Both the position numbers and the translations under genes were made by a program. A DNA stretch of 64,000 nt from a virus. This document shows, in pieces, positions 1 to 64,000 of the stretch (the stretch's first letter is position 1; every line of letters starts with the position of its first letter). The notes beneath the pieces are model-generated. The model was given only the letters and a program-made list of their open reading frames with translations, made no database searches and was not told the DNA's origin. The stretch is taken from the IMG/VR virus record IMGVR_UViG_3300027797_000019, positions 1-64,000 of that record. The stretch is one strand, 5' to 3'.

Positions 1-118
1 TGTTAATTGTTCTTATACATTTTGTGCAGTAAGCATATGTTCCATTTTCACTGACTTTGATTTGTGGTTGTGGGACTTTGCATTCGCACATATCGTTGCT
101 TGGTTCTTCTTGTTTCAT
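1..118 (-). CDS. small Cys-containing hypothetical protein, runs off the window edge
   Basis: Manual translation from the ATG at 118: MKQEEPSNDMCECKVPQPQIKVSENGTYAYCTKCIRTIN..., with CxC and CxxC motifs. Not in the ORF track. Confidence 0.45.
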   Translation of the reverse strand, partial: MKQEEPSNDMCECKVPQPQIKVSENGTYAYCTKCIRTIN

Positions 119-250
119 TTCTCGTTGGTGTTAAAGGTTTTTCGTAACAAATCTTATATGTTTTTTGTTACATAGTTATTTTTTACTGTCAACAGTTTTT
201 AAAATTGCATAAAGCAGTATTATAACTGTAATTCCGATAAATGTCATGAT

Positions 251-1108
251 TTAAAATATATATCTAATGTGATTCCAGGGAATTATCTCATCATGCAATT
301 GAGTAAACTCACTAATATATTGGGACTTTAAGTTGTGTTTATAACGTATATTAAGCCCACCATATTGAGAAGTTTTATCTTCTTGTATTAGAGGATTCCA
401 TAATAACTCTTCACCCACTAAGTGATTAGAAATGTTATATTGATGTTTATTATGATTATGAGTCAGAAATATAACTTCAGCTTTAACCTGATTTTTATAT
501 TTTCTGTCTACAATAGCATCAACACCTTCAAATAACATTCTATATTGTATTAACCAATCTTCTGTAACAATCACAGGAGAAAAATTGATATGTACGTCAT
601 AACCAGCTTCTATAAAATCATTGATAGCTCTTATTCTATCTATGATTTTTGTAGTATTTGGTTCTAATAAGTCAGCATACTTTTGAGGCATTAAGCTAAA
701 CCTTATACGTATCTTTTGCTTTGGATCATATTTAAGCAAGTCAGAATTCACATATTTTGTAGCAAATGATCCCATAGCACGGGGATGATCTACAAAAAAT
801 TCAAATATTCTTTCCCACTTGTGATATTTTAAATGAAGCGCAAAGTCTTCATTGCAGGATATGTCATATGTAACATATTCTGGATGTGTTTGGTTAGGTT
901 TATCTACTACAGCAAACCAAGCATGATTGCTAATTGCTGTAAGAATATCCCCGGTATTTGTTGCAACATCTAAACCTTCAGGTTTATGTCGCTTCATATA
1001 ACAATAAGTACAATTAAATAAACAACCGTGTCCGAAACTCGGAGAGATGAAGTCTGTGCTTCTTCCGCTCTCACGAATTAACATAGACTTCCTCTCTAAT
1101 AGCTTCAT
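251..1108 (-). CDS. spore photoproduct lyase-like radical SAM protein
   Basis: GHGCLFNCTYCYM radical SAM CxxxCxxC motif followed by Tyr. DISCNED corresponds to the Cys H-donor region. ATK, RIRFSLMP, RIRAIN and GYDVHINFSPVI are motifs typical of the SplB family. Confidence 0.8.
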   Translation of the reverse strand: MKLLERKSMLIRESGRSTDFISPSFGHGCLFNCTYCYMKRHKPEGLDVATNTGDILTAISNHAWFAVVDKPNQTHPEYVTYDISCNEDFALHLKYHKWERIFEFFVDHPRAMGSFATKYVNSDLLKYDPKQKIRIRFSLMPQKYADLLEPNTTKIIDRIRAINDFIEAGYDVHINFSPVIVTEDWLIQYRMLFEGVDAIVDRKYKNQVKAEVIFLTHNHNKHQYNISNHLVGEELLWNPLIQEDKTSQYGGLNIRYKHNLKSQYISEFTQLHDEIIPWNHIRYIF

Positions 1109-1383
1109 AAAGAATTACTTGATTGTTGATTGTAAAGATTTAGCGTAATCTTTTCTTCAATGTCTTCATAATTTGATGGTTTAATACCATCATTCCATTC
1201 AATTTTACCTACTTCGAAAAGTGAATTGTCTAAATCATGATGGAGTTCTACGCTAAAAGGAAATACTTCGTCTGGTTGATATTCATCTTCCCATAAAATA
1301 CCTCCTATAACATAAGTACCCGTATGATAAGTTACCTGACCATAAGGATGTTTGCTGATATTTATGTCGGTTTTTTTAATCAT
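1105..1383 (-). CDS. hypothetical protein
   Basis: 92-aa ORF overlapping both neighbours in a tightly packed operon. Confidence 0.7.
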   Translation of the reverse strand: MIKKTDINISKHPYGQVTYHTGTYVIGGILWEDEYQPDEVFPFSVELHHDLDNSLFEVGKIEWNDGIKPSNYEDIEEKITLNLYNQQSSNSL

Positions 1384-1843
1384 TTTCTGGTATGCTTATA
1401 TTGTTTTGCTTTCTGTATTCAATTTCTTTAAGAATAAGCTTTAAATGCCAGCTTTTTTCACGCAGATTTAATATTTTATCTGCATCATGTAAACCATAAT
1501 AGTCTACAATTGCTTGCAAATGATTGTCTGTAAGTTTATCTAGCGTTATCCATTTTAAAGATTCATTCATTTCTTTACCTCTCGTACCGCGTGTAGCAAC
1601 AGTTCTGACTATTTCATAAAGATCATCATCAAAGTAAGCAATGGTTTCAACAAGATTTAAATCTTTACCACCATAACGTTGATAGTTGTTTCCACCATCT
1701 ACCATTGTATGATTCTCACAAGAGCATGTCTTGTAGTCATGACCATAGTAGGAAACAAGAACTTCATTACAACTTAGACAGCGAACAGCATTGTATACAA
1801 GCTGTCGATTAATATCAAAATTCTTCGATGGTTTCATTGTCAT
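1376..1843 (-). CDS. Zn-ribbon phage protein (CxxC...HD...CxC...VDGG)
   Basis: VRCLSCNEVLVSYYGHDYKTCSCENHTMVDGGNNYQRYGG, a motif common in phage early proteins. Confidence 0.7.
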   Translation of the reverse strand: MTMKPSKNFDINRQLVYNAVRCLSCNEVLVSYYGHDYKTCSCENHTMVDGGNNYQRYGGKDLNLVETIAYFDDDLYEIVRTVATRGTRGKEMNESLKWITLDKLTDNHLQAIVDYYGLHDADKILNLREKSWHLKLILKEIEYRKQNNISIPEND

Positions 1844-2300
1844 TGTCTGTAATTTTAATTGTTACACTTATTAATGTACCGTCATCATTAAAACTTCCAA
1901 ATACTGGATACATTCCGTCTCCAATTGTAGTCGAAAAAACTACACCTACACCAGGATGTCCCATTTTGTAGTTAAGTTGACCAAAACCATCTTCTGAAAG
2001 AGTTTCTTTTGCACAAGCATTGTAACTAAAACTATTTTCTGCTTCAAAAGCATCAATAGATTCCCAATCACCTGTAGTAATTAATTGATTCATAGTTTGG
2101 TTGTCATACTCTGCAATTGGTTTTTCATAATTTTGAAAATCTATTTTGTATTGCAAAGTTTTACCCGTTGATTTACTTTTATAAATACGGATATCTAAAA
2201 AATCTTCTTTTTCCCATTCGCTATCTATATAGCAGGGATCGCAAATAAGGAGTTGTCCAGAGTCTACTCCAGCAACACCGAGAAATTGATTATATGGCAT
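1815..2300 (-). CDS. DUF4241-like protein
   Basis: GVDSGQLLICDPCY and GDGMYPV motifs. Confidence 0.6.
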   Translation of the reverse strand: MPYNQFLGVAGVDSGQLLICDPCYIDSEWEKEDFLDIRIYKSKSTGKTLQYKIDFQNYEKPIAEYDNQTMNQLITTGDWESIDAFEAENSFSYNACAKETLSEDGFGQLNYKMGHPGVGVVFSTTIGDGMYPVFGSFNDDGTLISVTIKITDNDNETIEEF

Positions 2301-2320
2301 AGTTTTTTAATTTAAGTAAT

Positions 2321-2346
2321 TACCCCGGAGTATTTCATCCGGGGTA
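2321..2346 (-). terminator. stem-loop after the VWA gene
   Basis: TACCCCGGA-gtatttca-TCCGGGGTA, a perfect 9-bp stem with only a weak U tract. Confidence 0.55.
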
Positions 2347-2354
2347 TTGTATTA

Positions 2355-4280
2355 TTACATCACATACTTTTCTTGAACCAATTTGTTAATGTGTCTAGAT
2401 AAGTAATTCACCATGTCAATTGGAAGCGTTTTTATGTCTGTCATTTTTACAAAATGATTAAACATTAGCTCTGAAGGAACATGGTTATTAATAGCAATTT
2501 GAATTACTTGAAAACCCATTAGTTTTTCAACTTGGTTAACTTTTTCTTTTGTATCTCTAATACCTGTACCACCATTATATCCACCAGCAGCTGGTGCACC
2601 ATCGGATAAAACGAATAGCATACCATTGTTCTGAGTAAATTTTCGGATACGTTTAGCAGTTTCAAGTATTGCAACACCATCACGATTTTCGCAACGTGCT
2701 TTACAACCACCTAAGGCATAAGGAGACACTGATTTACCTGGTTCACGATAAATATAAATTTCAGTAGTACGATGACCAGTTTGATCTGCAGAGTGACCAT
2801 AAATAAATAACTCAACATCAGTTAATTTACCCAATGCTTCATTAATAAATACAGCTGCTTCTCTTGCTTTATCAATTGAGTCACCAGACATTGAACCAGA
2901 TTCGTCAATTAAAACACCGATACAAATTTTATTAGTTTTCACATGACCTATTCTTTCGTAAATAGTAGGTACATGTTGAACTGCTTCTGCAATTTTATTT
3001 GTATCTAGTCTTCCTGAACGCATTGATTTGAGAACAAAATCGTAGTCTTTACTTTTACGAGAAAGAAGTTTTTTAAGAACTTGAGCTTTGGTAATATCTA
3101 TTTTAGATTTTGTAAGCTCATATCTTGCTTTATTTGTATCAGGTGTTAGAAAATGAATACCTGATTTTGCAGGATCATCATCTTTACCATGTATAAATTT
3201 GCTAGCTTCTTCAGCTTTTTCTATTTCTTCTGTAATAGATTTAGCTATTTCTTCGTTCTTTTCAGATTCTTCAGGTGTTTCAATTTGATCTATTAAATTG
3301 TCATACACTGATTTTACAGAATCAGCAAATGCTGCACTCAAACTAGACTTACGTTTTCTAGTATCTCTACGTTTGTCAGAAGGTGTTTTTTCACTATCAG
3401 ATTTAGTAGAATCATCAGGATTATCATCAGAATCACTACCATCATCACCATCATCACTTCCTTCACCTTCACCTTCACCAGGTCCTGGCGGTGGCGGTGG
3501 TGGTAACGTTTCATCTATGTACTTAATTACAGTATTATAGATTGCTTTAGTGATTTTATCAGCATCTTCAGATGTTCTCGGAATACCGTCAAACTTGTTA
3601 AATATTTTTTGTAAATAATCTACAAGTTTTGAATATTTTTCAAGAAGTTCTTCTGGAACATCTTTAGGATAACGAATCAACATTGTCAAAAGTTGAACTA
3701 CTTCTTCCATTTCAGATTCTGCTGGTTTACTTAACCAACCTTCTGCCTTTTCATAAATATGTTCTTTATGCTTTTGAGCAAATCGACTATATCCGGGATA
3801 AGATTCTGATAATTCTCTATGAATACGTTCATCATCAAGAAGAACGCGTATCATAGATTGTAAATCACCAAGTTTTTTAGATTTATTCACGGCGTTTACA
3901 TATGCTGTTTTATCAGCACTTGTCATAAGTGTGTTCAAACTTGCATTAAGAACACTTTTACCGTAGAAAGCATCTACTTTTTCACCTGTTAATTCTATTT
4001 TACCATCATCATCTTTTAGTATACCAATAGGTAATTCTAATGATGATGTAGCAGCAAAAGGCTTGCTGGTGAAACGGGTGCCCTTTGGGACACCCATTAC
4101 ACGCAACATCGAATTTAAGATGCTTGAAACATCTGAAATTCCTTTTTTACCACGTTTAGAATCAACGAGAAAGTCAGAGTAGTTTTTGTAACCAGTATCC
4201 CAAGATATAAGTCTACGAGAACTGTCATAATAAGAGTAATTATTCTCTTCTTTTCGGTTAAACCAATCTCTGAAACCCAT
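2355..4280 (-). CDS. VWA (MIDAS) domain protein, CobT/MoxR-partner type
   Basis: C-terminal LIDESGSMSG (DxSxS) and LSDGAP, an RSGRLD motif, an acidic/Pro-rich linker, and a position next to the AAA ATPase. Confidence 0.85.
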   Translation of the reverse strand: MGFRDWFNRKEENNYSYYDSSRRLISWDTGYKNYSDFLVDSKRGKKGISDVSSILNSMLRVMGVPKGTRFTSKPFAATSSLELPIGILKDDDGKIELTGEKVDAFYGKSVLNASLNTLMTSADKTAYVNAVNKSKKLGDLQSMIRVLLDDERIHRELSESYPGYSRFAQKHKEHIYEKAEGWLSKPAESEMEEVVQLLTMLIRYPKDVPEELLEKYSKLVDYLQKIFNKFDGIPRTSEDADKITKAIYNTVIKYIDETLPPPPPPGPGEGEGEGSDDGDDGSDSDDNPDDSTKSDSEKTPSDKRRDTRKRKSSLSAAFADSVKSVYDNLIDQIETPEESEKNEEIAKSITEEIEKAEEASKFIHGKDDDPAKSGIHFLTPDTNKARYELTKSKIDITKAQVLKKLLSRKSKDYDFVLKSMRSGRLDTNKIAEAVQHVPTIYERIGHVKTNKICIGVLIDESGSMSGDSIDKAREAAVFINEALGKLTDVELFIYGHSADQTGHRTTEIYIYREPGKSVSPYALGGCKARCENRDGVAILETAKRIRKFTQNNGMLFVLSDGAPAAGGYNGGTGIRDTKEKVNQVEKLMGFQVIQIAINNHVPSELMFNHFVKMTDIKTLPIDMVNYLSRHINKLVQEKYVM

Positions 4281-4290
4281 AATTAATTAT

Positions 4291-5634
4291 TTAAAATGCT
4301 GCAATAATTGATTTTACCTTGCTGCGTTCACTTGCACCAATACCATCTTCAAACAATGGCATAATTGCACTCGAAAGCGCTTTTTCAAGAGCAAAACCAT
4401 CTTTTACAAGATTAGCTGCTAATAAAGTATGGCGTACAGAAATTGCATTAGACAGTTCTTGTTCTTTAAACTGTCTGCGAATCTGATTACCAACTTTTAC
4501 AATAGCTTTTGCACTCTTTTCGTCAACTCCTGTACGATTTACTAAAACGCGTACTTCTTCTTTTTCAATCGGATAATCCAATTCAATAGGGAAGAAACGA
4601 TCCAATAACGCACGGTCAATCATTTGAGTACCTGAATATTCAGATCCTAAGTTTGCAGTAGCAAAAAAGATTGCTTTATCGTGTACTAGAATACGACGAT
4701 CAGCATCTGAATCAGCAATGTCAACAGGTAAGTAACGGCGACGGTCTAGACAAGGAAACAAAATATTATTAGCTGCGAGAGGTGAACGGTTAAGCTCATC
4801 TAAGAGAATAATACCTTCTTGTTGAATATTATGTACAAAAGGTGCATAATCAAATTCACTTTTACCATCGCTATTTAGACGGTGTACACCAAGCAGAGCT
4901 GACTGAGCATCTTGGACAGTACCCATATCTTGAGTATGCATAGGTAATCCCATAGACTGTGCAAGAAGTGCAATCAATTCTGTTTTACCAGTACCAGTAG
5001 GTCCAATGATAAGAGTATTTTCTCCGCGTAATACATTACGTACAAGTAAATACCAGATATCAGGATCAATAAAGAACCCAGCCTTTTTTACATCAGGTAC
5101 AGGATACTTAGATTTGATAAAATCATGTAGAGAACTACCAATTTCAACAGCTTCTTCAATTGTTTCGGGAACAGGTGGGTTTAGAATAGCATCTACATCA
5201 ATTGTATAACCATATGGTGCATACAATTCTGCAAGATTACGTACTTTATGATCTGCTGGAACACCGAAATCATATTCATTTGAAAGAATATGATTAAATA
5301 AGTAAACAAGCTCATCACTTGTGGGATTACTTGCAGGTGTACTTGGTAAAACAAATACATTGTCATTTAAGAAAAGAGCTTTCTGATCAGCAATATGAAT
5401 ATGATGATCACCTGCTAACTGATATTGATTTACTTCTTCACCTGGAGTATCCGACATAGTAGATATAAACCATGTTTGAACAGGGAAACGAAGTATATTA
5501 CCCAAGTTGCAAGATACTTTTAGTGTATCTTCTTCAAAATGTGGGTATTGCTTTTTAATATCATTAAAGTTGAGAACTTTAATATTTACGCCACCAGATG
5601 TGGCATCTGCTTTAAATAATATGTGATGTTGCAT
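4291..5634 (-). CDS. MoxR/CbbQ/CobS-family AAA+ ATPase
   Basis: Walker A GPTGTGKT, Walker B ILLDELNR, ATAN and DRALLDRF. Confidence 0.9.
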   Translation of the reverse strand: MQHHILFKADATSGGVNIKVLNFNDIKKQYPHFEEDTLKVSCNLGNILRFPVQTWFISTMSDTPGEEVNQYQLAGDHHIHIADQKALFLNDNVFVLPSTPASNPTSDELVYLFNHILSNEYDFGVPADHKVRNLAELYAPYGYTIDVDAILNPPVPETIEEAVEIGSSLHDFIKSKYPVPDVKKAGFFIDPDIWYLLVRNVLRGENTLIIGPTGTGKTELIALLAQSMGLPMHTQDMGTVQDAQSALLGVHRLNSDGKSEFDYAPFVHNIQQEGIILLDELNRSPLAANNILFPCLDRRRYLPVDIADSDADRRILVHDKAIFFATANLGSEYSGTQMIDRALLDRFFPIELDYPIEKEEVRVLVNRTGVDEKSAKAIVKVGNQIRRQFKEQELSNAISVRHTLLAANLVKDGFALEKALSSAIMPLFEDGIGASERSKVKSIIAAF

Positions 5635-5650
5635 GTTAGTTTTTTTTTAT

Positions 5651-6265
5651 TTAATGAATTTCAAATCCATTACAATTGCGTAAAAACGCAATGAACCGTT
5701 CAATATTTTTTAGAGAGCTTCCGTGAAAAGGTTCGTACAAAATATCAGGTTTATCGTCCGTTACAAATTCTTTATCAAAGGATAATCTGTTTACACCATA
5801 CTTATTGTTTAGTGCATTCTTTACTGATTCAGAAGGCGTAATAGAAGTTATTCTACCGTGTTCTATAACAGCACGTTGAGACCAGCTGCCTGAAAGCATC
5901 CATACAAATTCAATGTTATCTTGTTTTAGATCATTGACAATTGTTTCTAATGCATTTGCTAAACGATTACATGTATCTAAATCATCAGTTACAAGACCAC
6001 TGTTTTCACCTAACAGTTTGCATTGTTCGTCAGTTAATCCTAAACCATAATTGTCATTTAGACCTATCATTAAATATTGAATAGGTCTCCAAGCCCACCA
6101 GTTATTTCTGAAATAGTAACCCGGGTTGTTATTTTCAAAGTCATCTATTGCTTTAAAATGAGCATCCTTTTCTTCAGAAGATAAAGTATTCCAAATTTCA
6201 TCATTTGGAAATTCAGGTTTTGTACCAATAAGTTTCGGTGAAACACCGTAAATATCTACTCCCAT
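5651..6265 (-). CDS. hypothetical phage protein
   Basis: 204-aa ORF with MGVDIYG, GYYFRNNWWAWRP and FIAFLRNCNGFEI motifs. Confidence 0.75.
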   Translation of the reverse strand: MGVDIYGVSPKLIGTKPEFPNDEIWNTLSSEEKDAHFKAIDDFENNNPGYYFRNNWWAWRPIQYLMIGLNDNYGLGLTDEQCKLLGENSGLVTDDLDTCNRLANALETIVNDLKQDNIEFVWMLSGSWSQRAVIEHGRITSITPSESVKNALNNKYGVNRLSFDKEFVTDDKPDILYEPFHGSSLKNIERFIAFLRNCNGFEIH

Positions 6266-6271
6266 AAAATT

Positions 6272-6724
6272 TTAATTAAAAATGTCTCTGAGATAATTGT
6301 CTAAATCATCTTTGGATGAAGAGTCTGGACCTTTTTCATTATTATCATCTTCTTCTTCGCTTAATTCATGATTAAGCTTGTCACCAAGACTTGATAATAT
6401 TTTATCCATAATTTCATCTGCATGTTTTTGCATTCCTTCATAAAGAATATCTCTTTTGTCAGGATCTAAAACATGCATAAAATGATCCATAGCATCAGTA
6501 AATAATGCTTGTGCAATAAAACGTGTCCTAAGACTATCAACTTGTTTGTAAAGAACTTCTCCAAGTTTCATTAAGTCTTGAGGATTGCCACCGCTTTTAA
6601 TAAAAGAGGGGCATTCAGAATCAGTTTCATTGTGAACTATTGCGATGATATAAGGGTTTTTACCATCGGTTATTTCATCAGTTAGTTCACGAATACGATT
6701 GATAATTTCGCGTGATTTGGACAT
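6272..6724 (-). CDS. hypothetical protein
   Basis: 150-aa ORF in the operon, acidic C-terminus. Confidence 0.75.
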   Translation of the reverse strand: MSKSREIINRIRELTDEITDGKNPYIIAIVHNETDSECPSFIKSGGNPQDLMKLGEVLYKQVDSLRTRFIAQALFTDAMDHFMHVLDPDKRDILYEGMQKHADEIMDKILSSLGDKLNHELSEEEDDNNEKGPDSSSKDDLDNYLRDIFN

Positions 6725-6737
6725 ATTTGGAAGGGTG

Positions 6738-7007
6738 TTAGATTTTATAGACCTTAGTTACTGTTTTTCGTGCAACAGGATCTTTGATGCGTTCTATTAA
6801 ATTATTTTCAATTAAGACTTTGAGAAGTCTACTGATTTTAGTGCGTTTACAATTACACTTTTCAGACATCCATCTTATAGATGGATAACAGAAATCATTA
6901 GGTCCTTGTAAGCAGGAAAGAATTACGTACAGCATCCTAGCTTCCAAATCTATGGTACTGTTGTAAGCAACAGTATTGGGTATTTTGGCATAGGATATTT
7001 TACGCAT
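6738..7007 (-). CDS. winged HTH DNA-binding protein
   Basis: ARMLYVILS...CYPSIRWMSEKCNCKRTKISRLLKVLIENNLIER resembles HTH_36 / replication-initiator N-terminal wHTH domains. Confidence 0.7.
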   Translation of the reverse strand: MRKISYAKIPNTVAYNSTIDLEARMLYVILSCLQGPNDFCYPSIRWMSEKCNCKRTKISRLLKVLIENNLIERIKDPVARKTVTKVYKI

Positions 7008-7012
7008 AGTTC

Positions 7013-7351
7013 TTAGTTAAGATTTTCTTTGATAGAAGAATCGTAGTCTTCAATAATTTCTACAATGGGTTCAAGTTTATCTACAATAGACTGAACTGTT
7101 TTGTAAAACATAGAGTCAGTTAATTCATCCTTGATTTTGTCAGTCATCGGGAGTGGTGCTTCAATGCGAGCACCACTACCCGGTAAATTGACAGTCTTTG
7201 TGATGATTCCTTGCTCTATGTTCTTGTTAATTCTCTTTAATACTTGTGAGAATCGATAATAGACCATGCTGATTTCAACATTATCTAAACCTGCAAACTT
7301 TTCTTGAGCGCTCATATGATTAGGAATTAAGTGACAAAGCGGTGTTTTCAA
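7013..7351 (-). CDS. hypothetical protein
   Basis: ORF in the operon; the true start may be the internal MSAQEK. Confidence 0.65.
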   Translation of the reverse strand: MKTPLCHLIPNHMSAQEKFAGLDNVEISMVYYRFSQVLKRINKNIEQGIITKTVNLPGSGARIEAPLPMTDKIKDELTDSMFYKTVQSIVDKLEPIVEIIEDYDSSIKENLN

Positions 7352-7865
7352 CAGTTACATCAAAAAAGTTTAGCGGTAGCAAACGATTGACAATAAATGT
7401 TTCAATCATTACTTTTTTGTTGATACCTAGTTTCTGATTGGTGACATGACGAGGAACATCCGCTCCCATGTAATAGTCACTAACTTTAGAACCAAGTTTA
7501 GCATGAGGAAAGATTACATTCAAAAGTTTAGTTTCTGCTTTGTAATAAGCATCTACACGAAGCTTTCTTACGAGAAACTGCGCTTTGCTGTGTTCTGCTT
7601 CAATTTTAGATTTAGTCTGTTGAGGCATGTTTGCTATTTCTGATTTAGAGAAATAACCCAAACCTCTTACAAGACGATCGTACATTGTGCTTTGAACAGG
7701 GTTTAAGTGAAGCATTTCCATTTCAGCAATAATTGATTTTTTTGCTGCTTTGTCCTGGTAATACTTTTGATCTAGTTCCTCAGAATAGGGAACAAAATGT
7801 GTTTTGTGGTGATTCTCGTGATGAATCAGAATACCTTTGGCGGTACAGTGGATGGTTTTCGACAT
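7320..7865 (-). CDS. hypothetical protein
   Basis: 181-aa ORF with an A-rich leader. Confidence 0.75.
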   Translation of the reverse strand: MSKTIHCTAKGILIHHENHHKTHFVPYSEELDQKYYQDKAAKKSIIAEMEMLHLNPVQSTMYDRLVRGLGYFSKSEIANMPQQTKSKIEAEHSKAQFLVRKLRVDAYYKAETKLLNVIFPHAKLGSKVSDYYMGADVPRHVTNQKLGINKKVMIETFIVNRLLPLNFFDVTVENTALSLNS

Positions 7866-7913
7866 GATGATTTGGTTATTAAGTTGTACAAAAACTTGAG
7901 TAAGATATACAAA

Positions 7914-7932
7914 TTGTAGAACTATTCTACAA
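7914..7932. promoter_or_regulatory. TTGTAGAA-N3-TTCTACAA inverted repeat (putative operator)
   Basis: Perfect 8-bp inverted repeat upstream of the 7865-start operon. The same half-site recurs at 13197-13211, 16009-16036 and 36663-36696. Confidence 0.5.
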
Positions 7933-7971
7933 AATATTTAAATACATTGATTATCAGATGATTAGAATAAT

Positions 7972-8001
7972 AAAAAAGGGATGCTCTACAAGAGAGCACC
8001 C
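7972..8001 (-). terminator. intrinsic terminator
   Basis: GC-rich stem (GGGaTGCTCT/AGAGCACCC) followed by T6 on the minus strand. Confidence 0.65.
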
Positions 8002-8036
8002 CAATTTTACTTACCAACCATCTATCAACTATACAC

Positions 8037-8243
8037 CTAATTATTCTTTTCTAAAAACACGCCGTCAAGGTCTACAATAAATGAGATCAAATGTGACGTT
8101 ATTACAGGTATGATACTCCAAGGTGCGAGTACAAGCATAAGGATATCCATGTTTATAATATCTCTTTCCCCATACTCAGCAATTAAAATACCGAGTTGTA
8201 ACATATATGTAATGATTAGATAATAACTTAAAAAGTCTGCCAT
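8037..8243 (-). CDS. small membrane protein
   Basis: 68 aa with two hydrophobic segments. Confidence 0.65.
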   Translation of the reverse strand: MADFLSYYLIITYMLQLGILIAEYGERDIINMDILMLVLAPWSIIPVITSHLISFIVDLDGVFLEKNN

Positions 8244-8569
8244 TAGTAAAGAATGATTTGTGGTGTATAAATAGACACTGAAATAAATGGGAAAATATAT
8301 TCACTGTTGGGTAGAGATCCTTTCATAATGTATGCACCGAATGCATCGTATTGTGAATACTCTTCAACTAGTTCTATGTTTTCAGGGTCTGTTCCGAAAT
8401 GGTAAGCTGCTTTATCACGAATGTCTAGTAAAGAATCACCCATGATAAGATAATTTTGCTCTTTCCATGTGAAAGAAGCATACATTTTCATAACTACTGA
8501 TTCTGTTATTGTAGGAAATATTTCTCCATTTTGTAACATTTCAGCATAGATTTCTTTCATTTTGCCCAT
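8243..8569 (-). CDS. hypothetical protein
   Basis: 108-aa ORF, translationally coupled to its neighbour. Confidence 0.7.
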   Translation of the reverse strand: MGKMKEIYAEMLQNGEIFPTITESVVMKMYASFTWKEQNYLIMGDSLLDIRDKAAYHFGTDPENIELVEEYSQYDAFGAYIMKGSLPNSEYIFPFISVSIYTPQIILY

Positions 8570-8579
8570 ATAGGTGTTT

Positions 8580-8921
8580 TTAAATGAATGTGTAATATGA
8601 TTCGTCCGGATCTATAAGATCAAAGAAGTGAAAACGTTGTTTGTAGTATTTTTCAATAGCTTTTGAAACAGATTCATTTTCTGTAAACAACTCTTTTAAA
8701 CAAAATTCAGCAAGCAGTATGTCTTTTAGTGCAACACCGCTGTCGATTGGATGAATGTAAACAATACCAGAACTTAAATTTTGAATTACTGCAATTTGAT
8801 CGGTTGCTAATTCTTCATCTTTGTAACTGTATTGCACATAATTTTCTGGTGTATGCCAGTGTGTTTCTGTTTCTTTTGCGTCAGCATAACGCATAGTCAT
8901 GTAGGCTTCTGATCTTGACAT
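8580..8921 (-). CDS. hypothetical protein
   Basis: 113-aa ORF in the operon. Confidence 0.7.
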   Translation of the reverse strand: MSRSEAYMTMRYADAKETETHWHTPENYVQYSYKDEELATDQIAVIQNLSSGIVYIHPIDSGVALKDILLAEFCLKELFTENESVSKAIEKYYKQRFHFFDLIDPDESYYTFI

Positions 8922-9244
8922 ATATCGTAGGATTTATAGATGGGACTTTTGATTGGGTGGATGTTAAGTCTAAGTGTTTGACAGTTTTTTTTGACACGTT
9001 TTACAAATAGATATTCTATTTCTGTATCTAATCTGTCTTCTGTAGAAACAAAACTTAATGCTTCTTTCATTGTTTCAAAAGCGTAAACTTTTGATGTTCG
9101 ATCGATATGATGAATAGCCCATATTTCAAAACGGACAGGTTCTTCATATTTGTCTTTAAACAAAGCATTACAGTTTTTTTTAAATTTACGGTATGTGGTT
9201 AGCATACTATATAAACGTCGGATGTTTGAATATGATAAACGCAT
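8897..9244 (-). CDS. hypothetical protein
   Basis: 115-aa ORF with an A-rich leader. Confidence 0.7.
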   Translation of the reverse strand: MRLSYSNIRRLYSMLTTYRKFKKNCNALFKDKYEEPVRFEIWAIHHIDRTSKVYAFETMKEALSFVSTEDRLDTEIEYLFVKRVKKNCQTLRLNIHPIKSPIYKSYDICQDQKPT

Positions 9245-9343
9245 AAGATTTAAATTTTAATAGTTTGAATTGCGGCGACAGTTATCAGTGAATCCTAAAT
9301 ACCAATTCTGTTCTTTAAGGGAATACCCACCGCTATCCACCTG

Positions 9344-9682
9344 TTATAGCATACTCATTAAAATTCTTGCTTTTTCATCAGTACTTAACAAACGAAACAT
9401 GTTTGCAAATACTTCTACGCGATCATCATTATTCTGATTATTGCGACGAGATAAATTCTTACGATTGACGTAAGTGGACTTATTAGAAGAAGTGGTAAAG
9501 ATTTCTTTTGTAGAGCGAATGTGATTATAGTAACGCTGTGATACAGCACCTTTACTACGATTAATTACTTCTGCTGCGCATTCGAAAGCTTTTGTAAGAT
9601 TTTCAGGGTTGCTTTTAACACAACTGATAATCGTTTTTTCTTCTTTTTTAGTCCAATAGCGATAAACGTGAGTCTGATTCAT
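9344..9682 (-). CDS. Myb/SANT-like (RsfA-like) HTH DNA-binding protein
   Basis: WTKKEEKTII...AFECAAEVINRSKGAVSQRYY pattern. Confidence 0.6.
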   Translation of the reverse strand: MNQTHVYRYWTKKEEKTIISCVKSNPENLTKAFECAAEVINRSKGAVSQRYYNHIRSTKEIFTTSSNKSTYVNRKNLSRRNNQNNDDRVEVFANMFRLLSTDEKARILMSML

Positions 9683-9705
9683 TTTGATTTAAGAAACTGG
9701 TTAAG

Positions 9706-9966
9706 TTATACATTGATTTCTTCTGCTAGTTCACTAGCTTTTTGAAGAAGTTCAGCAACTTTATCACTAGTGACAAGGTCTGTTTCTGTTACTTCAACCT
9801 TTACATCGTACTTGTGAGGAGGATGTAGTACAAGTTTTACCAAAAGAGCAAACGTTTTTACGGTATGCTCGTTTTCAAAGACGAAAGTGTTTTTCTTTAC
9901 TTCGTCTGTTTTTTTCTCCCGTGCTGTTATTGTCAGCACGTGCATTCTTTGAAGTTCTTTTTCCAT
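9706..9966 (-). CDS. hypothetical protein (start revised to MEKELQ)
   Basis: The upstream extension in the ORF track crosses a terminator-like hairpin, and the ATG at 9966 has an A-rich leader. Confidence 0.65.
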   Translation of the reverse strand: MEKELQRMHVLTITAREKKTDEVKKNTFVFENEHTVKTFALLVKLVLHPPHKYDVKVEVTETDLVTSDKVAELLQKASELAEEINV

Positions 9967-9983
9967 ATTAGGGATTTTAAAAT

Positions 9984-10010
9984 AAAAAAGGAGCACCATA
10001 CTGCTCCCTT
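9984..10010 (-). terminator. intrinsic terminator
   Basis: GGAGCA-ccatac-TGCTCC stem with a T run on the minus strand. Confidence 0.55.
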
Positions 10011-10202
10011 TCGGTAAAATTAAATAGCACATGTAATTAGCATGAATAAGCACTTGTATGGAGCACTCACTGTTTTAGTCATTTTTTTTACGATTAGCTG
10101 TTCGCGTATGCGGTCATACCATGTTCGCGTGGGCGAATATATGTATATAGACATGTTATATAGATGTGTACGCATGTCTACAACTATGTTCGCGTGTGCG
10201 AA

Positions 10203-10445
10203 CTACAAGTCGTTTAAGATGGTGGTGTCAAGGGTGTAAGGTTGGTCTTTAAACCATATAGAATTGACATTGCCTACTGTATCTGTAACGATTGTGCACT
10301 CACCTGACCTGTATACAACGTGGTTGTACTCGGGCTGCTCAACGACGGTCTCTTGAGACTTGTCGTATACTCTTCCGTATTGGAAGATACCGTATAGAAG
10401 GATTAGCCCGAAGAATGCTGTGTAGAAGTTAAACTTGATTACCAT
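10203..10445 (-). CDS. small membrane-anchored protein
   Basis: 80 aa with an N-terminal hydrophobic helix. Confidence 0.7.
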   Translation of the reverse strand: MVIKFNFYTAFFGLILLYGIFQYGRVYDKSQETVVEQPEYNHVVYRSGECTIVTDTVGNVNSIWFKDQPYTLDTTILNDL

Positions 10446-10558
10446 AACATTTCAATTAAGATGCAGCTAATAACTACGATTAAAAATAGGGTTACCGATA
10501 GAATGGCGTTACGGTCAGCATCGTGGACCTGGCGGTTTGATTTAGCTTGATTTTTCAT
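10439..10558 (-). CDS. 39-aa single-pass membrane peptide
   Basis: Manual translation MKNQAKSNRQVHDADRNAILSVTLFLIVVISCILIEMLW*. Its stop overlaps the next start and it has an A-rich leader. Confidence 0.55.
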   Translation of the reverse strand: MKNQAKSNRQVHDADRNAILSVTLFLIVVISCILIEMLW

Positions 10559-10583
10559 ATTATATAGATATTTGGATTGGTTT

Positions 10584-10756
10584 GAACGCAGAACAGGAAT
10601 CGAACCTGCAGCATAGAATAATAAAACGTAGAAACTCTGGTTCGATCACTGGTGATTGTCGCAAATCTGTAAGATAAATACGACAAAGACGCTCGATACT
10701 ACCAATTGTCTGTTGTAAAATTATTACTATGGGACACCTGAACTTTAGCCTGCGTT
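10584..10756 (-). ncRNA. tRNA-like structured RNA (~172 nt) with a long insert replacing the anticodon arm
   Basis: Terminal helix AACGCAGG/TCTGCGTT, canonical T-arm GCAGG-TTCGATT-CCTGT, a GG-containing unpaired D-loop, long helix CATAG-TAATAA/TTATTA-tt-CTATG and internal hairpins. Confidence 0.6.
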
Positions 10757-11120
10757 ATGAGACACAAGGTCTCAAAGATTACAAGACGCGATGTTGTTAC
10801 ACCCGTCACCTACGGTAATCCCCGGGTTTGACTACTCTACTAAGGGAGAATCCCTAACAAAAAACCCAATAGTAGAAAGACTTATTTTACTATATAGTTG
10901 TTAATCATACATAGAGAGTGTATATACCTTTATGTATGGACGTTAAGAATGAGTTAGCTATCTAATCCGTGTTCTGAGTAACTAATGTAATGTTTATCAG
11001 AGTTTTGAAGCGGTAATGATATGGTGAGGTGTGGTTTTCTCACTCATTCGTGCTCTCTCGAACACACTGGAAATTATTCAATTACCGTTGGAATTGTAGT
11101 CTAACTCAAACAAAAACTAA

Positions 11121-11166
11121 ATAGAGAGTACAGTAGCAGGTATTACCCCACTACTGCATCTCTATA
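11121..11166 (-). terminator. long stem-loop after the 11185-11664 gene
   Basis: ATAGAGA..CAGTAG / CTACTG..TCTCTAT stem followed by a T-rich tract on the minus strand. Confidence 0.6.
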
Positions 11167-11184
11167 TAGTAGGCGCATAACGTC

Positions 11185-11664
11185 TTATGCATCTAGATCT
11201 GCGGTCTCAAGACGACGCTGAGCATTGATAGCACGGATAGCGTCACCGTTATCGTGCATAACCATGGTGTCTGTCTTCTCACCAGTAGCGTCATATGCGC
11301 TAAAGCGATAGATAGCTTCACCACTTACGCAGCAGATAACACCAGTGTCACCGGCTTTCTTTGGTTCACGAGTGGTAATGTCCTTAACAAATTGCTTTGC
11401 TTCAGATTCTACCATCTCTACTACACGGATACGACCGGTGATACCACCTTGACGCTTCCACTCTGCAAGTTTTGCTTGCAATGCTTCCATGGAACCGGAA
11501 TAAAGACAGCTGCGCTTTTCTGCTACAGCGATAGTGCGCAATGGGGAAATCTCCTTATCTACATAAGAAGTTTCTTCCATGCGGATCCAACCTTGGTTGG
11601 GATCAGACTCATAGGCTGTCAACTCTGTGACAACCTTCAAATTGGGATTGATGTTCTTGCTCAT
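11185..11664 (-). CDS. early protein, paralog of 11927-12442
   Basis: Shares YExDPxQG, GRI, KxAGxxG, IY, HDN and the C-terminal ADLDA with its neighbour; strong codon bias. Confidence 0.85.
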   Translation of the reverse strand: MSKNINPNLKVVTELTAYESDPNQGWIRMEETSYVDKEISPLRTIAVAEKRSCLYSGSMEALQAKLAEWKRQGGITGRIRVVEMVESEAKQFVKDITTREPKKAGDTGVICCVSGEAIYRFSAYDATGEKTDTMVMHDNGDAIRAINAQRRLETADLDA

Positions 11665-11926
11665 AATTTAACATTTAAATTGTTTTGTTAGTGATTAATT
11701 GCGGTGGTGGGTACTGTTTTTGTTTCATCGACAGTGCTTTGATACTGCAGGTTAGGGCTGCGAGTACCACCAAAAACTACCAGATTTTGCAGACTATCAG
11801 ACATGTCAAGTTGATGATCAAAAAACTGCAGTAGTGTACTTACTGCGTTGGTGAGTATTGTTTTTGTTCCTACTGATGTGCAAGGTCACCCCGAAGGATG
11901 ACCCTGCTTATCAGAGGAGAGTTGAC

Positions 11927-12442
11927 TTAAGCGTCGAGGTCTGCAGATGCAATACGCGCTGCAGCACGGTGTGTGACTACTTCCGCTTTGTTATCGTGCT
12001 CGATGAGCATGTCGATAGCGTCAGGGTTGGAGGTGTACTTACGGAAGTGGTAAATCTTTTTACCTTCTTTAGTAAGCACTGGTCCGTCTTCTCCAGCACG
12101 CTTTACATAGCGGTCCAAGTTCTTGAGGTTGTCAAGGATTGGATCACCTTCCAGGATATCCAGAGACTGGATGCGACCTGGAATCTTACCTGCTTTTTCC
12201 CACATAGCAATCTTCTTTTCAAGCACTTCTACAGGACCTGCATAAAGCGCCTGACGTGTCTTGAGTTGGAGACGAGTGGAAGTTAACAGGGTGATTTCTC
12301 GGAACTGCACATCTTTCAGTACGATGTAACCCTGTTCAGGGTCATCTTCGTAACGACGGACAGAGTTACCGGTTTCGTCTGTAAGGATGAACAGACCTTC
12401 TTTGAAGTCAGAGACTTCGGGTGAAAGAGTTAATTTACTCAT
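11927..12442 (-). CDS. early protein, paralog of 11185-11664
   Basis: Same motifs as its neighbour and ends in ADLDA. Confidence 0.85.
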   Translation of the reverse strand: MSKLTLSPEVSDFKEGLFILTDETGNSVRRYEDDPEQGYIVLKDVQFREITLLTSTRLQLKTRQALYAGPVEVLEKKIAMWEKAGKIPGRIQSLDILEGDPILDNLKNLDRYVKRAGEDGPVLTKEGKKIYHFRKYTSNPDAIDMLIEHDNKAEVVTHRAAARIASADLDA

Positions 12443-12510
12443 GACATTTGATGCGGTTACCTATACACCGACAAGGTTTTAGGGATTTTTTTAGAGCGTA
12501 TTAATTATAA

Positions 12511-12551
12511 ACCCCGAATCAGTGCACGCTCTTTAAGCACTGAAACGGGGT
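12511..12551 (-). terminator. stem-loop after the 12581-12805 gene
   Basis: ACCCCG-aa-TCAGTGC / GCACTGA-aa-CGGGGT. Confidence 0.55.
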
Positions 12552-12580
12552 ATATCGTAATTCTATGTGGTGGTGAGTTA

Positions 12581-12805
12581 TTACTCGTCCCACATAAAGT
12601 TTCCTACAGCAACGACCATGCAGATGTAACCGATGAATCCGAAGATTCCTGCGGGTACACTGGTAGTGATATCGTAGTAGGAAAGAGGCGTTAATACCAT
12701 GAACATGATAGCAATTGCGGACATGATGATGGTAAGCATGATTGCGGGTAACACGAAGAGTGCTACGACTTGTACAGGTAGTACAACATTTCTGAGATTT
12801 CTCAT
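12581..12805 (-). CDS. two-TM membrane protein
   Basis: 74 aa, almost entirely hydrophobic. Confidence 0.75.
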   Translation of the reverse strand: MRNLRNVVLPVQVVALFVLPAIMLTIIMSAIAIMFMVLTPLSYYDITTSVPAGIFGFIGYICMVVAVGNFMWDE

Positions 12806-12929
12806 GATATTTAGGGTTTTGATGTTACTTGTTAGAGATGGTGAGTATTACACATAAAGCGGTAATAAAGGAGATACCAGATGTGTAGTCCAGTATCTCC
12901 TGTGTCGTGCTGCCGGGCGTGAGTAATCC

Positions 12930-13031
12930 CTACTCACCTTTCTCCTTGCAGTTGTCTCTGTAGTAGCGATACGCTTCTCGCAGTGACTTAGCAAGGATAC
13001 TGACTCCCGAGATGATGTACCAGTGATACAT
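12930..13031 (-). CDS. 33-aa peptide, first gene of the minus-strand arm
   Basis: Manual translation MYHWYIISGVSILAKSLREAYRYYRDNCKEKGE*, followed by a GGAGATAC/GTATCTCC hairpin at about 12870-12900. Confidence 0.45.
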   Translation of the reverse strand: MYHWYIISGVSILAKSLREAYRYYRDNCKEKGE

Positions 13032-13049
13032 GCTCAGTGATTTTTCATG

Positions 13050-13200
13050 CTGGATTACACCGGGGGTGGGTACAGTTTCTCCCGAACCCTGGGGTGGTTG
13101 TTATAACCCCTCCTCCCTCTTTCTCCCTTGTATGCATCTGAGTACCGTATAGGGGGGGGGTGACTTTTTCTTGTTGGAACTATGGGGGTAGTGAATTCTA
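13050..13200. other. non-coding divergence point with G/C runs (candidate genome terminus, packaging or origin region)
   Basis: Strand switch of gene orientation; G5, G4, G9 (13152-13160) and G5 runs and a pyrimidine tract in an AT-rich genome. Confidence 0.45.
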
Positions 13201-13211
13201 CATATTGTAGA

Positions 13212-13227
13212 CGTTTCACGTGAAACA
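13212..13227. promoter_or_regulatory. parS-like palindrome
   Basis: CGTTTCACGTGAAACA, a 15/16 match to the bacterial parS consensus TGTTTCACGTGAAACA. Confidence 0.7.
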
Positions 13228-13251
13228 TGTAGAACTAAGGATAATTTTGTA

Positions 13252-13259
13252 TATATTTG
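13252..13259 (+). promoter_or_regulatory. Bacteroidota -7 promoter element
   Basis: TATATTTG (TAnnTTTG) just upstream of tRNA-Arg. Confidence 0.65.
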
Positions 13260-13265
13260 TCGCAT

Positions 13266-13339
<74 letters not shown>

Positions 13340-13399
13340 CAATAAGACGTTTATGCACAATAAAGCTGTCCAGTTTATTATGCAAAAAACTGGACAAAT

Positions 13400-13732
13400 A
13401 TGTATCCTATGAAGATTGTATTCCCTAAGCAGATTAAGATCCTTTCTCATACGTTCACTGTAGTACAGAAGAAGGATGATGCGGGTGGGTCATTTGACTT
13501 TTCCCGTAATGAGATTGTTATTGGTACGATGCTTCTTAAAAGTGACCCCGCATATACGTTTAGCATTATCTGTCACGAGGTAATGGAGGCTATTACGGTC
13601 GTAACCGCGACGAGGTTTTCAGACACCTCGGTGCTAGGCAACTACCATTTTATCATGGACCACAAGCAATTTGAAATCAACGTGTCCATATTTGCGTCAG
13701 TTATACAAGAGTTTCTACCTAAATCAAAGTAA
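13400..13732 (+). CDS. putative metallopeptidase-fold phage protein
   Basis: IICHEVMEA (HExxE variant) after a G-x-F...IVI strand, a mini-zincin-like pattern. Confidence 0.55.
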   Translation: MYPMKIVFPKQIKILSHTFTVVQKKDDAGGSFDFSRNEIVIGTMLLKSDPAYTFSIICHEVMEAITVVTATRFSDTSVLGNYHFIMDHKQFEINVSIFASVIQEFLPKSK

Positions 13733-13734
13733 CC

Positions 13735-13938
13735 ATGAAAATCATTTTTAAACGTTTCGCGTTGATGACCAACTTTAATAACTTCTTTATCTTACCTACG
13801 CTTACAGTATGGTATGAGGAAGACTTCAAAGTGGTAATACATGCAAAAACAAAAAAGCCCGAAGTTGTTGGTAAGTATTACCACTACAACCTCGAGCTTA
13901 GTTGGTTAAAATGGACGCTGTCCTTTGCTGTCAACTAG
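13735..13938 (+). CDS. hypothetical protein
   Basis: 67-aa ORF directly after the previous gene. Confidence 0.6.
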   Translation: MKIIFKRFALMTNFNNFFILPTLTVWYEEDFKVVIHAKTKKPEVVGKYYHYNLELSWLKWTLSFAVN

Positions 13939-14471
13939 TCATCATATTTGTTTTGCTCAATCTCATTCCAGGTTTGGAATATTTCTGAGAAATCTACTTT
14001 ATCTTTCCATGTTGCATTTTCAAATTCTTCTAATGCGCACTTTTTGCATTTAGTAAGAGTCCACCCGTCATTCCATCTACCCACATCTTCTCTTGAGCCA
14101 CACTCTTCACAAGTGTAAAAGGATTCTTCCTCCGCTTTGTCAATGGCTTTCCAGTTCTCTTCCGAGGTAGCCGTTACGTAAAATCTAAGACCACCAAACT
14201 TTTCTTTGATCTGAGTTACTTTAGTAACATGGTCTGTATTTTTCTCTAGGTTCATGCGGGTATCGTTTTCGTGAATAGTCTCCACAAGCTTTTTAATGAT
14301 TGGATACCATCCGAAACCAACGCCCATACCTGTACCATAGGTCTCATAAGGCTCAGGTTCGCAGTTAAGTCTAACGCAAAAAGTAAACATCTTAGGATAA
14401 ATGTCTACAATCTGCTTGGCAAGCTTGTGTCGAAGCTCACGTTTTTTTTCAATTTCATCATTTGTATTCAT
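13935..14471 (-). CDS. conserved phage protein with a QIKEKFGGLRFY motif and Zn ribbon
   Basis: QIKEKFGGLRFY...TCEECG...W..TKCKKC. Confidence 0.8.
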   Translation of the reverse strand: MNTNDEIEKKRELRHKLAKQIVDIYPKMFTFCVRLNCEPEPYETYGTGMGVGFGWYPIIKKLVETIHENDTRMNLEKNTDHVTKVTQIKEKFGGLRFYVTATSEENWKAIDKAEEESFYTCEECGSREDVGRWNDGWTLTKCKKCALEEFENATWKDKVDFSEIFQTWNEIEQNKYDD

Positions 14472-14516
14472 AGTCTAGGATTTTTCCGACCAAATCTGAT
14501 CGGTGGTTAATTTTTC

Positions 14517-14840
14517 TTATTCGCTTAGTCTTGTTAGATGATCTGCAATTTTAATATGCATGTCAATATCACTCACATGCTCTAATACTTGTTTTAGTAG
14601 TTCTTGTATGTGACGTTTACTTTTTTCTTTACCCATCCTTACATTCTTTGATTCAACAAAGTGTAAGAAATAAGATATTTCATCAGCTTCTCTAAGCTTA
14701 GTATAGTATTTGTCTAAACGAGCGTCAACTCTGCGAACAGATTGTGTACTCAATACAACAGTAGCTGCTTTTTCAAGCTCGTCAATACGACCTTTCAAAT
14801 ATTGGATTTCACCATATTTGAGAATTTGTTCGTCTGTCAT
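14517..14840 (-). CDS. hypothetical protein
   Basis: 107-aa helical ORF. Confidence 0.7.
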   Translation of the reverse strand: MTDEQILKYGEIQYLKGRIDELEKAATVVLSTQSVRRVDARLDKYYTKLREADEISYFLHFVESKNVRMGKEKSKRHIQELLKQVLEHVSDIDMHIKIADHLTRLSE

Positions 14841-14850
14841 AGGGTTGGTT

Positions 14851-15285
14851 TTATTTCTCCAGCGTATACGTGGAGTTTTTAGTTTTAAACTTTAAGAGTT
14901 TCTCATCGTCAACAAGAATCTCGGTGATTTGGGTAGTTAACCAAGTGAAGTCGATAGGATTAGGGTCCATAATAAAACTAAAATCTAGTTGAGGTTGATC
15001 ATGCAGATCTTTACCTGTACCGTTTTCGTTCCATTCTACAAACTTATAACTCAAGCCAGCAATTTTTTTACCGTCTTCTTCACGAGTCAGATAAAATATT
15101 TTAGGTTCAGGTTTTTTACCACCACAATCTTCGCAGTATTGGGGGTCTAAATGCTGCTCACCTTTCATAGCAGCAAGTTCTTCTTGACTCATATATTTTC
15201 CTGTTTTAATGATTTTACTACACTTACTACATAACAATGCTCCTTGACCACTGTTAAACTTAAAAATTGCTTTTTTCTTTGCCAT
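14851..15285 (-). CDS. Zn-finger-containing hypothetical protein
   Basis: KFNSGQGALLCSKCSKII...YCEDC. Confidence 0.75.
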   Translation of the reverse strand: MAKKKAIFKFNSGQGALLCSKCSKIIKTGKYMSQEELAAMKGEQHLDPQYCEDCGGKKPEPKIFYLTREEDGKKIAGLSYKFVEWNENGTGKDLHDQPQLDFSFIMDPNPIDFTWLTTQITEILVDDEKLLKFKTKNSTYTLEK

Positions 15286-15286
15286 A

Positions 15287-15784
15287 TTAAAAATTCCAAT
15301 GCTTGTTTTCTCTTTCCCAATAAAACTCTAGGGGTTCTTTTTTCCAGTCATAGTAAAATCCTACAACGTCTGACCAGAAAACACTGTGTACATTTTCAAA
15401 TAACGCAACCGAGATTACGTTAAGTCCCTTGTCTTGAAGATCTGCAGAGATAAATTCAAATGTTTTACCGGAAATAACACCCGCCTCGACAATAATGACA
15501 TTCTCATAACTGTCAAACTTGTGAGAAACAAAGTGTATAAAATCATCTTGGAAATGGGCAGGGTCTTCATCGGGATATGGGATATCTACAGGTACAATGT
15601 CTAGCATTTCACCATCTTTGCTTAAATGATGTGCTACATGCATAGCTACAGTAGCGCTATAATCAGGTGACACCATTGCAATAACAGTGTTGCGAGGGGT
15701 TAATTCATTGTATTGAGCTAGTTCTTCCAGCTGACCACATACTTTTGTAATGGCTTCCCATTCTAATTCTCTATTAACTTTCAT
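15287..15784 (-). CDS. phosphoribosyltransferase-fold protein with a divergent PRPP loop
   Basis: VIIVEAGVISGKTF resembles the hhhhDDhhxSGxT motif; C-terminal FYWE. Confidence 0.6.
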   Translation of the reverse strand: MKVNRELEWEAITKVCGQLEELAQYNELTPRNTVIAMVSPDYSATVAMHVAHHLSKDGEMLDIVPVDIPYPDEDPAHFQDDFIHFVSHKFDSYENVIIVEAGVISGKTFEFISADLQDKGLNVISVALFENVHSVFWSDVVGFYYDWKKEPLEFYWERENKHWNF

Positions 15785-15981
15785 AGGTCTTGTGTTATGA
15801 TACCCAGTCGGTTGTCTTTTGCATCTGTAATAATATCAACAGTCCCAGTTCTGTATAACTTATACTGTCCGTTCTTGTAGACTTTAATAGTCTTAGACTC
15901 GTCCAGGTATTTGAACGTCTTCTTAAGTAAGATGTCACGTATCTTCTTAAGTTTTAAGCTCGAAGTATACCTTTCCGGCAT
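15781..15981 (-). CDS. small basic hypothetical protein
   Basis: 66 aa, overlaps the next start. Confidence 0.6.
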   Translation of the reverse strand: MPERYTSSLKLKKIRDILLKKTFKYLDESKTIKVYKNGQYKLYRTGTVDIITDAKDNRLGIITQDL

Positions 15982-16052
15982 ATTACACTTTAAAAGTTTA
16001 ACCTAACCTCTACAAAAATACTAATAAATTTGTAGAATTTAAACTTTCTAAG

Positions 16053-16068
16053 TATATTTGTATTGTAG
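16053..16068 (+). promoter_or_regulatory. promoter TATATTTG plus TGTAG motif
   Basis: TAnnTTTG followed by TATTGTAG, upstream of the 16088 ATG. Confidence 0.6.
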
Positions 16069-16087
16069 ACCTTAAACCAATAAGAAT

Positions 16088-16372
16088 ATGGATACAACAG
16101 AAAACCTTGCACAAGAAGCTCCTAAGCAGGAACAACCTTCGCGAGAAGACATTATCAAATGGTACAATTCACAGATTGAGTTAGCAAGTCTTCGTTATCA
16201 ACTTGCAGATCTCAACAGTAAAACAGCAATTGCAGATGCACAGCGATTGAATGCAGTGATGACTATGAGTGCTATGCAAGCTTCACAGGAAGATGGTGAG
16301 CAAGATGAAAATATTACTCCTAATGAAGAACCGGCGTCTGGAGGTGGAAGATCTCTCAAACGCAATAGTTAA
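16088..16372 (+). CDS. coiled-coil hypothetical protein
   Basis: 94 aa with an AAACCAA leader. Confidence 0.75.
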   Translation: MDTTENLAQEAPKQEQPSREDIIKWYNSQIELASLRYQLADLNSKTAIADAQRLNAVMTMSAMQASQEDGEQDENITPNEEPASGGGRSLKRNS

Positions 16373-16416
16373 GAAAGGGTGAATAAGTGAAATCCAATAC
16401 CTGTGAAAACCTATGG

Positions 16417-16448
16417 TATAAGCCCTCCGTCTAAACGCGGGGGGTTTA
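16417..16448 (+). terminator. stem-loop terminator
   Basis: TAAGCCCTCCG / CGGGGGGTTTA. Confidence 0.55.
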
Positions 16449-16470
16449 TCCATTAACTAAGTTCTTTAAA

Positions 16471-16596
16471 ATGAAGAAGCAACGAGGAGGACCTAAGCGA
16501 AACCGTTGGATTGAGGACATCGAGGATAGGAACTACGAAAACCGCGGTTTTGAAAAGTTTTCTAAGAAAAACCAACAAAAAAAGAAAACTGATTAG
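16471..16596 (+). CDS. 41-aa basic peptide
   Basis: Manual translation MKKQRGGPKRNRWIEDIEDRNYENRGFEKFSKKNQQKKKTD*. Confidence 0.5.
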   Translation: MKKQRGGPKRNRWIEDIEDRNYENRGFEKFSKKNQQKKKTD

Positions 16597-16601
16597 GTCT
16601 T

Positions 16602-16675
16602 GCCACCATAGCTCAATCTGGTAGAGCAACTGATTTGTACTCAGTAGGTTGTGGGTTCAATTCCTACTGGTGGCT
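16602..16675 (+). tRNA. tRNA-Thr(UGU)
   Basis: Acceptor GCCACCA/TGGTGGC, anticodon arm ACTGA-TTTGTAC-TCAGT, T-loop TTCAATT. Confidence 0.93.
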
Positions 16676-16700
16676 CTAAACAATTATAAACCAATAAATT

Positions 16701-16976
16701 ATGAAATTAGTCGGAACAAGAATTCTATTAAACAAGCCTGTAAAACCTGAATCTAAGGTAATCTTAACACCTGAAGGTGAAGCCGAGGTTGAAAGAACAA
16801 TGATGAAACAGTGGACAACTCTTGAGGTCTATGCAGTCGGTGAAGACGTATCTCTTGTTAAAACTGGAGATAAGGTCTACATCCCTGCAATTATTCTTCA
16901 GAACACTGAGATTGTCGAGGTAGATGGAGAAACACGTCTGATGATTGCTGAAAGAGACATTGCAATTGTCTGGTAA
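16701..16976 (+). CDS. GroES/Cpn10-like co-chaperonin
   Basis: MKLVGTRILL...VYAVGEDVSLVKTGDKV...DGETRLMIAERDIAIV follows the GroES pattern. Confidence 0.8.
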   Translation: MKLVGTRILLNKPVKPESKVILTPEGEAEVERTMMKQWTTLEVYAVGEDVSLVKTGDKVYIPAIILQNTEIVEVDGETRLMIAERDIAIVW

Positions 16977-16981
16977 CTAAA

Positions 16982-17056
16982 GGCGGGGTAGACTGGAGTT
17001 GGTTCCAGCTTGGTCTCATAAGCCAAACTACGTGAGTTCGAATCTCACCCCCGCAA
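16982..17056 (+). tRNA. tRNA-Met(CAU), initiator-like
   Basis: Acceptor GGCGGGG/CCCCGCA with a 1:72 mismatch, anticodon arm TTGGT-CTCATAA-GCCAA, T-arm GTGAG-TTCGAAT-CTCAC. Confidence 0.88.
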
Positions 17057-17062
17057 CAAGTC

Positions 17063-17187
17063 AATGTCTTGTTGGTGTAAGCGTAAAAAGAACACACCTA
17101 TCCCTACTTGGTGGAAAGGGTTACAGGCATATTCGCAAGTATGTCCTGGATATTAGGTGATGAGCGTGAAACTCGCTCACTGACATT
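17063..17187 (+). ncRNA. degenerate tRNA-like RNA with a two-hairpin insert in the anticodon loop
   Basis: AATGTC/GACATT ends, D-arm-like TGGTGTAA..AACAC, CACCTA/TAGGTG stem enclosing two hairpins, T-arm-like GAGCG-TGAAACT-CGCTC; lies directly after tRNA-Met. Confidence 0.45.
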
Positions 17188-17207
17188 CATTAACAAATTA
17201 AACCAAA

Positions 17208-17630
17208 ATGGAAGTAAACAAAATAACAAAAAAGGTAAGACTGGATCACTACGATCTGGTAAAGTACCAAATCATTACAGAAGTAATGTTCTTTAAAAAA
17301 GAGAACATTGTTCCTAGTGATTTGGAGCTTTTGACATTACTAGGGTTATGGGGACCAATTGAATTACGATCATTCTGTGATCGTGCTTCGGGTATAGTAT
17401 ACAAGCACACTGTAAAACCTGAAGTGCGTTCACAGAACGTGCGCAATCGCATGGTAAGTCTTGAAAAAAGAGGATATGTAATAAAGTCGCGCAAGGGTAA
17501 AAAAATTATTCAGCTAGTTGACGGATTAGGTATTGCAAAGAGAGGAAACATTTTACTAAACTATAATTTTCTAGCAGTTGAAGCCAACCAAGAGAAATCC
17601 AATAGTAAAGAAGACAGCAGAGAAGCTTAA
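17208..17630 (+). CDS. putative winged-helix DNA-binding protein
   Basis: SDLELLTLL...SQNVRNRMVSLEKRGYVIK wHTH-like pattern. Confidence 0.6.
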   Translation: MEVNKITKKVRLDHYDLVKYQIITEVMFFKKENIVPSDLELLTLLGLWGPIELRSFCDRASGIVYKHTVKPEVRSQNVRNRMVSLEKRGYVIKSRKGKKIIQLVDGLGIAKRGNILLNYNFLAVEANQEKSNSKEDSREA

Positions 17631-17988
17631 TCTAAATCAAGAATTAGTTGATTCAGTGATTGTGCAGTATTGGAAATATGTTCACAATCAAATGTCTCAG
17701 GTTAAGCACACGCATATTCAAGTTCCTAATCTTGGAACATTTGTAGTTAAACCCTGGTCTTTAGAAAATAAATTAGCTCGACTGCAAAGGTTAATTGAAT
17801 CAATTGGTGCTCCTAAAACATTACAACAGTATAGCATTTTAAAAGATAAATATGATCAACTTGACAAACTTTTAGATTTAAAAGAAAAGGTTGCAATGCT
17901 TGAACAAGAAAAATCTGAAATTAAAAACCAAAGAAAACAAGATGAACAGCGTAATAAGAATCTGGAAGAACAAGGGACAAATATTTGA
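17578..17988 (+). CDS. HU/IHF-like protein (TTG start)
   Basis: IVKKTAEKLNLNQELVDSVI...IQVPNLGTFVVK; IHF-like genes are typical of crAss-like phages. Confidence 0.7.
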   Translation: MKPTKRNPIVKKTAEKLNLNQELVDSVIVQYWKYVHNQMSQVKHTHIQVPNLGTFVVKPWSLENKLARLQRLIESIGAPKTLQQYSILKDKYDQLDKLLDLKEKVAMLEQEKSEIKNQRKQDEQRNKNLEEQGTNI

Positions 17989-18250
17989 GGGCATTAAGAA
18001 TTCAATATTTACCAAAGACGATGTTGAAAACATCGCCTATGAGAGAATGTACATATGCGACAGTTGTGAGCATATTGATAGAAATGGTGAAAAATGTCTT
18101 GTACCAGGAACTCAACCTTGTTGCGGAGAATGCGGATGTAAACTACACTGGAAAATCAGAAGTTTATCAAGTAGTTGTCCGGTGGGAAAATGGAAAGAAG
18201 AGCTTACCGAAGAAGAAGCTCAAAAGCTTGAACAAAAATTAGGACTTTAA
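17942..18250 (+). CDS. Cys-rich Zn-binding protein (DUF6171-like; start revised to MNSVIRIW)
   Basis: ERMYICDSCEH...CGECGC...K...SCPVGKW. Confidence 0.7.
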   Translation: MNSVIRIWKNKGQIFEGIKNSIFTKDDVENIAYERMYICDSCEHIDRNGEKCLVPGTQPCCGECGCKLHWKIRSLSSSCPVGKWKEELTEEEAQKLEQKLGL

Positions 18251-18262
18251 AAACCAAAACCT

Positions 18263-19120
18263 ATGGAAATATTTTTTAACGAATCAGATCATTCTTATCA
18301 CTCAATAGATAAATCGGATTCTATAAAGTGGGTAAGTGCTACTTCACTTTTAAGTTTTTACAAACAACCATTTGATCCAAAATCTATTTCTGAAAAGTCA
18401 TCTCGCAATGCAAAGAGTAAGTGGTATGGGATGAACCCAGAAGAAATACGCGCTATTTGGAAAAAAGAAGCAGATCGTGCAACATCTCTTGGTAACTGGT
18501 ATCACAAACAAAGAGAGGATGATCTTTTAGGTTGTAATACTATTGTCAGGTATAATACCGAATTACCAATTGTAGCTCCTATTGTAGATGCTGAAGGTTA
18601 CAAGGTTGCCCCAGAGCAAAAACTTACAGAAGGTATTTATCCTGAACACATGGTATATCTCAAGTCAGCCGCTGTATGTGGACAAAGTGATTTAGTTGAA
18701 GTAGCTAATGGTAAAGTGTACATTACTGACTACAAAACAAACAAAGAAATTAAAAAAGAAAGCTACAGAAACTGGGAAGGTATTTCTCAAAAAATGGAAT
18801 ATCCAGTTTCTCATTTAGATGATTGTAATCTGAATCATTACAATCTTCAACTTTCTATATACATGTATATCGTGTTAAAGCATAACCCTAAACTTCAACC
18901 AGGTGAACTTACTATTCATCATATCATGTTTGAGGAAAGAGAGGAAAAAGATGAAAATGGTTTTCCCCTTGTGATTTATGATGAGAAAGGGTTCCCAAAA
19001 GTTAAAGAGGTGGTTATATACAGATTACCTTATTTGAAAGATGAAGTTGTCAGTCTTTTGAAGCATTATCAAGACAACAAGGAAAAACTATTATCAAAAA
19101 AATATGGTCAAGCTGTTTGA
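18263..19120 (+). CDS. PD-(D/E)xK exonuclease
   Basis: S-ATSLL, G-N-W-YH, PEH, CGQSDLV, ITDYKT and QLSIY motifs. Confidence 0.85.
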   Translation: MEIFFNESDHSYHSIDKSDSIKWVSATSLLSFYKQPFDPKSISEKSSRNAKSKWYGMNPEEIRAIWKKEADRATSLGNWYHKQREDDLLGCNTIVRYNTELPIVAPIVDAEGYKVAPEQKLTEGIYPEHMVYLKSAAVCGQSDLVEVANGKVYITDYKTNKEIKKESYRNWEGISQKMEYPVSHLDDCNLNHYNLQLSIYMYIVLKHNPKLQPGELTIHHIMFEEREEKDENGFPLVIYDEKGFPKVKEVVIYRLPYLKDEVVSLLKHYQDNKEKLLSKKYGQAV

Positions 19121-19616
19121 TATCCAAAATGGTACAGTAGTTCCAACAGAGCATTGCTTTGTTTTGGGGACACTTAAAAAAATACAAGACGAGTATCCTA
19201 ATGATTATTTGTCAATTTATGGATACGTTTTTTATATGACATGTCCTAATCCTGAATTGAATCCTTTCTTTGACATTATTGAAAATGATAAGGAAGAACT
19301 GATACTTAGAGAAGTGAACGCTGAGTTTTCAACTGAGGATATTACTATTAGAGACGCAATTAAATTTTGTGAGAAGTTATATGAAACACCTACATATCGT
19401 GCTTATATGGGTATAAAGCAAATGCTTGACAGATTGGCAAGATATATGGAAAATACGCCCGTTGAACACGGTAGAGATGGTAACATTAATTCACTAGTTA
19501 ATGCAGCAGCTAAGTTTGAACAAATAAGAATGTCATTTAAAGGTGCATACAAAGATTTGATGGAAGAGCAAAAAGGTACAGCAAGAGGTGGTCAACAACT
19601 TGCATATGACCAATAG
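19104..19616 (+). CDS. conserved hypothetical protein upstream of TerL (possible small terminase)
   Basis: 170-aa helical protein ending ARGG; function inferred from position only. Confidence 0.55.
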   Translation: MVKLFDIQNGTVVPTEHCFVLGTLKKIQDEYPNDYLSIYGYVFYMTCPNPELNPFFDIIENDKEELILREVNAEFSTEDITIRDAIKFCEKLYETPTYRAYMGIKQMLDRLARYMENTPVEHGRDGNINSLVNAAAKFEQIRMSFKGAYKDLMEEQKGTARGGQQLAYDQ

Positions 19617-19643
19617 TATAACGAAACGAAATAAATATGAGTA

Positions 19644-19880
19644 ATGAAGGTGACAGTAGACAAACAGAAGTTGGCGACAGTACTACTTATGATCGCAATG
19701 TTTTTCAATCCGTTTGGATTCGATGCTTTATTCAAACTAGTAATGGACTTGACAGGTTCTTATTGGATTACGGATATAATTTTTTATTGCGTTTCGGGAT
19801 TGTTCTTTGGACTATATATCTTATTGCGCAAGTCAATTAAAAAACATAAAAGACACCCGTATGATGACCTTTTTATATAA
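19644..19880 (+). CDS. two-TM membrane protein (holin-like?)
   Basis: Two hydrophobic helices and a basic C-terminal tail. Confidence 0.55.
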   Translation: MKVTVDKQKLATVLLMIAMFFNPFGFDALFKLVMDLTGSYWITDIIFYCVSGLFFGLYILLRKSIKKHKRHPYDDLFI

Positions 19881-20262
19881 AATTAGAAACAGTATTACCG
19901 ATAGACTAGGATGGTTCTTTTGTGAAATATCGTTTAAGTCATTGGATAAATGGAAAAACGAATCATTCTCAATGTTTTTCTATAGTATCGGTATTTGGTT
20001 TTATAGCTTTTATAAAAATATTAATGATAAAGAAATTATGCTAGAAGAAGGATTTTATAATTGGTTATTCCATTTTAACCCTTATACACAACTTTGGTCT
20101 ATAGTACATAGAGAAGATTATAAAGCTTACTGGAGTGGTGGAGAAACTAAATATCCGGTAGTTAAATCAAAGGATATTAAAACTTTGATTTACGTGGTTA
20201 ATACTTCAAACGGTGATCCCTCATTTATACAAGAGGTTGTAGACTTGGCTGTAATAGAGTAA
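19861..20262 (+). CDS. hypothetical protein (start uncertain)
   Basis: ORF 19807-20262; likely start at MMTFLY or MLEEGF. Confidence 0.55.
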   Translation: MMTFLYKIRNSITDRLGWFFCEISFKSLDKWKNESFSMFFYSIGIWFYSFYKNINDKEIMLEEGFYNWLFHFNPYTQLWSIVHREDYKAYWSGGETKYPVVKSKDIKTLIYVVNTSNGDPSFIQEVVDLAVIE

Positions 20263-20265
20263 TAC

Positions 20266-22473
20266 TTGGAAACATTTATTGACATACCTACATACGATGC
20301 ATCTGTTGGTGAGTGGAGTATTACAAGTTACAATACTCGTGAACAGTTTGTAGATTTCCTTAAATCTATTTTTAAGGAACCAGGTTTGTATGCTTTTGAT
20401 GAAACTACTAAACTTTTTAACGAGCAGGCAAAGATATTTAATCAACAAAAAGTATACTGTGCTGCACCATTTCGTAGTAAGGACTTTATTGATTATTGGA
20501 ATAACGAAAAAAATAAATGCAGAAAAGGTGTAATATTTAAAAACCCTCTTGGTAAAACATGGTACTTAACAAGGGACTATTACATGTGGTTAAACTTTCT
20601 GCCCATTTACAATAAAGAGCAGGGAAAATTTACGTTTGCTGACATAAGAGATGCGCAGTATCACATGGCACTCTACGAGGACATTGCAAAATACAGTTTT
20701 AAACATGTTGCGATTTTAAAGAAACGTCAGATTGCATCTTCTTATTTCCATACTGCAAAAATGATAAACAACTTCTGGTTTGAGGAGGGTTCTATCAATA
20801 AAATGGCAGGTTCTCTAAAAGATTACATTAATGAAAAGGGTACATGGCGATTTATGGAAGAATACAGAAACTTCTTGAATCAACACACTGCATGGTACAG
20901 ACCTTGTAATCCTGATAAGATTCTTAACTGGCAGCAAAAAATCGAAGTTAATGCTGGTGGAAGAAAGAAAGACGTAGGTCTAAACTCAGTCATCATAGGG
21001 TTGTCTTTGGATAAAGATCCGACAAATGGTGTAGGCGGTCCATGTAATTTATTTTTTCATGAGGAAGCAGGTATTGCCCCTAACATGGATAAAACAATAG
21101 AATACTTATTACCCGCATTAAAATCAGGTATGATCTACACAGGTATGTTTGTAGCTGCAGGGTCTGTGGGTGATTTGGATCAGTGTGAACCACTGAAGGA
21201 AATGATATTACAACCCGATTCCAAAGACGTTCTTGCTGTAGGTACTAATCTGTTAAATGAAAACTGGGAATATGCAGAATGTGGTTTGTTTATTCCAGAA
21301 CAGTGGTCTATGCTTCCGTGTATTGATGAATACGGTAATTCCCTAGTTGAACAAGCGCTAGAAATGATTGTTGAGGAGCGTAAGGATTGGAAGAAAAAAC
21401 TTAAAGCACAAGACTATCAATTACGCATTTCTCAGAAACCTATTAACATCGAAGAAGCATTCGCGAATAGAAAAGTATCTCTATTCCCGTTACATCTTGT
21501 AAATGCCCAGTTGAGAAGAATTGAAGAACGAGAATACTATACTGAATATGTTGATTTGTATAGGGATGAAAATGGTAAGATTGCAGTTCGCGAATCGAGA
21601 AAACTACCAATTAGTGAATTTCCTATTTCACCAAAGACTACTGACAAGGAAGGTACAATTGTAGTATATGAACGACCTGTTGAAGATCCTACTTTTGGAA
21701 TGTATTACGCTTCAGTCGACCCTGTTTCCGAAGGTAAAACAACTACATCAGATTCACTGTGCTCAATCATTGTCTACAAAACCTCTATAGAAATTACTAA
21801 AAAGAAAAGCGATGGTTCCGTTGAAAGTCACGTTGAGCGTGACAAGGTGGTTGCTGTATGGTGTGGGAGATTTGATGACTTGAATAAAACCCATGAGAGA
21901 TTAGAAAATATAATTGAATGGTACAATGCCTGGACAATTGTAGAAAACAACATCTCATTGTTTATTCAGCATATGATAGCTCGAAGAAAGCAGCGATATC
22001 TTGTACCCAAAAATCAAATTCTGTTTCTTAAAGACTTAGGTGCAAATACAAATGTCTTCCAGGAATATGGATGGCGTAACGTTGGTAGTATATTTAAAAC
22101 ACACCTCTTGAGTTATGCTGTTTCTTTTTTGACGGAAGAGCTGGATCACATTACAAAAAGTGACGGGGAAATTGTAAAGACAGTATATGGTGTCGAAAGA
22201 ATTCCAGACCCCATGCTTCTTAAAGAAATGCAGGCGTACAGAGAAGGACTGAACGTTGACCGTTTAGTAAGTTTTGCTGCACTGGTGGCGTTCTCCAAAA
22301 TACAGCATTCTAATAGAGGTTATGCGAGAAAAACAGAGTATGAGAACACCAATTTGGAGAACTCACCAAAAAATAGTAACTTAAAAATGAGTCCCTTTAG
22401 GCATATTGGAGGTTCTAAAAACGCAACTTTAAGCTCAGGAAAGCCTAGGAACCCCTTTAAGAACTTTCGATGA
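20266..22473 (+). CDS. terL: terminase large subunit
   Basis: ILKKRQIASS (Walker A-like), FFHEEAG (Walker B), YASVDPV nuclease motif, VENN, and a position before the portal. Confidence 0.93.
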   Translation: METFIDIPTYDASVGEWSITSYNTREQFVDFLKSIFKEPGLYAFDETTKLFNEQAKIFNQQKVYCAAPFRSKDFIDYWNNEKNKCRKGVIFKNPLGKTWYLTRDYYMWLNFLPIYNKEQGKFTFADIRDAQYHMALYEDIAKYSFKHVAILKKRQIASSYFHTAKMINNFWFEEGSINKMAGSLKDYINEKGTWRFMEEYRNFLNQHTAWYRPCNPDKILNWQQKIEVNAGGRKKDVGLNSVIIGLSLDKDPTNGVGGPCNLFFHEEAGIAPNMDKTIEYLLPALKSGMIYTGMFVAAGSVGDLDQCEPLKEMILQPDSKDVLAVGTNLLNENWEYAECGLFIPEQWSMLPCIDEYGNSLVEQALEMIVEERKDWKKKLKAQDYQLRISQKPINIEEAFANRKVSLFPLHLVNAQLRRIEEREYYTEYVDLYRDENGKIAVRESRKLPISEFPISPKTTDKEGTIVVYERPVEDPTFGMYYASVDPVSEGKTTTSDSLCSIIVYKTSIEITKKKSDGSVESHVERDKVVAVWCGRFDDLNKTHERLENIIEWYNAWTIVENNISLFIQHMIARRKQRYLVPKNQILFLKDLGANTNVFQEYGWRNVGSIFKTHLLSYAVSFLTEELDHITKSDGEIVKTVYGVERIPDPMLLKEMQAYREGLNVDRLVSFAALVAFSKIQHSNRGYARKTEYENTNLENSPKNSNLKMSPFRHIGGSKNATLSSGKPRNPFKNFR

Positions 22474-22494
22474 TAGACTTTAATCCAATGAAAG

Positions 22495-25212
22495 ATGCAA
22501 ATATTTAATGCATTACAGCTAAAAAACGGCGCTAAAGCTGAATATAATCGGTTGGGTACAATTACTCAACCTGTACAATTTTTACCCACCAAAGAAAAAA
22601 CGGAGGAATGGGGTGCGTGGAATATGGACTGGTACGAAATGCAAGGACTTAAGCAAATTCGTAGGAACGCCCGTAAACTTCTTAAAAACTATAAGCTTGC
22701 TAATGGTGTAATTGATAAGACTGACTACATTATTGAAGAAGATAATGAGCAAGCCGATCTTATTAATATTCTGACAAAGACAGATGAGTCTGCGTTAGAG
22801 CTTAAGTTTTTTCCCATTATCCCTAATGTAATCAACGTACTTTCTGGTGAATTTGCTAAGCGCAATGATCGGATTATGTACCGTGCTGTAGATGAAATCT
22901 CATATAATGAGATGCTTGAAGAGAAGCGTCTTATGGTTGAGCAATATCTACTATCTCATGCTGAAGCTAAAATGATGGAAATGCTTATGGCGCAGGGTAT
23001 GCAAATGGATTCTGAAGAAGCTCAACAAGCAATGAATCCTGAAAACCTTAAGTCTTTACCTGAAATTGAAGCATACTTTAAAAAAGACTACCGTTCAATG
23101 ATTGAACAGTGGGCGATGCATCAGCATCTTGTTGACGAAGAACGCTTTAAAATAAAAGAGCTTGAGAACATGGCTTTCAAAGACATGTTAATTACCGATA
23201 GAGAATTCTGGCATTTTAAAATGAATGAGGACGACTACGAAATTGAATTGTGGAATCCTGTATTGACTTTCTATCACAAATCACCAGAAGTAAGATATAT
23301 TTCTCAAGGTAACTGGGCTGGTAAAGTTGATTTAATGAGTCCTTCTGATATCATTGACAAGTATGGTTATATGATGACTGAGGAACAGCTTAGATCGTTA
23401 GAAGCAATTTATCCTGTAAAAGCTGCAGGATATGCTATTTCAGGATATCAAAACGATGGTACTTTTTATGATGCTACTCGTTCTCATCAATGGAATACAG
23501 AAGGTCCGTCTCTGGGTTACCGTCAGTTCGTCAGTGTTAACGACCGCTTCCTGGGTCAAGGTGACGATGTGATCACACAAATCTTGGAAGAATCCGAGGA
23601 CCTTTATGACTATGGAACTACAAATCTTTTAAGAGTAACTACTGTTTATTGGAAGTCACAGCGGATGCTGGGATATCTAACTCGTATAGAGGATGATGGT
23701 AGTGAAATTAAAATGATTGTAGACGAGAACTTTAAAGTCACCAATAAACCGATGTATGATACTTCGGTTATTAAAAGAAAAACAGCAGATAATCTTGTTT
23801 ATGGTGAACACATAGAATGGATCTGGATTAATGAAGTTTGGGGTGGACTTAAATTAGGACCAAACCGACCTACTTTCTATGGTAATGCTGATGCGACAGG
23901 ACTTGCCCCAATCTATCTTAACGTTAAGCCTGTTAAATTTCAATTCAAAGGTGATTTTACTCCTTATGGTTGTAAGCTTCCCGTAGAAGGTTCTGTTTTC
24001 TCAGACAGAAACAGTCGTTCAGTAGCACTGGTTGACAAAATGAAACCTTTCCAAATTGGTTACAACCTTGTTAACAATCAGATTGCTGACATTCTTATTG
24101 ATGAATTGGGTACAGTAATTATGCTTGATCAGAATGCTTTACCTCGTCAATCAATGGGTGAAGACTGGGGACAGAACAATTTTGCAAAAGCATATGTAGC
24201 AATGAAGTCATTCCAGATGTTGCCACTGGATACTTCTATCACTAATACTGAAAATGCGTTAAATTTTCAGCATTATCAAGTATTGAATCTTGAACAGACT
24301 CAGCGGTTAATGTCAAGAATTCAATTGGCAAACTATTTTAAACAACAAGCATTTGAAACTATTGGTATTTCACCTCAACGTCTTGGCGCTGTTAATGCTC
24401 AAGAAACTGCTCAAGGAATCCAACAAGCTGTAAATAATTCTTACTCACAGACTGAAACTTATTTTATTCAGCATTCTGAATATCTAATGCCTAGAGTACA
24501 TCAAATGAGAACAGATTTGGCTCAGTATTATCATTCACATAAACCTTCGGTTCGTCTTCAGTATATGACAGGAATGGATGAAAAGGTTAATTTTGAAATG
24601 AGCGGTACCGAAATGCTTGCCAGAGATCTTAACATCTTTGTTACAACTAAGGTGAATCAGAAGCAGATCATGGAACAAATCCGTCAACTTGCTTTGAGTA
24701 ATAATACTTCCGGTGCATCTATCTATGATCTTGGTAAACTTGTTCAAGCAGACTCCCTTGCTGAAATTAGTCACACTCTAAAAGGTATTGAAGAAAAGAC
24801 AACTAAAGCTAAGCAACAAGAAATGCAGCAAATGCAAGATATTGAGCGCATGAAACAAGAAGGTCTTGATAAGCGTTTAATGGCTGAACAGCAGTATAAA
24901 GCAGAGCAAGCGCAGCTTGAGCGTGACAATGACGTAAGAGTTGCTGAAATTAGATCTGCTGGTTACGGTGCAATGGTGGATCTTGATAAAAATAGTCAGT
25001 CTGACTTTAGAGATACTCTTGATTATTTAGATAAAAAAGATCGTGCTGATCAAGAATTAAATATGCGTCGTGAAGCATCTATTTCAAAAAATGCAATTGA
25101 TCAGCAGAAATTAGACTTGCAAAGACAAGAACTTCAAACAAGAAAAGAGATTGCTCAAAAGCAAGTAGAAGTCGCTCGCACTAATAAAAATCGCTTTGAT
25201 AAAAAAGATTGA
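22495..25212 (+). CDS. portal protein
   Basis: 905 aa between TerL and scaffold/MCP; FPIIPNVINVLSGE, ALVDKMKPFQIGYN and GISPQRLG motifs; coiled-coil C-terminus typical of crAss-like portals. Confidence 0.9.
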   Translation: MQIFNALQLKNGAKAEYNRLGTITQPVQFLPTKEKTEEWGAWNMDWYEMQGLKQIRRNARKLLKNYKLANGVIDKTDYIIEEDNEQADLINILTKTDESALELKFFPIIPNVINVLSGEFAKRNDRIMYRAVDEISYNEMLEEKRLMVEQYLLSHAEAKMMEMLMAQGMQMDSEEAQQAMNPENLKSLPEIEAYFKKDYRSMIEQWAMHQHLVDEERFKIKELENMAFKDMLITDREFWHFKMNEDDYEIELWNPVLTFYHKSPEVRYISQGNWAGKVDLMSPSDIIDKYGYMMTEEQLRSLEAIYPVKAAGYAISGYQNDGTFYDATRSHQWNTEGPSLGYRQFVSVNDRFLGQGDDVITQILEESEDLYDYGTTNLLRVTTVYWKSQRMLGYLTRIEDDGSEIKMIVDENFKVTNKPMYDTSVIKRKTADNLVYGEHIEWIWINEVWGGLKLGPNRPTFYGNADATGLAPIYLNVKPVKFQFKGDFTPYGCKLPVEGSVFSDRNSRSVALVDKMKPFQIGYNLVNNQIADILIDELGTVIMLDQNALPRQSMGEDWGQNNFAKAYVAMKSFQMLPLDTSITNTENALNFQHYQVLNLEQTQRLMSRIQLANYFKQQAFETIGISPQRLGAVNAQETAQGIQQAVNNSYSQTETYFIQHSEYLMPRVHQMRTDLAQYYHSHKPSVRLQYMTGMDEKVNFEMSGTEMLARDLNIFVTTKVNQKQIMEQIRQLALSNNTSGASIYDLGKLVQADSLAEISHTLKGIEEKTTKAKQQEMQQMQDIERMKQEGLDKRLMAEQQYKAEQAQLERDNDVRVAEIRSAGYGAMVDLDKNSQSDFRDTLDYLDKKDRADQELNMRREASISKNAIDQQKLDLQRQELQTRKEIAQKQVEVARTNKNRFDKKD

Positions 25213-25352
25213 TAAGACCCAAAAATGGGTTAGCGATATAATCCGAAAAATGTCACACATTCTTTTCTAAAACTAACTTTCGAAAGTTTAGAAATAGATT
25301 ATAATGTGTAGATTATTAATGTAGAACAACAAAGAAACCAACACTTTAAATT

Positions 25353-26594
25353 ATGGCTACAGACAAAAACCAATCTACGAATGTAGAATCTGTAACGCTC
25401 TCTGACATTGATGATTTTCTTCCGATGCCTAGCGCAGAAGATGTATTAACTGGAGATGGAAAGAGTGATGCAAAAAAACCTAGTCTCTTTTCAAGAAATG
25501 CGGCTGTTGATATGAGCTTTCTTGAGAATGATGGCAAAGATGAAAATGCTGATGATGATAAGGATGATTCAGCAGATGATAAAAAAGAACCCATTAACAC
25601 AGATAATGTGTTGGATGATTTGAATCCCGCTGGTGATGATGAGGAAGATTCTGATTTAAAAGCAGGAAGAAAAAAAGTTGACAAAAGCGGAATGGTTGAA
25701 ACATTCTCTAAGTTAATTGAAGAGGGTCTTATCATCCCCTTTGAAGATGATAAAAAATTAGAGGAGTACTCTATGAAAGACTGGAAGGAGCTTCTTGAAG
25801 CAAATTTCCAGGAACGCGAAAAAGCGATTAGAGATCAAACTCCAACAGAGTTCTTTGAATCACTACCCGATGAACTGCAATATGCAGCTCGTTACGTAGC
25901 AAATGGTGGAACAGACATTAAAGGTTTGTTCAAAGCGTTAGCTCAAGTTGAAGAGACTAAGTCTTTTGATCCTGAAGCAGACGCACATCATGTGGTACGT
26001 CAGTATCTGAGAGCAACCAATTTTGGTAGTGACACAGATATAGAAGAGCAAATTAAAGAGTGGGAAGATTTTGGAACATTGGAAAAAAAATCTAATAGTT
26101 TCAAACCCAAACTCGAAAAGATGCAAGAAGAAATTCTTGAAGAGCAGATTCAACGTCAAGAGCAATACAAAAAGCAACAAGAAAAAGCTGCTCGTGATTA
26201 CATGAATAATGTGTACGAGACGCTAAAAATTGGTGATCTAAACGGTGTAAAAATCGATAAACGTACACAAACTTTCTTGTTTTCTGAATTGACTGACGCA
26301 AAATACCAGTCTATGTCGGGTAAGCAAACAAATCTTCTAGGACATCTTCTTGAGAAGTATCAGTTCCAAGAACCTAGATATGATTTAGTTGCTGAAGCGC
26401 TTTGGTTGTTGGCAGACCCTGATGCATATAAAGATCAGATTCGTCAACAAGCAAAGAACCAGGCAACACAAGACACAGTTCGTAAGCTGAAAACTGAAGA
26501 AGCAAGAAAAATTGCAGGAACAGTAGCTGACGAAAAAGAAGAAAAAGCCGGAAGAAAAATACCTCGTCCGTCAAACATATTCAAAAGAAGTTAA
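25353..26594 (+). CDS. scaffolding-like protein
   Basis: Acidic, disordered N-terminus and coiled coils, located between portal and MCP. Confidence 0.7.
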   Translation: MATDKNQSTNVESVTLSDIDDFLPMPSAEDVLTGDGKSDAKKPSLFSRNAAVDMSFLENDGKDENADDDKDDSADDKKEPINTDNVLDDLNPAGDDEEDSDLKAGRKKVDKSGMVETFSKLIEEGLIIPFEDDKKLEEYSMKDWKELLEANFQEREKAIRDQTPTEFFESLPDELQYAARYVANGGTDIKGLFKALAQVEETKSFDPEADAHHVVRQYLRATNFGSDTDIEEQIKEWEDFGTLEKKSNSFKPKLEKMQEEILEEQIQRQEQYKKQQEKAARDYMNNVYETLKIGDLNGVKIDKRTQTFLFSELTDAKYQSMSGKQTNLLGHLLEKYQFQEPRYDLVAEALWLLADPDAYKDQIRQQAKNQATQDTVRKLKTEEARKIAGTVADEKEEKAGRKIPRPSNIFKRS

Positions 26595-26639
26595 ATAAAC
26601 CTTTAACAATAACAATTCAATCCTAAAACCCTTTCAAAA

Positions 26640-28262
26640 ATGAGTACACCTGTTCTTAACAATGGTCTCTTCCTCAGGGATACTAGCTACAAAGTTAGTT
26701 CTCACGTGGACAGCTACCACCTGGTGAACATGCTCAAGAGTGCAGAACCCATGGATTTGGGTCCTGTAGACTTGTGGGCAATGACCCAGAAGGTAGAAAT
26801 GCCTCTTTATCAGATGGCATCTTTTGGTGGTAAAAACACCATTCTTGTAAATAACCCTCGTGGTGAGTACAAATGGCAAACACCTATCGTACAAGATCTT
26901 CCTTACATTACTGAAGACGCTGAACCAGGCGCTTCTGCAAATGTTGGAAAAGATGGTACATCTTTCAAAATTAAAGTAAACAAGCGTTCTTTCGGACATG
27001 GTGATATCATCACATACGATAAGTACAATGGTGCAGAAATGTACGTTACTGCAGAAGATATTCTTCCTACTGGTGACGGATTTCTTTACACTGTTCAACT
27101 TGTAAACAACGACAACCAAAAAGGTCTTGACAAGAATTTTGTTAAGCCTGGTACTAAGTTGTTCCGTAAAGGTTCTGCTCGTGGTGAATACGGTGAGCGT
27201 TTCTCTGACATCGGAGAATTGAGCACTGGATTCCGTGAGTTCTACAACTACGTAGGTGGTGCTGAAGCTCACGTACACTACAGTGTATCTAGCCGCGCTG
27301 ACTTGATGATGAAAGGTGGTATGCAAGCTGATGGTAGCGTACCTGTAACTGAAATCTGGCGTTCATTCGATAAGAGTATTGATCCTTCAATTACTTCTAT
27401 CGATGCTATGGTTGCTAAGATGGGTAAAGACTACATCAAGCGAGCTTATGATAGCGGTACTTTATCTCGCTCTTTCGTTACCAATTTGGAAGCAGCTCAC
27501 TTGACTAAAATTGCAACAGACATCGAAACCTACTTGATGTGGGGACAAGGTGGTCGCGTTAAGCAAGATGGTCCAGATGATATCCGCTTGTCAGTAGGTC
27601 TTTGGAAGCAGTTGGACAACTCTTTCAAGCGTATCTACAACAAAGGTTCTTTCAACCTTGAGCTTTTCCGTAGCGAAATCTTCAACTTCTACAATGGTAA
27701 AGTTGAATTTAAAGGACCAGATCCTAAGCGTCAGATCATCGTACAAACTGGTATGGCTGGTATGAAGATGGTGAACGACGCTATCAAGAAAGAAGCTATG
27801 GGTGCAGGTCTTGTGGTACAAGCTGCTGATATCGGTGCAATCACCGGTCAGGGAATGGATCTGAATTTTGGATTCGCTTTCACTAGCTACACAATTCCTT
27901 TCTTGGCAAACGTTAAGTTTGTGTTGAACCCTGCTTTTGATAACGTTCATACTAACGATATTGAAAACCCAATCATTGATGGTTTCCCTCTGTCAAGCTA
28001 CAACTTTATTGTATTCGATATCACTGATAATACCAACGACAACATCTTCTTGTTGAAGTTGCAGTGGGATAACGAACTGAAGTGGTTCTATCAGAACGGT
28101 ACTATGGACTACATGGGACGTACTCAAGGTTTCTCTTCTAGCGGAAACTTTAACGGATACCGTGTGTTCATGACTCAAACGATGCCTGCTTTGTGGGTAA
28201 AAGATCCAACCAAAGTGTTGAAGATCGTTATGAGAAACCCGATCACTGGTGGTTCTTTCTAA
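26640..28262 (+). CDS. major capsid protein
   Basis: 540 aa with very strong codon bias (CGT/GGT/TTC), in the crAss-like MCP position and followed by a terminator. Confidence 0.9.
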   Translation: MSTPVLNNGLFLRDTSYKVSSHVDSYHLVNMLKSAEPMDLGPVDLWAMTQKVEMPLYQMASFGGKNTILVNNPRGEYKWQTPIVQDLPYITEDAEPGASANVGKDGTSFKIKVNKRSFGHGDIITYDKYNGAEMYVTAEDILPTGDGFLYTVQLVNNDNQKGLDKNFVKPGTKLFRKGSARGEYGERFSDIGELSTGFREFYNYVGGAEAHVHYSVSSRADLMMKGGMQADGSVPVTEIWRSFDKSIDPSITSIDAMVAKMGKDYIKRAYDSGTLSRSFVTNLEAAHLTKIATDIETYLMWGQGGRVKQDGPDDIRLSVGLWKQLDNSFKRIYNKGSFNLELFRSEIFNFYNGKVEFKGPDPKRQIIVQTGMAGMKMVNDAIKKEAMGAGLVVQAADIGAITGQGMDLNFGFAFTSYTIPFLANVKFVLNPAFDNVHTNDIENPIIDGFPLSSYNFIVFDITDNTNDNIFLLKLQWDNELKWFYQNGTMDYMGRTQGFSSSGNFNGYRVFMTQTMPALWVKDPTKVLKIVMRNPITGGSF

Positions 28263-28280
28263 GAATAACCTATTACAAAT

Positions 28281-28313
28281 CTGGGGGTAACCATTCCCCC
28301 AGTTTTTGTTTTT
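28281..28313 (+). terminator. intrinsic terminator
   Basis: CTGGGGG-taaccatt-CCCCCAG followed by TTTTTGTTTTT. Confidence 0.85.
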
Positions 28314-28334
28314 ACAATCTTCCACCTCCTCGAT

Positions 28335-36719: not shown

Positions 36720-38051
36720 ATGAGTCTAATTTCATCTGTATATCAGAGTTTAAAACGCAAACGCTCTGATCAGGAGAAAGCTGAAAAGATAGGCATTCCC
36801 TTAAAAAAATACCTTGCATTAAAAGAGTTAATAGTTAATGCAATTAGTGAAATTTCTTCTGTAGTTGATAGTCACGTTGTTGATTATTTGCAAGGAAAGT
36901 TAGTTGATAAAGTTGAAGAAACAGCTCTCATTGGTCAATTAAATGAAGAGCTTGGTAAAATTGTCATTGATAAATCAAAGTCTGAAGGAGCTACTATTGT
37001 TGAACAGCACGTTGATCTGGAGACCGGTACTACAAAAATTACCGGTCTTTTTGCTGCTGAGCCTAGAAGTTCTGAAGAAATAATAGAGCTACTTAATATT
37101 GATACACGAAAGTGGAAACTTTCGCAATACTGGAACAAAGAAAAAAGTGGGCGATGGTATGTGTCAGCACTTGTAAGTAAACTTCCAGAGGAGCAAGTTA
37201 TACAAAGCACGTTTTTAGAGATTCTTCAAAATTATGAATTACCGGAAATTCAACCCCTCGACAAGAGTAACATCTTGCTCAATAAATCAGCAGAAGAAAA
37301 AGTCTGTGGAGTTTTCTCTCTTCAAGATCTTCACTTTGGAAAACCAGGAAACGAAAATCTCGGAGAAATTCTTGAAAACTGTGTAAAGTCCTTATTAACA
37401 AAGGCTTACAATACATACTACCTTGATGAAATAATTTTTGTAGTTGGTGGAGATGCTCTAAATATGGACACATTTAACGGTACAACCACAAAGGGGACTA
37501 TTGTAGAAAATGGGGAAGGTCCTGTAGAAACCTACATTAAAGCTTTTGACTCTCTTATGCAAACAATTGGGACAATATCTCAATTTTGCAATAAGCTAAA
37601 AATAGTATACTTACCAGGTAATCATGATAGATTGTCATCATTTCATCTGGTACATGCTTTACAGCAAGGTTTTAAAGATTGGTCAAATATTGATTTTGAT
37701 AGCGCATATGCTGAAAGAAAAGTACACCTATATGGTTTAAATATGTTCTGTTTTGAGCATGGTGATGTGACTACAAAAAACAATCCTTTGGTATATGCGA
37801 CAGAATTTCCTATTGAATGGGGTTCTGCATCATTTAGAACTCTCTATGTTGGACATTATCACACAAAGAGGTCAAAGGAATACTTGACAGAAAACGAAGA
37901 AAACGGGTTTACAACTCGTCAACTTCCAAGTTTGTCATCCTCAGATTATTATCATTACCACAATAAATGGACTGGTAATAAGCGCGCAGGAATTTTAGAA
38001 CTGCACTGTGAGAAGAAAGGTAAAGTTTCAGAGTTTGTTTATACACTTTAA
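36720..38051 (+). CDS. calcineurin-like metallophosphoesterase
   Basis: QDLHFG, GGD, GNHD, EHGD and GHYH motifs. Confidence 0.88.
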   Translation: MSLISSVYQSLKRKRSDQEKAEKIGIPLKKYLALKELIVNAISEISSVVDSHVVDYLQGKLVDKVEETALIGQLNEELGKIVIDKSKSEGATIVEQHVDLETGTTKITGLFAAEPRSSEEIIELLNIDTRKWKLSQYWNKEKSGRWYVSALVSKLPEEQVIQSTFLEILQNYELPEIQPLDKSNILLNKSAEEKVCGVFSLQDLHFGKPGNENLGEILENCVKSLLTKAYNTYYLDEIIFVVGGDALNMDTFNGTTTKGTIVENGEGPVETYIKAFDSLMQTIGTISQFCNKLKIVYLPGNHDRLSSFHLVHALQQGFKDWSNIDFDSAYAERKVHLYGLNMFCFEHGDVTTKNNPLVYATEFPIEWGSASFRTLYVGHYHTKRSKEYLTENEENGFTTRQLPSLSSSDYYHYHNKWTGNKRAGILELHCEKKGKVSEFVYTL

Positions 38052-38109
38052 TGGGTCAAAACCATGAAAGTATGGCAAAAATTTATTAAATTCTTATTGT
38101 AGGACGTGC

Positions 38110-38694
38110 ATGAAAGACGCTAAGAAACCAGACTTAAATGCACCGCGTTTTAGACCCTCTGTATTGGGTACTCTTAATAAGTCTGTAATCAGTCTTCTGA
38201 GAGATAAAATACACGGTTTGAACAAGCTTAGCGATGTTGAGATTAAGAATATAATCTTAACATTTAATGAGCTATTGTGGAACACGGTGTTAGAAAATAG
38301 GGACGGTGTTGAGCTTCCAGAGCATGTGGGCAACTTATTCATAGGAACCTGTAAACCTAAAATTCGTAAAAACGTAGACTTTAAAAAGTCACAGGATTAT
38401 TTAAAGGTAATCCAACATCGTAACTGGGAAAGTGATGATTATCTAGCAAAGATATTCTATACTAATCATGAAACTAGATATCGATTTAAAAATTACGAAG
38501 TATGGGGTTTTCAGGGGTCGCGGAGGTTTAAAAGAACACTTGGTAAAGTGTATCCTGAAAACTGGAAGCTGTATGTTCAAGTAGATCACACGCTTCAAGT
38601 TTCCAAGCTGTTTAGAAAAAACAGTTACAGAATCATGAAGGAAGCAGAAAATACCAAAAACCTAGAAAGTTATGATGAACTAGCACTTGACTAA
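38110..38694 (+). CDS. IHF/HU-like protein
   Basis: EIKNIILTFNELLWNTVLENRDGVELPEHVGNLFI; located before the tail ring genes as in crAss-like phages. Confidence 0.65.
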   Translation: MKDAKKPDLNAPRFRPSVLGTLNKSVISLLRDKIHGLNKLSDVEIKNIILTFNELLWNTVLENRDGVELPEHVGNLFIGTCKPKIRKNVDFKKSQDYLKVIQHRNWESDDYLAKIFYTNHETRYRFKNYEVWGFQGSRRFKRTLGKVYPENWKLYVQVDHTLQVSKLFRKNSYRIMKEAENTKNLESYDELALD

Positions 38695-38719
38695 GCACGC
38701 TATTTAAAACATACAAGGG

Positions 38720-39394
38720 ATGGTAACTATTGGAGAAGTAATATCTAGGGTGCGTAATCAAGTTAAGTCGGTAAAGCAAGACGCTTTTTTAACCGACCGT
38801 TTTCTTCATTCCCTTATTCGCAAATACGCAGCACTAATGATGCGACGTCAGGACAACCTGAATCGCATTATGAAATTTAACTCTGTATTTCAAGCTCTTT
38901 CTTTTGTTGAGCTTATTGAAATTGATAAGATTGAAGCACAATGTCATTGTGTTGAAAGTGGTTGCACATTTAAAAGAACAAAAGATAAAGTACCAGCTTT
39001 AATGCAGGGTTACTGGGGTCCTCTTATGAGGTCGGTTACAAGTATTGATATAAGTGAAGAACTTGTACCAACATTTCCGCACACATTTGAAAAGATTGCA
39101 AACCAAAAGACGTTTAAATACAATAGGAAAAAATACTATTGGTATTTAGACGGGTATTTGTATTTCCCAAATCTAGAGTGGGATGCTATTAGAATTGAAG
39201 GTGTGTTTGAAGAAGACATTAGTAAATACAATTGCGATATTAAAGATGATTGTTTGTATATGCAGGATCGTGGATTTCATGTTCCTGAATTCCTTTTTGC
39301 AGAAATCGAACAGAATGTTGTAAGAGATCTCGCGGGAATGATTCAGATTCCTTCTGATATTATGCAAGACAACAGACACCTTGCTAGACAATAA
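38720..39394 (+). CDS. tail ring/tubular protein
   Basis: MVTIGEVISRVR start, YYWYLDGYLYF and IRIEGVFE motifs. Confidence 0.7.
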   Translation: MVTIGEVISRVRNQVKSVKQDAFLTDRFLHSLIRKYAALMMRRQDNLNRIMKFNSVFQALSFVELIEIDKIEAQCHCVESGCTFKRTKDKVPALMQGYWGPLMRSVTSIDISEELVPTFPHTFEKIANQKTFKYNRKKYYWYLDGYLYFPNLEWDAIRIEGVFEEDISKYNCDIKDDCLYMQDRGFHVPEFLFAEIEQNVVRDLAGMIQIPSDIMQDNRHLARQ

Positions 39395-39405
39395 AACATT
39401 AAACG

Positions 39406-40500
39406 ATGCTTACGGAACTTCAATATAGGACATTTGACGAGCTTCTGCAGAGCGTTGAGATTGACATGAAAGGTGTCGATAGTCAAGGTTATGTAGAACC
39501 ACAAGAATTGCTTAAAGTAGCAATTAAAGTCAACAGAGAATTAGGTTTAAAAATCAATCCTTCTAGACAGAAGTGTATTGAAATACATAAAGGAAAAGCC
39601 AGACTACCTGAAGATTTTAACGTGTTAAATTTTGCCTTGGTTTGCGAGTCAAGAAATGAGCATCCTATAGTTAGAAAAGAGAAGACTTACAACCAGGGTT
39701 TATTAGAGGGTGTTTTAATGGCACAGAACATTCTTTCTAGAACAAGTGTTGATCAGTTTACGATTACAATGGATTTACAACCTAATGGTAATCTTATCAG
39801 TCATACTCTAAATACAATGGATGTAATTGTACAAGCACAATTACCTGATGGAACCCTAGCTTCATTTGATTTTTCTACACCAAGTACAGGTGAGATTATT
39901 TTAGACAATGATACAGCACAATTAATTACAGGTGTAAAGATTATCATTATTGGTAAAAAGTCAATTACAAATTTTGGTAGTCAACAACATACTAATCTTA
40001 ATAATGACGACAATAATCCTTCAGTTACCTATATCTATAATAACGTAGTTAATACTTATAAAAGATTAGTACCAATTGAAATTAGACCCAGCAGAAAAAT
40101 TATGAATGACTGCTGGAATCTTACTGTAAAAAGTCATTACATAGGTTACTTAGAAAATGGATTTTTCCATGTCAATTTTGACGAGGGTACAATTTATCTA
40201 AATTATTCTTCTGTAATGGAGGATGACGCGGGTAATCTTTTGGTTTTTGATCACCCTATTGTAAATGAATATTATGAATATGCACTAAAAGAGCGAATCT
40301 TTGAGAATATGTTTTTGAGTGGTGAGTCTTCAGTACAAAACAAATTGCAGTTTATATCTCAGAAATTGAGAATGTCAAGAAATAATGCATTTAGTTATGT
40401 AAATACTCCTGACTTTAATGAGTTGAAGCGCGTTTGGGAAATGAATAGAAAAGCGCAATACCACAACTACTACAACATGTTTAAGAGCAATATACGATGA
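39406..40500 (+). CDS. tail ring/adaptor protein with an inserted beta-rich domain
   Basis: IEIHKGKARLPEDF, FDEGTIYLNY and YYEYALKE motifs; located before the muzzle gene. Confidence 0.65.
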   Translation: MLTELQYRTFDELLQSVEIDMKGVDSQGYVEPQELLKVAIKVNRELGLKINPSRQKCIEIHKGKARLPEDFNVLNFALVCESRNEHPIVRKEKTYNQGLLEGVLMAQNILSRTSVDQFTITMDLQPNGNLISHTLNTMDVIVQAQLPDGTLASFDFSTPSTGEIILDNDTAQLITGVKIIIIGKKSITNFGSQQHTNLNNDDNNPSVTYIYNNVVNTYKRLVPIEIRPSRKIMNDCWNLTVKSHYIGYLENGFFHVNFDEGTIYLNYSSVMEDDAGNLLVFDHPIVNEYYEYALKERIFENMFLSGESSVQNKLQFISQKLRMSRNNAFSYVNTPDFNELKRVWEMNRKAQYHNYYNMFKSNIR

Positions 40501-40850
40501 GCATTATACAAAAAAAGATTAAGGTTGGTGTTTATGATGCCAATGTGGTTTTTATGGTAACTGACTCAATGGAGGAAGTTGCGATAAAAACATTTCGTAA
40601 AACAAAAGAAATCTGGTCTATTGAAGACGCAGACGGTTGTGTTTTTTATACAACAGGTTTGTACTATTTAGTGCTTCTACAAGAACAAATATCTCACAAC
40701 CTTATAGCTCATGAAATATTTCATCTTTCAACTCGGATATGCGAAGATAGATATATCGAAGATGAAGAAACAAAAGCTTGGTTAACAGGTTATCTTACTG
40801 AAAACATTTATAAGTTTTTAGACAAAAAGAAAATTGAAATAAAGCTATGA
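40497..40850 (+). CDS. small HExxH (mini-zincin-like) protein
   Basis: IAHEIFHL...DEETKAWLTGYL. Confidence 0.7.
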   Translation: MSIIQKKIKVGVYDANVVFMVTDSMEEVAIKTFRKTKEIWSIEDADGCVFYTTGLYYLVLLQEQISHNLIAHEIFHLSTRICEDRYIEDEETKAWLTGYLTENIYKFLDKKKIEIKL

Positions 40851-43800
40851 GTCAAGGGCTTGATAATAAAAGTAGTCTGCAGAAGAACAATACCTTTACA
40901 AAAGGTATGGTTAAAGACTTTAACGACCTATTTGTCGGTGAGGGGTTGTGGACTCATGCCCGTAATGCGGTAAACAATTCACATCTTGGTGAGGTTGGTG
41001 TGTTAGGAAATGAGCAGGCAAATAGATACTGTACTACAGCTCCCTACACTATAATAGGATTAATCCATAAGTCAAGTAGTGAGTGGATTGTATTTTCTAC
41101 AAATAATACCGATAGCGAAATTGGAATTTTTGATGAAGGTTTGTGTAAATACACAAAATCTGTAAATGATAAATGTCTTGGTTTTAAGACAACTAATTTA
41201 ATTACTGGTGCAGCAAAAGAAAACTTTGACTGTACTCACTCTGTTTATTGGCAAGACGGGTTAAATCCTGATCGGTATATTAATCTGGATAATATACCCT
41301 ATAAGAAGACTGGCGTCAACCTTTCCCCAGATCCTTCATGTTATATTCCAGAATATTCAGATGAATTGGATTGTGAAAAGACCCTCTTGCAATCTATAGT
41401 AGAAACACCCTGTATTCGTATCAGTAAGGGGAAAGGTGCCGGTCAATTACTTAATGGTTCTTATCAAGCTGTAATCGCTTACTCTGTAAATGGTGTTAGA
41501 GTAACGGATTACTTTAAACCAAGTAATGTTCAATCGCTGTGGAGTCATAGTGGTGTAGGTGGTTCAATGGAAATAGATATTGATGAAATAGACACAACAT
41601 TTGATGAGTTTGAACTTGTTATGGTCACTACAGTCAATTTGCAAACTGTAGCTCGCAGAATAGGATATTATAATACTCGTCAAAAGAAAATAGTTCTTGA
41701 CCTTATAGATCAAGCATGGGTAACAATACCCTTGTCTTACATTCCTCTTCAAAATGCACTTTATTACAAGAGTGATAAAATATTTGAGATTAATGGTTAC
41801 CTACTAAGATCTGGTGTAACAACAAGACCTGATTTTAATTATCAACCTTTAGCAAACCAGATTCAGTCTAAATGGGTTTCTGTAGAATATCCTTCTAACT
41901 ATTACATTAGAGGTGGTAATAAAACTTCATACATGCGTGATGAGGTCTATAGCTTCTTTATTCGTTGGATTTATAAAACTGGTCATCGTTCTGCATCTTA
42001 TCATATTCCAGGTAGAGCACCAATAGCAACCGACACGCAAATAGCTACTGGTAATGATGTTTTGCCTGGTGAAACAATAAATTGGCAGGTTTATAATACT
42101 GCTACAAAAACAGCGGCTTCAGGAATACTTCCAGACGGTGGGGTATTATCTTTCACAGGTCAAATGGGGTATTGGGAATCTACAGAAAAATATTCTGATG
42201 ACAAACCTGATATTTGGGGTCCATTGTGTGGTAAACCTATTAGACATCATAAGTTTCCTGATAACGTTACAACACATATACACTCTAACGCAGGTTCGAA
42301 AATTTCAATACTAGGTGTTGAATTTTTAAATATTCAGCACCCGTTAGATTTAGATGGTAATCCTATAGAAGATATTGTAGGATATGAGATATTAAGAGGA
42401 TCTCGTGAGGGTAATAGAAGCATAGTTGCTAAAGGATTGTTTAACAACATGTGGGAATATGAAATTGATGGACAACCTGGTAAAAAAGGATTGTATCAAA
42501 ATTTTCCATATAATGACTTGAATCCAAATGTGTTTTTAAGAACAGCGTTGAAAAAAGATAATGGTAATAAACCTGATCACAGTTCACTTGCACCGTCAAG
42601 TTATCGTAAGGATATTTACTCTTTTCATTCACCTGATACTACATTTAACAAACCTTTTTTCTCTCAAGGTGCAGTAGAAGTATATACGGTTGAGCATGGC
42701 TCTGTTGAAGGTAAATTTGAATTTCCATATAAGCATCCTAAAAGTAAATTAATTACAGATGGTGCTTTTGTATTTGCATCTGTTGTCGGTGCCGGTATAG
42801 CAGTTCTTGCAGCTTTAGGTAAGGCGACAAACAGGACTGATGTAAGCGCTACATTTCTTGGTGCAGGTGTAATAAAAATATCACAAGCTGAATCAGGAAC
42901 TGCTACAGCTATTCCTGATATAGCAAGTATGATTACAGCAAGACCTGTAGGTACAGTTGCTGGTATTCTGTTAGCAGCACCAGCATTAATATATTATGGT
43001 GCTCTCGGTATTCAATCTGCTTTGGAAGCTATTTATGCATTTAGTCCATTTAGGGATTATGCTTTGCAAGTAAACTCTCACGGATTTTACAATAATGCAA
43101 TACCGATTACTAATAAAGGTAACAGGCGTAGAGCAGTTACAGATAATTCTGGAAGATATATTGATCCATTTGTTCAAGCATATGTTGATAATTTGAAGAT
43201 TAATAATTTATTTAGAAATAAGTTTGTAGCAGTAAAACTATCTAGTCAATTATCTGACCCACATGTTAATGTTGGTAATAATTCTATTAAGGATAATTCA
43301 AGAGTAAGAATTCATGATTTAGAAAAGCATGATGATCCTACAAATGGCGTGTATAGTAGAAATACATCTGCATATTATGGGGCAATTAAATTGAGCTATG
43401 AGAATCAATATGGACAATTAGATTCTATTGTTCAGCTTCCTATTGAAAGTTGCATATTCAAAACACAACCTGGTTCAATTAGATATCGAACTGGAGCATT
43501 ATTTGGAGGAGATGTGTATATTAATCGATACACTGAAAAAAATCCATATATGTTTTTTAATCAGTGGTTACTAGGTGAAAACAATGGTACAGAATACAAC
43601 TATAAGAATTATATTAATGGACCGTTTCCTCGTTACTGGGCAAACTTAGAAAGGTTTGATTTAAATGATTTTACAATCAAACTAAATTTAAAGAAAGGTT
43701 TAGAACTTACTACACCAAGTGATTTTCATCATATGGATAGAGCTGGTAGTAAGACTGGTGTTTTTGTACTTAAGCGAGCGTTTTTTTATCTATTTAATAA

Positions 43801-45481
43801 TGGCGTGAGAGATTTCTTTGTGGAATCCGAAATAAACCTTGCACATAGAGATTACGGTGAATTGTTACATGAAAAACATTTTGAACCTGAAGGATACTCT
43901 GACTACAATGAAATGTTTAGATCAGATATTATCACTAAAGGTAACTACTATAAATATGATTTTTCTTTAAGCGTATCTAAGCTATATAACAATTTTTCAA
44001 CTTGGGGTAAAGTACTTCCTAGAAGTTATGATCCACGAGTTGCGGTAGATTGTTTTGAGTATTATCCGAGTCGAGTTATTTATTCATTACAACAACAGGA
44101 TGAACTAAAACGTGATAATTGGAAAGCATATCTTGCAAATAACTATAAGGATTTTGGAGGTAAGGTAAGTAATATCAAAAGCTTAAATGAGAATGGTGCT
44201 GTTATTCTATATGAAGATTCAGAACCTACTCGTTTTGTAGGCGTAGATACACTTCAAACTCAAGGTGGTACAAAAATTACTATAGGGGATGGTGGATTAT
44301 TCCAACAGAACATGCAATCCCTTGTTAACGCTGATGATATTCTAGAATATGGAAGTTGTCAAAGTCATAGATCAGCTATAAATACTCCTTATGGATTGTT
44401 TTACATTTCTCAGAAAATTGGTAAAGTGGTCCAATATGGTGGCGGAGGTTTAGAAGAAATATCTCGTAACGGTATGCGTCTCTGGTTTGCTGAGTACTTA
44501 CCATCTAAGTTATTGCAAGCATTTCCTGATTATGATCTCTATGATAATCCTGTTGAAGGAATTGGTTGCCAGACAATATATGATGGTCAGTATGATTTGA
44601 TCTATTTTACAAAAAGAGATTTTAAACCATTACTACCAGAAATTAAATATGACATAGAAGCTAAGAAGTTTTATGTTCCTTGTAATTACAATCTAATAGA
44701 AAACCAACCTTTAACACCGGTTGGTAGCAGATGCTATGTTGAACTTACAAATCCTAAATATTTTGAAGATTGTAGCTGGACTATCAGTTATGACCCTAAG
44801 TCAAAAGTTTGGGTAAGTTTTCACGACTGGCATCCTAGTTTGACATTACCTGCATATGAGCATTTCTTAACAGTTAAAGGTTCAGAGTTTTGGAAACATA
44901 ATGATCGTTGTGATCTTTATTCTAACTACTACGGTATTGACTATCCTTGGGAAGTAGAATTTCCTGTGACAAGTGGTAACAATGTAACTACTACAAGAAG
45001 TGTAGAATATTTACTGGAGAACTACAAATACTATAATGATTGCCAGGACAGTTTTGCTCCTCTTGATCATAACTTTGACAGGGCTGTTATTTATAATAAC
45101 GAGCAAATATCAGGTGTATTAGAGTTGCAGGTAAAGCCTAAAAATAATCCTATAGCATTACTGCAGTATCCAATTGCTGGTACTAATTCAGTACAAATAC
45201 ATTACTCAAAAGAAGAGAATAAGTATCGATTTAATCAGTTTTGGGATCTAACCAGAAACAGATTTGAATTTGTGGGCGGAGCTGTACCAATGTGGATTAC
45301 CGAAGCTAATGGATATAAAAGGCGTATTAATCCTACATATATCAATTATGCTAAACCTCCGCTGGAACGTAAGAAATTCCGTCACTACGGAAATAGGTTG
45401 TTCTTGAGAAAGAATATAAGTGGTGAAATAAAAATGCTTCTTAAATTATTTACAACCAAACAACTGGTAAGTTTTAGATAA
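40847..45481 (+). CDS. tail stabilisation/muzzle protein
   Basis: NTFTKGMVKD...HARNA N-terminus, YMRDEVYSF, WTISYDP..WVSFHDW; 1544-aa beta-rich protein. Confidence 0.8.
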   Translation: MSQGLDNKSSLQKNNTFTKGMVKDFNDLFVGEGLWTHARNAVNNSHLGEVGVLGNEQANRYCTTAPYTIIGLIHKSSSEWIVFSTNNTDSEIGIFDEGLCKYTKSVNDKCLGFKTTNLITGAAKENFDCTHSVYWQDGLNPDRYINLDNIPYKKTGVNLSPDPSCYIPEYSDELDCEKTLLQSIVETPCIRISKGKGAGQLLNGSYQAVIAYSVNGVRVTDYFKPSNVQSLWSHSGVGGSMEIDIDEIDTTFDEFELVMVTTVNLQTVARRIGYYNTRQKKIVLDLIDQAWVTIPLSYIPLQNALYYKSDKIFEINGYLLRSGVTTRPDFNYQPLANQIQSKWVSVEYPSNYYIRGGNKTSYMRDEVYSFFIRWIYKTGHRSASYHIPGRAPIATDTQIATGNDVLPGETINWQVYNTATKTAASGILPDGGVLSFTGQMGYWESTEKYSDDKPDIWGPLCGKPIRHHKFPDNVTTHIHSNAGSKISILGVEFLNIQHPLDLDGNPIEDIVGYEILRGSREGNRSIVAKGLFNNMWEYEIDGQPGKKGLYQNFPYNDLNPNVFLRTALKKDNGNKPDHSSLAPSSYRKDIYSFHSPDTTFNKPFFSQGAVEVYTVEHGSVEGKFEFPYKHPKSKLITDGAFVFASVVGAGIAVLAALGKATNRTDVSATFLGAGVIKISQAESGTATAIPDIASMITARPVGTVAGILLAAPALIYYGALGIQSALEAIYAFSPFRDYALQVNSHGFYNNAIPITNKGNRRRAVTDNSGRYIDPFVQAYVDNLKINNLFRNKFVAVKLSSQLSDPHVNVGNNSIKDNSRVRIHDLEKHDDPTNGVYSRNTSAYYGAIKLSYENQYGQLDSIVQLPIESCIFKTQPGSIRYRTGALFGGDVYINRYTEKNPYMFFNQWLLGENNGTEYNYKNYINGPFPRYWANLERFDLNDFTIKLNLKKGLELTTPSDFHHMDRAGSKTGVFVLKRAFFYLFNNGVRDFFVESEINLAHRDYGELLHEKHFEPEGYSDYNEMFRSDIITKGNYYKYDFSLSVSKLYNNFSTWGKVLPRSYDPRVAVDCFEYYPSRVIYSLQQQDELKRDNWKAYLANNYKDFGGKVSNIKSLNENGAVILYEDSEPTRFVGVDTLQTQGGTKITIGDGGLFQQNMQSLVNADDILEYGSCQSHRSAINTPYGLFYISQKIGKVVQYGGGGLEEISRNGMRLWFAEYLPSKLLQAFPDYDLYDNPVEGIGCQTIYDGQYDLIYFTKRDFKPLLPEIKYDIEAKKFYVPCNYNLIENQPLTPVGSRCYVELTNPKYFEDCSWTISYDPKSKVWVSFHDWHPSLTLPAYEHFLTVKGSEFWKHNDRCDLYSNYYGIDYPWEVEFPVTSGNNVTTTRSVEYLLENYKYYNDCQDSFAPLDHNFDRAVIYNNEQISGVLELQVKPKNNPIALLQYPIAGTNSVQIHYSKEENKYRFNQFWDLTRNRFEFVGGAVPMWITEANGYKRRINPTYINYAKPPLERKKFRHYGNRLFLRKNISGEIKMLLKLFTTKQLVSFR

Positions 45482-48400
45482 TGGAGAATTTATATAAATA
45501 CATTTCATTTGATGGTTATCGAAACGATAGTCCTGATAGATACAACCCTGTAAATATTATTCCTACAGGTCGTATTTCTATGAGAGATGTTAATTATCCT
45601 GTTTTTGGTATAGACGAATATGGTAATGGAGGTATTATGTATCCTGGTAATGATTATCAGTTTACAGGAAATACTGTTTTAGAAATTCCTATGATGCAGC
45701 GTGGGGGACAACCTGTATATGATAACATTCCTAGTCCAGCTGTTATGAGGTCTAAAGCTCAAGCAGATCATGAAGCTGATATAGTATTAAGACAGAAAGC
45801 TCTTCAACCTATTACAAAGCCAGTTATTGATTTTATGCAGGAATGGATGAGTTCACCTATGTATAAAGCTATGCTTCAAAAGAGCAACGGTTCTAGTATA
45901 GCTAAAGGAAGAGAGAAACAGCTTCAGACAATGCGTGCACCTGGTTCATTTAATATAGATGTTGACTTAAATCCATATCATGATTGGGTAGATAATTTTT
46001 TTGTACCTAGAACTTTAGGTTCATACGGTATAAATACCCTTACTGGGGAAAATAAAATCTATATAGATAAAAAAGAGACCGATCCAAAGAGACGTAAAGA
46101 AATTGCAGTTCATGAACTTTCTCATGCTACTGATAATCCTAATGGTGCTGGTGGAACACCATTATTACCCGCTGCTGATATTGCTAAGATGCAAGCATAC
46201 AGAGCTGCATTTGATAAAACAAGGAAATCTAAACCTGAAGACTGGCAGACTGAGTTTTATAACTATTTAGCTGAACCAACTGAAACAAGAGCTAGATTAA
46301 ATACACTTAGATATCTTGGTAAACAAAAAGGTATTTATGATCCTTTTACAGAGAAGATTGATAAAAACAAGTTAGATAAGTTTAACTCACTTTTTTCAAA
46401 TGATATTTCTTTAAGACAGCTAAGAGAAATATACTCTGATGAACAGATAACAGATATGCTAAACAGTATTTCTAAAGTACCATCTGTTTCAAGTATCCCT
46501 TTAGCAAAAGGCGGTGGACAGCACGGTGGTCTCGACAGATGGTTCGCTGAAAAGTGGGTTGATGTTAAGACAGGTAAAGAATGTGGTAGACAAGAAGGTG
46601 AAAAACGTAAAGGTTATCCCGCATGTCGTCCTTCTAAAAGAGTATCTACTGATACTCCGAAAACAGCTTCAGAATTATCTTCTGCTGAAAAAGCAAGATT
46701 TAAAAGAGAGAAAACATCTAGTAAAAGAATTTCATATAACCATAAGAAAGAAGAAGGTGGTGAGCTTGAATTAGCTCAATATGGATATATGATACCACCT
46801 GCTGGATTCAATCTTATGCTTGGAGCATCAGAGTTATATAACTATTTCTTTGGTGATGAACCTAAAGAAGTAAGTAAACCTCAGGTTAAGAATGTTAGTC
46901 CAATGGGTTCTATGTATCAGCTATATAATGCTGATTTAAACCAGTTCAAATCACAAAAGACTAATAATGATAAACTAAACCAAAATAACTCAGGAAACAT
47001 TAATCTTTCATCTGGTAGATTTCAAGGTGCACAAGTATCGCCAGAAGTGATAAAAGAAGCTGTTGCATCTGCTAAAGCCCAGGGAATAGATCCGTGGTTA
47101 ATGCTATCTGTAATCGGAAGAGAATCAACATTTGGTAGTGGTACTGATGCAAACATAAAAAGAGCAGGTAGTAAATCAAAATTGGTATCTGGTTGGGATG
47201 TTGCAGAGAATTATACCCCATACGATCCTTTAAGATTTCTTGCAGACAAAAAAGTTCCGGGTGTTAGTACAACTCGTGATGCACACGGTTGGCATTATAA
47301 GTTAGATGATAAAGCTGCGTTGAATAAATATTTATCACAACATCCTGAATTAGTAGCTCAATATCAAAAGAAAGTAGAGAGTACCCCCGAACTTGGTAAT
47401 CTTGATAGTTTTGATTTAGCTGCTAAATTTATTAAAGAACGAGGTCTTGCTCGTTATAACCCTGGAGATCCTAATTATTCTTCAATGGTTAATCAAGACA
47501 TGAAATTATTACAATCTGACCCTAAATTAAAAGCATATATGAAAACGCTTGGATATGAGAACGGTGGCGAACTATTTGATATGAAATCAGGTGGTAATGT
47601 ACCGACAAATCCTTCACTATGGAGTAAAGCAAAAGCTGCTGCAAAAGCAAAATATGATGTGTATCCTTCTGCATACGCAAATGGTTTTGCTGCTAAATGG
47701 TATAAACAGCGCGGAGGTAGTTGGAAAAAAGCTGCTGAAGGTGGATGCTTTGAATGCGGTGGACAGTTTGCAGAAGGTGGTGTTAACTATAATGACATGT
47801 TGAATCAACCAGTATTTATTCCAACAAACTTTGTTCAGTTTGGTGGTGTAGCAAATCCACTAAAGCAACTGCAAAATATGGATACGGGTGATAAAATACA
47901 ATTAGCAAAATTAGCAATGATGTTTGCTAAAGATGGCGGTGAAGCTGACGGGGGAATGGCACTTACACAAGTAAATGCAATGATTGATAGACTTAATAAC
48001 CTTAAGAATTTTATTACTCTTGAATCAGATTTAGATCCGTGGATCAGTGATAAAATATCTGTAATGAATCATTCTGCTACTGCAATTAATGATTACATGC
48101 AATATGGTGAACAAGAAGAACCTGAGGAAATGAGAGAAGGTGGAGGTATACCTACAAGGTATAAAAATATGGGATTCAGTAAGGTGGGTGTTAAAAAAGA
48201 ATCTTCTCGTCCTGGTAAGAAATGGATGGTACTTGCTAAAAAAGGCGATGACTATAAAGTTGTTCATGGTGGTTACGATGGTATGAAGGACTTTTCTCAA
48301 CATGGTTCTGAAAAACGTAAAGATCGTTTTTGGGATCGTATGGGTGGAAAAGATTCTGCAAAAGCAAAAGATCCATTTTCACCATTATACTGGCATAAGA

Positions 48401-49575
48401 AGTTTGGTACTTGGGCTGAAGGTGGTGAACCTCAGAATGAAGGGTTTCAAGCATTACCCGAAGAAGTGCAAAATAAAATTTTGAAAAGAATGATTGGTGG
48501 TGGAGAAGAAGGCGATTGGATGACAATTGGTAAAACTACTAATAGAAACATTGCAGCTTATCAAGATAAACCTACCAGGAGCATGGTGAACTTTGGTGCT
48601 AATACAACACTTAATCCTACACTATATGCTATTGAGGGTATGGATGACAAAGGTTTTTTTGGTGATCTTGCTGCTATTGCATTGGGTGCTGGTGCACTAA
48701 ATAATGTTGGATTAGGTTACAGAAAACTTTTGGGTCCTGCATCTAAGACACAGACTCAGATGAATACTAGGACTGGTAAAATGGTAACATCCAATCTCAT
48801 GGATCGTGATAGTAAGAAATTAATGAATCAGTGGGAAAAACCTGAGTTTTATCAAGAACCTGTTCAAGATGAGTTAAGACGAAAGCAAAAAATGAATTTG
48901 AGTGTTCCACCGACTGGTGTAGATACAATTCCGATGGATAGTTTTGAAAACATGGCAAAGTATGGAGGATATTATGTAAGCAAAATGCTAACCGGTGGTC
49001 AACCTATGTTGTCAAAAGATGAATGGATGCAACAGAATGGTAGAGGGTTAATGGGTCAAGAATTACAAGATGAAAAAGATTATCAAGCGTATGTGCAACA
49101 GTGGCAGCTTGAGAATGAAAATTCAACAACTCAACAAACGCCTGCAACTACAACAACTACAACCCCTGAAGTAACTACAAGACTTGGTAAATCAAAGATG
49201 ATTCCAAATCTTGAGTTAGATCCAGAAGGGCAAGCTCTTGCTTACGGTACTATTTCTGCGATAAGTACAATTGCTAACAGAAAGAATCGTAAAGACACCT
49301 TAAAAGAGTACGAAGCAAATCTTCAAAAGTATGGTAATACTGACTTTAGATTTGATAACAATTATGTCAATCGTGATATGTTTGGTCAATACACTACTAA
49401 CAGAGCACAAGGTCAAAACTTTATTTTAAATAAAACTACTTATGCTCAAGACATGGGTAATCAATTTAATTATGGTTTTGGTACAAACTTTAAAGAAGGT
49501 GGTGAATATGATTTAACACCTCAGCAGATTGCAGCTATCATGGCTGCTGGTGGAGAGATTGAGTTTATTGATTAA
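45481..49575 (+). CDS. modular virion cargo protein (zincin, transglycosylase-like and DUF5872-like modules, GG linkers)
   Basis: HELSH..E, GIDPWLMLSVIGRESTFG, GLDRWFAEKWVDV and PSAYANG motifs; about 16 xxxGG linkers. Confidence 0.75.
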   Translation: MENLYKYISFDGYRNDSPDRYNPVNIIPTGRISMRDVNYPVFGIDEYGNGGIMYPGNDYQFTGNTVLEIPMMQRGGQPVYDNIPSPAVMRSKAQADHEADIVLRQKALQPITKPVIDFMQEWMSSPMYKAMLQKSNGSSIAKGREKQLQTMRAPGSFNIDVDLNPYHDWVDNFFVPRTLGSYGINTLTGENKIYIDKKETDPKRRKEIAVHELSHATDNPNGAGGTPLLPAADIAKMQAYRAAFDKTRKSKPEDWQTEFYNYLAEPTETRARLNTLRYLGKQKGIYDPFTEKIDKNKLDKFNSLFSNDISLRQLREIYSDEQITDMLNSISKVPSVSSIPLAKGGGQHGGLDRWFAEKWVDVKTGKECGRQEGEKRKGYPACRPSKRVSTDTPKTASELSSAEKARFKREKTSSKRISYNHKKEEGGELELAQYGYMIPPAGFNLMLGASELYNYFFGDEPKEVSKPQVKNVSPMGSMYQLYNADLNQFKSQKTNNDKLNQNNSGNINLSSGRFQGAQVSPEVIKEAVASAKAQGIDPWLMLSVIGRESTFGSGTDANIKRAGSKSKLVSGWDVAENYTPYDPLRFLADKKVPGVSTTRDAHGWHYKLDDKAALNKYLSQHPELVAQYQKKVESTPELGNLDSFDLAAKFIKERGLARYNPGDPNYSSMVNQDMKLLQSDPKLKAYMKTLGYENGGELFDMKSGGNVPTNPSLWSKAKAAAKAKYDVYPSAYANGFAAKWYKQRGGSWKKAAEGGCFECGGQFAEGGVNYNDMLNQPVFIPTNFVQFGGVANPLKQLQNMDTGDKIQLAKLAMMFAKDGGEADGGMALTQVNAMIDRLNNLKNFITLESDLDPWISDKISVMNHSATAINDYMQYGEQEEPEEMREGGGIPTRYKNMGFSKVGVKKESSRPGKKWMVLAKKGDDYKVVHGGYDGMKDFSQHGSEKRKDRFWDRMGGKDSAKAKDPFSPLYWHKKFGTWAEGGEPQNEGFQALPEEVQNKILKRMIGGGEEGDWMTIGKTTNRNIAAYQDKPTRSMVNFGANTTLNPTLYAIEGMDDKGFFGDLAAIALGAGALNNVGLGYRKLLGPASKTQTQMNTRTGKMVTSNLMDRDSKKLMNQWEKPEFYQEPVQDELRRKQKMNLSVPPTGVDTIPMDSFENMAKYGGYYVSKMLTGGQPMLSKDEWMQQNGRGLMGQELQDEKDYQAYVQQWQLENENSTTQQTPATTTTTTPEVTTRLGKSKMIPNLELDPEGQALAYGTISAISTIANRKNRKDTLKEYEANLQKYGNTDFRFDNNYVNRDMFGQYTTNRAQGQNFILNKTTYAQDMGNQFNYGFGTNFKEGGEYDLTPQQIAAIMAAGGEIEFID

Positions 49576-49658
49576 TCCTATGGTAATCTGCGTAAAATAT
49601 TGTAAATTCTAAATGTAGGGGATTTAAATCCGCATGCATTTTTAAACTTTAAAAGTTT

Positions 49659-52600
49659 ATGAAAGTAAGAATCACTAAAAAACCCGGAAGCACTGGAGAC
49701 CAACGTAATTACGGATTGGTCAGAGGAAGTGCGTTCGATTCATTTGAAAGCAAGGATAATACCCCTATCTCTGATACAATGGGTGCTGTACCACGAAATC
49801 AAGCTAATATTGAAGCTGAGGGTGGAGAAACTATTGTTGGAGACTTGAACAATGACGGATACTTGGAGCATTTTAAAATTTCGGGTAAGCGTCACTCTAA
49901 AGGTGGTGTACCTTTGAATGTTCCTGGTGGATCATTTATTTTTTCAGATACCCCTAAACTTGCTATTAAAGACCAAGAAGTTCTTGCAAGATTTGGAAAG
50001 ACTTTTAAAAAAGGTGGGTACACTCCTGCTGAACTTGCTAAGCAGTATGACATCAATAAGTTTATTCAGCTAATGAAGGATGATAACTCTGATGCTATTA
50101 CAAAGCGTACAGCTGGAGATATGGTTAAAAAGAATTCACAGAAGCTCGCTGAACTTGCATTAGTACAAGAATCAATGAAAGGTTTTCCTAGTGGTGTTCC
50201 TTCTATTGCTGCTCCTTTAATGGGTGCAGAACTAGGTCAAGCTAAGTATGGTGGGAGATTACCTAAAATGGAATTGGCAGGTGATCCTATTTACAATAAA
50301 ACAACACCTATGTATATTAATGGGCAGATGTATTATTGGAAAGAAACTGTAGACAAACCCGGATGGGGAACTGGTGATACTGTTGTATTGTATAATCCCC
50401 AGACAGGTAAGGAACTTAAAATGGATAAAGACAGATATGAAACTTTATCTAAAAAAGAGTTTTTACCTACATATGATAATGTTTATGGTAAAGGTTTACC
50501 TGATAGAATTAGAGGTGTTAAATATCTAAACTGGGGACTTACACCAGAGGATGCTAAAAATATTAATGGTAATAATCAGCGAGTTTTGACAGATGGTGCA
50601 AGAAGAGTTTATCAAGCCGGTCAAAGATTTTCTACGGATGGGCAAAACTATTTTGAAATTGTAGATCCTTTTGCATATACTGAAGGTTGGGGTGAATCTT
50701 CATATTACGGTCCAGGTATGGGGACTTATAACGTACAAGAAAAATCTGGTCCTGCTGTTGTAGTTAGACCTTTAAAAGTTACATATGATAATCAAGGTAA
50801 ACCGGTCTATACAAGAAATGACGCAGCACCTTTGAGTTATATGACTGACGGAACTATTCTTGACGCACAACAAAATAATAAATTCACGTTTGTAGGAGGA
50901 ACTCCTGTTTTTAGTGGAAATGTTGTTAAGGGTGACGCATCTACTGTTACTGGTGGGTTGGAAGGTACTATAGAAAATAAACCTACATATACTAGAACTG
51001 GTAAAACATTTGAAAAAGGTGGTTTAATACCCGTATTTGCAGAAGGAGGTCCTGGCGATAATAAAATCTATGAAGTAAAAGATGCAAGTGGTAAAATTCT
51101 ATATGAGTATCGTGGAGTTACTTATAACAGTTTAGATGAGGCAAAAGCTGCAAGAACAAAAAATGCTCCTGCTGGAAATTCTGGTAAAACTGAACCAAAA
51201 ACAGGTGGTACACCTACTTTACCTAAAGAACTTGAATCTGTAAAGGATTATGTAAAGTGGGATAACAATGTTAAGAAATGGCGAGTAACACTACCAGATG
51301 GAACATCTTCAGAGGTACGTGATAAAGTGGCTAACACTTTGACAAACTATGGTTTTAAAGATGTAATTCAGAGTGGTTCAAAAAAGATAACTACATCTGC
51401 TAAAGATTACGATTATTTCTATGCAGGTTTAAGACCTCAAGATTTTGAAGGTAAAATGGTAAGCAAGTTTATTGGAGCTGAAGAAGCTGGTAAGCTTGAT
51501 GAAATTGCAACAAGAAAAAAATATTTTGAAATTTTAGGAATTACAGGACTAACAGACGATCAGTTAAAAGATCCAAAAGCTCTTTATAACAATAAAGAGT
51601 TTATGGAAGGTAAATACTATCCTGCTTTCCAAAAAGTTCTTCCTCAAGATAAGTTTAGAAAAGTCATGAAAAATGACACTAAATGGGGACTTGAGCACTA
51701 TGACGCTATACCTGATTTTGGTACACCCGAAAAAATACCAACGCCAGAACTTGTTTATTGGTGTCTTCCCTCAAAAGAACAAGGTAAAGACGGTACATCA
51801 GGTCAGAGTAAAAAAGAGGAAGCACCCGCAGGTGCTGTATTTTATACAAGTGTAGCAGAAAGAGATGCTGCTTGTAAAAATATTCCTACAACCACAACTA
51901 CTCAGACTAAACAGACTCCTAAAAACTGGTGGTCACAAGATATTGGAAAATTTGCTGTTGGTCTTACAGATAAAGTGACAGAATTTGACCCCGTTCTTTA
52001 TCAAGTACCTATTGTAGAAGAAGACTATGTTTTACTTGATCCAGCCCGTCAGATTGCTGCAAGACAAGAGCAATTAAATAAGGGTATTGATTTAGTAGAA
52101 AATACCAGCGATGGTCAAGTAGCCCGTGCAAACGTAATGGGATATTCTGGTCAAGCAGCAGAGGATATGGCAAATGTTATTTCACAATATGAACAAGGTA
52201 ATGTTGGTATTGTAAATAACGCACTTGCAAGAAATGCTCAGGGAATGCGTCAAGGAATGTTAGAGAATGCTAAGTTACGCAGCGCATACAATGACGCACT
52301 TGCAGTTAAAGGACAAGCAGCTGAAAACGAAAGAAGACAAATCAAGTATCGTAATTTAGCAAACTGGATGGAAGGTGTTACAAATGCACAAAAGACAAAT
52401 GAATGGCTTCCAATTCTTACACCTTCTTACAGAGTTAATGCATTAGATGGTTCTATTAACTATGCAGAAGGTTATGATCCTCGTAGTATGTATACTGGTG
52501 CAATTGTAGGAACAAATCCTGGACTTTACGATCCTAGTCAAATTGCTTCATCTGTTGCTACAGCTTATGATGAAGGTTATCGTGCAAATATCAGTAAAGG

Positions 52601-52778
52601 TGAAGATGCTGCTAAGCAAGCTGGTAATGCAGCTGCACGTGCAGTACAAATGCGATTGAATAACCAAAATATGGGTATTGGTACTAATGGTTCAATGATG
52701 TATCCAGGAGCAGGAATGAATCAACAACAAGTGTTGTGGAACATGCTCAACGGTATGCAAGACCCCAATAATCCGTAA
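49659..52778 (+). CDS. virion cargo/ejection protein
   Basis: NIEAEGGETI...GKRHSKGGVP N-terminal motif, Q/A-rich coiled-coil C-terminus, further xxxGG motifs. Confidence 0.7.
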   Translation: MKVRITKKPGSTGDQRNYGLVRGSAFDSFESKDNTPISDTMGAVPRNQANIEAEGGETIVGDLNNDGYLEHFKISGKRHSKGGVPLNVPGGSFIFSDTPKLAIKDQEVLARFGKTFKKGGYTPAELAKQYDINKFIQLMKDDNSDAITKRTAGDMVKKNSQKLAELALVQESMKGFPSGVPSIAAPLMGAELGQAKYGGRLPKMELAGDPIYNKTTPMYINGQMYYWKETVDKPGWGTGDTVVLYNPQTGKELKMDKDRYETLSKKEFLPTYDNVYGKGLPDRIRGVKYLNWGLTPEDAKNINGNNQRVLTDGARRVYQAGQRFSTDGQNYFEIVDPFAYTEGWGESSYYGPGMGTYNVQEKSGPAVVVRPLKVTYDNQGKPVYTRNDAAPLSYMTDGTILDAQQNNKFTFVGGTPVFSGNVVKGDASTVTGGLEGTIENKPTYTRTGKTFEKGGLIPVFAEGGPGDNKIYEVKDASGKILYEYRGVTYNSLDEAKAARTKNAPAGNSGKTEPKTGGTPTLPKELESVKDYVKWDNNVKKWRVTLPDGTSSEVRDKVANTLTNYGFKDVIQSGSKKITTSAKDYDYFYAGLRPQDFEGKMVSKFIGAEEAGKLDEIATRKKYFEILGITGLTDDQLKDPKALYNNKEFMEGKYYPAFQKVLPQDKFRKVMKNDTKWGLEHYDAIPDFGTPEKIPTPELVYWCLPSKEQGKDGTSGQSKKEEAPAGAVFYTSVAERDAACKNIPTTTTTQTKQTPKNWWSQDIGKFAVGLTDKVTEFDPVLYQVPIVEEDYVLLDPARQIAARQEQLNKGIDLVENTSDGQVARANVMGYSGQAAEDMANVISQYEQGNVGIVNNALARNAQGMRQGMLENAKLRSAYNDALAVKGQAAENERRQIKYRNLANWMEGVTNAQKTNEWLPILTPSYRVNALDGSINYAEGYDPRSMYTGAIVGTNPGLYDPSQIASSVATAYDEGYRANISKGEDAAKQAGNAAARAVQMRLNNQNMGIGTNGSMMYPGAGMNQQQVLWNMLNGMQDPNNP

Positions 52779-52800
52779 TTACACATAAAAGAAACTAATA

Positions 52801-55416
52801 ATGGCGACATACTTACCTAATGTACAAGCTGTATTTCCGGAGAGACCATCGTTCACTCCGGACTTCTCTTTTTTAACAAGGGTATTGACTACACAGCAGC
52901 AGCGCTATGACGCTAATTTTATGCGTGTAAAAAACTTGTACAATTCTCAGTTTAGTAAAGCTCTCTCAAATTCTGACAACATTGAATTTAGAAATTTGAT
53001 GTTAAAAAAGATGGATCAAGAGATTGCAAGTATCTCCAATCTTGATTTAGCACTTCCTCAGAATGTTTCTTCTGCAATGACTGTTTTTAATCCATTGCTG
53101 CAAGATAATGATTTACAAGCTGATTTAGTAAAGACACAACGTGCACAACAAGCTTATCAACAATATCAGCAGTATTCTCAAAGTACAGATCCTGATATTC
53201 GTGCACAAGCAAATCCTGCAGCAATGCAGTATATTCAGATTGGTTTGGAAGAACTGCAAAATGCAAAGCGAGGTGATGGTTCAATTCAAGCCGCACAGGT
53301 ACGTGATTTTGTCCCTTTTGAAGATTACATAAAATACTTAGATGAAGCTGCTAATAAAGAAAAGCTTTCGATAAAATACACCGCACAAAAAGGTTATTAT
53401 CTTGTAGATATTGAGAATGGTAAAGAAGCTATTATGCCTTTTAGTAGCTGGGCGTTAGGTCATCTTGGGAACAGATTTGATAGACAATTTGCAGTTATTG
53501 CTGAAGTAGAAAAACATAATGGTGTAAAAGCTTTTATGCAGCAAGGATTAAGTTATCAGGATGCATTGAAAGCATATGCAAAACAAGTGCAACCTAAGTT
53601 AGTTGAAACCTTTGTAAATGCTGCCGCAAATAGTACAGACAGACTTACTGAATTAGATGCTAAAATTAAATTCTTTAAGGATACTTATGGGGATAATGTA
53701 CCTGAGCAATTTAAAGATCGCTATAATCAATTGCTTGAAGCAAAAAAAGCAATGGATTCTGAAGCAACTACTAATATGAATCAAGCTGCAGATATTGCAA
53801 ATGCTGATGATATTAGATTGTCCAATGCTGTGGTTAACTATTTGTTTGGTTCTAAAAAACAAGAAGCTGCTGTTCAGTGGGGTACAAATAAAGCTATGGC
53901 AACACAGTCTATGACATATAAGCCCGATGATGTAAAGCTAAAGTTTGCTCAAATGTCGCATGACAGAAGTATGAAACTTTTAGATCACCAATTATCTAAA
54001 GAGCGTGATTATTTGAAGTTTACTTATGACTATAAACTAGCTGAAGCTAAAGGTGATATTATACCAGCAGAGGTACCTATGGGTAGAAATACAGACATTG
54101 AATCTGTAAGTGCTTTAACAGCTGCTGCTACTTTGAATAATAATGGTGTACAACAAATGGCATCTTATCTTGTAGATGCAAATGCGGGTTTGTTAAACTT
54201 TGTTGCTGGTTCTGAAAAAGGTGCTATGTATAGTTCACTGGTTAGTAAAATGTCAATGCATGCAAAGGGGAGTCAAATTCAGTATTCTGCCGATGAACTT
54301 AAAACATTAAGGGACCTGACTAGCGCTATGGGTGTTTCTTTTTATACACCTGACAGTCCACAAAAAGCCGGATTGATGATTTCTAATATTTCTACAGGTG
54401 TTTATAAAAAAGTAACATTGTCAAGCGGTGCAATTAATGAAGAAGCTGGGGGTATTAAACATACAAGAGAGGCAATTAAAAATGCATCAGCTTTAGTTCG
54501 TGCTTTAAATAATTCATGGAAAGAAACTACACAAGCGCAAGATGATTATCAAGCAGCACTTAGATTAGAAGTTCTTTCTGGAAACACTGTTAAACCAGAA
54601 TACAGAGATAAAATAAGTGTTATAGGTAATGATAGAAACGGTCGACCCATTTTGAGTGTAAATGCTCAGTTTGAGAAAGCTGTTGAAATGAAAATTTCAG
54701 GGACACTTCCTCAACGATATCAGAATGTTACTACTACAAGTGGTGATTTGACTCAATTCAATAGACTTAACGGTGCTCAAGTTAGTCAGCTTTTTAACGT
54801 GAATACTGCTTCAAAAATTGTTATTGACGGTAAAGATGTTACTTCAGATTATAAAAAAGGTGAAGCTGATTTTAATGAAGCTATTCGTGGTATAAATGCA
54901 AATGATTTAGCTGAGTTATATGGTAATAATGCAGAATTTGCATTTAATCCTAACTCAAAAACAGTTGATATAACATTTAGAATTTCACCTACATCAAAAT
55001 CTGCAACAGGTGTTAATTATAAAAAAGATGGGTTTGCGGGTAATGAAGTAAAGATTACTGTTCCTTATTCACAAATAGGTAGAATTATACCTGGTGCGAT
55101 AGATAACATTCAAATGAATAGTTATGATCCACAATCTCTTATGAATTTGGATTTATTTGCAACACAACCTTTTAGTGTTGTAAATTTCCCTTCATATATG
55201 GAAAGTGCAGGATTTAAAGGTACAATTAGTGGTCAAGTAACTGGTGATGGTGCATATGCTTTAATTATTCAAGGAACAAAACGAATAGGTGGAAAAGATG
55301 TTTCATTCAAATATCCTGTTACTCAAAACATTGCTCCTGGTGATGTTAATGCGCTTAATGCTGTTGAAACAATCCTTGAACAAGAATTTCAAAAATACCT
55401 AGACCAAAGTAATTAA
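52801..55416 (+). CDS. virion cargo/ejection protein
   Basis: MATYLPNV...FTPDFSFL start; helical 871-aa protein in the cargo cluster. Confidence 0.7.
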   Translation: MATYLPNVQAVFPERPSFTPDFSFLTRVLTTQQQRYDANFMRVKNLYNSQFSKALSNSDNIEFRNLMLKKMDQEIASISNLDLALPQNVSSAMTVFNPLLQDNDLQADLVKTQRAQQAYQQYQQYSQSTDPDIRAQANPAAMQYIQIGLEELQNAKRGDGSIQAAQVRDFVPFEDYIKYLDEAANKEKLSIKYTAQKGYYLVDIENGKEAIMPFSSWALGHLGNRFDRQFAVIAEVEKHNGVKAFMQQGLSYQDALKAYAKQVQPKLVETFVNAAANSTDRLTELDAKIKFFKDTYGDNVPEQFKDRYNQLLEAKKAMDSEATTNMNQAADIANADDIRLSNAVVNYLFGSKKQEAAVQWGTNKAMATQSMTYKPDDVKLKFAQMSHDRSMKLLDHQLSKERDYLKFTYDYKLAEAKGDIIPAEVPMGRNTDIESVSALTAAATLNNNGVQQMASYLVDANAGLLNFVAGSEKGAMYSSLVSKMSMHAKGSQIQYSADELKTLRDLTSAMGVSFYTPDSPQKAGLMISNISTGVYKKVTLSSGAINEEAGGIKHTREAIKNASALVRALNNSWKETTQAQDDYQAALRLEVLSGNTVKPEYRDKISVIGNDRNGRPILSVNAQFEKAVEMKISGTLPQRYQNVTTTSGDLTQFNRLNGAQVSQLFNVNTASKIVIDGKDVTSDYKKGEADFNEAIRGINANDLAELYGNNAEFAFNPNSKTVDITFRISPTSKSATGVNYKKDGFAGNEVKITVPYSQIGRIIPGAIDNIQMNSYDPQSLMNLDLFATQPFSVVNFPSYMESAGFKGTISGQVTGDGAYALIIQGTKRIGGKDVSFKYPVTQNIAPGDVNALNAVETILEQEFQKYLDQSN

Positions 55417-55418
55417 TA

Positions 55419-58400
55419 ATGGCGGAGTTTGAGAATAACCCTTTTGATTCAGTATTTGGATCTGCTGCAACAGATGTATATCAGGACAGACCTAAACTTC
55501 CTGATAATCCATTTCAAACAGCGGTCAATGCTGTAAATACTGGAGGATACGGTGCACAATATTTTCCCGAATCTTCAGTTGCACCTTTTCGTGCACAAGA
55601 TTTTTTTCAAGCTCAAGGTTTTGATCCTGCTAATTATTCGCAGAACTACGCAGGTTATGCTGCAGCAGAAACTTGGGGTAGTACGTTTGGAAAAGCTTTT
55701 GATGATTTTGGTTATAAGTTTGGTAATTCTTTTGTAGAAGGTGCTTATAGTACAGGTAGACTACTTCGTTCAATTTTTACTTTAGGATCTTACGGTATTA
55801 ATAAAGATGAAGATGATTTGCTAAAACAATATTATGCTGATCAGGAAAATGAGTTAAAGAATACAATATTTATGACTCCTGAAGAGCAGGAAAGTTTTTT
55901 TAACAAAAAGTTTGTCAAAGATTTTATTGGTAATGCTGGTTATACACTAGGTACACTAGCTGAAATTGCTGCTGAAACAGCTTTAACTTTTGGCGTTGGT
56001 GCTGCAGTTTCAGCAGGACTTAAAGGTGTAGGATTAACTGCAAGAGCAGCTACATTGGGAGCTGGTGCAATATCAGCCGAAAGTGCAGCTGCAGGGTTAA
56101 GTGCATCAACTAAAGTCTTGGAAGGTGCAGCTGCCGCAGGAAGAGCTGCCGTTGACGATGTTGCAAAAGCGGGTATGACTCATGCAGAAGCTGCTGCTAA
56201 TCTAAGCACCATGGGTCGTGTTGGAGAGTTTGGTAATAGAGTTGTAAATGAGACTTTCAGAGCAGTCGGAATGAACTTTGCTGACATTGCAAAAGCTCAA
56301 GGTCTGTATAATAAGATTTGGGCTGCTGGTGAAAACTTTATTCCTGTAGCAGGTAATTTAATGCGGACTGGTAAAGAACTAGCAATTGCTGGTGCAAATG
56401 GTGCAGACATGTTAAAACTAGCAGGTGTTGGTTTTAATGGTTTTAGAAGAAGTTTAAATGAAATGACTCTTGCTACTTCTGAGTCAGCATTTGAAAGTGC
56501 TAATGCTTATGGTGATACATATACAGCATTGCATAATCAGTTTAGAGAACAATATGACAGAGTTCCTACAGAATTAGAAGAAAAGGCTATTAGAGAAACA
56601 GCAATGAATGTTGGCGGAAGCGTGTTTGATATAAACATGGGTATTCTGCTAACAATGAATAAAATACAGTTTGGTAACTTGTTTAGTCGATTTGGACCTA
56701 CTAACAAGTTCATGCGTGAGATGGTAGTTAATAACGCTGAAGATAGAGTACTTGCAAGAGCTGTTGCAAATGACGTAAAAACTAAATTTTACAAACAAGG
56801 TTTTTTAGGAACGTTTGGGAATCTTGGTGAAATTGCAGAAGACTTTGGTAAAAAAAGAGCTACTTGGGAAGCTACCAAATCACTTGGTAGAGGTATGGGT
56901 AAGTTTGAACTTACGGAAGGTGTGCAAGAATTACTCCAAGAAGGTAGTGCTGTAGGTGTAAAAGACTATTATGAGTCTATTTACAACGGTAACCCAATGT
57001 CTTTAGAAGAGTCTATAACTAGAGGTGCTCGATCTCAAGCAAACCAGGAAGGTTTTAAGACATTCTTAATGGGTGCTTTGACAGGAAGACTTGTTGCTCC
57101 AGTTACATATGTAGGTGGTAAAGCCAGTGAATATGGTTATGCTGCTGTGCAGGGTAATCTTGAATCAATGAAAGTTCAAGATCAAAAAGTAACTGACGCT
57201 GTTAACCAGCTTAATTTATTTTTTGACAATAAGCGTAACGGTACACAGCACTATGTAAGAAATGCGAGAGAACAAGCAGTAGCTTCTGAAAACATCACAG
57301 AAGCTGCAACAACGGGTAACGTATATGAATTTAATAATGCTAAAGAAGATGCGTTGGTTTCAGCTGTAAGAGCTGCAATGATGACTAATACAACTGATGC
57401 TTTTGTTTCAGCACTACGCCAAACTGGTGAACAATTTTCAGAAGCAGAGTTTAAAGAAGCGTATGGTGTTGATGTAAATGAAACCGGGTATAACTCTGTT
57501 AAAGAGTTTACCAATAAGATTGCTGATGACATTAATACTTATACAGATACATATAAAAGTTTAGTAAGAAAATATGGACCATTAGTAGATCCTCAAATAT
57601 TTCCTAAAGACAGTAAGGATTTTCGCAGAGCTATGTACTTACAAAATGCTTTGTATGGTGCAATAGATGTTGTTGCAGTAAATAGTATCAAAGGCAAACA
57701 AGCTGGCGAAAGAAGTAGAACATTAGCAAATGAGCTTAGATCTATTAGTGAAATTGCAAATAGTGCTGATTACGCTCTACGTATTTTAAGTAATCCTAGA
57801 AATCTAGAAAGTGAATTAGGTATTGCTCAAAGTGAGCTTGCGAGTTTACAGGCAAGCTATGAACAAACACAAGATCCTGCTTTAAAGCAAGCTATTGATA
57901 ACAAAGTTGAAGAGCTTGAATTACTCAATAGTTGGAAACAGTTTTGGTTATTTGAAAATACAATTGAACAACAAGAGCTTGAAGGTCAAGAAGAATTGAG
58001 TGGTGATGAGCGTGAAAAAAATAAAAAACTCCCTAAAGATTTACAGTATACATTTATTGGTACAGCAAACAAAAAAGCATACCAAGATGGTACTCTGACT
58101 AAAGAAGAATTTGATACTCTGATTAAAAATGACACTGTTCAACAGTTATTCAAAAAGATTGTCAATCTTAAAAATAAACAAGCGGGTCTAGATACAAGAG
58201 TATCGGATGAGACAATTAGACAAAGCATTGACAAATTAGTCGACTACATTCGTCTGGATAAAAATGCTAAAGACTACATTAATGCTGTTGATATTCTCCT
58301 AGACCCTAAGAATTTTAGAAAAGCACATTTACGTTTTGCTGATGGTGAATTTAAAGCTCGTATTTCTGATGCCCTTACATGGTTAGAAAATGAGCTGGTA

Positions 58401-59456
58401 TTGAGTATTACCAGAAGAGAAATATCAGAAAGATTTTCAGGTCAAGCGCAAATTAATCCTGTAGAATTCATCGAGTTTTACATGGACAATTTTGAAAAAG
58501 TAAGTAAAGAGGTTAAAGATTTTGTAAAGAGTCAAGATTCTTATAAGAAAATATTTGCTGTATACATTTCAGCTAATCGTGGTGTTGAAGAGCAAGAGTA
58601 TGTTCAGGAAGAGCTTACAAAACTTATAGATGCTATTAAAGAAAAGTATAACATAGATAAGGAAAAAGCACCGAATGTAGCTGAAAATCAAGACAATACA
58701 ACGCAACCGCCTTCTACGACTACTCCAGTTAACGATGACGAAGACGATCCTCAGGCTACGCCAGTTACAGCTGCTGATATTCAATCTGCAACAGGATTAG
58801 ACGAGGACGCTGCTACTGATGCTGAAGAACTTGTACCTGCTCAAACTATACCGAAGACAGCAGCAGAAGCTGATGATTTATCTATACTAGATGCATTTGA
58901 TAATGCTCTAACATCTGCACCTGTAGAAGATGCTGCTCAACCATCGGAAACAATTCCTGTGACAGATACTAAACCTGCAGAGCAACCAGAGCAGAAAAGC
59001 TCCGTAGAATTAGATTTATTTGTTGTAGATCTTGCTGCACAATCATTACCTAATGCATCTTGGGCAGTGCAAGCACAGTTTATTAATGATCTCAGAAAGA
59101 AGTTTGAGAATTATAATCGCAGAGCTAAGAAAAAATTAGCAGACATTGAAGAATATGTTCAAACAGTTTCTGGTAAGAAGGCGGTAAAAGATCTTATTTC
59201 AAATGCTGGGCAGTCACAAACTGAAATACAATTTGCAGAACCTGTAATTGAAACAAGAGACATATCAACACCAAATATTGATGTTGCAAATCTTACACAA
59301 GAGCAGGTTATAAACTTTGAAGATTTAAAAAATACTCATTCTGAACTTGTAGAGTTTAAACAAAAAGCTCTACAAAATAAGGAAAAAAGTGTTAACTTTG
59401 ATATAGAGAGAGACTTGGCTTCAGACATCAATGATGCGCTGACTTGTCTCTTGTAA
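55419..59456 (+). CDS. large ejection protein with membrane-inserting segments
   Basis: Ala/Gly-rich hydrophobic helices and an EGVQELLQ motif; 1345 aa. Confidence 0.7.
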   Translation: MAEFENNPFDSVFGSAATDVYQDRPKLPDNPFQTAVNAVNTGGYGAQYFPESSVAPFRAQDFFQAQGFDPANYSQNYAGYAAAETWGSTFGKAFDDFGYKFGNSFVEGAYSTGRLLRSIFTLGSYGINKDEDDLLKQYYADQENELKNTIFMTPEEQESFFNKKFVKDFIGNAGYTLGTLAEIAAETALTFGVGAAVSAGLKGVGLTARAATLGAGAISAESAAAGLSASTKVLEGAAAAGRAAVDDVAKAGMTHAEAAANLSTMGRVGEFGNRVVNETFRAVGMNFADIAKAQGLYNKIWAAGENFIPVAGNLMRTGKELAIAGANGADMLKLAGVGFNGFRRSLNEMTLATSESAFESANAYGDTYTALHNQFREQYDRVPTELEEKAIRETAMNVGGSVFDINMGILLTMNKIQFGNLFSRFGPTNKFMREMVVNNAEDRVLARAVANDVKTKFYKQGFLGTFGNLGEIAEDFGKKRATWEATKSLGRGMGKFELTEGVQELLQEGSAVGVKDYYESIYNGNPMSLEESITRGARSQANQEGFKTFLMGALTGRLVAPVTYVGGKASEYGYAAVQGNLESMKVQDQKVTDAVNQLNLFFDNKRNGTQHYVRNAREQAVASENITEAATTGNVYEFNNAKEDALVSAVRAAMMTNTTDAFVSALRQTGEQFSEAEFKEAYGVDVNETGYNSVKEFTNKIADDINTYTDTYKSLVRKYGPLVDPQIFPKDSKDFRRAMYLQNALYGAIDVVAVNSIKGKQAGERSRTLANELRSISEIANSADYALRILSNPRNLESELGIAQSELASLQASYEQTQDPALKQAIDNKVEELELLNSWKQFWLFENTIEQQELEGQEELSGDEREKNKKLPKDLQYTFIGTANKKAYQDGTLTKEEFDTLIKNDTVQQLFKKIVNLKNKQAGLDTRVSDETIRQSIDKLVDYIRLDKNAKDYINAVDILLDPKNFRKAHLRFADGEFKARISDALTWLENELVLSITRREISERFSGQAQINPVEFIEFYMDNFEKVSKEVKDFVKSQDSYKKIFAVYISANRGVEEQEYVQEELTKLIDAIKEKYNIDKEKAPNVAENQDNTTQPPSTTTPVNDDEDDPQATPVTAADIQSATGLDEDAATDAEELVPAQTIPKTAAEADDLSILDAFDNALTSAPVEDAAQPSETIPVTDTKPAEQPEQKSSVELDLFVVDLAAQSLPNASWAVQAQFINDLRKKFENYNRRAKKKLADIEEYVQTVSGKKAVKDLISNAGQSQTEIQFAEPVIETRDISTPNIDVANLTQEQVINFEDLKNTHSELVEFKQKALQNKEKSVNFDIERDLASDINDALTCLL

Positions 59457-59476
59457 ATAAGCTAATCCGGTAAACT

Positions 59477-62400
59477 ATGACTAACTGTAAGGTAACACCT
59501 GCGGACTTCCTTCCTATTTTAAAGAAGCTGGTGCAGGCGGACCCACAGCGATATACTAACTTTGATAATGTAGCAAAAGCAGTAATCACTAATGGTTCCC
59601 TAACCCCCTTTAATAAAGCAACCGCTATTTATTCATTTGCAGAGCTATTTCAAGCTTTGCACGGACTTGATGTTTCCTTTTATGAATTAGGAAAAGCAAA
59701 CAATATTGTCGGATTAAAAAGTCTTATTGAATCAAACCCTGATAACTTTATTGATCAAGCATCTGAAATTTTTGGTGTAAAGTCTAAAGTATCCACAATC
59801 AAACCTGAAAAAATTATTGACTCAATTAAAAATCTTGAGTCATTAAAATCAATTACACAGGTACAGATTGATAATATTCTTAAAGATGTAAATGCGTTTC
59901 TATCATCAAATGATTATAAAAATCAGGATGATAGATTGCAGGATATTAATAAGTTTATGGATTTTCTTGAGAATACTATTAAACAGCTATCTCCGGAAAA
60001 TCAGACGTTTCTACTTAATAGAACTACAGCTGCACGTACAAAGCTGATAGGCAAATCACCTTATATTCGTTTACAGAATTTGTCAGAAGACTTGCAAACT
60101 TACATTGTAAGTCTGCCAGGTTTTATAGTAGTAGAAGCTGTAAAGCAAGATGGTCAATTTATCTCTTTGAGTGGTGAAGTAATTACGGATTATCTTTTTG
60201 CGCGTCCTGCTTTACCTACACCTAGCGAAACCTTTAACAGAGGTGAAACTATTTTCTATGACGTAAACATGCGCTCTGGTCTAAGAATCAGAGATATTAT
60301 TTTAGAAGGTCAGAAACCCGCATCAGAAGTTTTGGCATCAAAATCAAAAGAAGCAGTTAATTCTGCTTTTAAAGTTTTTGCAGTTAAGGTTGGTAACATT
60401 GCAGATAATCGCATATCACGAATATATTCAGAAGCTTCATCAAATCCTTCATTAGCAGGTTTGGCTAATCGGACTTATGAAACTTTTGAGAATGAAGCTC
60501 AGATTCAAAAGCTTGAAAAATCTGTTGGTTTTACTGAAGTTCTTACAGTTGCTAGACCTAAACAAGATCAAGGATTTATTTTAGTGGGTGTTGTAGAAGG
60601 TACGGGTGAAACCTTTGAAATATTTACTCTTAACAATTACAGTTTTGTTGACAATAACAACAACACAACTATTGTAGACTTCAGTAACGCTGAGCATCTT
60701 AAAAGAATACAAAACACCTCTGTAACGAATAGAAATGGTCAATACGCTAAACTGACTGATGCTGATATCAATGAGCTTAAAAAAGCTTATGAAATTTATA
60801 AGCAGTTTGAAAATCAAGTATTACCAGAAGTAGAACTTGGTGGAGCAGTTACAGATGTAACAAATATATTCAAAAATAGTTACAACCTATTCTCCTATGG
60901 TGCAGGTTCTGGTACATCTAGTCAATCTTTAGATGACTATGTAATGAATAATCCTGAGACAGCACCGACAGTTGATGTTGTAACATTAGACGAAAGAACA
61001 GGAATAGAAACTAATCGTAAAACCATACAAGTACCATTAGTCCTTTTTACAAATACGAATCGTTCTACTATTCAGGTTAATCCTGAAGATTTCAATATCG
61101 ACTCTACTAACTGGTCTTTTGAGTCACAATTAGGTAATAAAGAAATTATTGAGTTTAATGGAAAAGCGTATAGTTCTGTATCAGAATTTGCTGTAGACTA
61201 CCTCGGTAAGAATAGTCTTGGAAGATGGATTAATGCTATGAATTCCAGATCGATTCCTTATAATAAGAAATATCTATTGACAAAGACAGGATCTGGTTTA
61301 GTTACATCAAATCCTATCGCGTCTACAATGTTTAATAACGCAAAGTTTATAGGGTTATATGCAAGAATTGCTAGTCATTTTGATGTTGTAGCTGAGGCAT
61401 TAGCTACAGCTGAAGGATTAAGTGATGAGCAGATTAACGATTTGAACTTTGAATTCAATACCAAACAAATTCAAATTGATCCTCGCGGTAGTGTAGCTGT
61501 AAACATTAATGTCAGAAAGAGTAACGAGAATAAACCTATTCTGGTGTTTACTCTTAAACCTATGCAAAGAGTATACGGTGGTCTAATAAAGCCAATTAGT
61601 ATTGAGTTTCCAATTGATACGATTAAAGATGACATTAAAAGATTTAAGTCTAACAGTGTACTTGAAAAACTAAAAGGAAAGTACACATCTTTAAATATTC
61701 ACGATTTAAGCACACCAGAAGGTATTATCGATTTATACGCTGATTTAGCTAAACTTCAGGAAAGACATCCCGAAGACGCCGAACTTAAAAATTATAATTT
61801 ACGAGTTACTCAAAGTGTACAGCGTATTACTAAGAGTATCGTAGATTCAATGGTTGGTACATTTGAAGATGTAATTAATGCAGGTTCAGATGAACTTAAA
61901 TCTGCGTATGAAAAAAGTGGTTTAAAAAAGAACCCATTTTTGATTATTGCTCAAACTACACCTGGTTTACCGGGTGAAGGACCTATTTATTCATTACGTG
62001 TCAATGATGTCAAAGTTGGAAAATTCAATACAAAATTCTATCAAGTTCTTACAGCTAAACCAAGTAAAGTCGCTTTTGAAGCAGCTTACCAAAACTCTAC
62101 GTCGACTAAAATATCATCTACAAAAGAGTCAGGGATTGGGTCAACAAACACTCAAGCTAATCCTGCGATACAGAACAATGGGTTAGATATTCCAGTTGAA
62201 GACAGCATTCTTTCTGTTGAAGAAGACTTTTCTGATAATTATACTGAACCGTTTAGCGAAGAACGATTACAATCTGAAAAAGCATGGTTACAAGAAAATC
62301 TTAAGTCTGCTAAGCTAGAAGAAAAAGATTTGTCTGAACTTCTAGAAATAGTAGAAGCAAACGGAACCATATTGGGTATGTATAAGGATAGCGTGATCTA

Positions 62401-64000
62401 TCTAAATAAGACTATCAAATCTGGTGGTACTATTTATCACGAAGCTTTTCACCATGTTTTCAGAAAGTTGATGACTTCAAAAGAACGTTCTAGACTATTC
62501 AAAGAAGTTAAAGCAAATACTAAAAACAGTAAATATTTTACAGACGAATACCGTAAATCATTTGCTCAACGTAGAAAGTTAACTGGTAGCAAGGAAAGAA
62601 TCGACAACCTTATTGCTGAAGAAATTTTAGCAGAAGGGTTTAAGTCATATATGACAAAAACTAAAGCTTCAAAACCTGTGGGTTTGCTTGCTAAATTATT
62701 TAGCTTACTTAAAGATATTATTGCATTCTTTACTAAGAATGCTAGTACTATCGATAAGGTTTATGGTAGAATTGCTACAGGATATTATAAAAATGCATCT
62801 GTTATTAGTAACTATGAAACAGGTTCGGTAGCTTTTGAACTAGCCCCTACTCGACATAGAATTGTTCAAAAAGAAGACGGTACTGTTAAAAGGGTATCTA
62901 GCTTCCTTCCTGTAGAAGATCAAAAGCAATTAGCATATAGACTTGCATACGAGATCATGAATTTTGATCCTCGTGAATTTGCCGAAATCAATCCTGATAT
63001 AAAGTTAACACTAAGAGATAAGTTCGACTTGCAGAGAAAACTTCTTGCAATGTCTGACTTTAACATTGAAAGTTGGATTGCAACAAATCCTGGTAAGAAT
63101 AGTGTTATTCAGGAAAACTGGAGATCAAGACTTGAAGACATGCGTGCTATTTTAGCACATGGTGTGTTGCAATTTAATATAGATGGTCAAATGATGGCTT
63201 TTCTTCCAAAAGCCGAAAACATGACTGGTAATCCATCTTATGACAATATTGATGATTCAGGTGTATCTCAAGTTTATGACAAATCAGTTGACGTACTTTT
63301 TGATCAAGTCAAGAGTATTTTAAAACACATAAACTTTGGGTCTGCGGTTGCGCATAAAGAGCAAGAAGATATTGTAGAGCAGGATATAATCAATCAGGAT
63401 GATTTTGATATTTCTGAAGATGAATTAGGATCTGCTTCTGATTTGGACTCATCTTTCTTTAATATTAATCCACTTGAAGGATTACCTAGAGAAATGAGAA
63501 GATTTTTGTCTTTGGTTAAATATGAAACTGAAGATGAGAATGGTGTCAAGTATAGTAGAATGGTTGATGGTTCTAACATCTTCAATTTATTGATGAAGAT
63601 TACCGCTAATGCTATGCCGGAAGAAATTATTCCTAGAATTGCATTGGCTGGTGAGCAATACCGCTATGATGAAAATATTGAAGAAGCTCGTTCTTTAGAA
63701 GCAGTATTTAATGTTCTTCAAAAGAATATTAGGTTTAATGAAAGCTTTGAACCTATTGGTGGAGATTTACTTCTATACTCTCAAGTAATTGATACATTCC
63801 ACAATGCTGAAATGGATTCATTACTTACCAAGCTTAACACTAAAGAAGAATATGATGATCAGAATCAGCTTATTTCATCTCAAACAAGCACATCGCAGGT
63901 AGAAAAACTTACTCGTGCAGACGTTCAATCTAAAATGGATGGATTAGAATCCAAGCTTAAATCTACTAATACAAAATCTGCATCGACAGAAGAATATAAA
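59477..64000 (+). CDS. giant virion protein with a zincin domain (crAss-type RNA-polymerase/cargo cluster), truncated by the window end
   Basis: Starts MTNCKVTPADFLP, with in-frame HEAFHH at 62438 and EEILAEGF. The frame matches at the start, the motif and the window end (>1500 codons); absent from the ORF track, consistent with no stop. No RNAP DxDxD motif was noticed in the window. Confidence 0.8.
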   Translation, partial: MTNCKVTPADFLPILKKLVQADPQRYTNFDNVAKAVITNGSLTPFNKATAIYSFAELFQALHGLDVSFYELGKANNIVGLKSLIESNPDNFIDQASEIFGVKSKVSTIKPEKIIDSIKNLESLKSITQVQIDNILKDVNAFLSSNDYKNQDDRLQDINKFMDFLENTIKQLSPENQTFLLNRTTAARTKLIGKSPYIRLQNLSEDLQTYIVSLPGFIVVEAVKQDGQFISLSGEVITDYLFARPALPTPSETFNRGETIFYDVNMRSGLRIRDIILEGQKPASEVLASKSKEAVNSAFKVFAVKVGNIADNRISRIYSEASSNPSLAGLANRTYETFENEAQIQKLEKSVGFTEVLTVARPKQDQGFILVGVVEGTGETFEIFTLNNYSFVDNNNNTTIVDFSNAEHLKRIQNTSVTNRNGQYAKLTDADINELKKAYEIYKQFENQVLPEVELGGAVTDVTNIFKNSYNLFSYGAGSGTSSQSLDDYVMNNPETAPTVDVVTLDERTGIETNRKTIQVPLVLFTNTNRSTIQVNPEDFNIDSTNWSFESQLGNKEIIEFNGKAYSSVSEFAVDYLGKNSLGRWINAMNSRSIPYNKKYLLTKTGSGLVTSNPIASTMFNNAKFIGLYARIASHFDVVAEALATAEGLSDEQINDLNFEFNTKQIQIDPRGSVAVNINVRKSNENKPILVFTLKPMQRVYGGLIKPISIEFPIDTIKDDIKRFKSNSVLEKLKGKYTSLNIHDLSTPEGIIDLYADLAKLQERHPEDAELKNYNLRVTQSVQRITKSIVDSMVGTFEDVINAGSDELKSAYEKSGLKKNPFLIIAQTTPGLPGEGPIYSLRVNDVKVGKFNTKFYQVLTAKPSKVAFEAAYQNSTSTKISSTKESGIGSTNTQANPAIQNNGLDIPVEDSILSVEEDFSDNYTEPFSEERLQSEKAWLQENLKSAKLEEKDLSELLEIVEANGTILGMYKDSVIYLNKTIKSGGTIYHEAFHHVFRKLMTSKERSRLFKEVKANTKNSKYFTDEYRKSFAQRRKLTGSKERIDNLIAEEILAEGFKSYMTKTKASKPVGLLAKLFSLLKDIIAFFTKNASTIDKVYGRIATGYYKNASVISNYETGSVAFELAPTRHRIVQKEDGTVKRVSSFLPVEDQKQLAYRLAYEIMNFDPREFAEINPDIKLTLRDKFDLQRKLLAMSDFNIESWIATNPGKNSVIQENWRSRLEDMRAILAHGVLQFNIDGQMMAFLPKAENMTGNPSYDNIDDSGVSQVYDKSVDVLFDQVKSILKHINFGSAVAHKEQEDIVEQDIINQDDFDISEDELGSASDLDSSFFNINPLEGLPREMRRFLSLVKYETEDENGVKYSRMVDGSNIFNLLMKITANAMPEEIIPRIALAGEQYRYDENIEEARSLEAVFNVLQKNIRFNESFEPIGGDLLLYSQVIDTFHNAEMDSLLTKLNTKEEYDDQNQLISSQTSTSQVEKLTRADVQSKMDGLESKLKSTNTKSASTEEYK

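Follow-up and report, generated by a model that had tools for sequence, protein, structure and literature searches.

A modular cargo protein with conserved Gly-Gly joints, probably injected from a marine crAss-like phage particle

Introduction

The adenovirus protease acts at (M/L/I)-X-G-G↓X sites, and the ASFV polyproteins pp220 and pp62 are cut by pS273R. Among phages, T7 gp16 is one of the podovirus ejection proteins that have a lytic transglycosylase domain, and T4 has internal proteins and Alt; the T4 N-terminal targeting peptide is cut after Glu and not at GG joints. In ΦcrAss001, the cargo protein C1 (gp45) was modelled as a single chain extended from the tail barrel to the capsid, with residues 425-552 described as one compact domain (PMC10172136). 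Both polyvalent proteins and crAss cargo polyproteins have been proposed to be processed (PMC5512222; 10.1101/2020.03.07.982082). Here we describe a gene of a marine crAss-like phage, analysed in a window of 64,000 nucleotides (positions 1 to 64,000 of IMG/VR record IMGVR_UViG_3300027797_000019), whose product is best read as a C1-type ejected cargo protein, a 'polyvalent protein' in Iyer and Aravind's terms.

Results

The gene occupies the cargo position of a crAss-type tail block

An uninterrupted ORF at 45481-49575 (+ strand) encodes 1,364 aa and lies downstream of three tail genes:

38720..39394, + strand: tail ring protein 2, crAss type (Pfam CrAss_Ring_2, E 1.3e-22)
39406..40500, + strand: tail ring protein 1, crAss type (Pfam CrAss_Ring_1, E 3e-9)
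40847..45481, + strand: muzzle-like protein, 1,544 aa (PHROG virion structural protein, E 4e-71; BLASTP to ΦcrAss001 gp44, E 7e-6)

The order is ring 2, ring 1, muzzle, cargo gene and then giant ORFs. The stop of the muzzle-like gene and the start of the cargo gene overlap, and a muzzle-like gene adjoins the cargo gene upstream in 13 related loci. This slot, which C1 (gp45) fills in ΦcrAss001, is where a crAss-type tail block has its cargo gene, and it supports the cargo-type protein proposed in the initial annotation. We infer packaging and ejection of the 1,364-aa product, which is probably packed into and injected from the phage particle. Against a C1-type reading, no significant sequence homology was found between the cargo protein and gp45.

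The product is an array of small cassettes

Reading the ORF together with its homologues, we divided the protein as follows:

45481..45711, + strand: N1 module (aa 1-77), beta-rich, ends PMMQRGG; conserved array head
45712..46509, + strand: zincin-like cassette (aa 78-343), ends PLAKGG, optional; HELSH (HExxH) at 211-215, read in the sequence
46519..46764, + strand: basic GLDRWFAEKW..YPACRP cassette (aa 347-428), ends KEEGG; Pfam DUF5872 positions 52-111
46765..47571, + strand: lysozyme-like or lytic-transglycosylase-like cassette (aa 429-697), GRESTFG, ends YENGG; from motif and ESM Atlas
47596..47748, + strand: PTNPSLW..PSAYANG cassette (aa 706-756), ends AAEGG; Pfam DUF5872 positions 1-39, E 3.5e-5; PHROG 27331
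47749..47952, + strand: short-spacer run (aa 757-824) with five joints, CFECGG, QFAEGG, VQFGG, FAKDGG and EADGG, read in the sequence
47953..48147, + strand: DLDPWISDKI helical-hairpin cassette (aa 825-889), ends MREGG; AF2 helices 825-843 and 853-875
48148..48429, + strand: KKWMV..SPLYW cassette (aa 890-983), ends FGTWAEGG; Pfam DUF5754 at 907-954, E 3.8e-6
48430..48504, + strand: short helical cassette (aa 984-1008), ends KRMIGGG; AF2 helix 994-1005, then GGG
48505..49506, + strand: conserved C-terminal region (aa 1009-1342), joints 1162, 1172 and 1340; common to 55-56 of 119 homologues
49507..49575, + strand: conserved C-terminal tail EYDLTPQQIAAIMAAGGEIEFID and stop codon; near-identical in all C2-bearing homologues

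The N1 module (AF2 pLDDT 62-86 for residues 10-72) was present in 91 of the 119 homologues, occurs in 4,112 clusters at 50% identity and ends in GG in every case. The DUF5872-like resemblance suspected earlier was confirmed for two cassettes: the GLDRWFAEKW..YPACRP cassette (82/119 homologues) matches over residues 347-413 (E 3.5e-19), and the PTNPSLW..PSAYANG cassette (74/119) matches the N-terminal part of the family. The latter also shares 77-80% identity with a portion of a T4-like cyanophage protein. Pfam DUF5872 comprises two cassettes, found here in reverse order. Prochlorococcus phage P-SCSP2 encodes a standalone 87-aa homologue of the GLDRWFAEKW..YPACRP cassette that lacks the GG tail. 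The KKWMV..SPLYW cassette (97/119) has a closing GG that is 100% conserved; the DLDPWISDKI cassette (44/119) gave structure matches to generic helical hairpins only, and the KRMIGGG cassette (65/119) varies in its position in the order. The short-spacer run is modelled at pLDDT <50. The C-terminal region, which is hydrophobic and Gly-rich around 1065-1092, was modelled by AF2 as helical at low confidence (mean pLDDT 47.8). For the tail, AF2 gave a helix and then a strand (pLDDT ~70).

Among the modules named in the initial annotation, those matched by DUF5872 and DUF5754 stood, and HELSH is present; 'zincin' and 'transglycosylase-like' are weak labels that draw on motifs and faint leads, with no family match. 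For the zincin-like cassette, carried by 15/119 homologues and missing from four relatives with near-complete genomes, the matches were all weak: a PHROG metallo-protease (E 0.009), Peptidase_M90 (E 0.12) and an LPD23 lead in the ESM Atlas. For the lysozyme-like cassette (AF2 pLDDT 60-91), no Pfam or PDB sequence match was found; the Glu and Ser of GRESTFG are invariant across 28 homologues, and the named ESM Atlas neighbours all belong to glucosaminidase, SLT or lysozyme families (scores 0.82-0.88).

Gly-Gly joints are enriched and conserved

Quantification of GG dipeptides revealed 27 in the cargo protein compared to 11.6 ± 3.1 expected (5,000 shuffles; highest shuffle 26; z = 5), and 18 [MFWYLIVA]-x-x-GG motifs compared to 0-5 in each of 18 other window ORFs. 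The contig's four other giant ORFs showed no GG enrichment (z ≤ 0), and the excess is unique to the cargo ORF among the large ORFs of this phage. All 16 motifs listed in the initial annotation are present (residues 75, 344, 426, 695, 704, 754, 766, 788, 819, 887, 981, 1006, 1162, 1172, 1340 and 1357). Seven of the 27 GGs are not joints: those at 50 and 224 are not conserved, those at 349, 745, 930 and 955 are module-internal, and the run at 344-346 contributes one overlapping count. Among more than 1,200 homologues GG is enriched about twofold (2,638 vs 1,337 expected, and 2,007 vs 912).

In a logo of 2,150 contexts, hydrophobic residues make up 44% at -6 and 67% at -3, followed by a polar or small residue at -2 and then GG; cleaned, it reads hydrophobic(-6)-x-x-[M/Y/W/F]-[Q/E/K/A]-x-G-G-[E/Q]-[I/P/M/V]. 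Judged from sequence, the -6/-3 pattern has the spacing of a helix. In the AF2 models helices stop just before the joints, all of which fall in stretches of pLDDT <50 between confident islands. Joint GGs are conserved at 0.7-1.0 and flanking residues at 0.05-0.4, and outside GG the motif holds little information (~3 bits). The last GG, in the C-terminal tail, is replaceable by GA, GF or GY.

A repeated element of this kind could be a docking or packaging motif, an amphipathic helix plus GG that gets any cassette bearing it loaded at a putative repeated site in the particle (portal, ring proteins, capsid floor or scaffold). The hydrophobic periodicity ahead of GG would suit such a role, as would the conserved C-terminal tails, which resemble docking peptides (helix-GG-EIEFLD, GG-WLNKYK), and short helical pieces of gp45 within the GG-bounded stretches 211-264 and 429-563 are bound to ring proteins and near the muzzle in ΦcrAss001. 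However, the motifs themselves lie outside the resolved gp45 segment 214-245, the ~17 copies per chain exceed the known binding sites, and the scant information beyond GG also argues against docking, which we regard as unlikely.

Cassettes are gained, lost and exchanged at the joints

The joints mostly fall at module borders, as the initial annotation had it: of the 573 internal ends of BLASTP blocks, 64% were no more than 5 aa from a GG, compared to 18% for random positions. Alignment of orthologues placed module gain and loss at the motifs in both protein and DNA. P0003, P0005 and L004 are without the zincin cassette, the gap running exactly from GG75 to GG344; P0004, P0006 and L004 hold a 208-aa cassette inserted exactly at GG766; and nucleotide homology to the complete relative L004 is lost no more than 3 codons away from GG75, GG344 and GG766. 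Cassette order also differs among relatives. In these comparisons, the GG motifs are the sites of module gain, loss and exchange.

These breaks in DNA homology, along with GAA-GGT-GGT-GA at three joints, would also be expected if the joints merely marked illegitimate recombination, through GGT-GGT microhomology in a 35% G+C genome, and had no role in the protein. That account is very improbable: codon pairs vary, with no nucleotide conservation seen beyond codon bias, positions -3, -2 and +1 are constrained, and the motif is conserved in amino acids at 40% identity across marine and gut crassviruses.

Payloads of relatives and the question of cleavage

The cassettes of relatives include ADP-ribosyltransferase, SET, YkuD, glucosaminidase, LysM and lysozyme types, and the plug-in payload array put forward in the initial annotation is supported by these swappable modules. 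Cleavage at the GG motifs, its other proposal, is less likely than not. Split relatives have a leader of 41 aa at the N-terminus that ends in MKKGG, immediately before the first module. The C1 proteins of ΦcrAss001 (gp45), DAC17, crAss002 and LMMB have the same joints and GG-bounded blocks, and the gp45 domain 425-552 holds three GGs. Re-analysing published MALDI peak lists, we recovered ΦcrAss001 gp44, gp47, gp49 and gp50 and found no gp45 fingerprint in gel bands of at least ~70 kDa, bands 10-13 being left out.

The main rival reading, which we consider possible but doubtful, is a maturation polyprotein cut after GG at the joints by a yet unrecognised protease (encoded by the phage or the host, or supplied in some lineages by the zincin cassette), which would release free effectors in the particle or after injection, in the manner known for the polyproteins of adenovirus and ASFV or for the internal proteins of T4. 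It would account for a specific motif conserved whatever the adjoining cassette, for cassettes built as module plus C-terminal GG whose standalone homologues lack that tail, for the tandem mini-spacers, for the leader ending in MKKGG, and for one chain bearing payloads with different cellular destinations; the missing fingerprint of intact gp45 and the published proposals of processing also favour it. However, the MALDI support is purely negative and holds for the bands covered, three GGs lie within the cryo-EM-resolved gp45 domain, the tail GG is replaceable, and the zincin cassette is optional among homologues. A search of the contig and two complete relatives found no adenain, Ulp1, C39, C48, C5, S78, S77, HK97-type or T4-type prohead protease or JAB peptidase. 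The hydrophobic residue of the joints is at P5 as opposed to P4 in adenovirus sites, and we know of no GG-protease site with a hydrophobic residue at P5.

Discussion

We tentatively favour, as the leading reading, an ejected cargo protein of modular (polyvalent) build whose joints are uncut hinges. In such a beads-on-a-string chain, the N1 beta module and a C-terminal region with a docking-type tail would frame variable, independently folding small cassettes, here of zincin-like and lysozyme-like type along with DUF5872 (as two halves) and DUF5754, both small basic viral modules. Each cassette has its own C-terminal hydrophobic-x-x-Gly-Gly joint, mostly closing an amphipathic helix, and the joint would act as an uncut helix stop and hinge that allows individual cassettes to fold, to be packed into the cargo space and to unfold one by one on extrusion through the tail. 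Because all cassettes end alike, recombination between joints would yield in-frame working arrays, and we propose that this is why gain, loss and reordering occur exactly at joints.

Several observations sit uneasily with an uncut hinge. A plain flexible linker needs no invariant Gly pair, no Met or Tyr three residues upstream and no Glu or Gln after it, and the enrichment is missing from the other giant cargo ORFs, although these too have to pass the tail. Periplasm-type enzymes (lysozyme-like, YkuD) are joined to cytoplasm-type ones (ADP-ribosyltransferase, SET), which cutting would ease, and the very short GG-to-GG spacers at aa 754-824 resemble spacer peptides. The tailless standalone homologues and the gp45 result in the MALDI re-analysis weigh on the same side.

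Among described systems, the protein resembles ΦcrAss001 C1 (gp45; PMC10172136) in its gene, placed right after the muzzle and before giant RNA-polymerase-type ORFs, in the kinds of joint (AFAEGG, IAKDGG, MFAYGG) and GG-bounded homology blocks, and in a hydrophobic Gly-rich segment; gp45 and relatives of the cargo protein also share a small cassette, I-x-I-x-P-x-x-KG-x-FT...RKRA-x-FA-x-NA (E 6e-4, probability 28%). It differs in being 1.6 times longer, in its enzyme-like and DUF5872/DUF5754 cassettes, which gp45 lacks, and in stronger GG enrichment (z 5 vs 2.4). With polyvalent proteins (PMC5512222) it shares many unrelated effector-type domains per chain (zincin-type metallopeptidase, muramidase and ADP-ribosyltransferase among them), a gene among virion genes and an architecture highly variable between close relatives. 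Unlike there, it has a conserved joint motif, 'linker' and 'Gly-Gly' appearing nowhere in the main text of PMC5512222; the DUF5872/DUF5754 cassettes and the N1 head apparently lie outside that catalogue, and the LPD23 lead is weak. Like the GG-cleaved polyproteins of adenovirus and ASFV, it has GG at the borders of packaged modules, a hydrophobic residue upstream and small basic modules that may bind nucleic acid; unlike them, that residue is one position further upstream, no clan-CE protease was found in the genomes searched, the sites are putative and the host is bacterial. Finally, as with T7 gp16 and other podovirus ejection proteins and with the T4 internal proteins and Alt, a wall-degrading domain, joined in relatives by an ADP-ribosyltransferase, would travel inside the particle and be injected before the DNA, whereas those proteins are single-purpose and fixed in architecture.

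The cargo gene in a crAss-type tail block

The window belongs to a crAss-like phage. The phage is uncultured; its portal shares 33% identity with the portal of Leptolyngbya phage Lbo-JY46 and about 23% with those of gut Crassvirales. Directly 5' of the cargo block lie the genes for crAss tail ring protein 2 (Pfam E 1e-22) and ring protein 1 (Pfam E 3e-9), followed by the gene for a protein of 1,544 aa with a match to the muzzle protein gp44 of Bacteroides phage PhicrAss001 (BLASTP E 7e-6). Since the next gene after the muzzle gene in PhicrAss001 encodes gp45, 'cargo protein C1', and since the gene order of the window is kept in 13 related viral contigs, we class the cargo ORF by position as a probable C1-type cargo gene. 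In one large sublineage the array is divided into two genes, flanked by the muzzle gene on one side and the next giant ORF on the other. The features of the cargo gene that are referred to below are:

45481-49575 (+), cargo protein, 1,364 aa
45481-45711, N1, the conserved N-terminal beta module, 77 aa
46519-46764, basic GLDRWF module
47596-47748, PSAYANG module

Several other ORFs of the structural region were observed. A DNA-repair-exonuclease-like gene (36720-38051; PHROG 704, E 8e-45) lies within the structural block just 5' of the ring genes, a place conserved in two relatives (L009 and L013). A 294-aa ORF (34577-35461) carries four spondin-type thrombospondin repeats (Pfam TSP1_spondin, E 1.3e-43), and the adjoining ORF (32764-34554), which contains an FN3 domain, is likewise GG-enriched (z 3.8), its GGs standing in different sequence contexts. 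A 126-aa ORF at 30183-30563 matches Pfam DUF5856 (E 2.7e-19).

Gly-Gly enrichment is specific to the cargo gene

All 16 hydrophobic-x-x-Gly-Gly motifs named in the initial annotation are present in the cargo protein. Counting of GG dipeptides revealed 27, compared to 11.6 ± 3.1 expected (5,000 shuffles, none of which reached 27), and the pattern (hydrophobic/Ala)-x-x-GG occurs 18 times, compared to 0-5 times per ORF in 18 other ORFs of the window. GG enrichment was absent from four further giant ORFs of the same 97-kb contig (z ≤ 0 each), which lie 3' of the cargo gene and gave no family matches. Taken together, the shuffles, the 18 other ORFs and the giant ORFs indicate that the signal is specific to the cargo gene and not compositional. 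Seven of the 27 counts are not joints, as we call the motif that closes each cassette: the GGs at residues 50 and 224 are unconserved, those at 349, 745, 930 and 955 are intramodular, and the GGG run at 344-346 contributes one overlapping count.

Table. Giant ORFs 3' of the cargo gene (contig coordinates)
59477-70429 (window part 59477-64000); 3,650 aa; contains HExxH; not GG-enriched
70439-77137; 2,232 aa; not GG-enriched
79240-84225; 1,661 aa; Gly-rich; not GG-enriched
84229-91662; 2,477 aa; Gly-rich; not GG-enriched

Joints mark the borders of swappable cassettes

A word-indexed search returned at least 585 homologues of 750-2,387 aa and at least 638 of 30-749 aa, and GG is about twofold enriched family-wide (2,638 vs. 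1,337 expected; 2,007 vs. 912 expected). After GGs inside known modules had been removed, 2,150 distinct contexts yielded a joint logo with a hydrophobic residue at -6 (44%) and at -3 (67%, against a background of 28%; M 31%, Y 20%, W 5%, F 6%), Q, E, K or A at -2 (69%), then G-G, with E or Q at +1 (33%) and I, P, M or V at +2. In aligned homologues the conservation of the joint glycines is 0.7-1.0, and that of the surrounding residues often 0.05-0.4. A joint signal at the nucleotide level was also considered and rejected, as there is no common DNA motif beyond codon bias, GGT being the usual Gly codon.

Whether modules are gained and lost exactly at these motifs was a check named in the initial annotation, and the comparison of homologues bore this out at the level of block ends, exact junctions and DNA breaks. 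Among 573 internal ends of BLASTP blocks, 64% fall within 5 aa of a GG (random positions: 18%), at a median distance of 3 aa (random: 24 aa). Exact junctions were found where P0001 reads PMMQRGG/QPVY...(zincin)...PLAKGG/GQHGGLDRWF and P0003 reads PMMGSGG/QHGGLDRWF, at both ends of a 354-aa insert in P0005 (RQEGG/EQISIN...KAEGG/ELELAQ), and in P0004 and P0006 (LEDGG/QPEV...APEGG/FYVKEMGG/VNYNDML). Comparison of the window DNA with that of a complete relative (G001, locus L004) showed homology over aa 4-72, 345-767 and 766-1365, so that the breaks are no more than 3 codons away from GG75, GG344 and GG766. A cassette thus consists of a module and of the hydrophobic-x-x-GG that closes it at its C-terminal end.

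Homologues differ in which cassettes they carry and in what order, and whole-cassette differences occur even at 79-99% identity. In a set of 119 homologues we counted N1 in 91, the zincin cassette in 15, the basic DUF5872 part in 82, the lysozyme-like cassette in 34, PSAYANG in 74 and DUF5754 in 97. Relative to the basic cassette, the lysozyme-like one comes first in some homologues and second in others. That the joints are a by-product of recombination at these borders is, in our judgment, very improbable.

Identity of the modules

The cargo protein holds about 10 distinct modules. An AF2 model of aa 1-1010 (mean pLDDT 52.6) is good only in islands, namely N1 (10-72, beta-rich), 268-331, 471-694, 706-749 and 889-978; the joints in this range all lie in stretches of pLDDT <50, and helices often stop just before the GG. 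Foldseek found no match in the PDB with E ≤ 0.001, VIA-align wide matched only the helical hairpin 820-886, to generic hairpins, and PDB sequence and profile searches (whole protein, lysozyme-like profile, zincin profile) gave no matches.

DUF5872 (69.9 bits, cut-off 27.5) and DUF5754 (27.3 bits in the cargo protein and 28-29 bits in relatives, cut-off 27.4) were matched in Pfam, and the transglycosylase and the zincin of the initial annotation remained without a family match. Pfam DUF5872 itself is a composite of two independent cassettes. PSAYANG corresponds to profile positions 1-39 and the basic GLDRWF module to positions 52-111, and in the cargo protein these two parts stand in reverse order, about 290 aa apart, with the lysozyme-like cassette between them. 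Prochlorococcus phage P-SCSP2 encodes the basic part alone, as an 87-aa protein that lacks a GG tail, from a gene located between those for scaffold and capsid, and similar basic modules stand in a string in a T4-like cyanophage protein. Both DUF5872 and DUF5754 are listed for a giant algal virus genome in one paper. This is a first context for the two families, as small basic viral modules found also in cyanophages and, from that one paper, giant algal viruses.

The Glu and Ser of GRESTFG within aa 429-697 are invariant, and the named neighbours of this region in the ESM Atlas are all lysozyme-clan families (0.82-0.88). A goose-lysozyme Foldseek match reached only E 1.4, and neither a Pfam match at E ≤ 10 nor a PDB profile match was obtained, so we regard a lytic transglycosylase/lysozyme-like identity only as a lead. 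Region aa 78-343 contains HELSH and matches a PHROG metallo-protease weakly (E 0.009) and Peptidase_M90 below the cut-off (E 0.12), with no PDB match; we regard it as a putative zincin.

N1 is covered by no Pfam family. A profile search of 1.84 billion representatives (E ≤ 1e-3) placed it in 4,112 clusters at 50% identity, in proteins of 84-3,028 aa, where it is mostly N-terminal and sometimes internal. The C-terminal third of the cargo protein is conserved and predicted to be helical with low confidence (AF2, aa 1009-1364, mean pLDDT 47.8), and its closing residues form a tail that hardly varies, EGGEYYADEDEIKRILAMGGEIEFLD. Many N1-bearing proteins have another conserved terminal tail, GG(QTS)WLNKYK. 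In a sister lineage with a two-gene array (L008:6696-9995, L009:7849-9996, L012:6850-8379 and others) the first gene ends in GG(QTS)WLNKYK, and in fused forms this element recurs as WL-x-GYK ahead of a joint.

The same design in gut crassvirus C1 proteins

The cargo gene resembles the Crassvirales C1 gene, exemplified by PhicrAss001 gp45 (L007:11988-14516), in its place within a crAss-type tail block, where it comes next after the muzzle gene, and gp45 has the same kinds of joint (FSAYGG, AFAEGGG, LKAFGG, IAKDGG, WNAFGG, INEGG, MFAYGG). It contains 21 GGs compared to 13.2 expected, for which two runs of shuffling gave z 2.4-2.5, and other C1 proteins of the same design gave z values of 3.0 (DAC17_54), 2.3 (crAss002 gp30) and 1.6 (LMMB homologue). 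The gp45 pieces resolved by cryo-EM (214-245 and 425-552; PMC10172136) fall within its GG-bounded stretches 211-264 and 429-563, and when gp45 was compared by tblastn with other Crassvirales, the blocks began or ended on its GGs, at 264-329, 369 and 425/427. In DAC17_54 (Bacteroides phage DAC17, gene 54; L023:1925-4423) a small cassette, IHIKK-x-NRGKFT...RKRA-x-FA-x-NARKW, is tandemly duplicated with AEGG and GGG joints bracketing each copy, and it is also found in gp45 and in marine relatives of the cargo protein; one small cassette present in relatives has a weak hhalign match to gp45 370-421 (E 6e-4, probability 28%). Overall homology of the cargo protein to gp45 is not significant (BLASTP E 0.47; module HMMs E ≥ 0.004, two sequences), and BLASTP, module HMMs and hhalign gave nothing significant against gp45 or gp46. 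A by-eye match of N1 to the portal-binding domain of gp45 was unsupported (E 0.17). We conclude that the cargo protein is an array of cassettes with a conserved joint in a very large family, and that this design is common to gut crassvirus C1 proteins.

Are the joints cut?

We tentatively favor a reading of the joints as uncut hinges between cassettes. Proteolytic maturation, in which they would be cut, is possible but less probable. A plain linker would not require so specific a joint motif, other cargo-sized ORFs lack it, wall-acting and likely cytoplasmic enzymes are mixed in one array, and very short spacers occur in runs, all of which speak for cutting, as do the published proposals of processing for such polyproteins (PMC5512222; 10.1101/2020.03.07.982082). 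Against it, Peptidase_C39 (PF03412), C48/Ulp1 (PF02902), C5/adenain (PF00770), S78, S77 and Prok-JAB had no match at E ≤ 1 in three genomes (the contig of the window, 81% complete, and two complete relatives with terminal repeats), and the hydrophobic residue stands at P5 instead of the adenovirus-type P4. Further, the zincin cassette is optional and four near-complete relatives without it keep the joints, and three GGs lie within a gp45 domain that the authors call one compact domain (PMC10172136). That the joints are true cleavage sites of a yet unrecognised Gly-Gly-specific protease seems to us possible though less probable than not, and a role as docking or packaging motif improbable.

Two candidate routes of processing were tried and rejected. 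A ubiquitin-like route (E1 plus JAB), prompted by ThiF and metalloprotease annotations in PhicrAss001, was dropped with Prok-JAB and ThiF both absent, and the zincin is no universal processing enzyme, being present in only 15 of 119 homologues and absent from the four near-complete relatives. The final GG of the C-terminal tail looks structural, because some homologues have GA, GF or GY in its place.

In a small test, published MALDI peak lists for bands 1-9 of a PhicrAss001 gel (PMC6235969, supplementary file 14) were compared with theoretical digests. In band 3, gp47 gave 47 and gp50 49 matches compared to about 15 by chance; in band 4, gp49 gave 46 compared to 9 and gp44 17 compared to 4.6; and in bands 1 and 2, gp44 gave 6 and 10 compared to about 1-2. 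For gp45 (90.8 kDa; estimated copy number of up to 12 in each virion, PMC10172136) the matches did not rise above chance in any band of about 70 kDa or more. The missing high-mass fingerprint of gp45 fits its fragmentation, as purely negative evidence from bands 1-9.

Implications and relation to known systems

Such phages inject large protein cargo, the make-up and handling of which are poorly understood. With the joint motif as a rule, thousands of otherwise unannotated cargo proteins could be divided into modules, given that over 4,000 clusters (50% identity) contain the N1 head alone, and the content between two joints could be gathered into a catalogue of candidate injected effectors. If the joints are uncut hinges, they would represent a natural design rule for proteins that have to be packed first and threaded through a narrow channel later. 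If they are cut, crAss-like phages, among them the gut Crassvirales whose C1 proteins have such joints, would process a polyprotein of swappable effectors, either inside the particle or during injection. This would be a new maturation system and a bacteriophage counterpart to polyprotein processing in adenovirus and ASFV; the current model of gp45 arrangement in PhicrAss001 would then change, its tail-bound and capsid-bound pieces being separate fragments and not one portal-threaded chain.

The cargo protein differs from the adenovirus AVP/ASFV pS273R systems in that no clan-CE cysteine protease was matched (PF00770, PF02902; E ≤ 1; three genomes), and from double-glycine leader/peptidase C39 systems in that PF03412 was unmatched in the same genomes. 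Adenovirus sites have a hydrophobic P4, unlike the joint, which is hydrophobic at P5 (67%) and has Q, E, K or A at P4; the GG is shared. The kind of protein is already known, namely polyvalent, ejected cargo; the joint rule and its precision were not found in the literature searched. As in polyvalent proteins (Iyer et al. 2017), one polypeptide combines several domains of effector type that are unrelated to each other, and relatives of the cargo protein carry ADPrib_exo_Tox (E 3e-10), SET (E 1e-7), YkuD (E 4e-8), Glucosaminidase (E 1e-5), LysM, PG_binding and phage-lysozyme domains; this diversity of domains, with the swappable cassettes, supports the initial proposal of a plug-in payload system. 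Again as in polyvalent proteins, domain architecture changes rapidly between close relatives, and their location among virion genes is matched by the cargo gene, which has ring 2, ring 1 and muzzle-like genes upstream and whose product is probably packaged.
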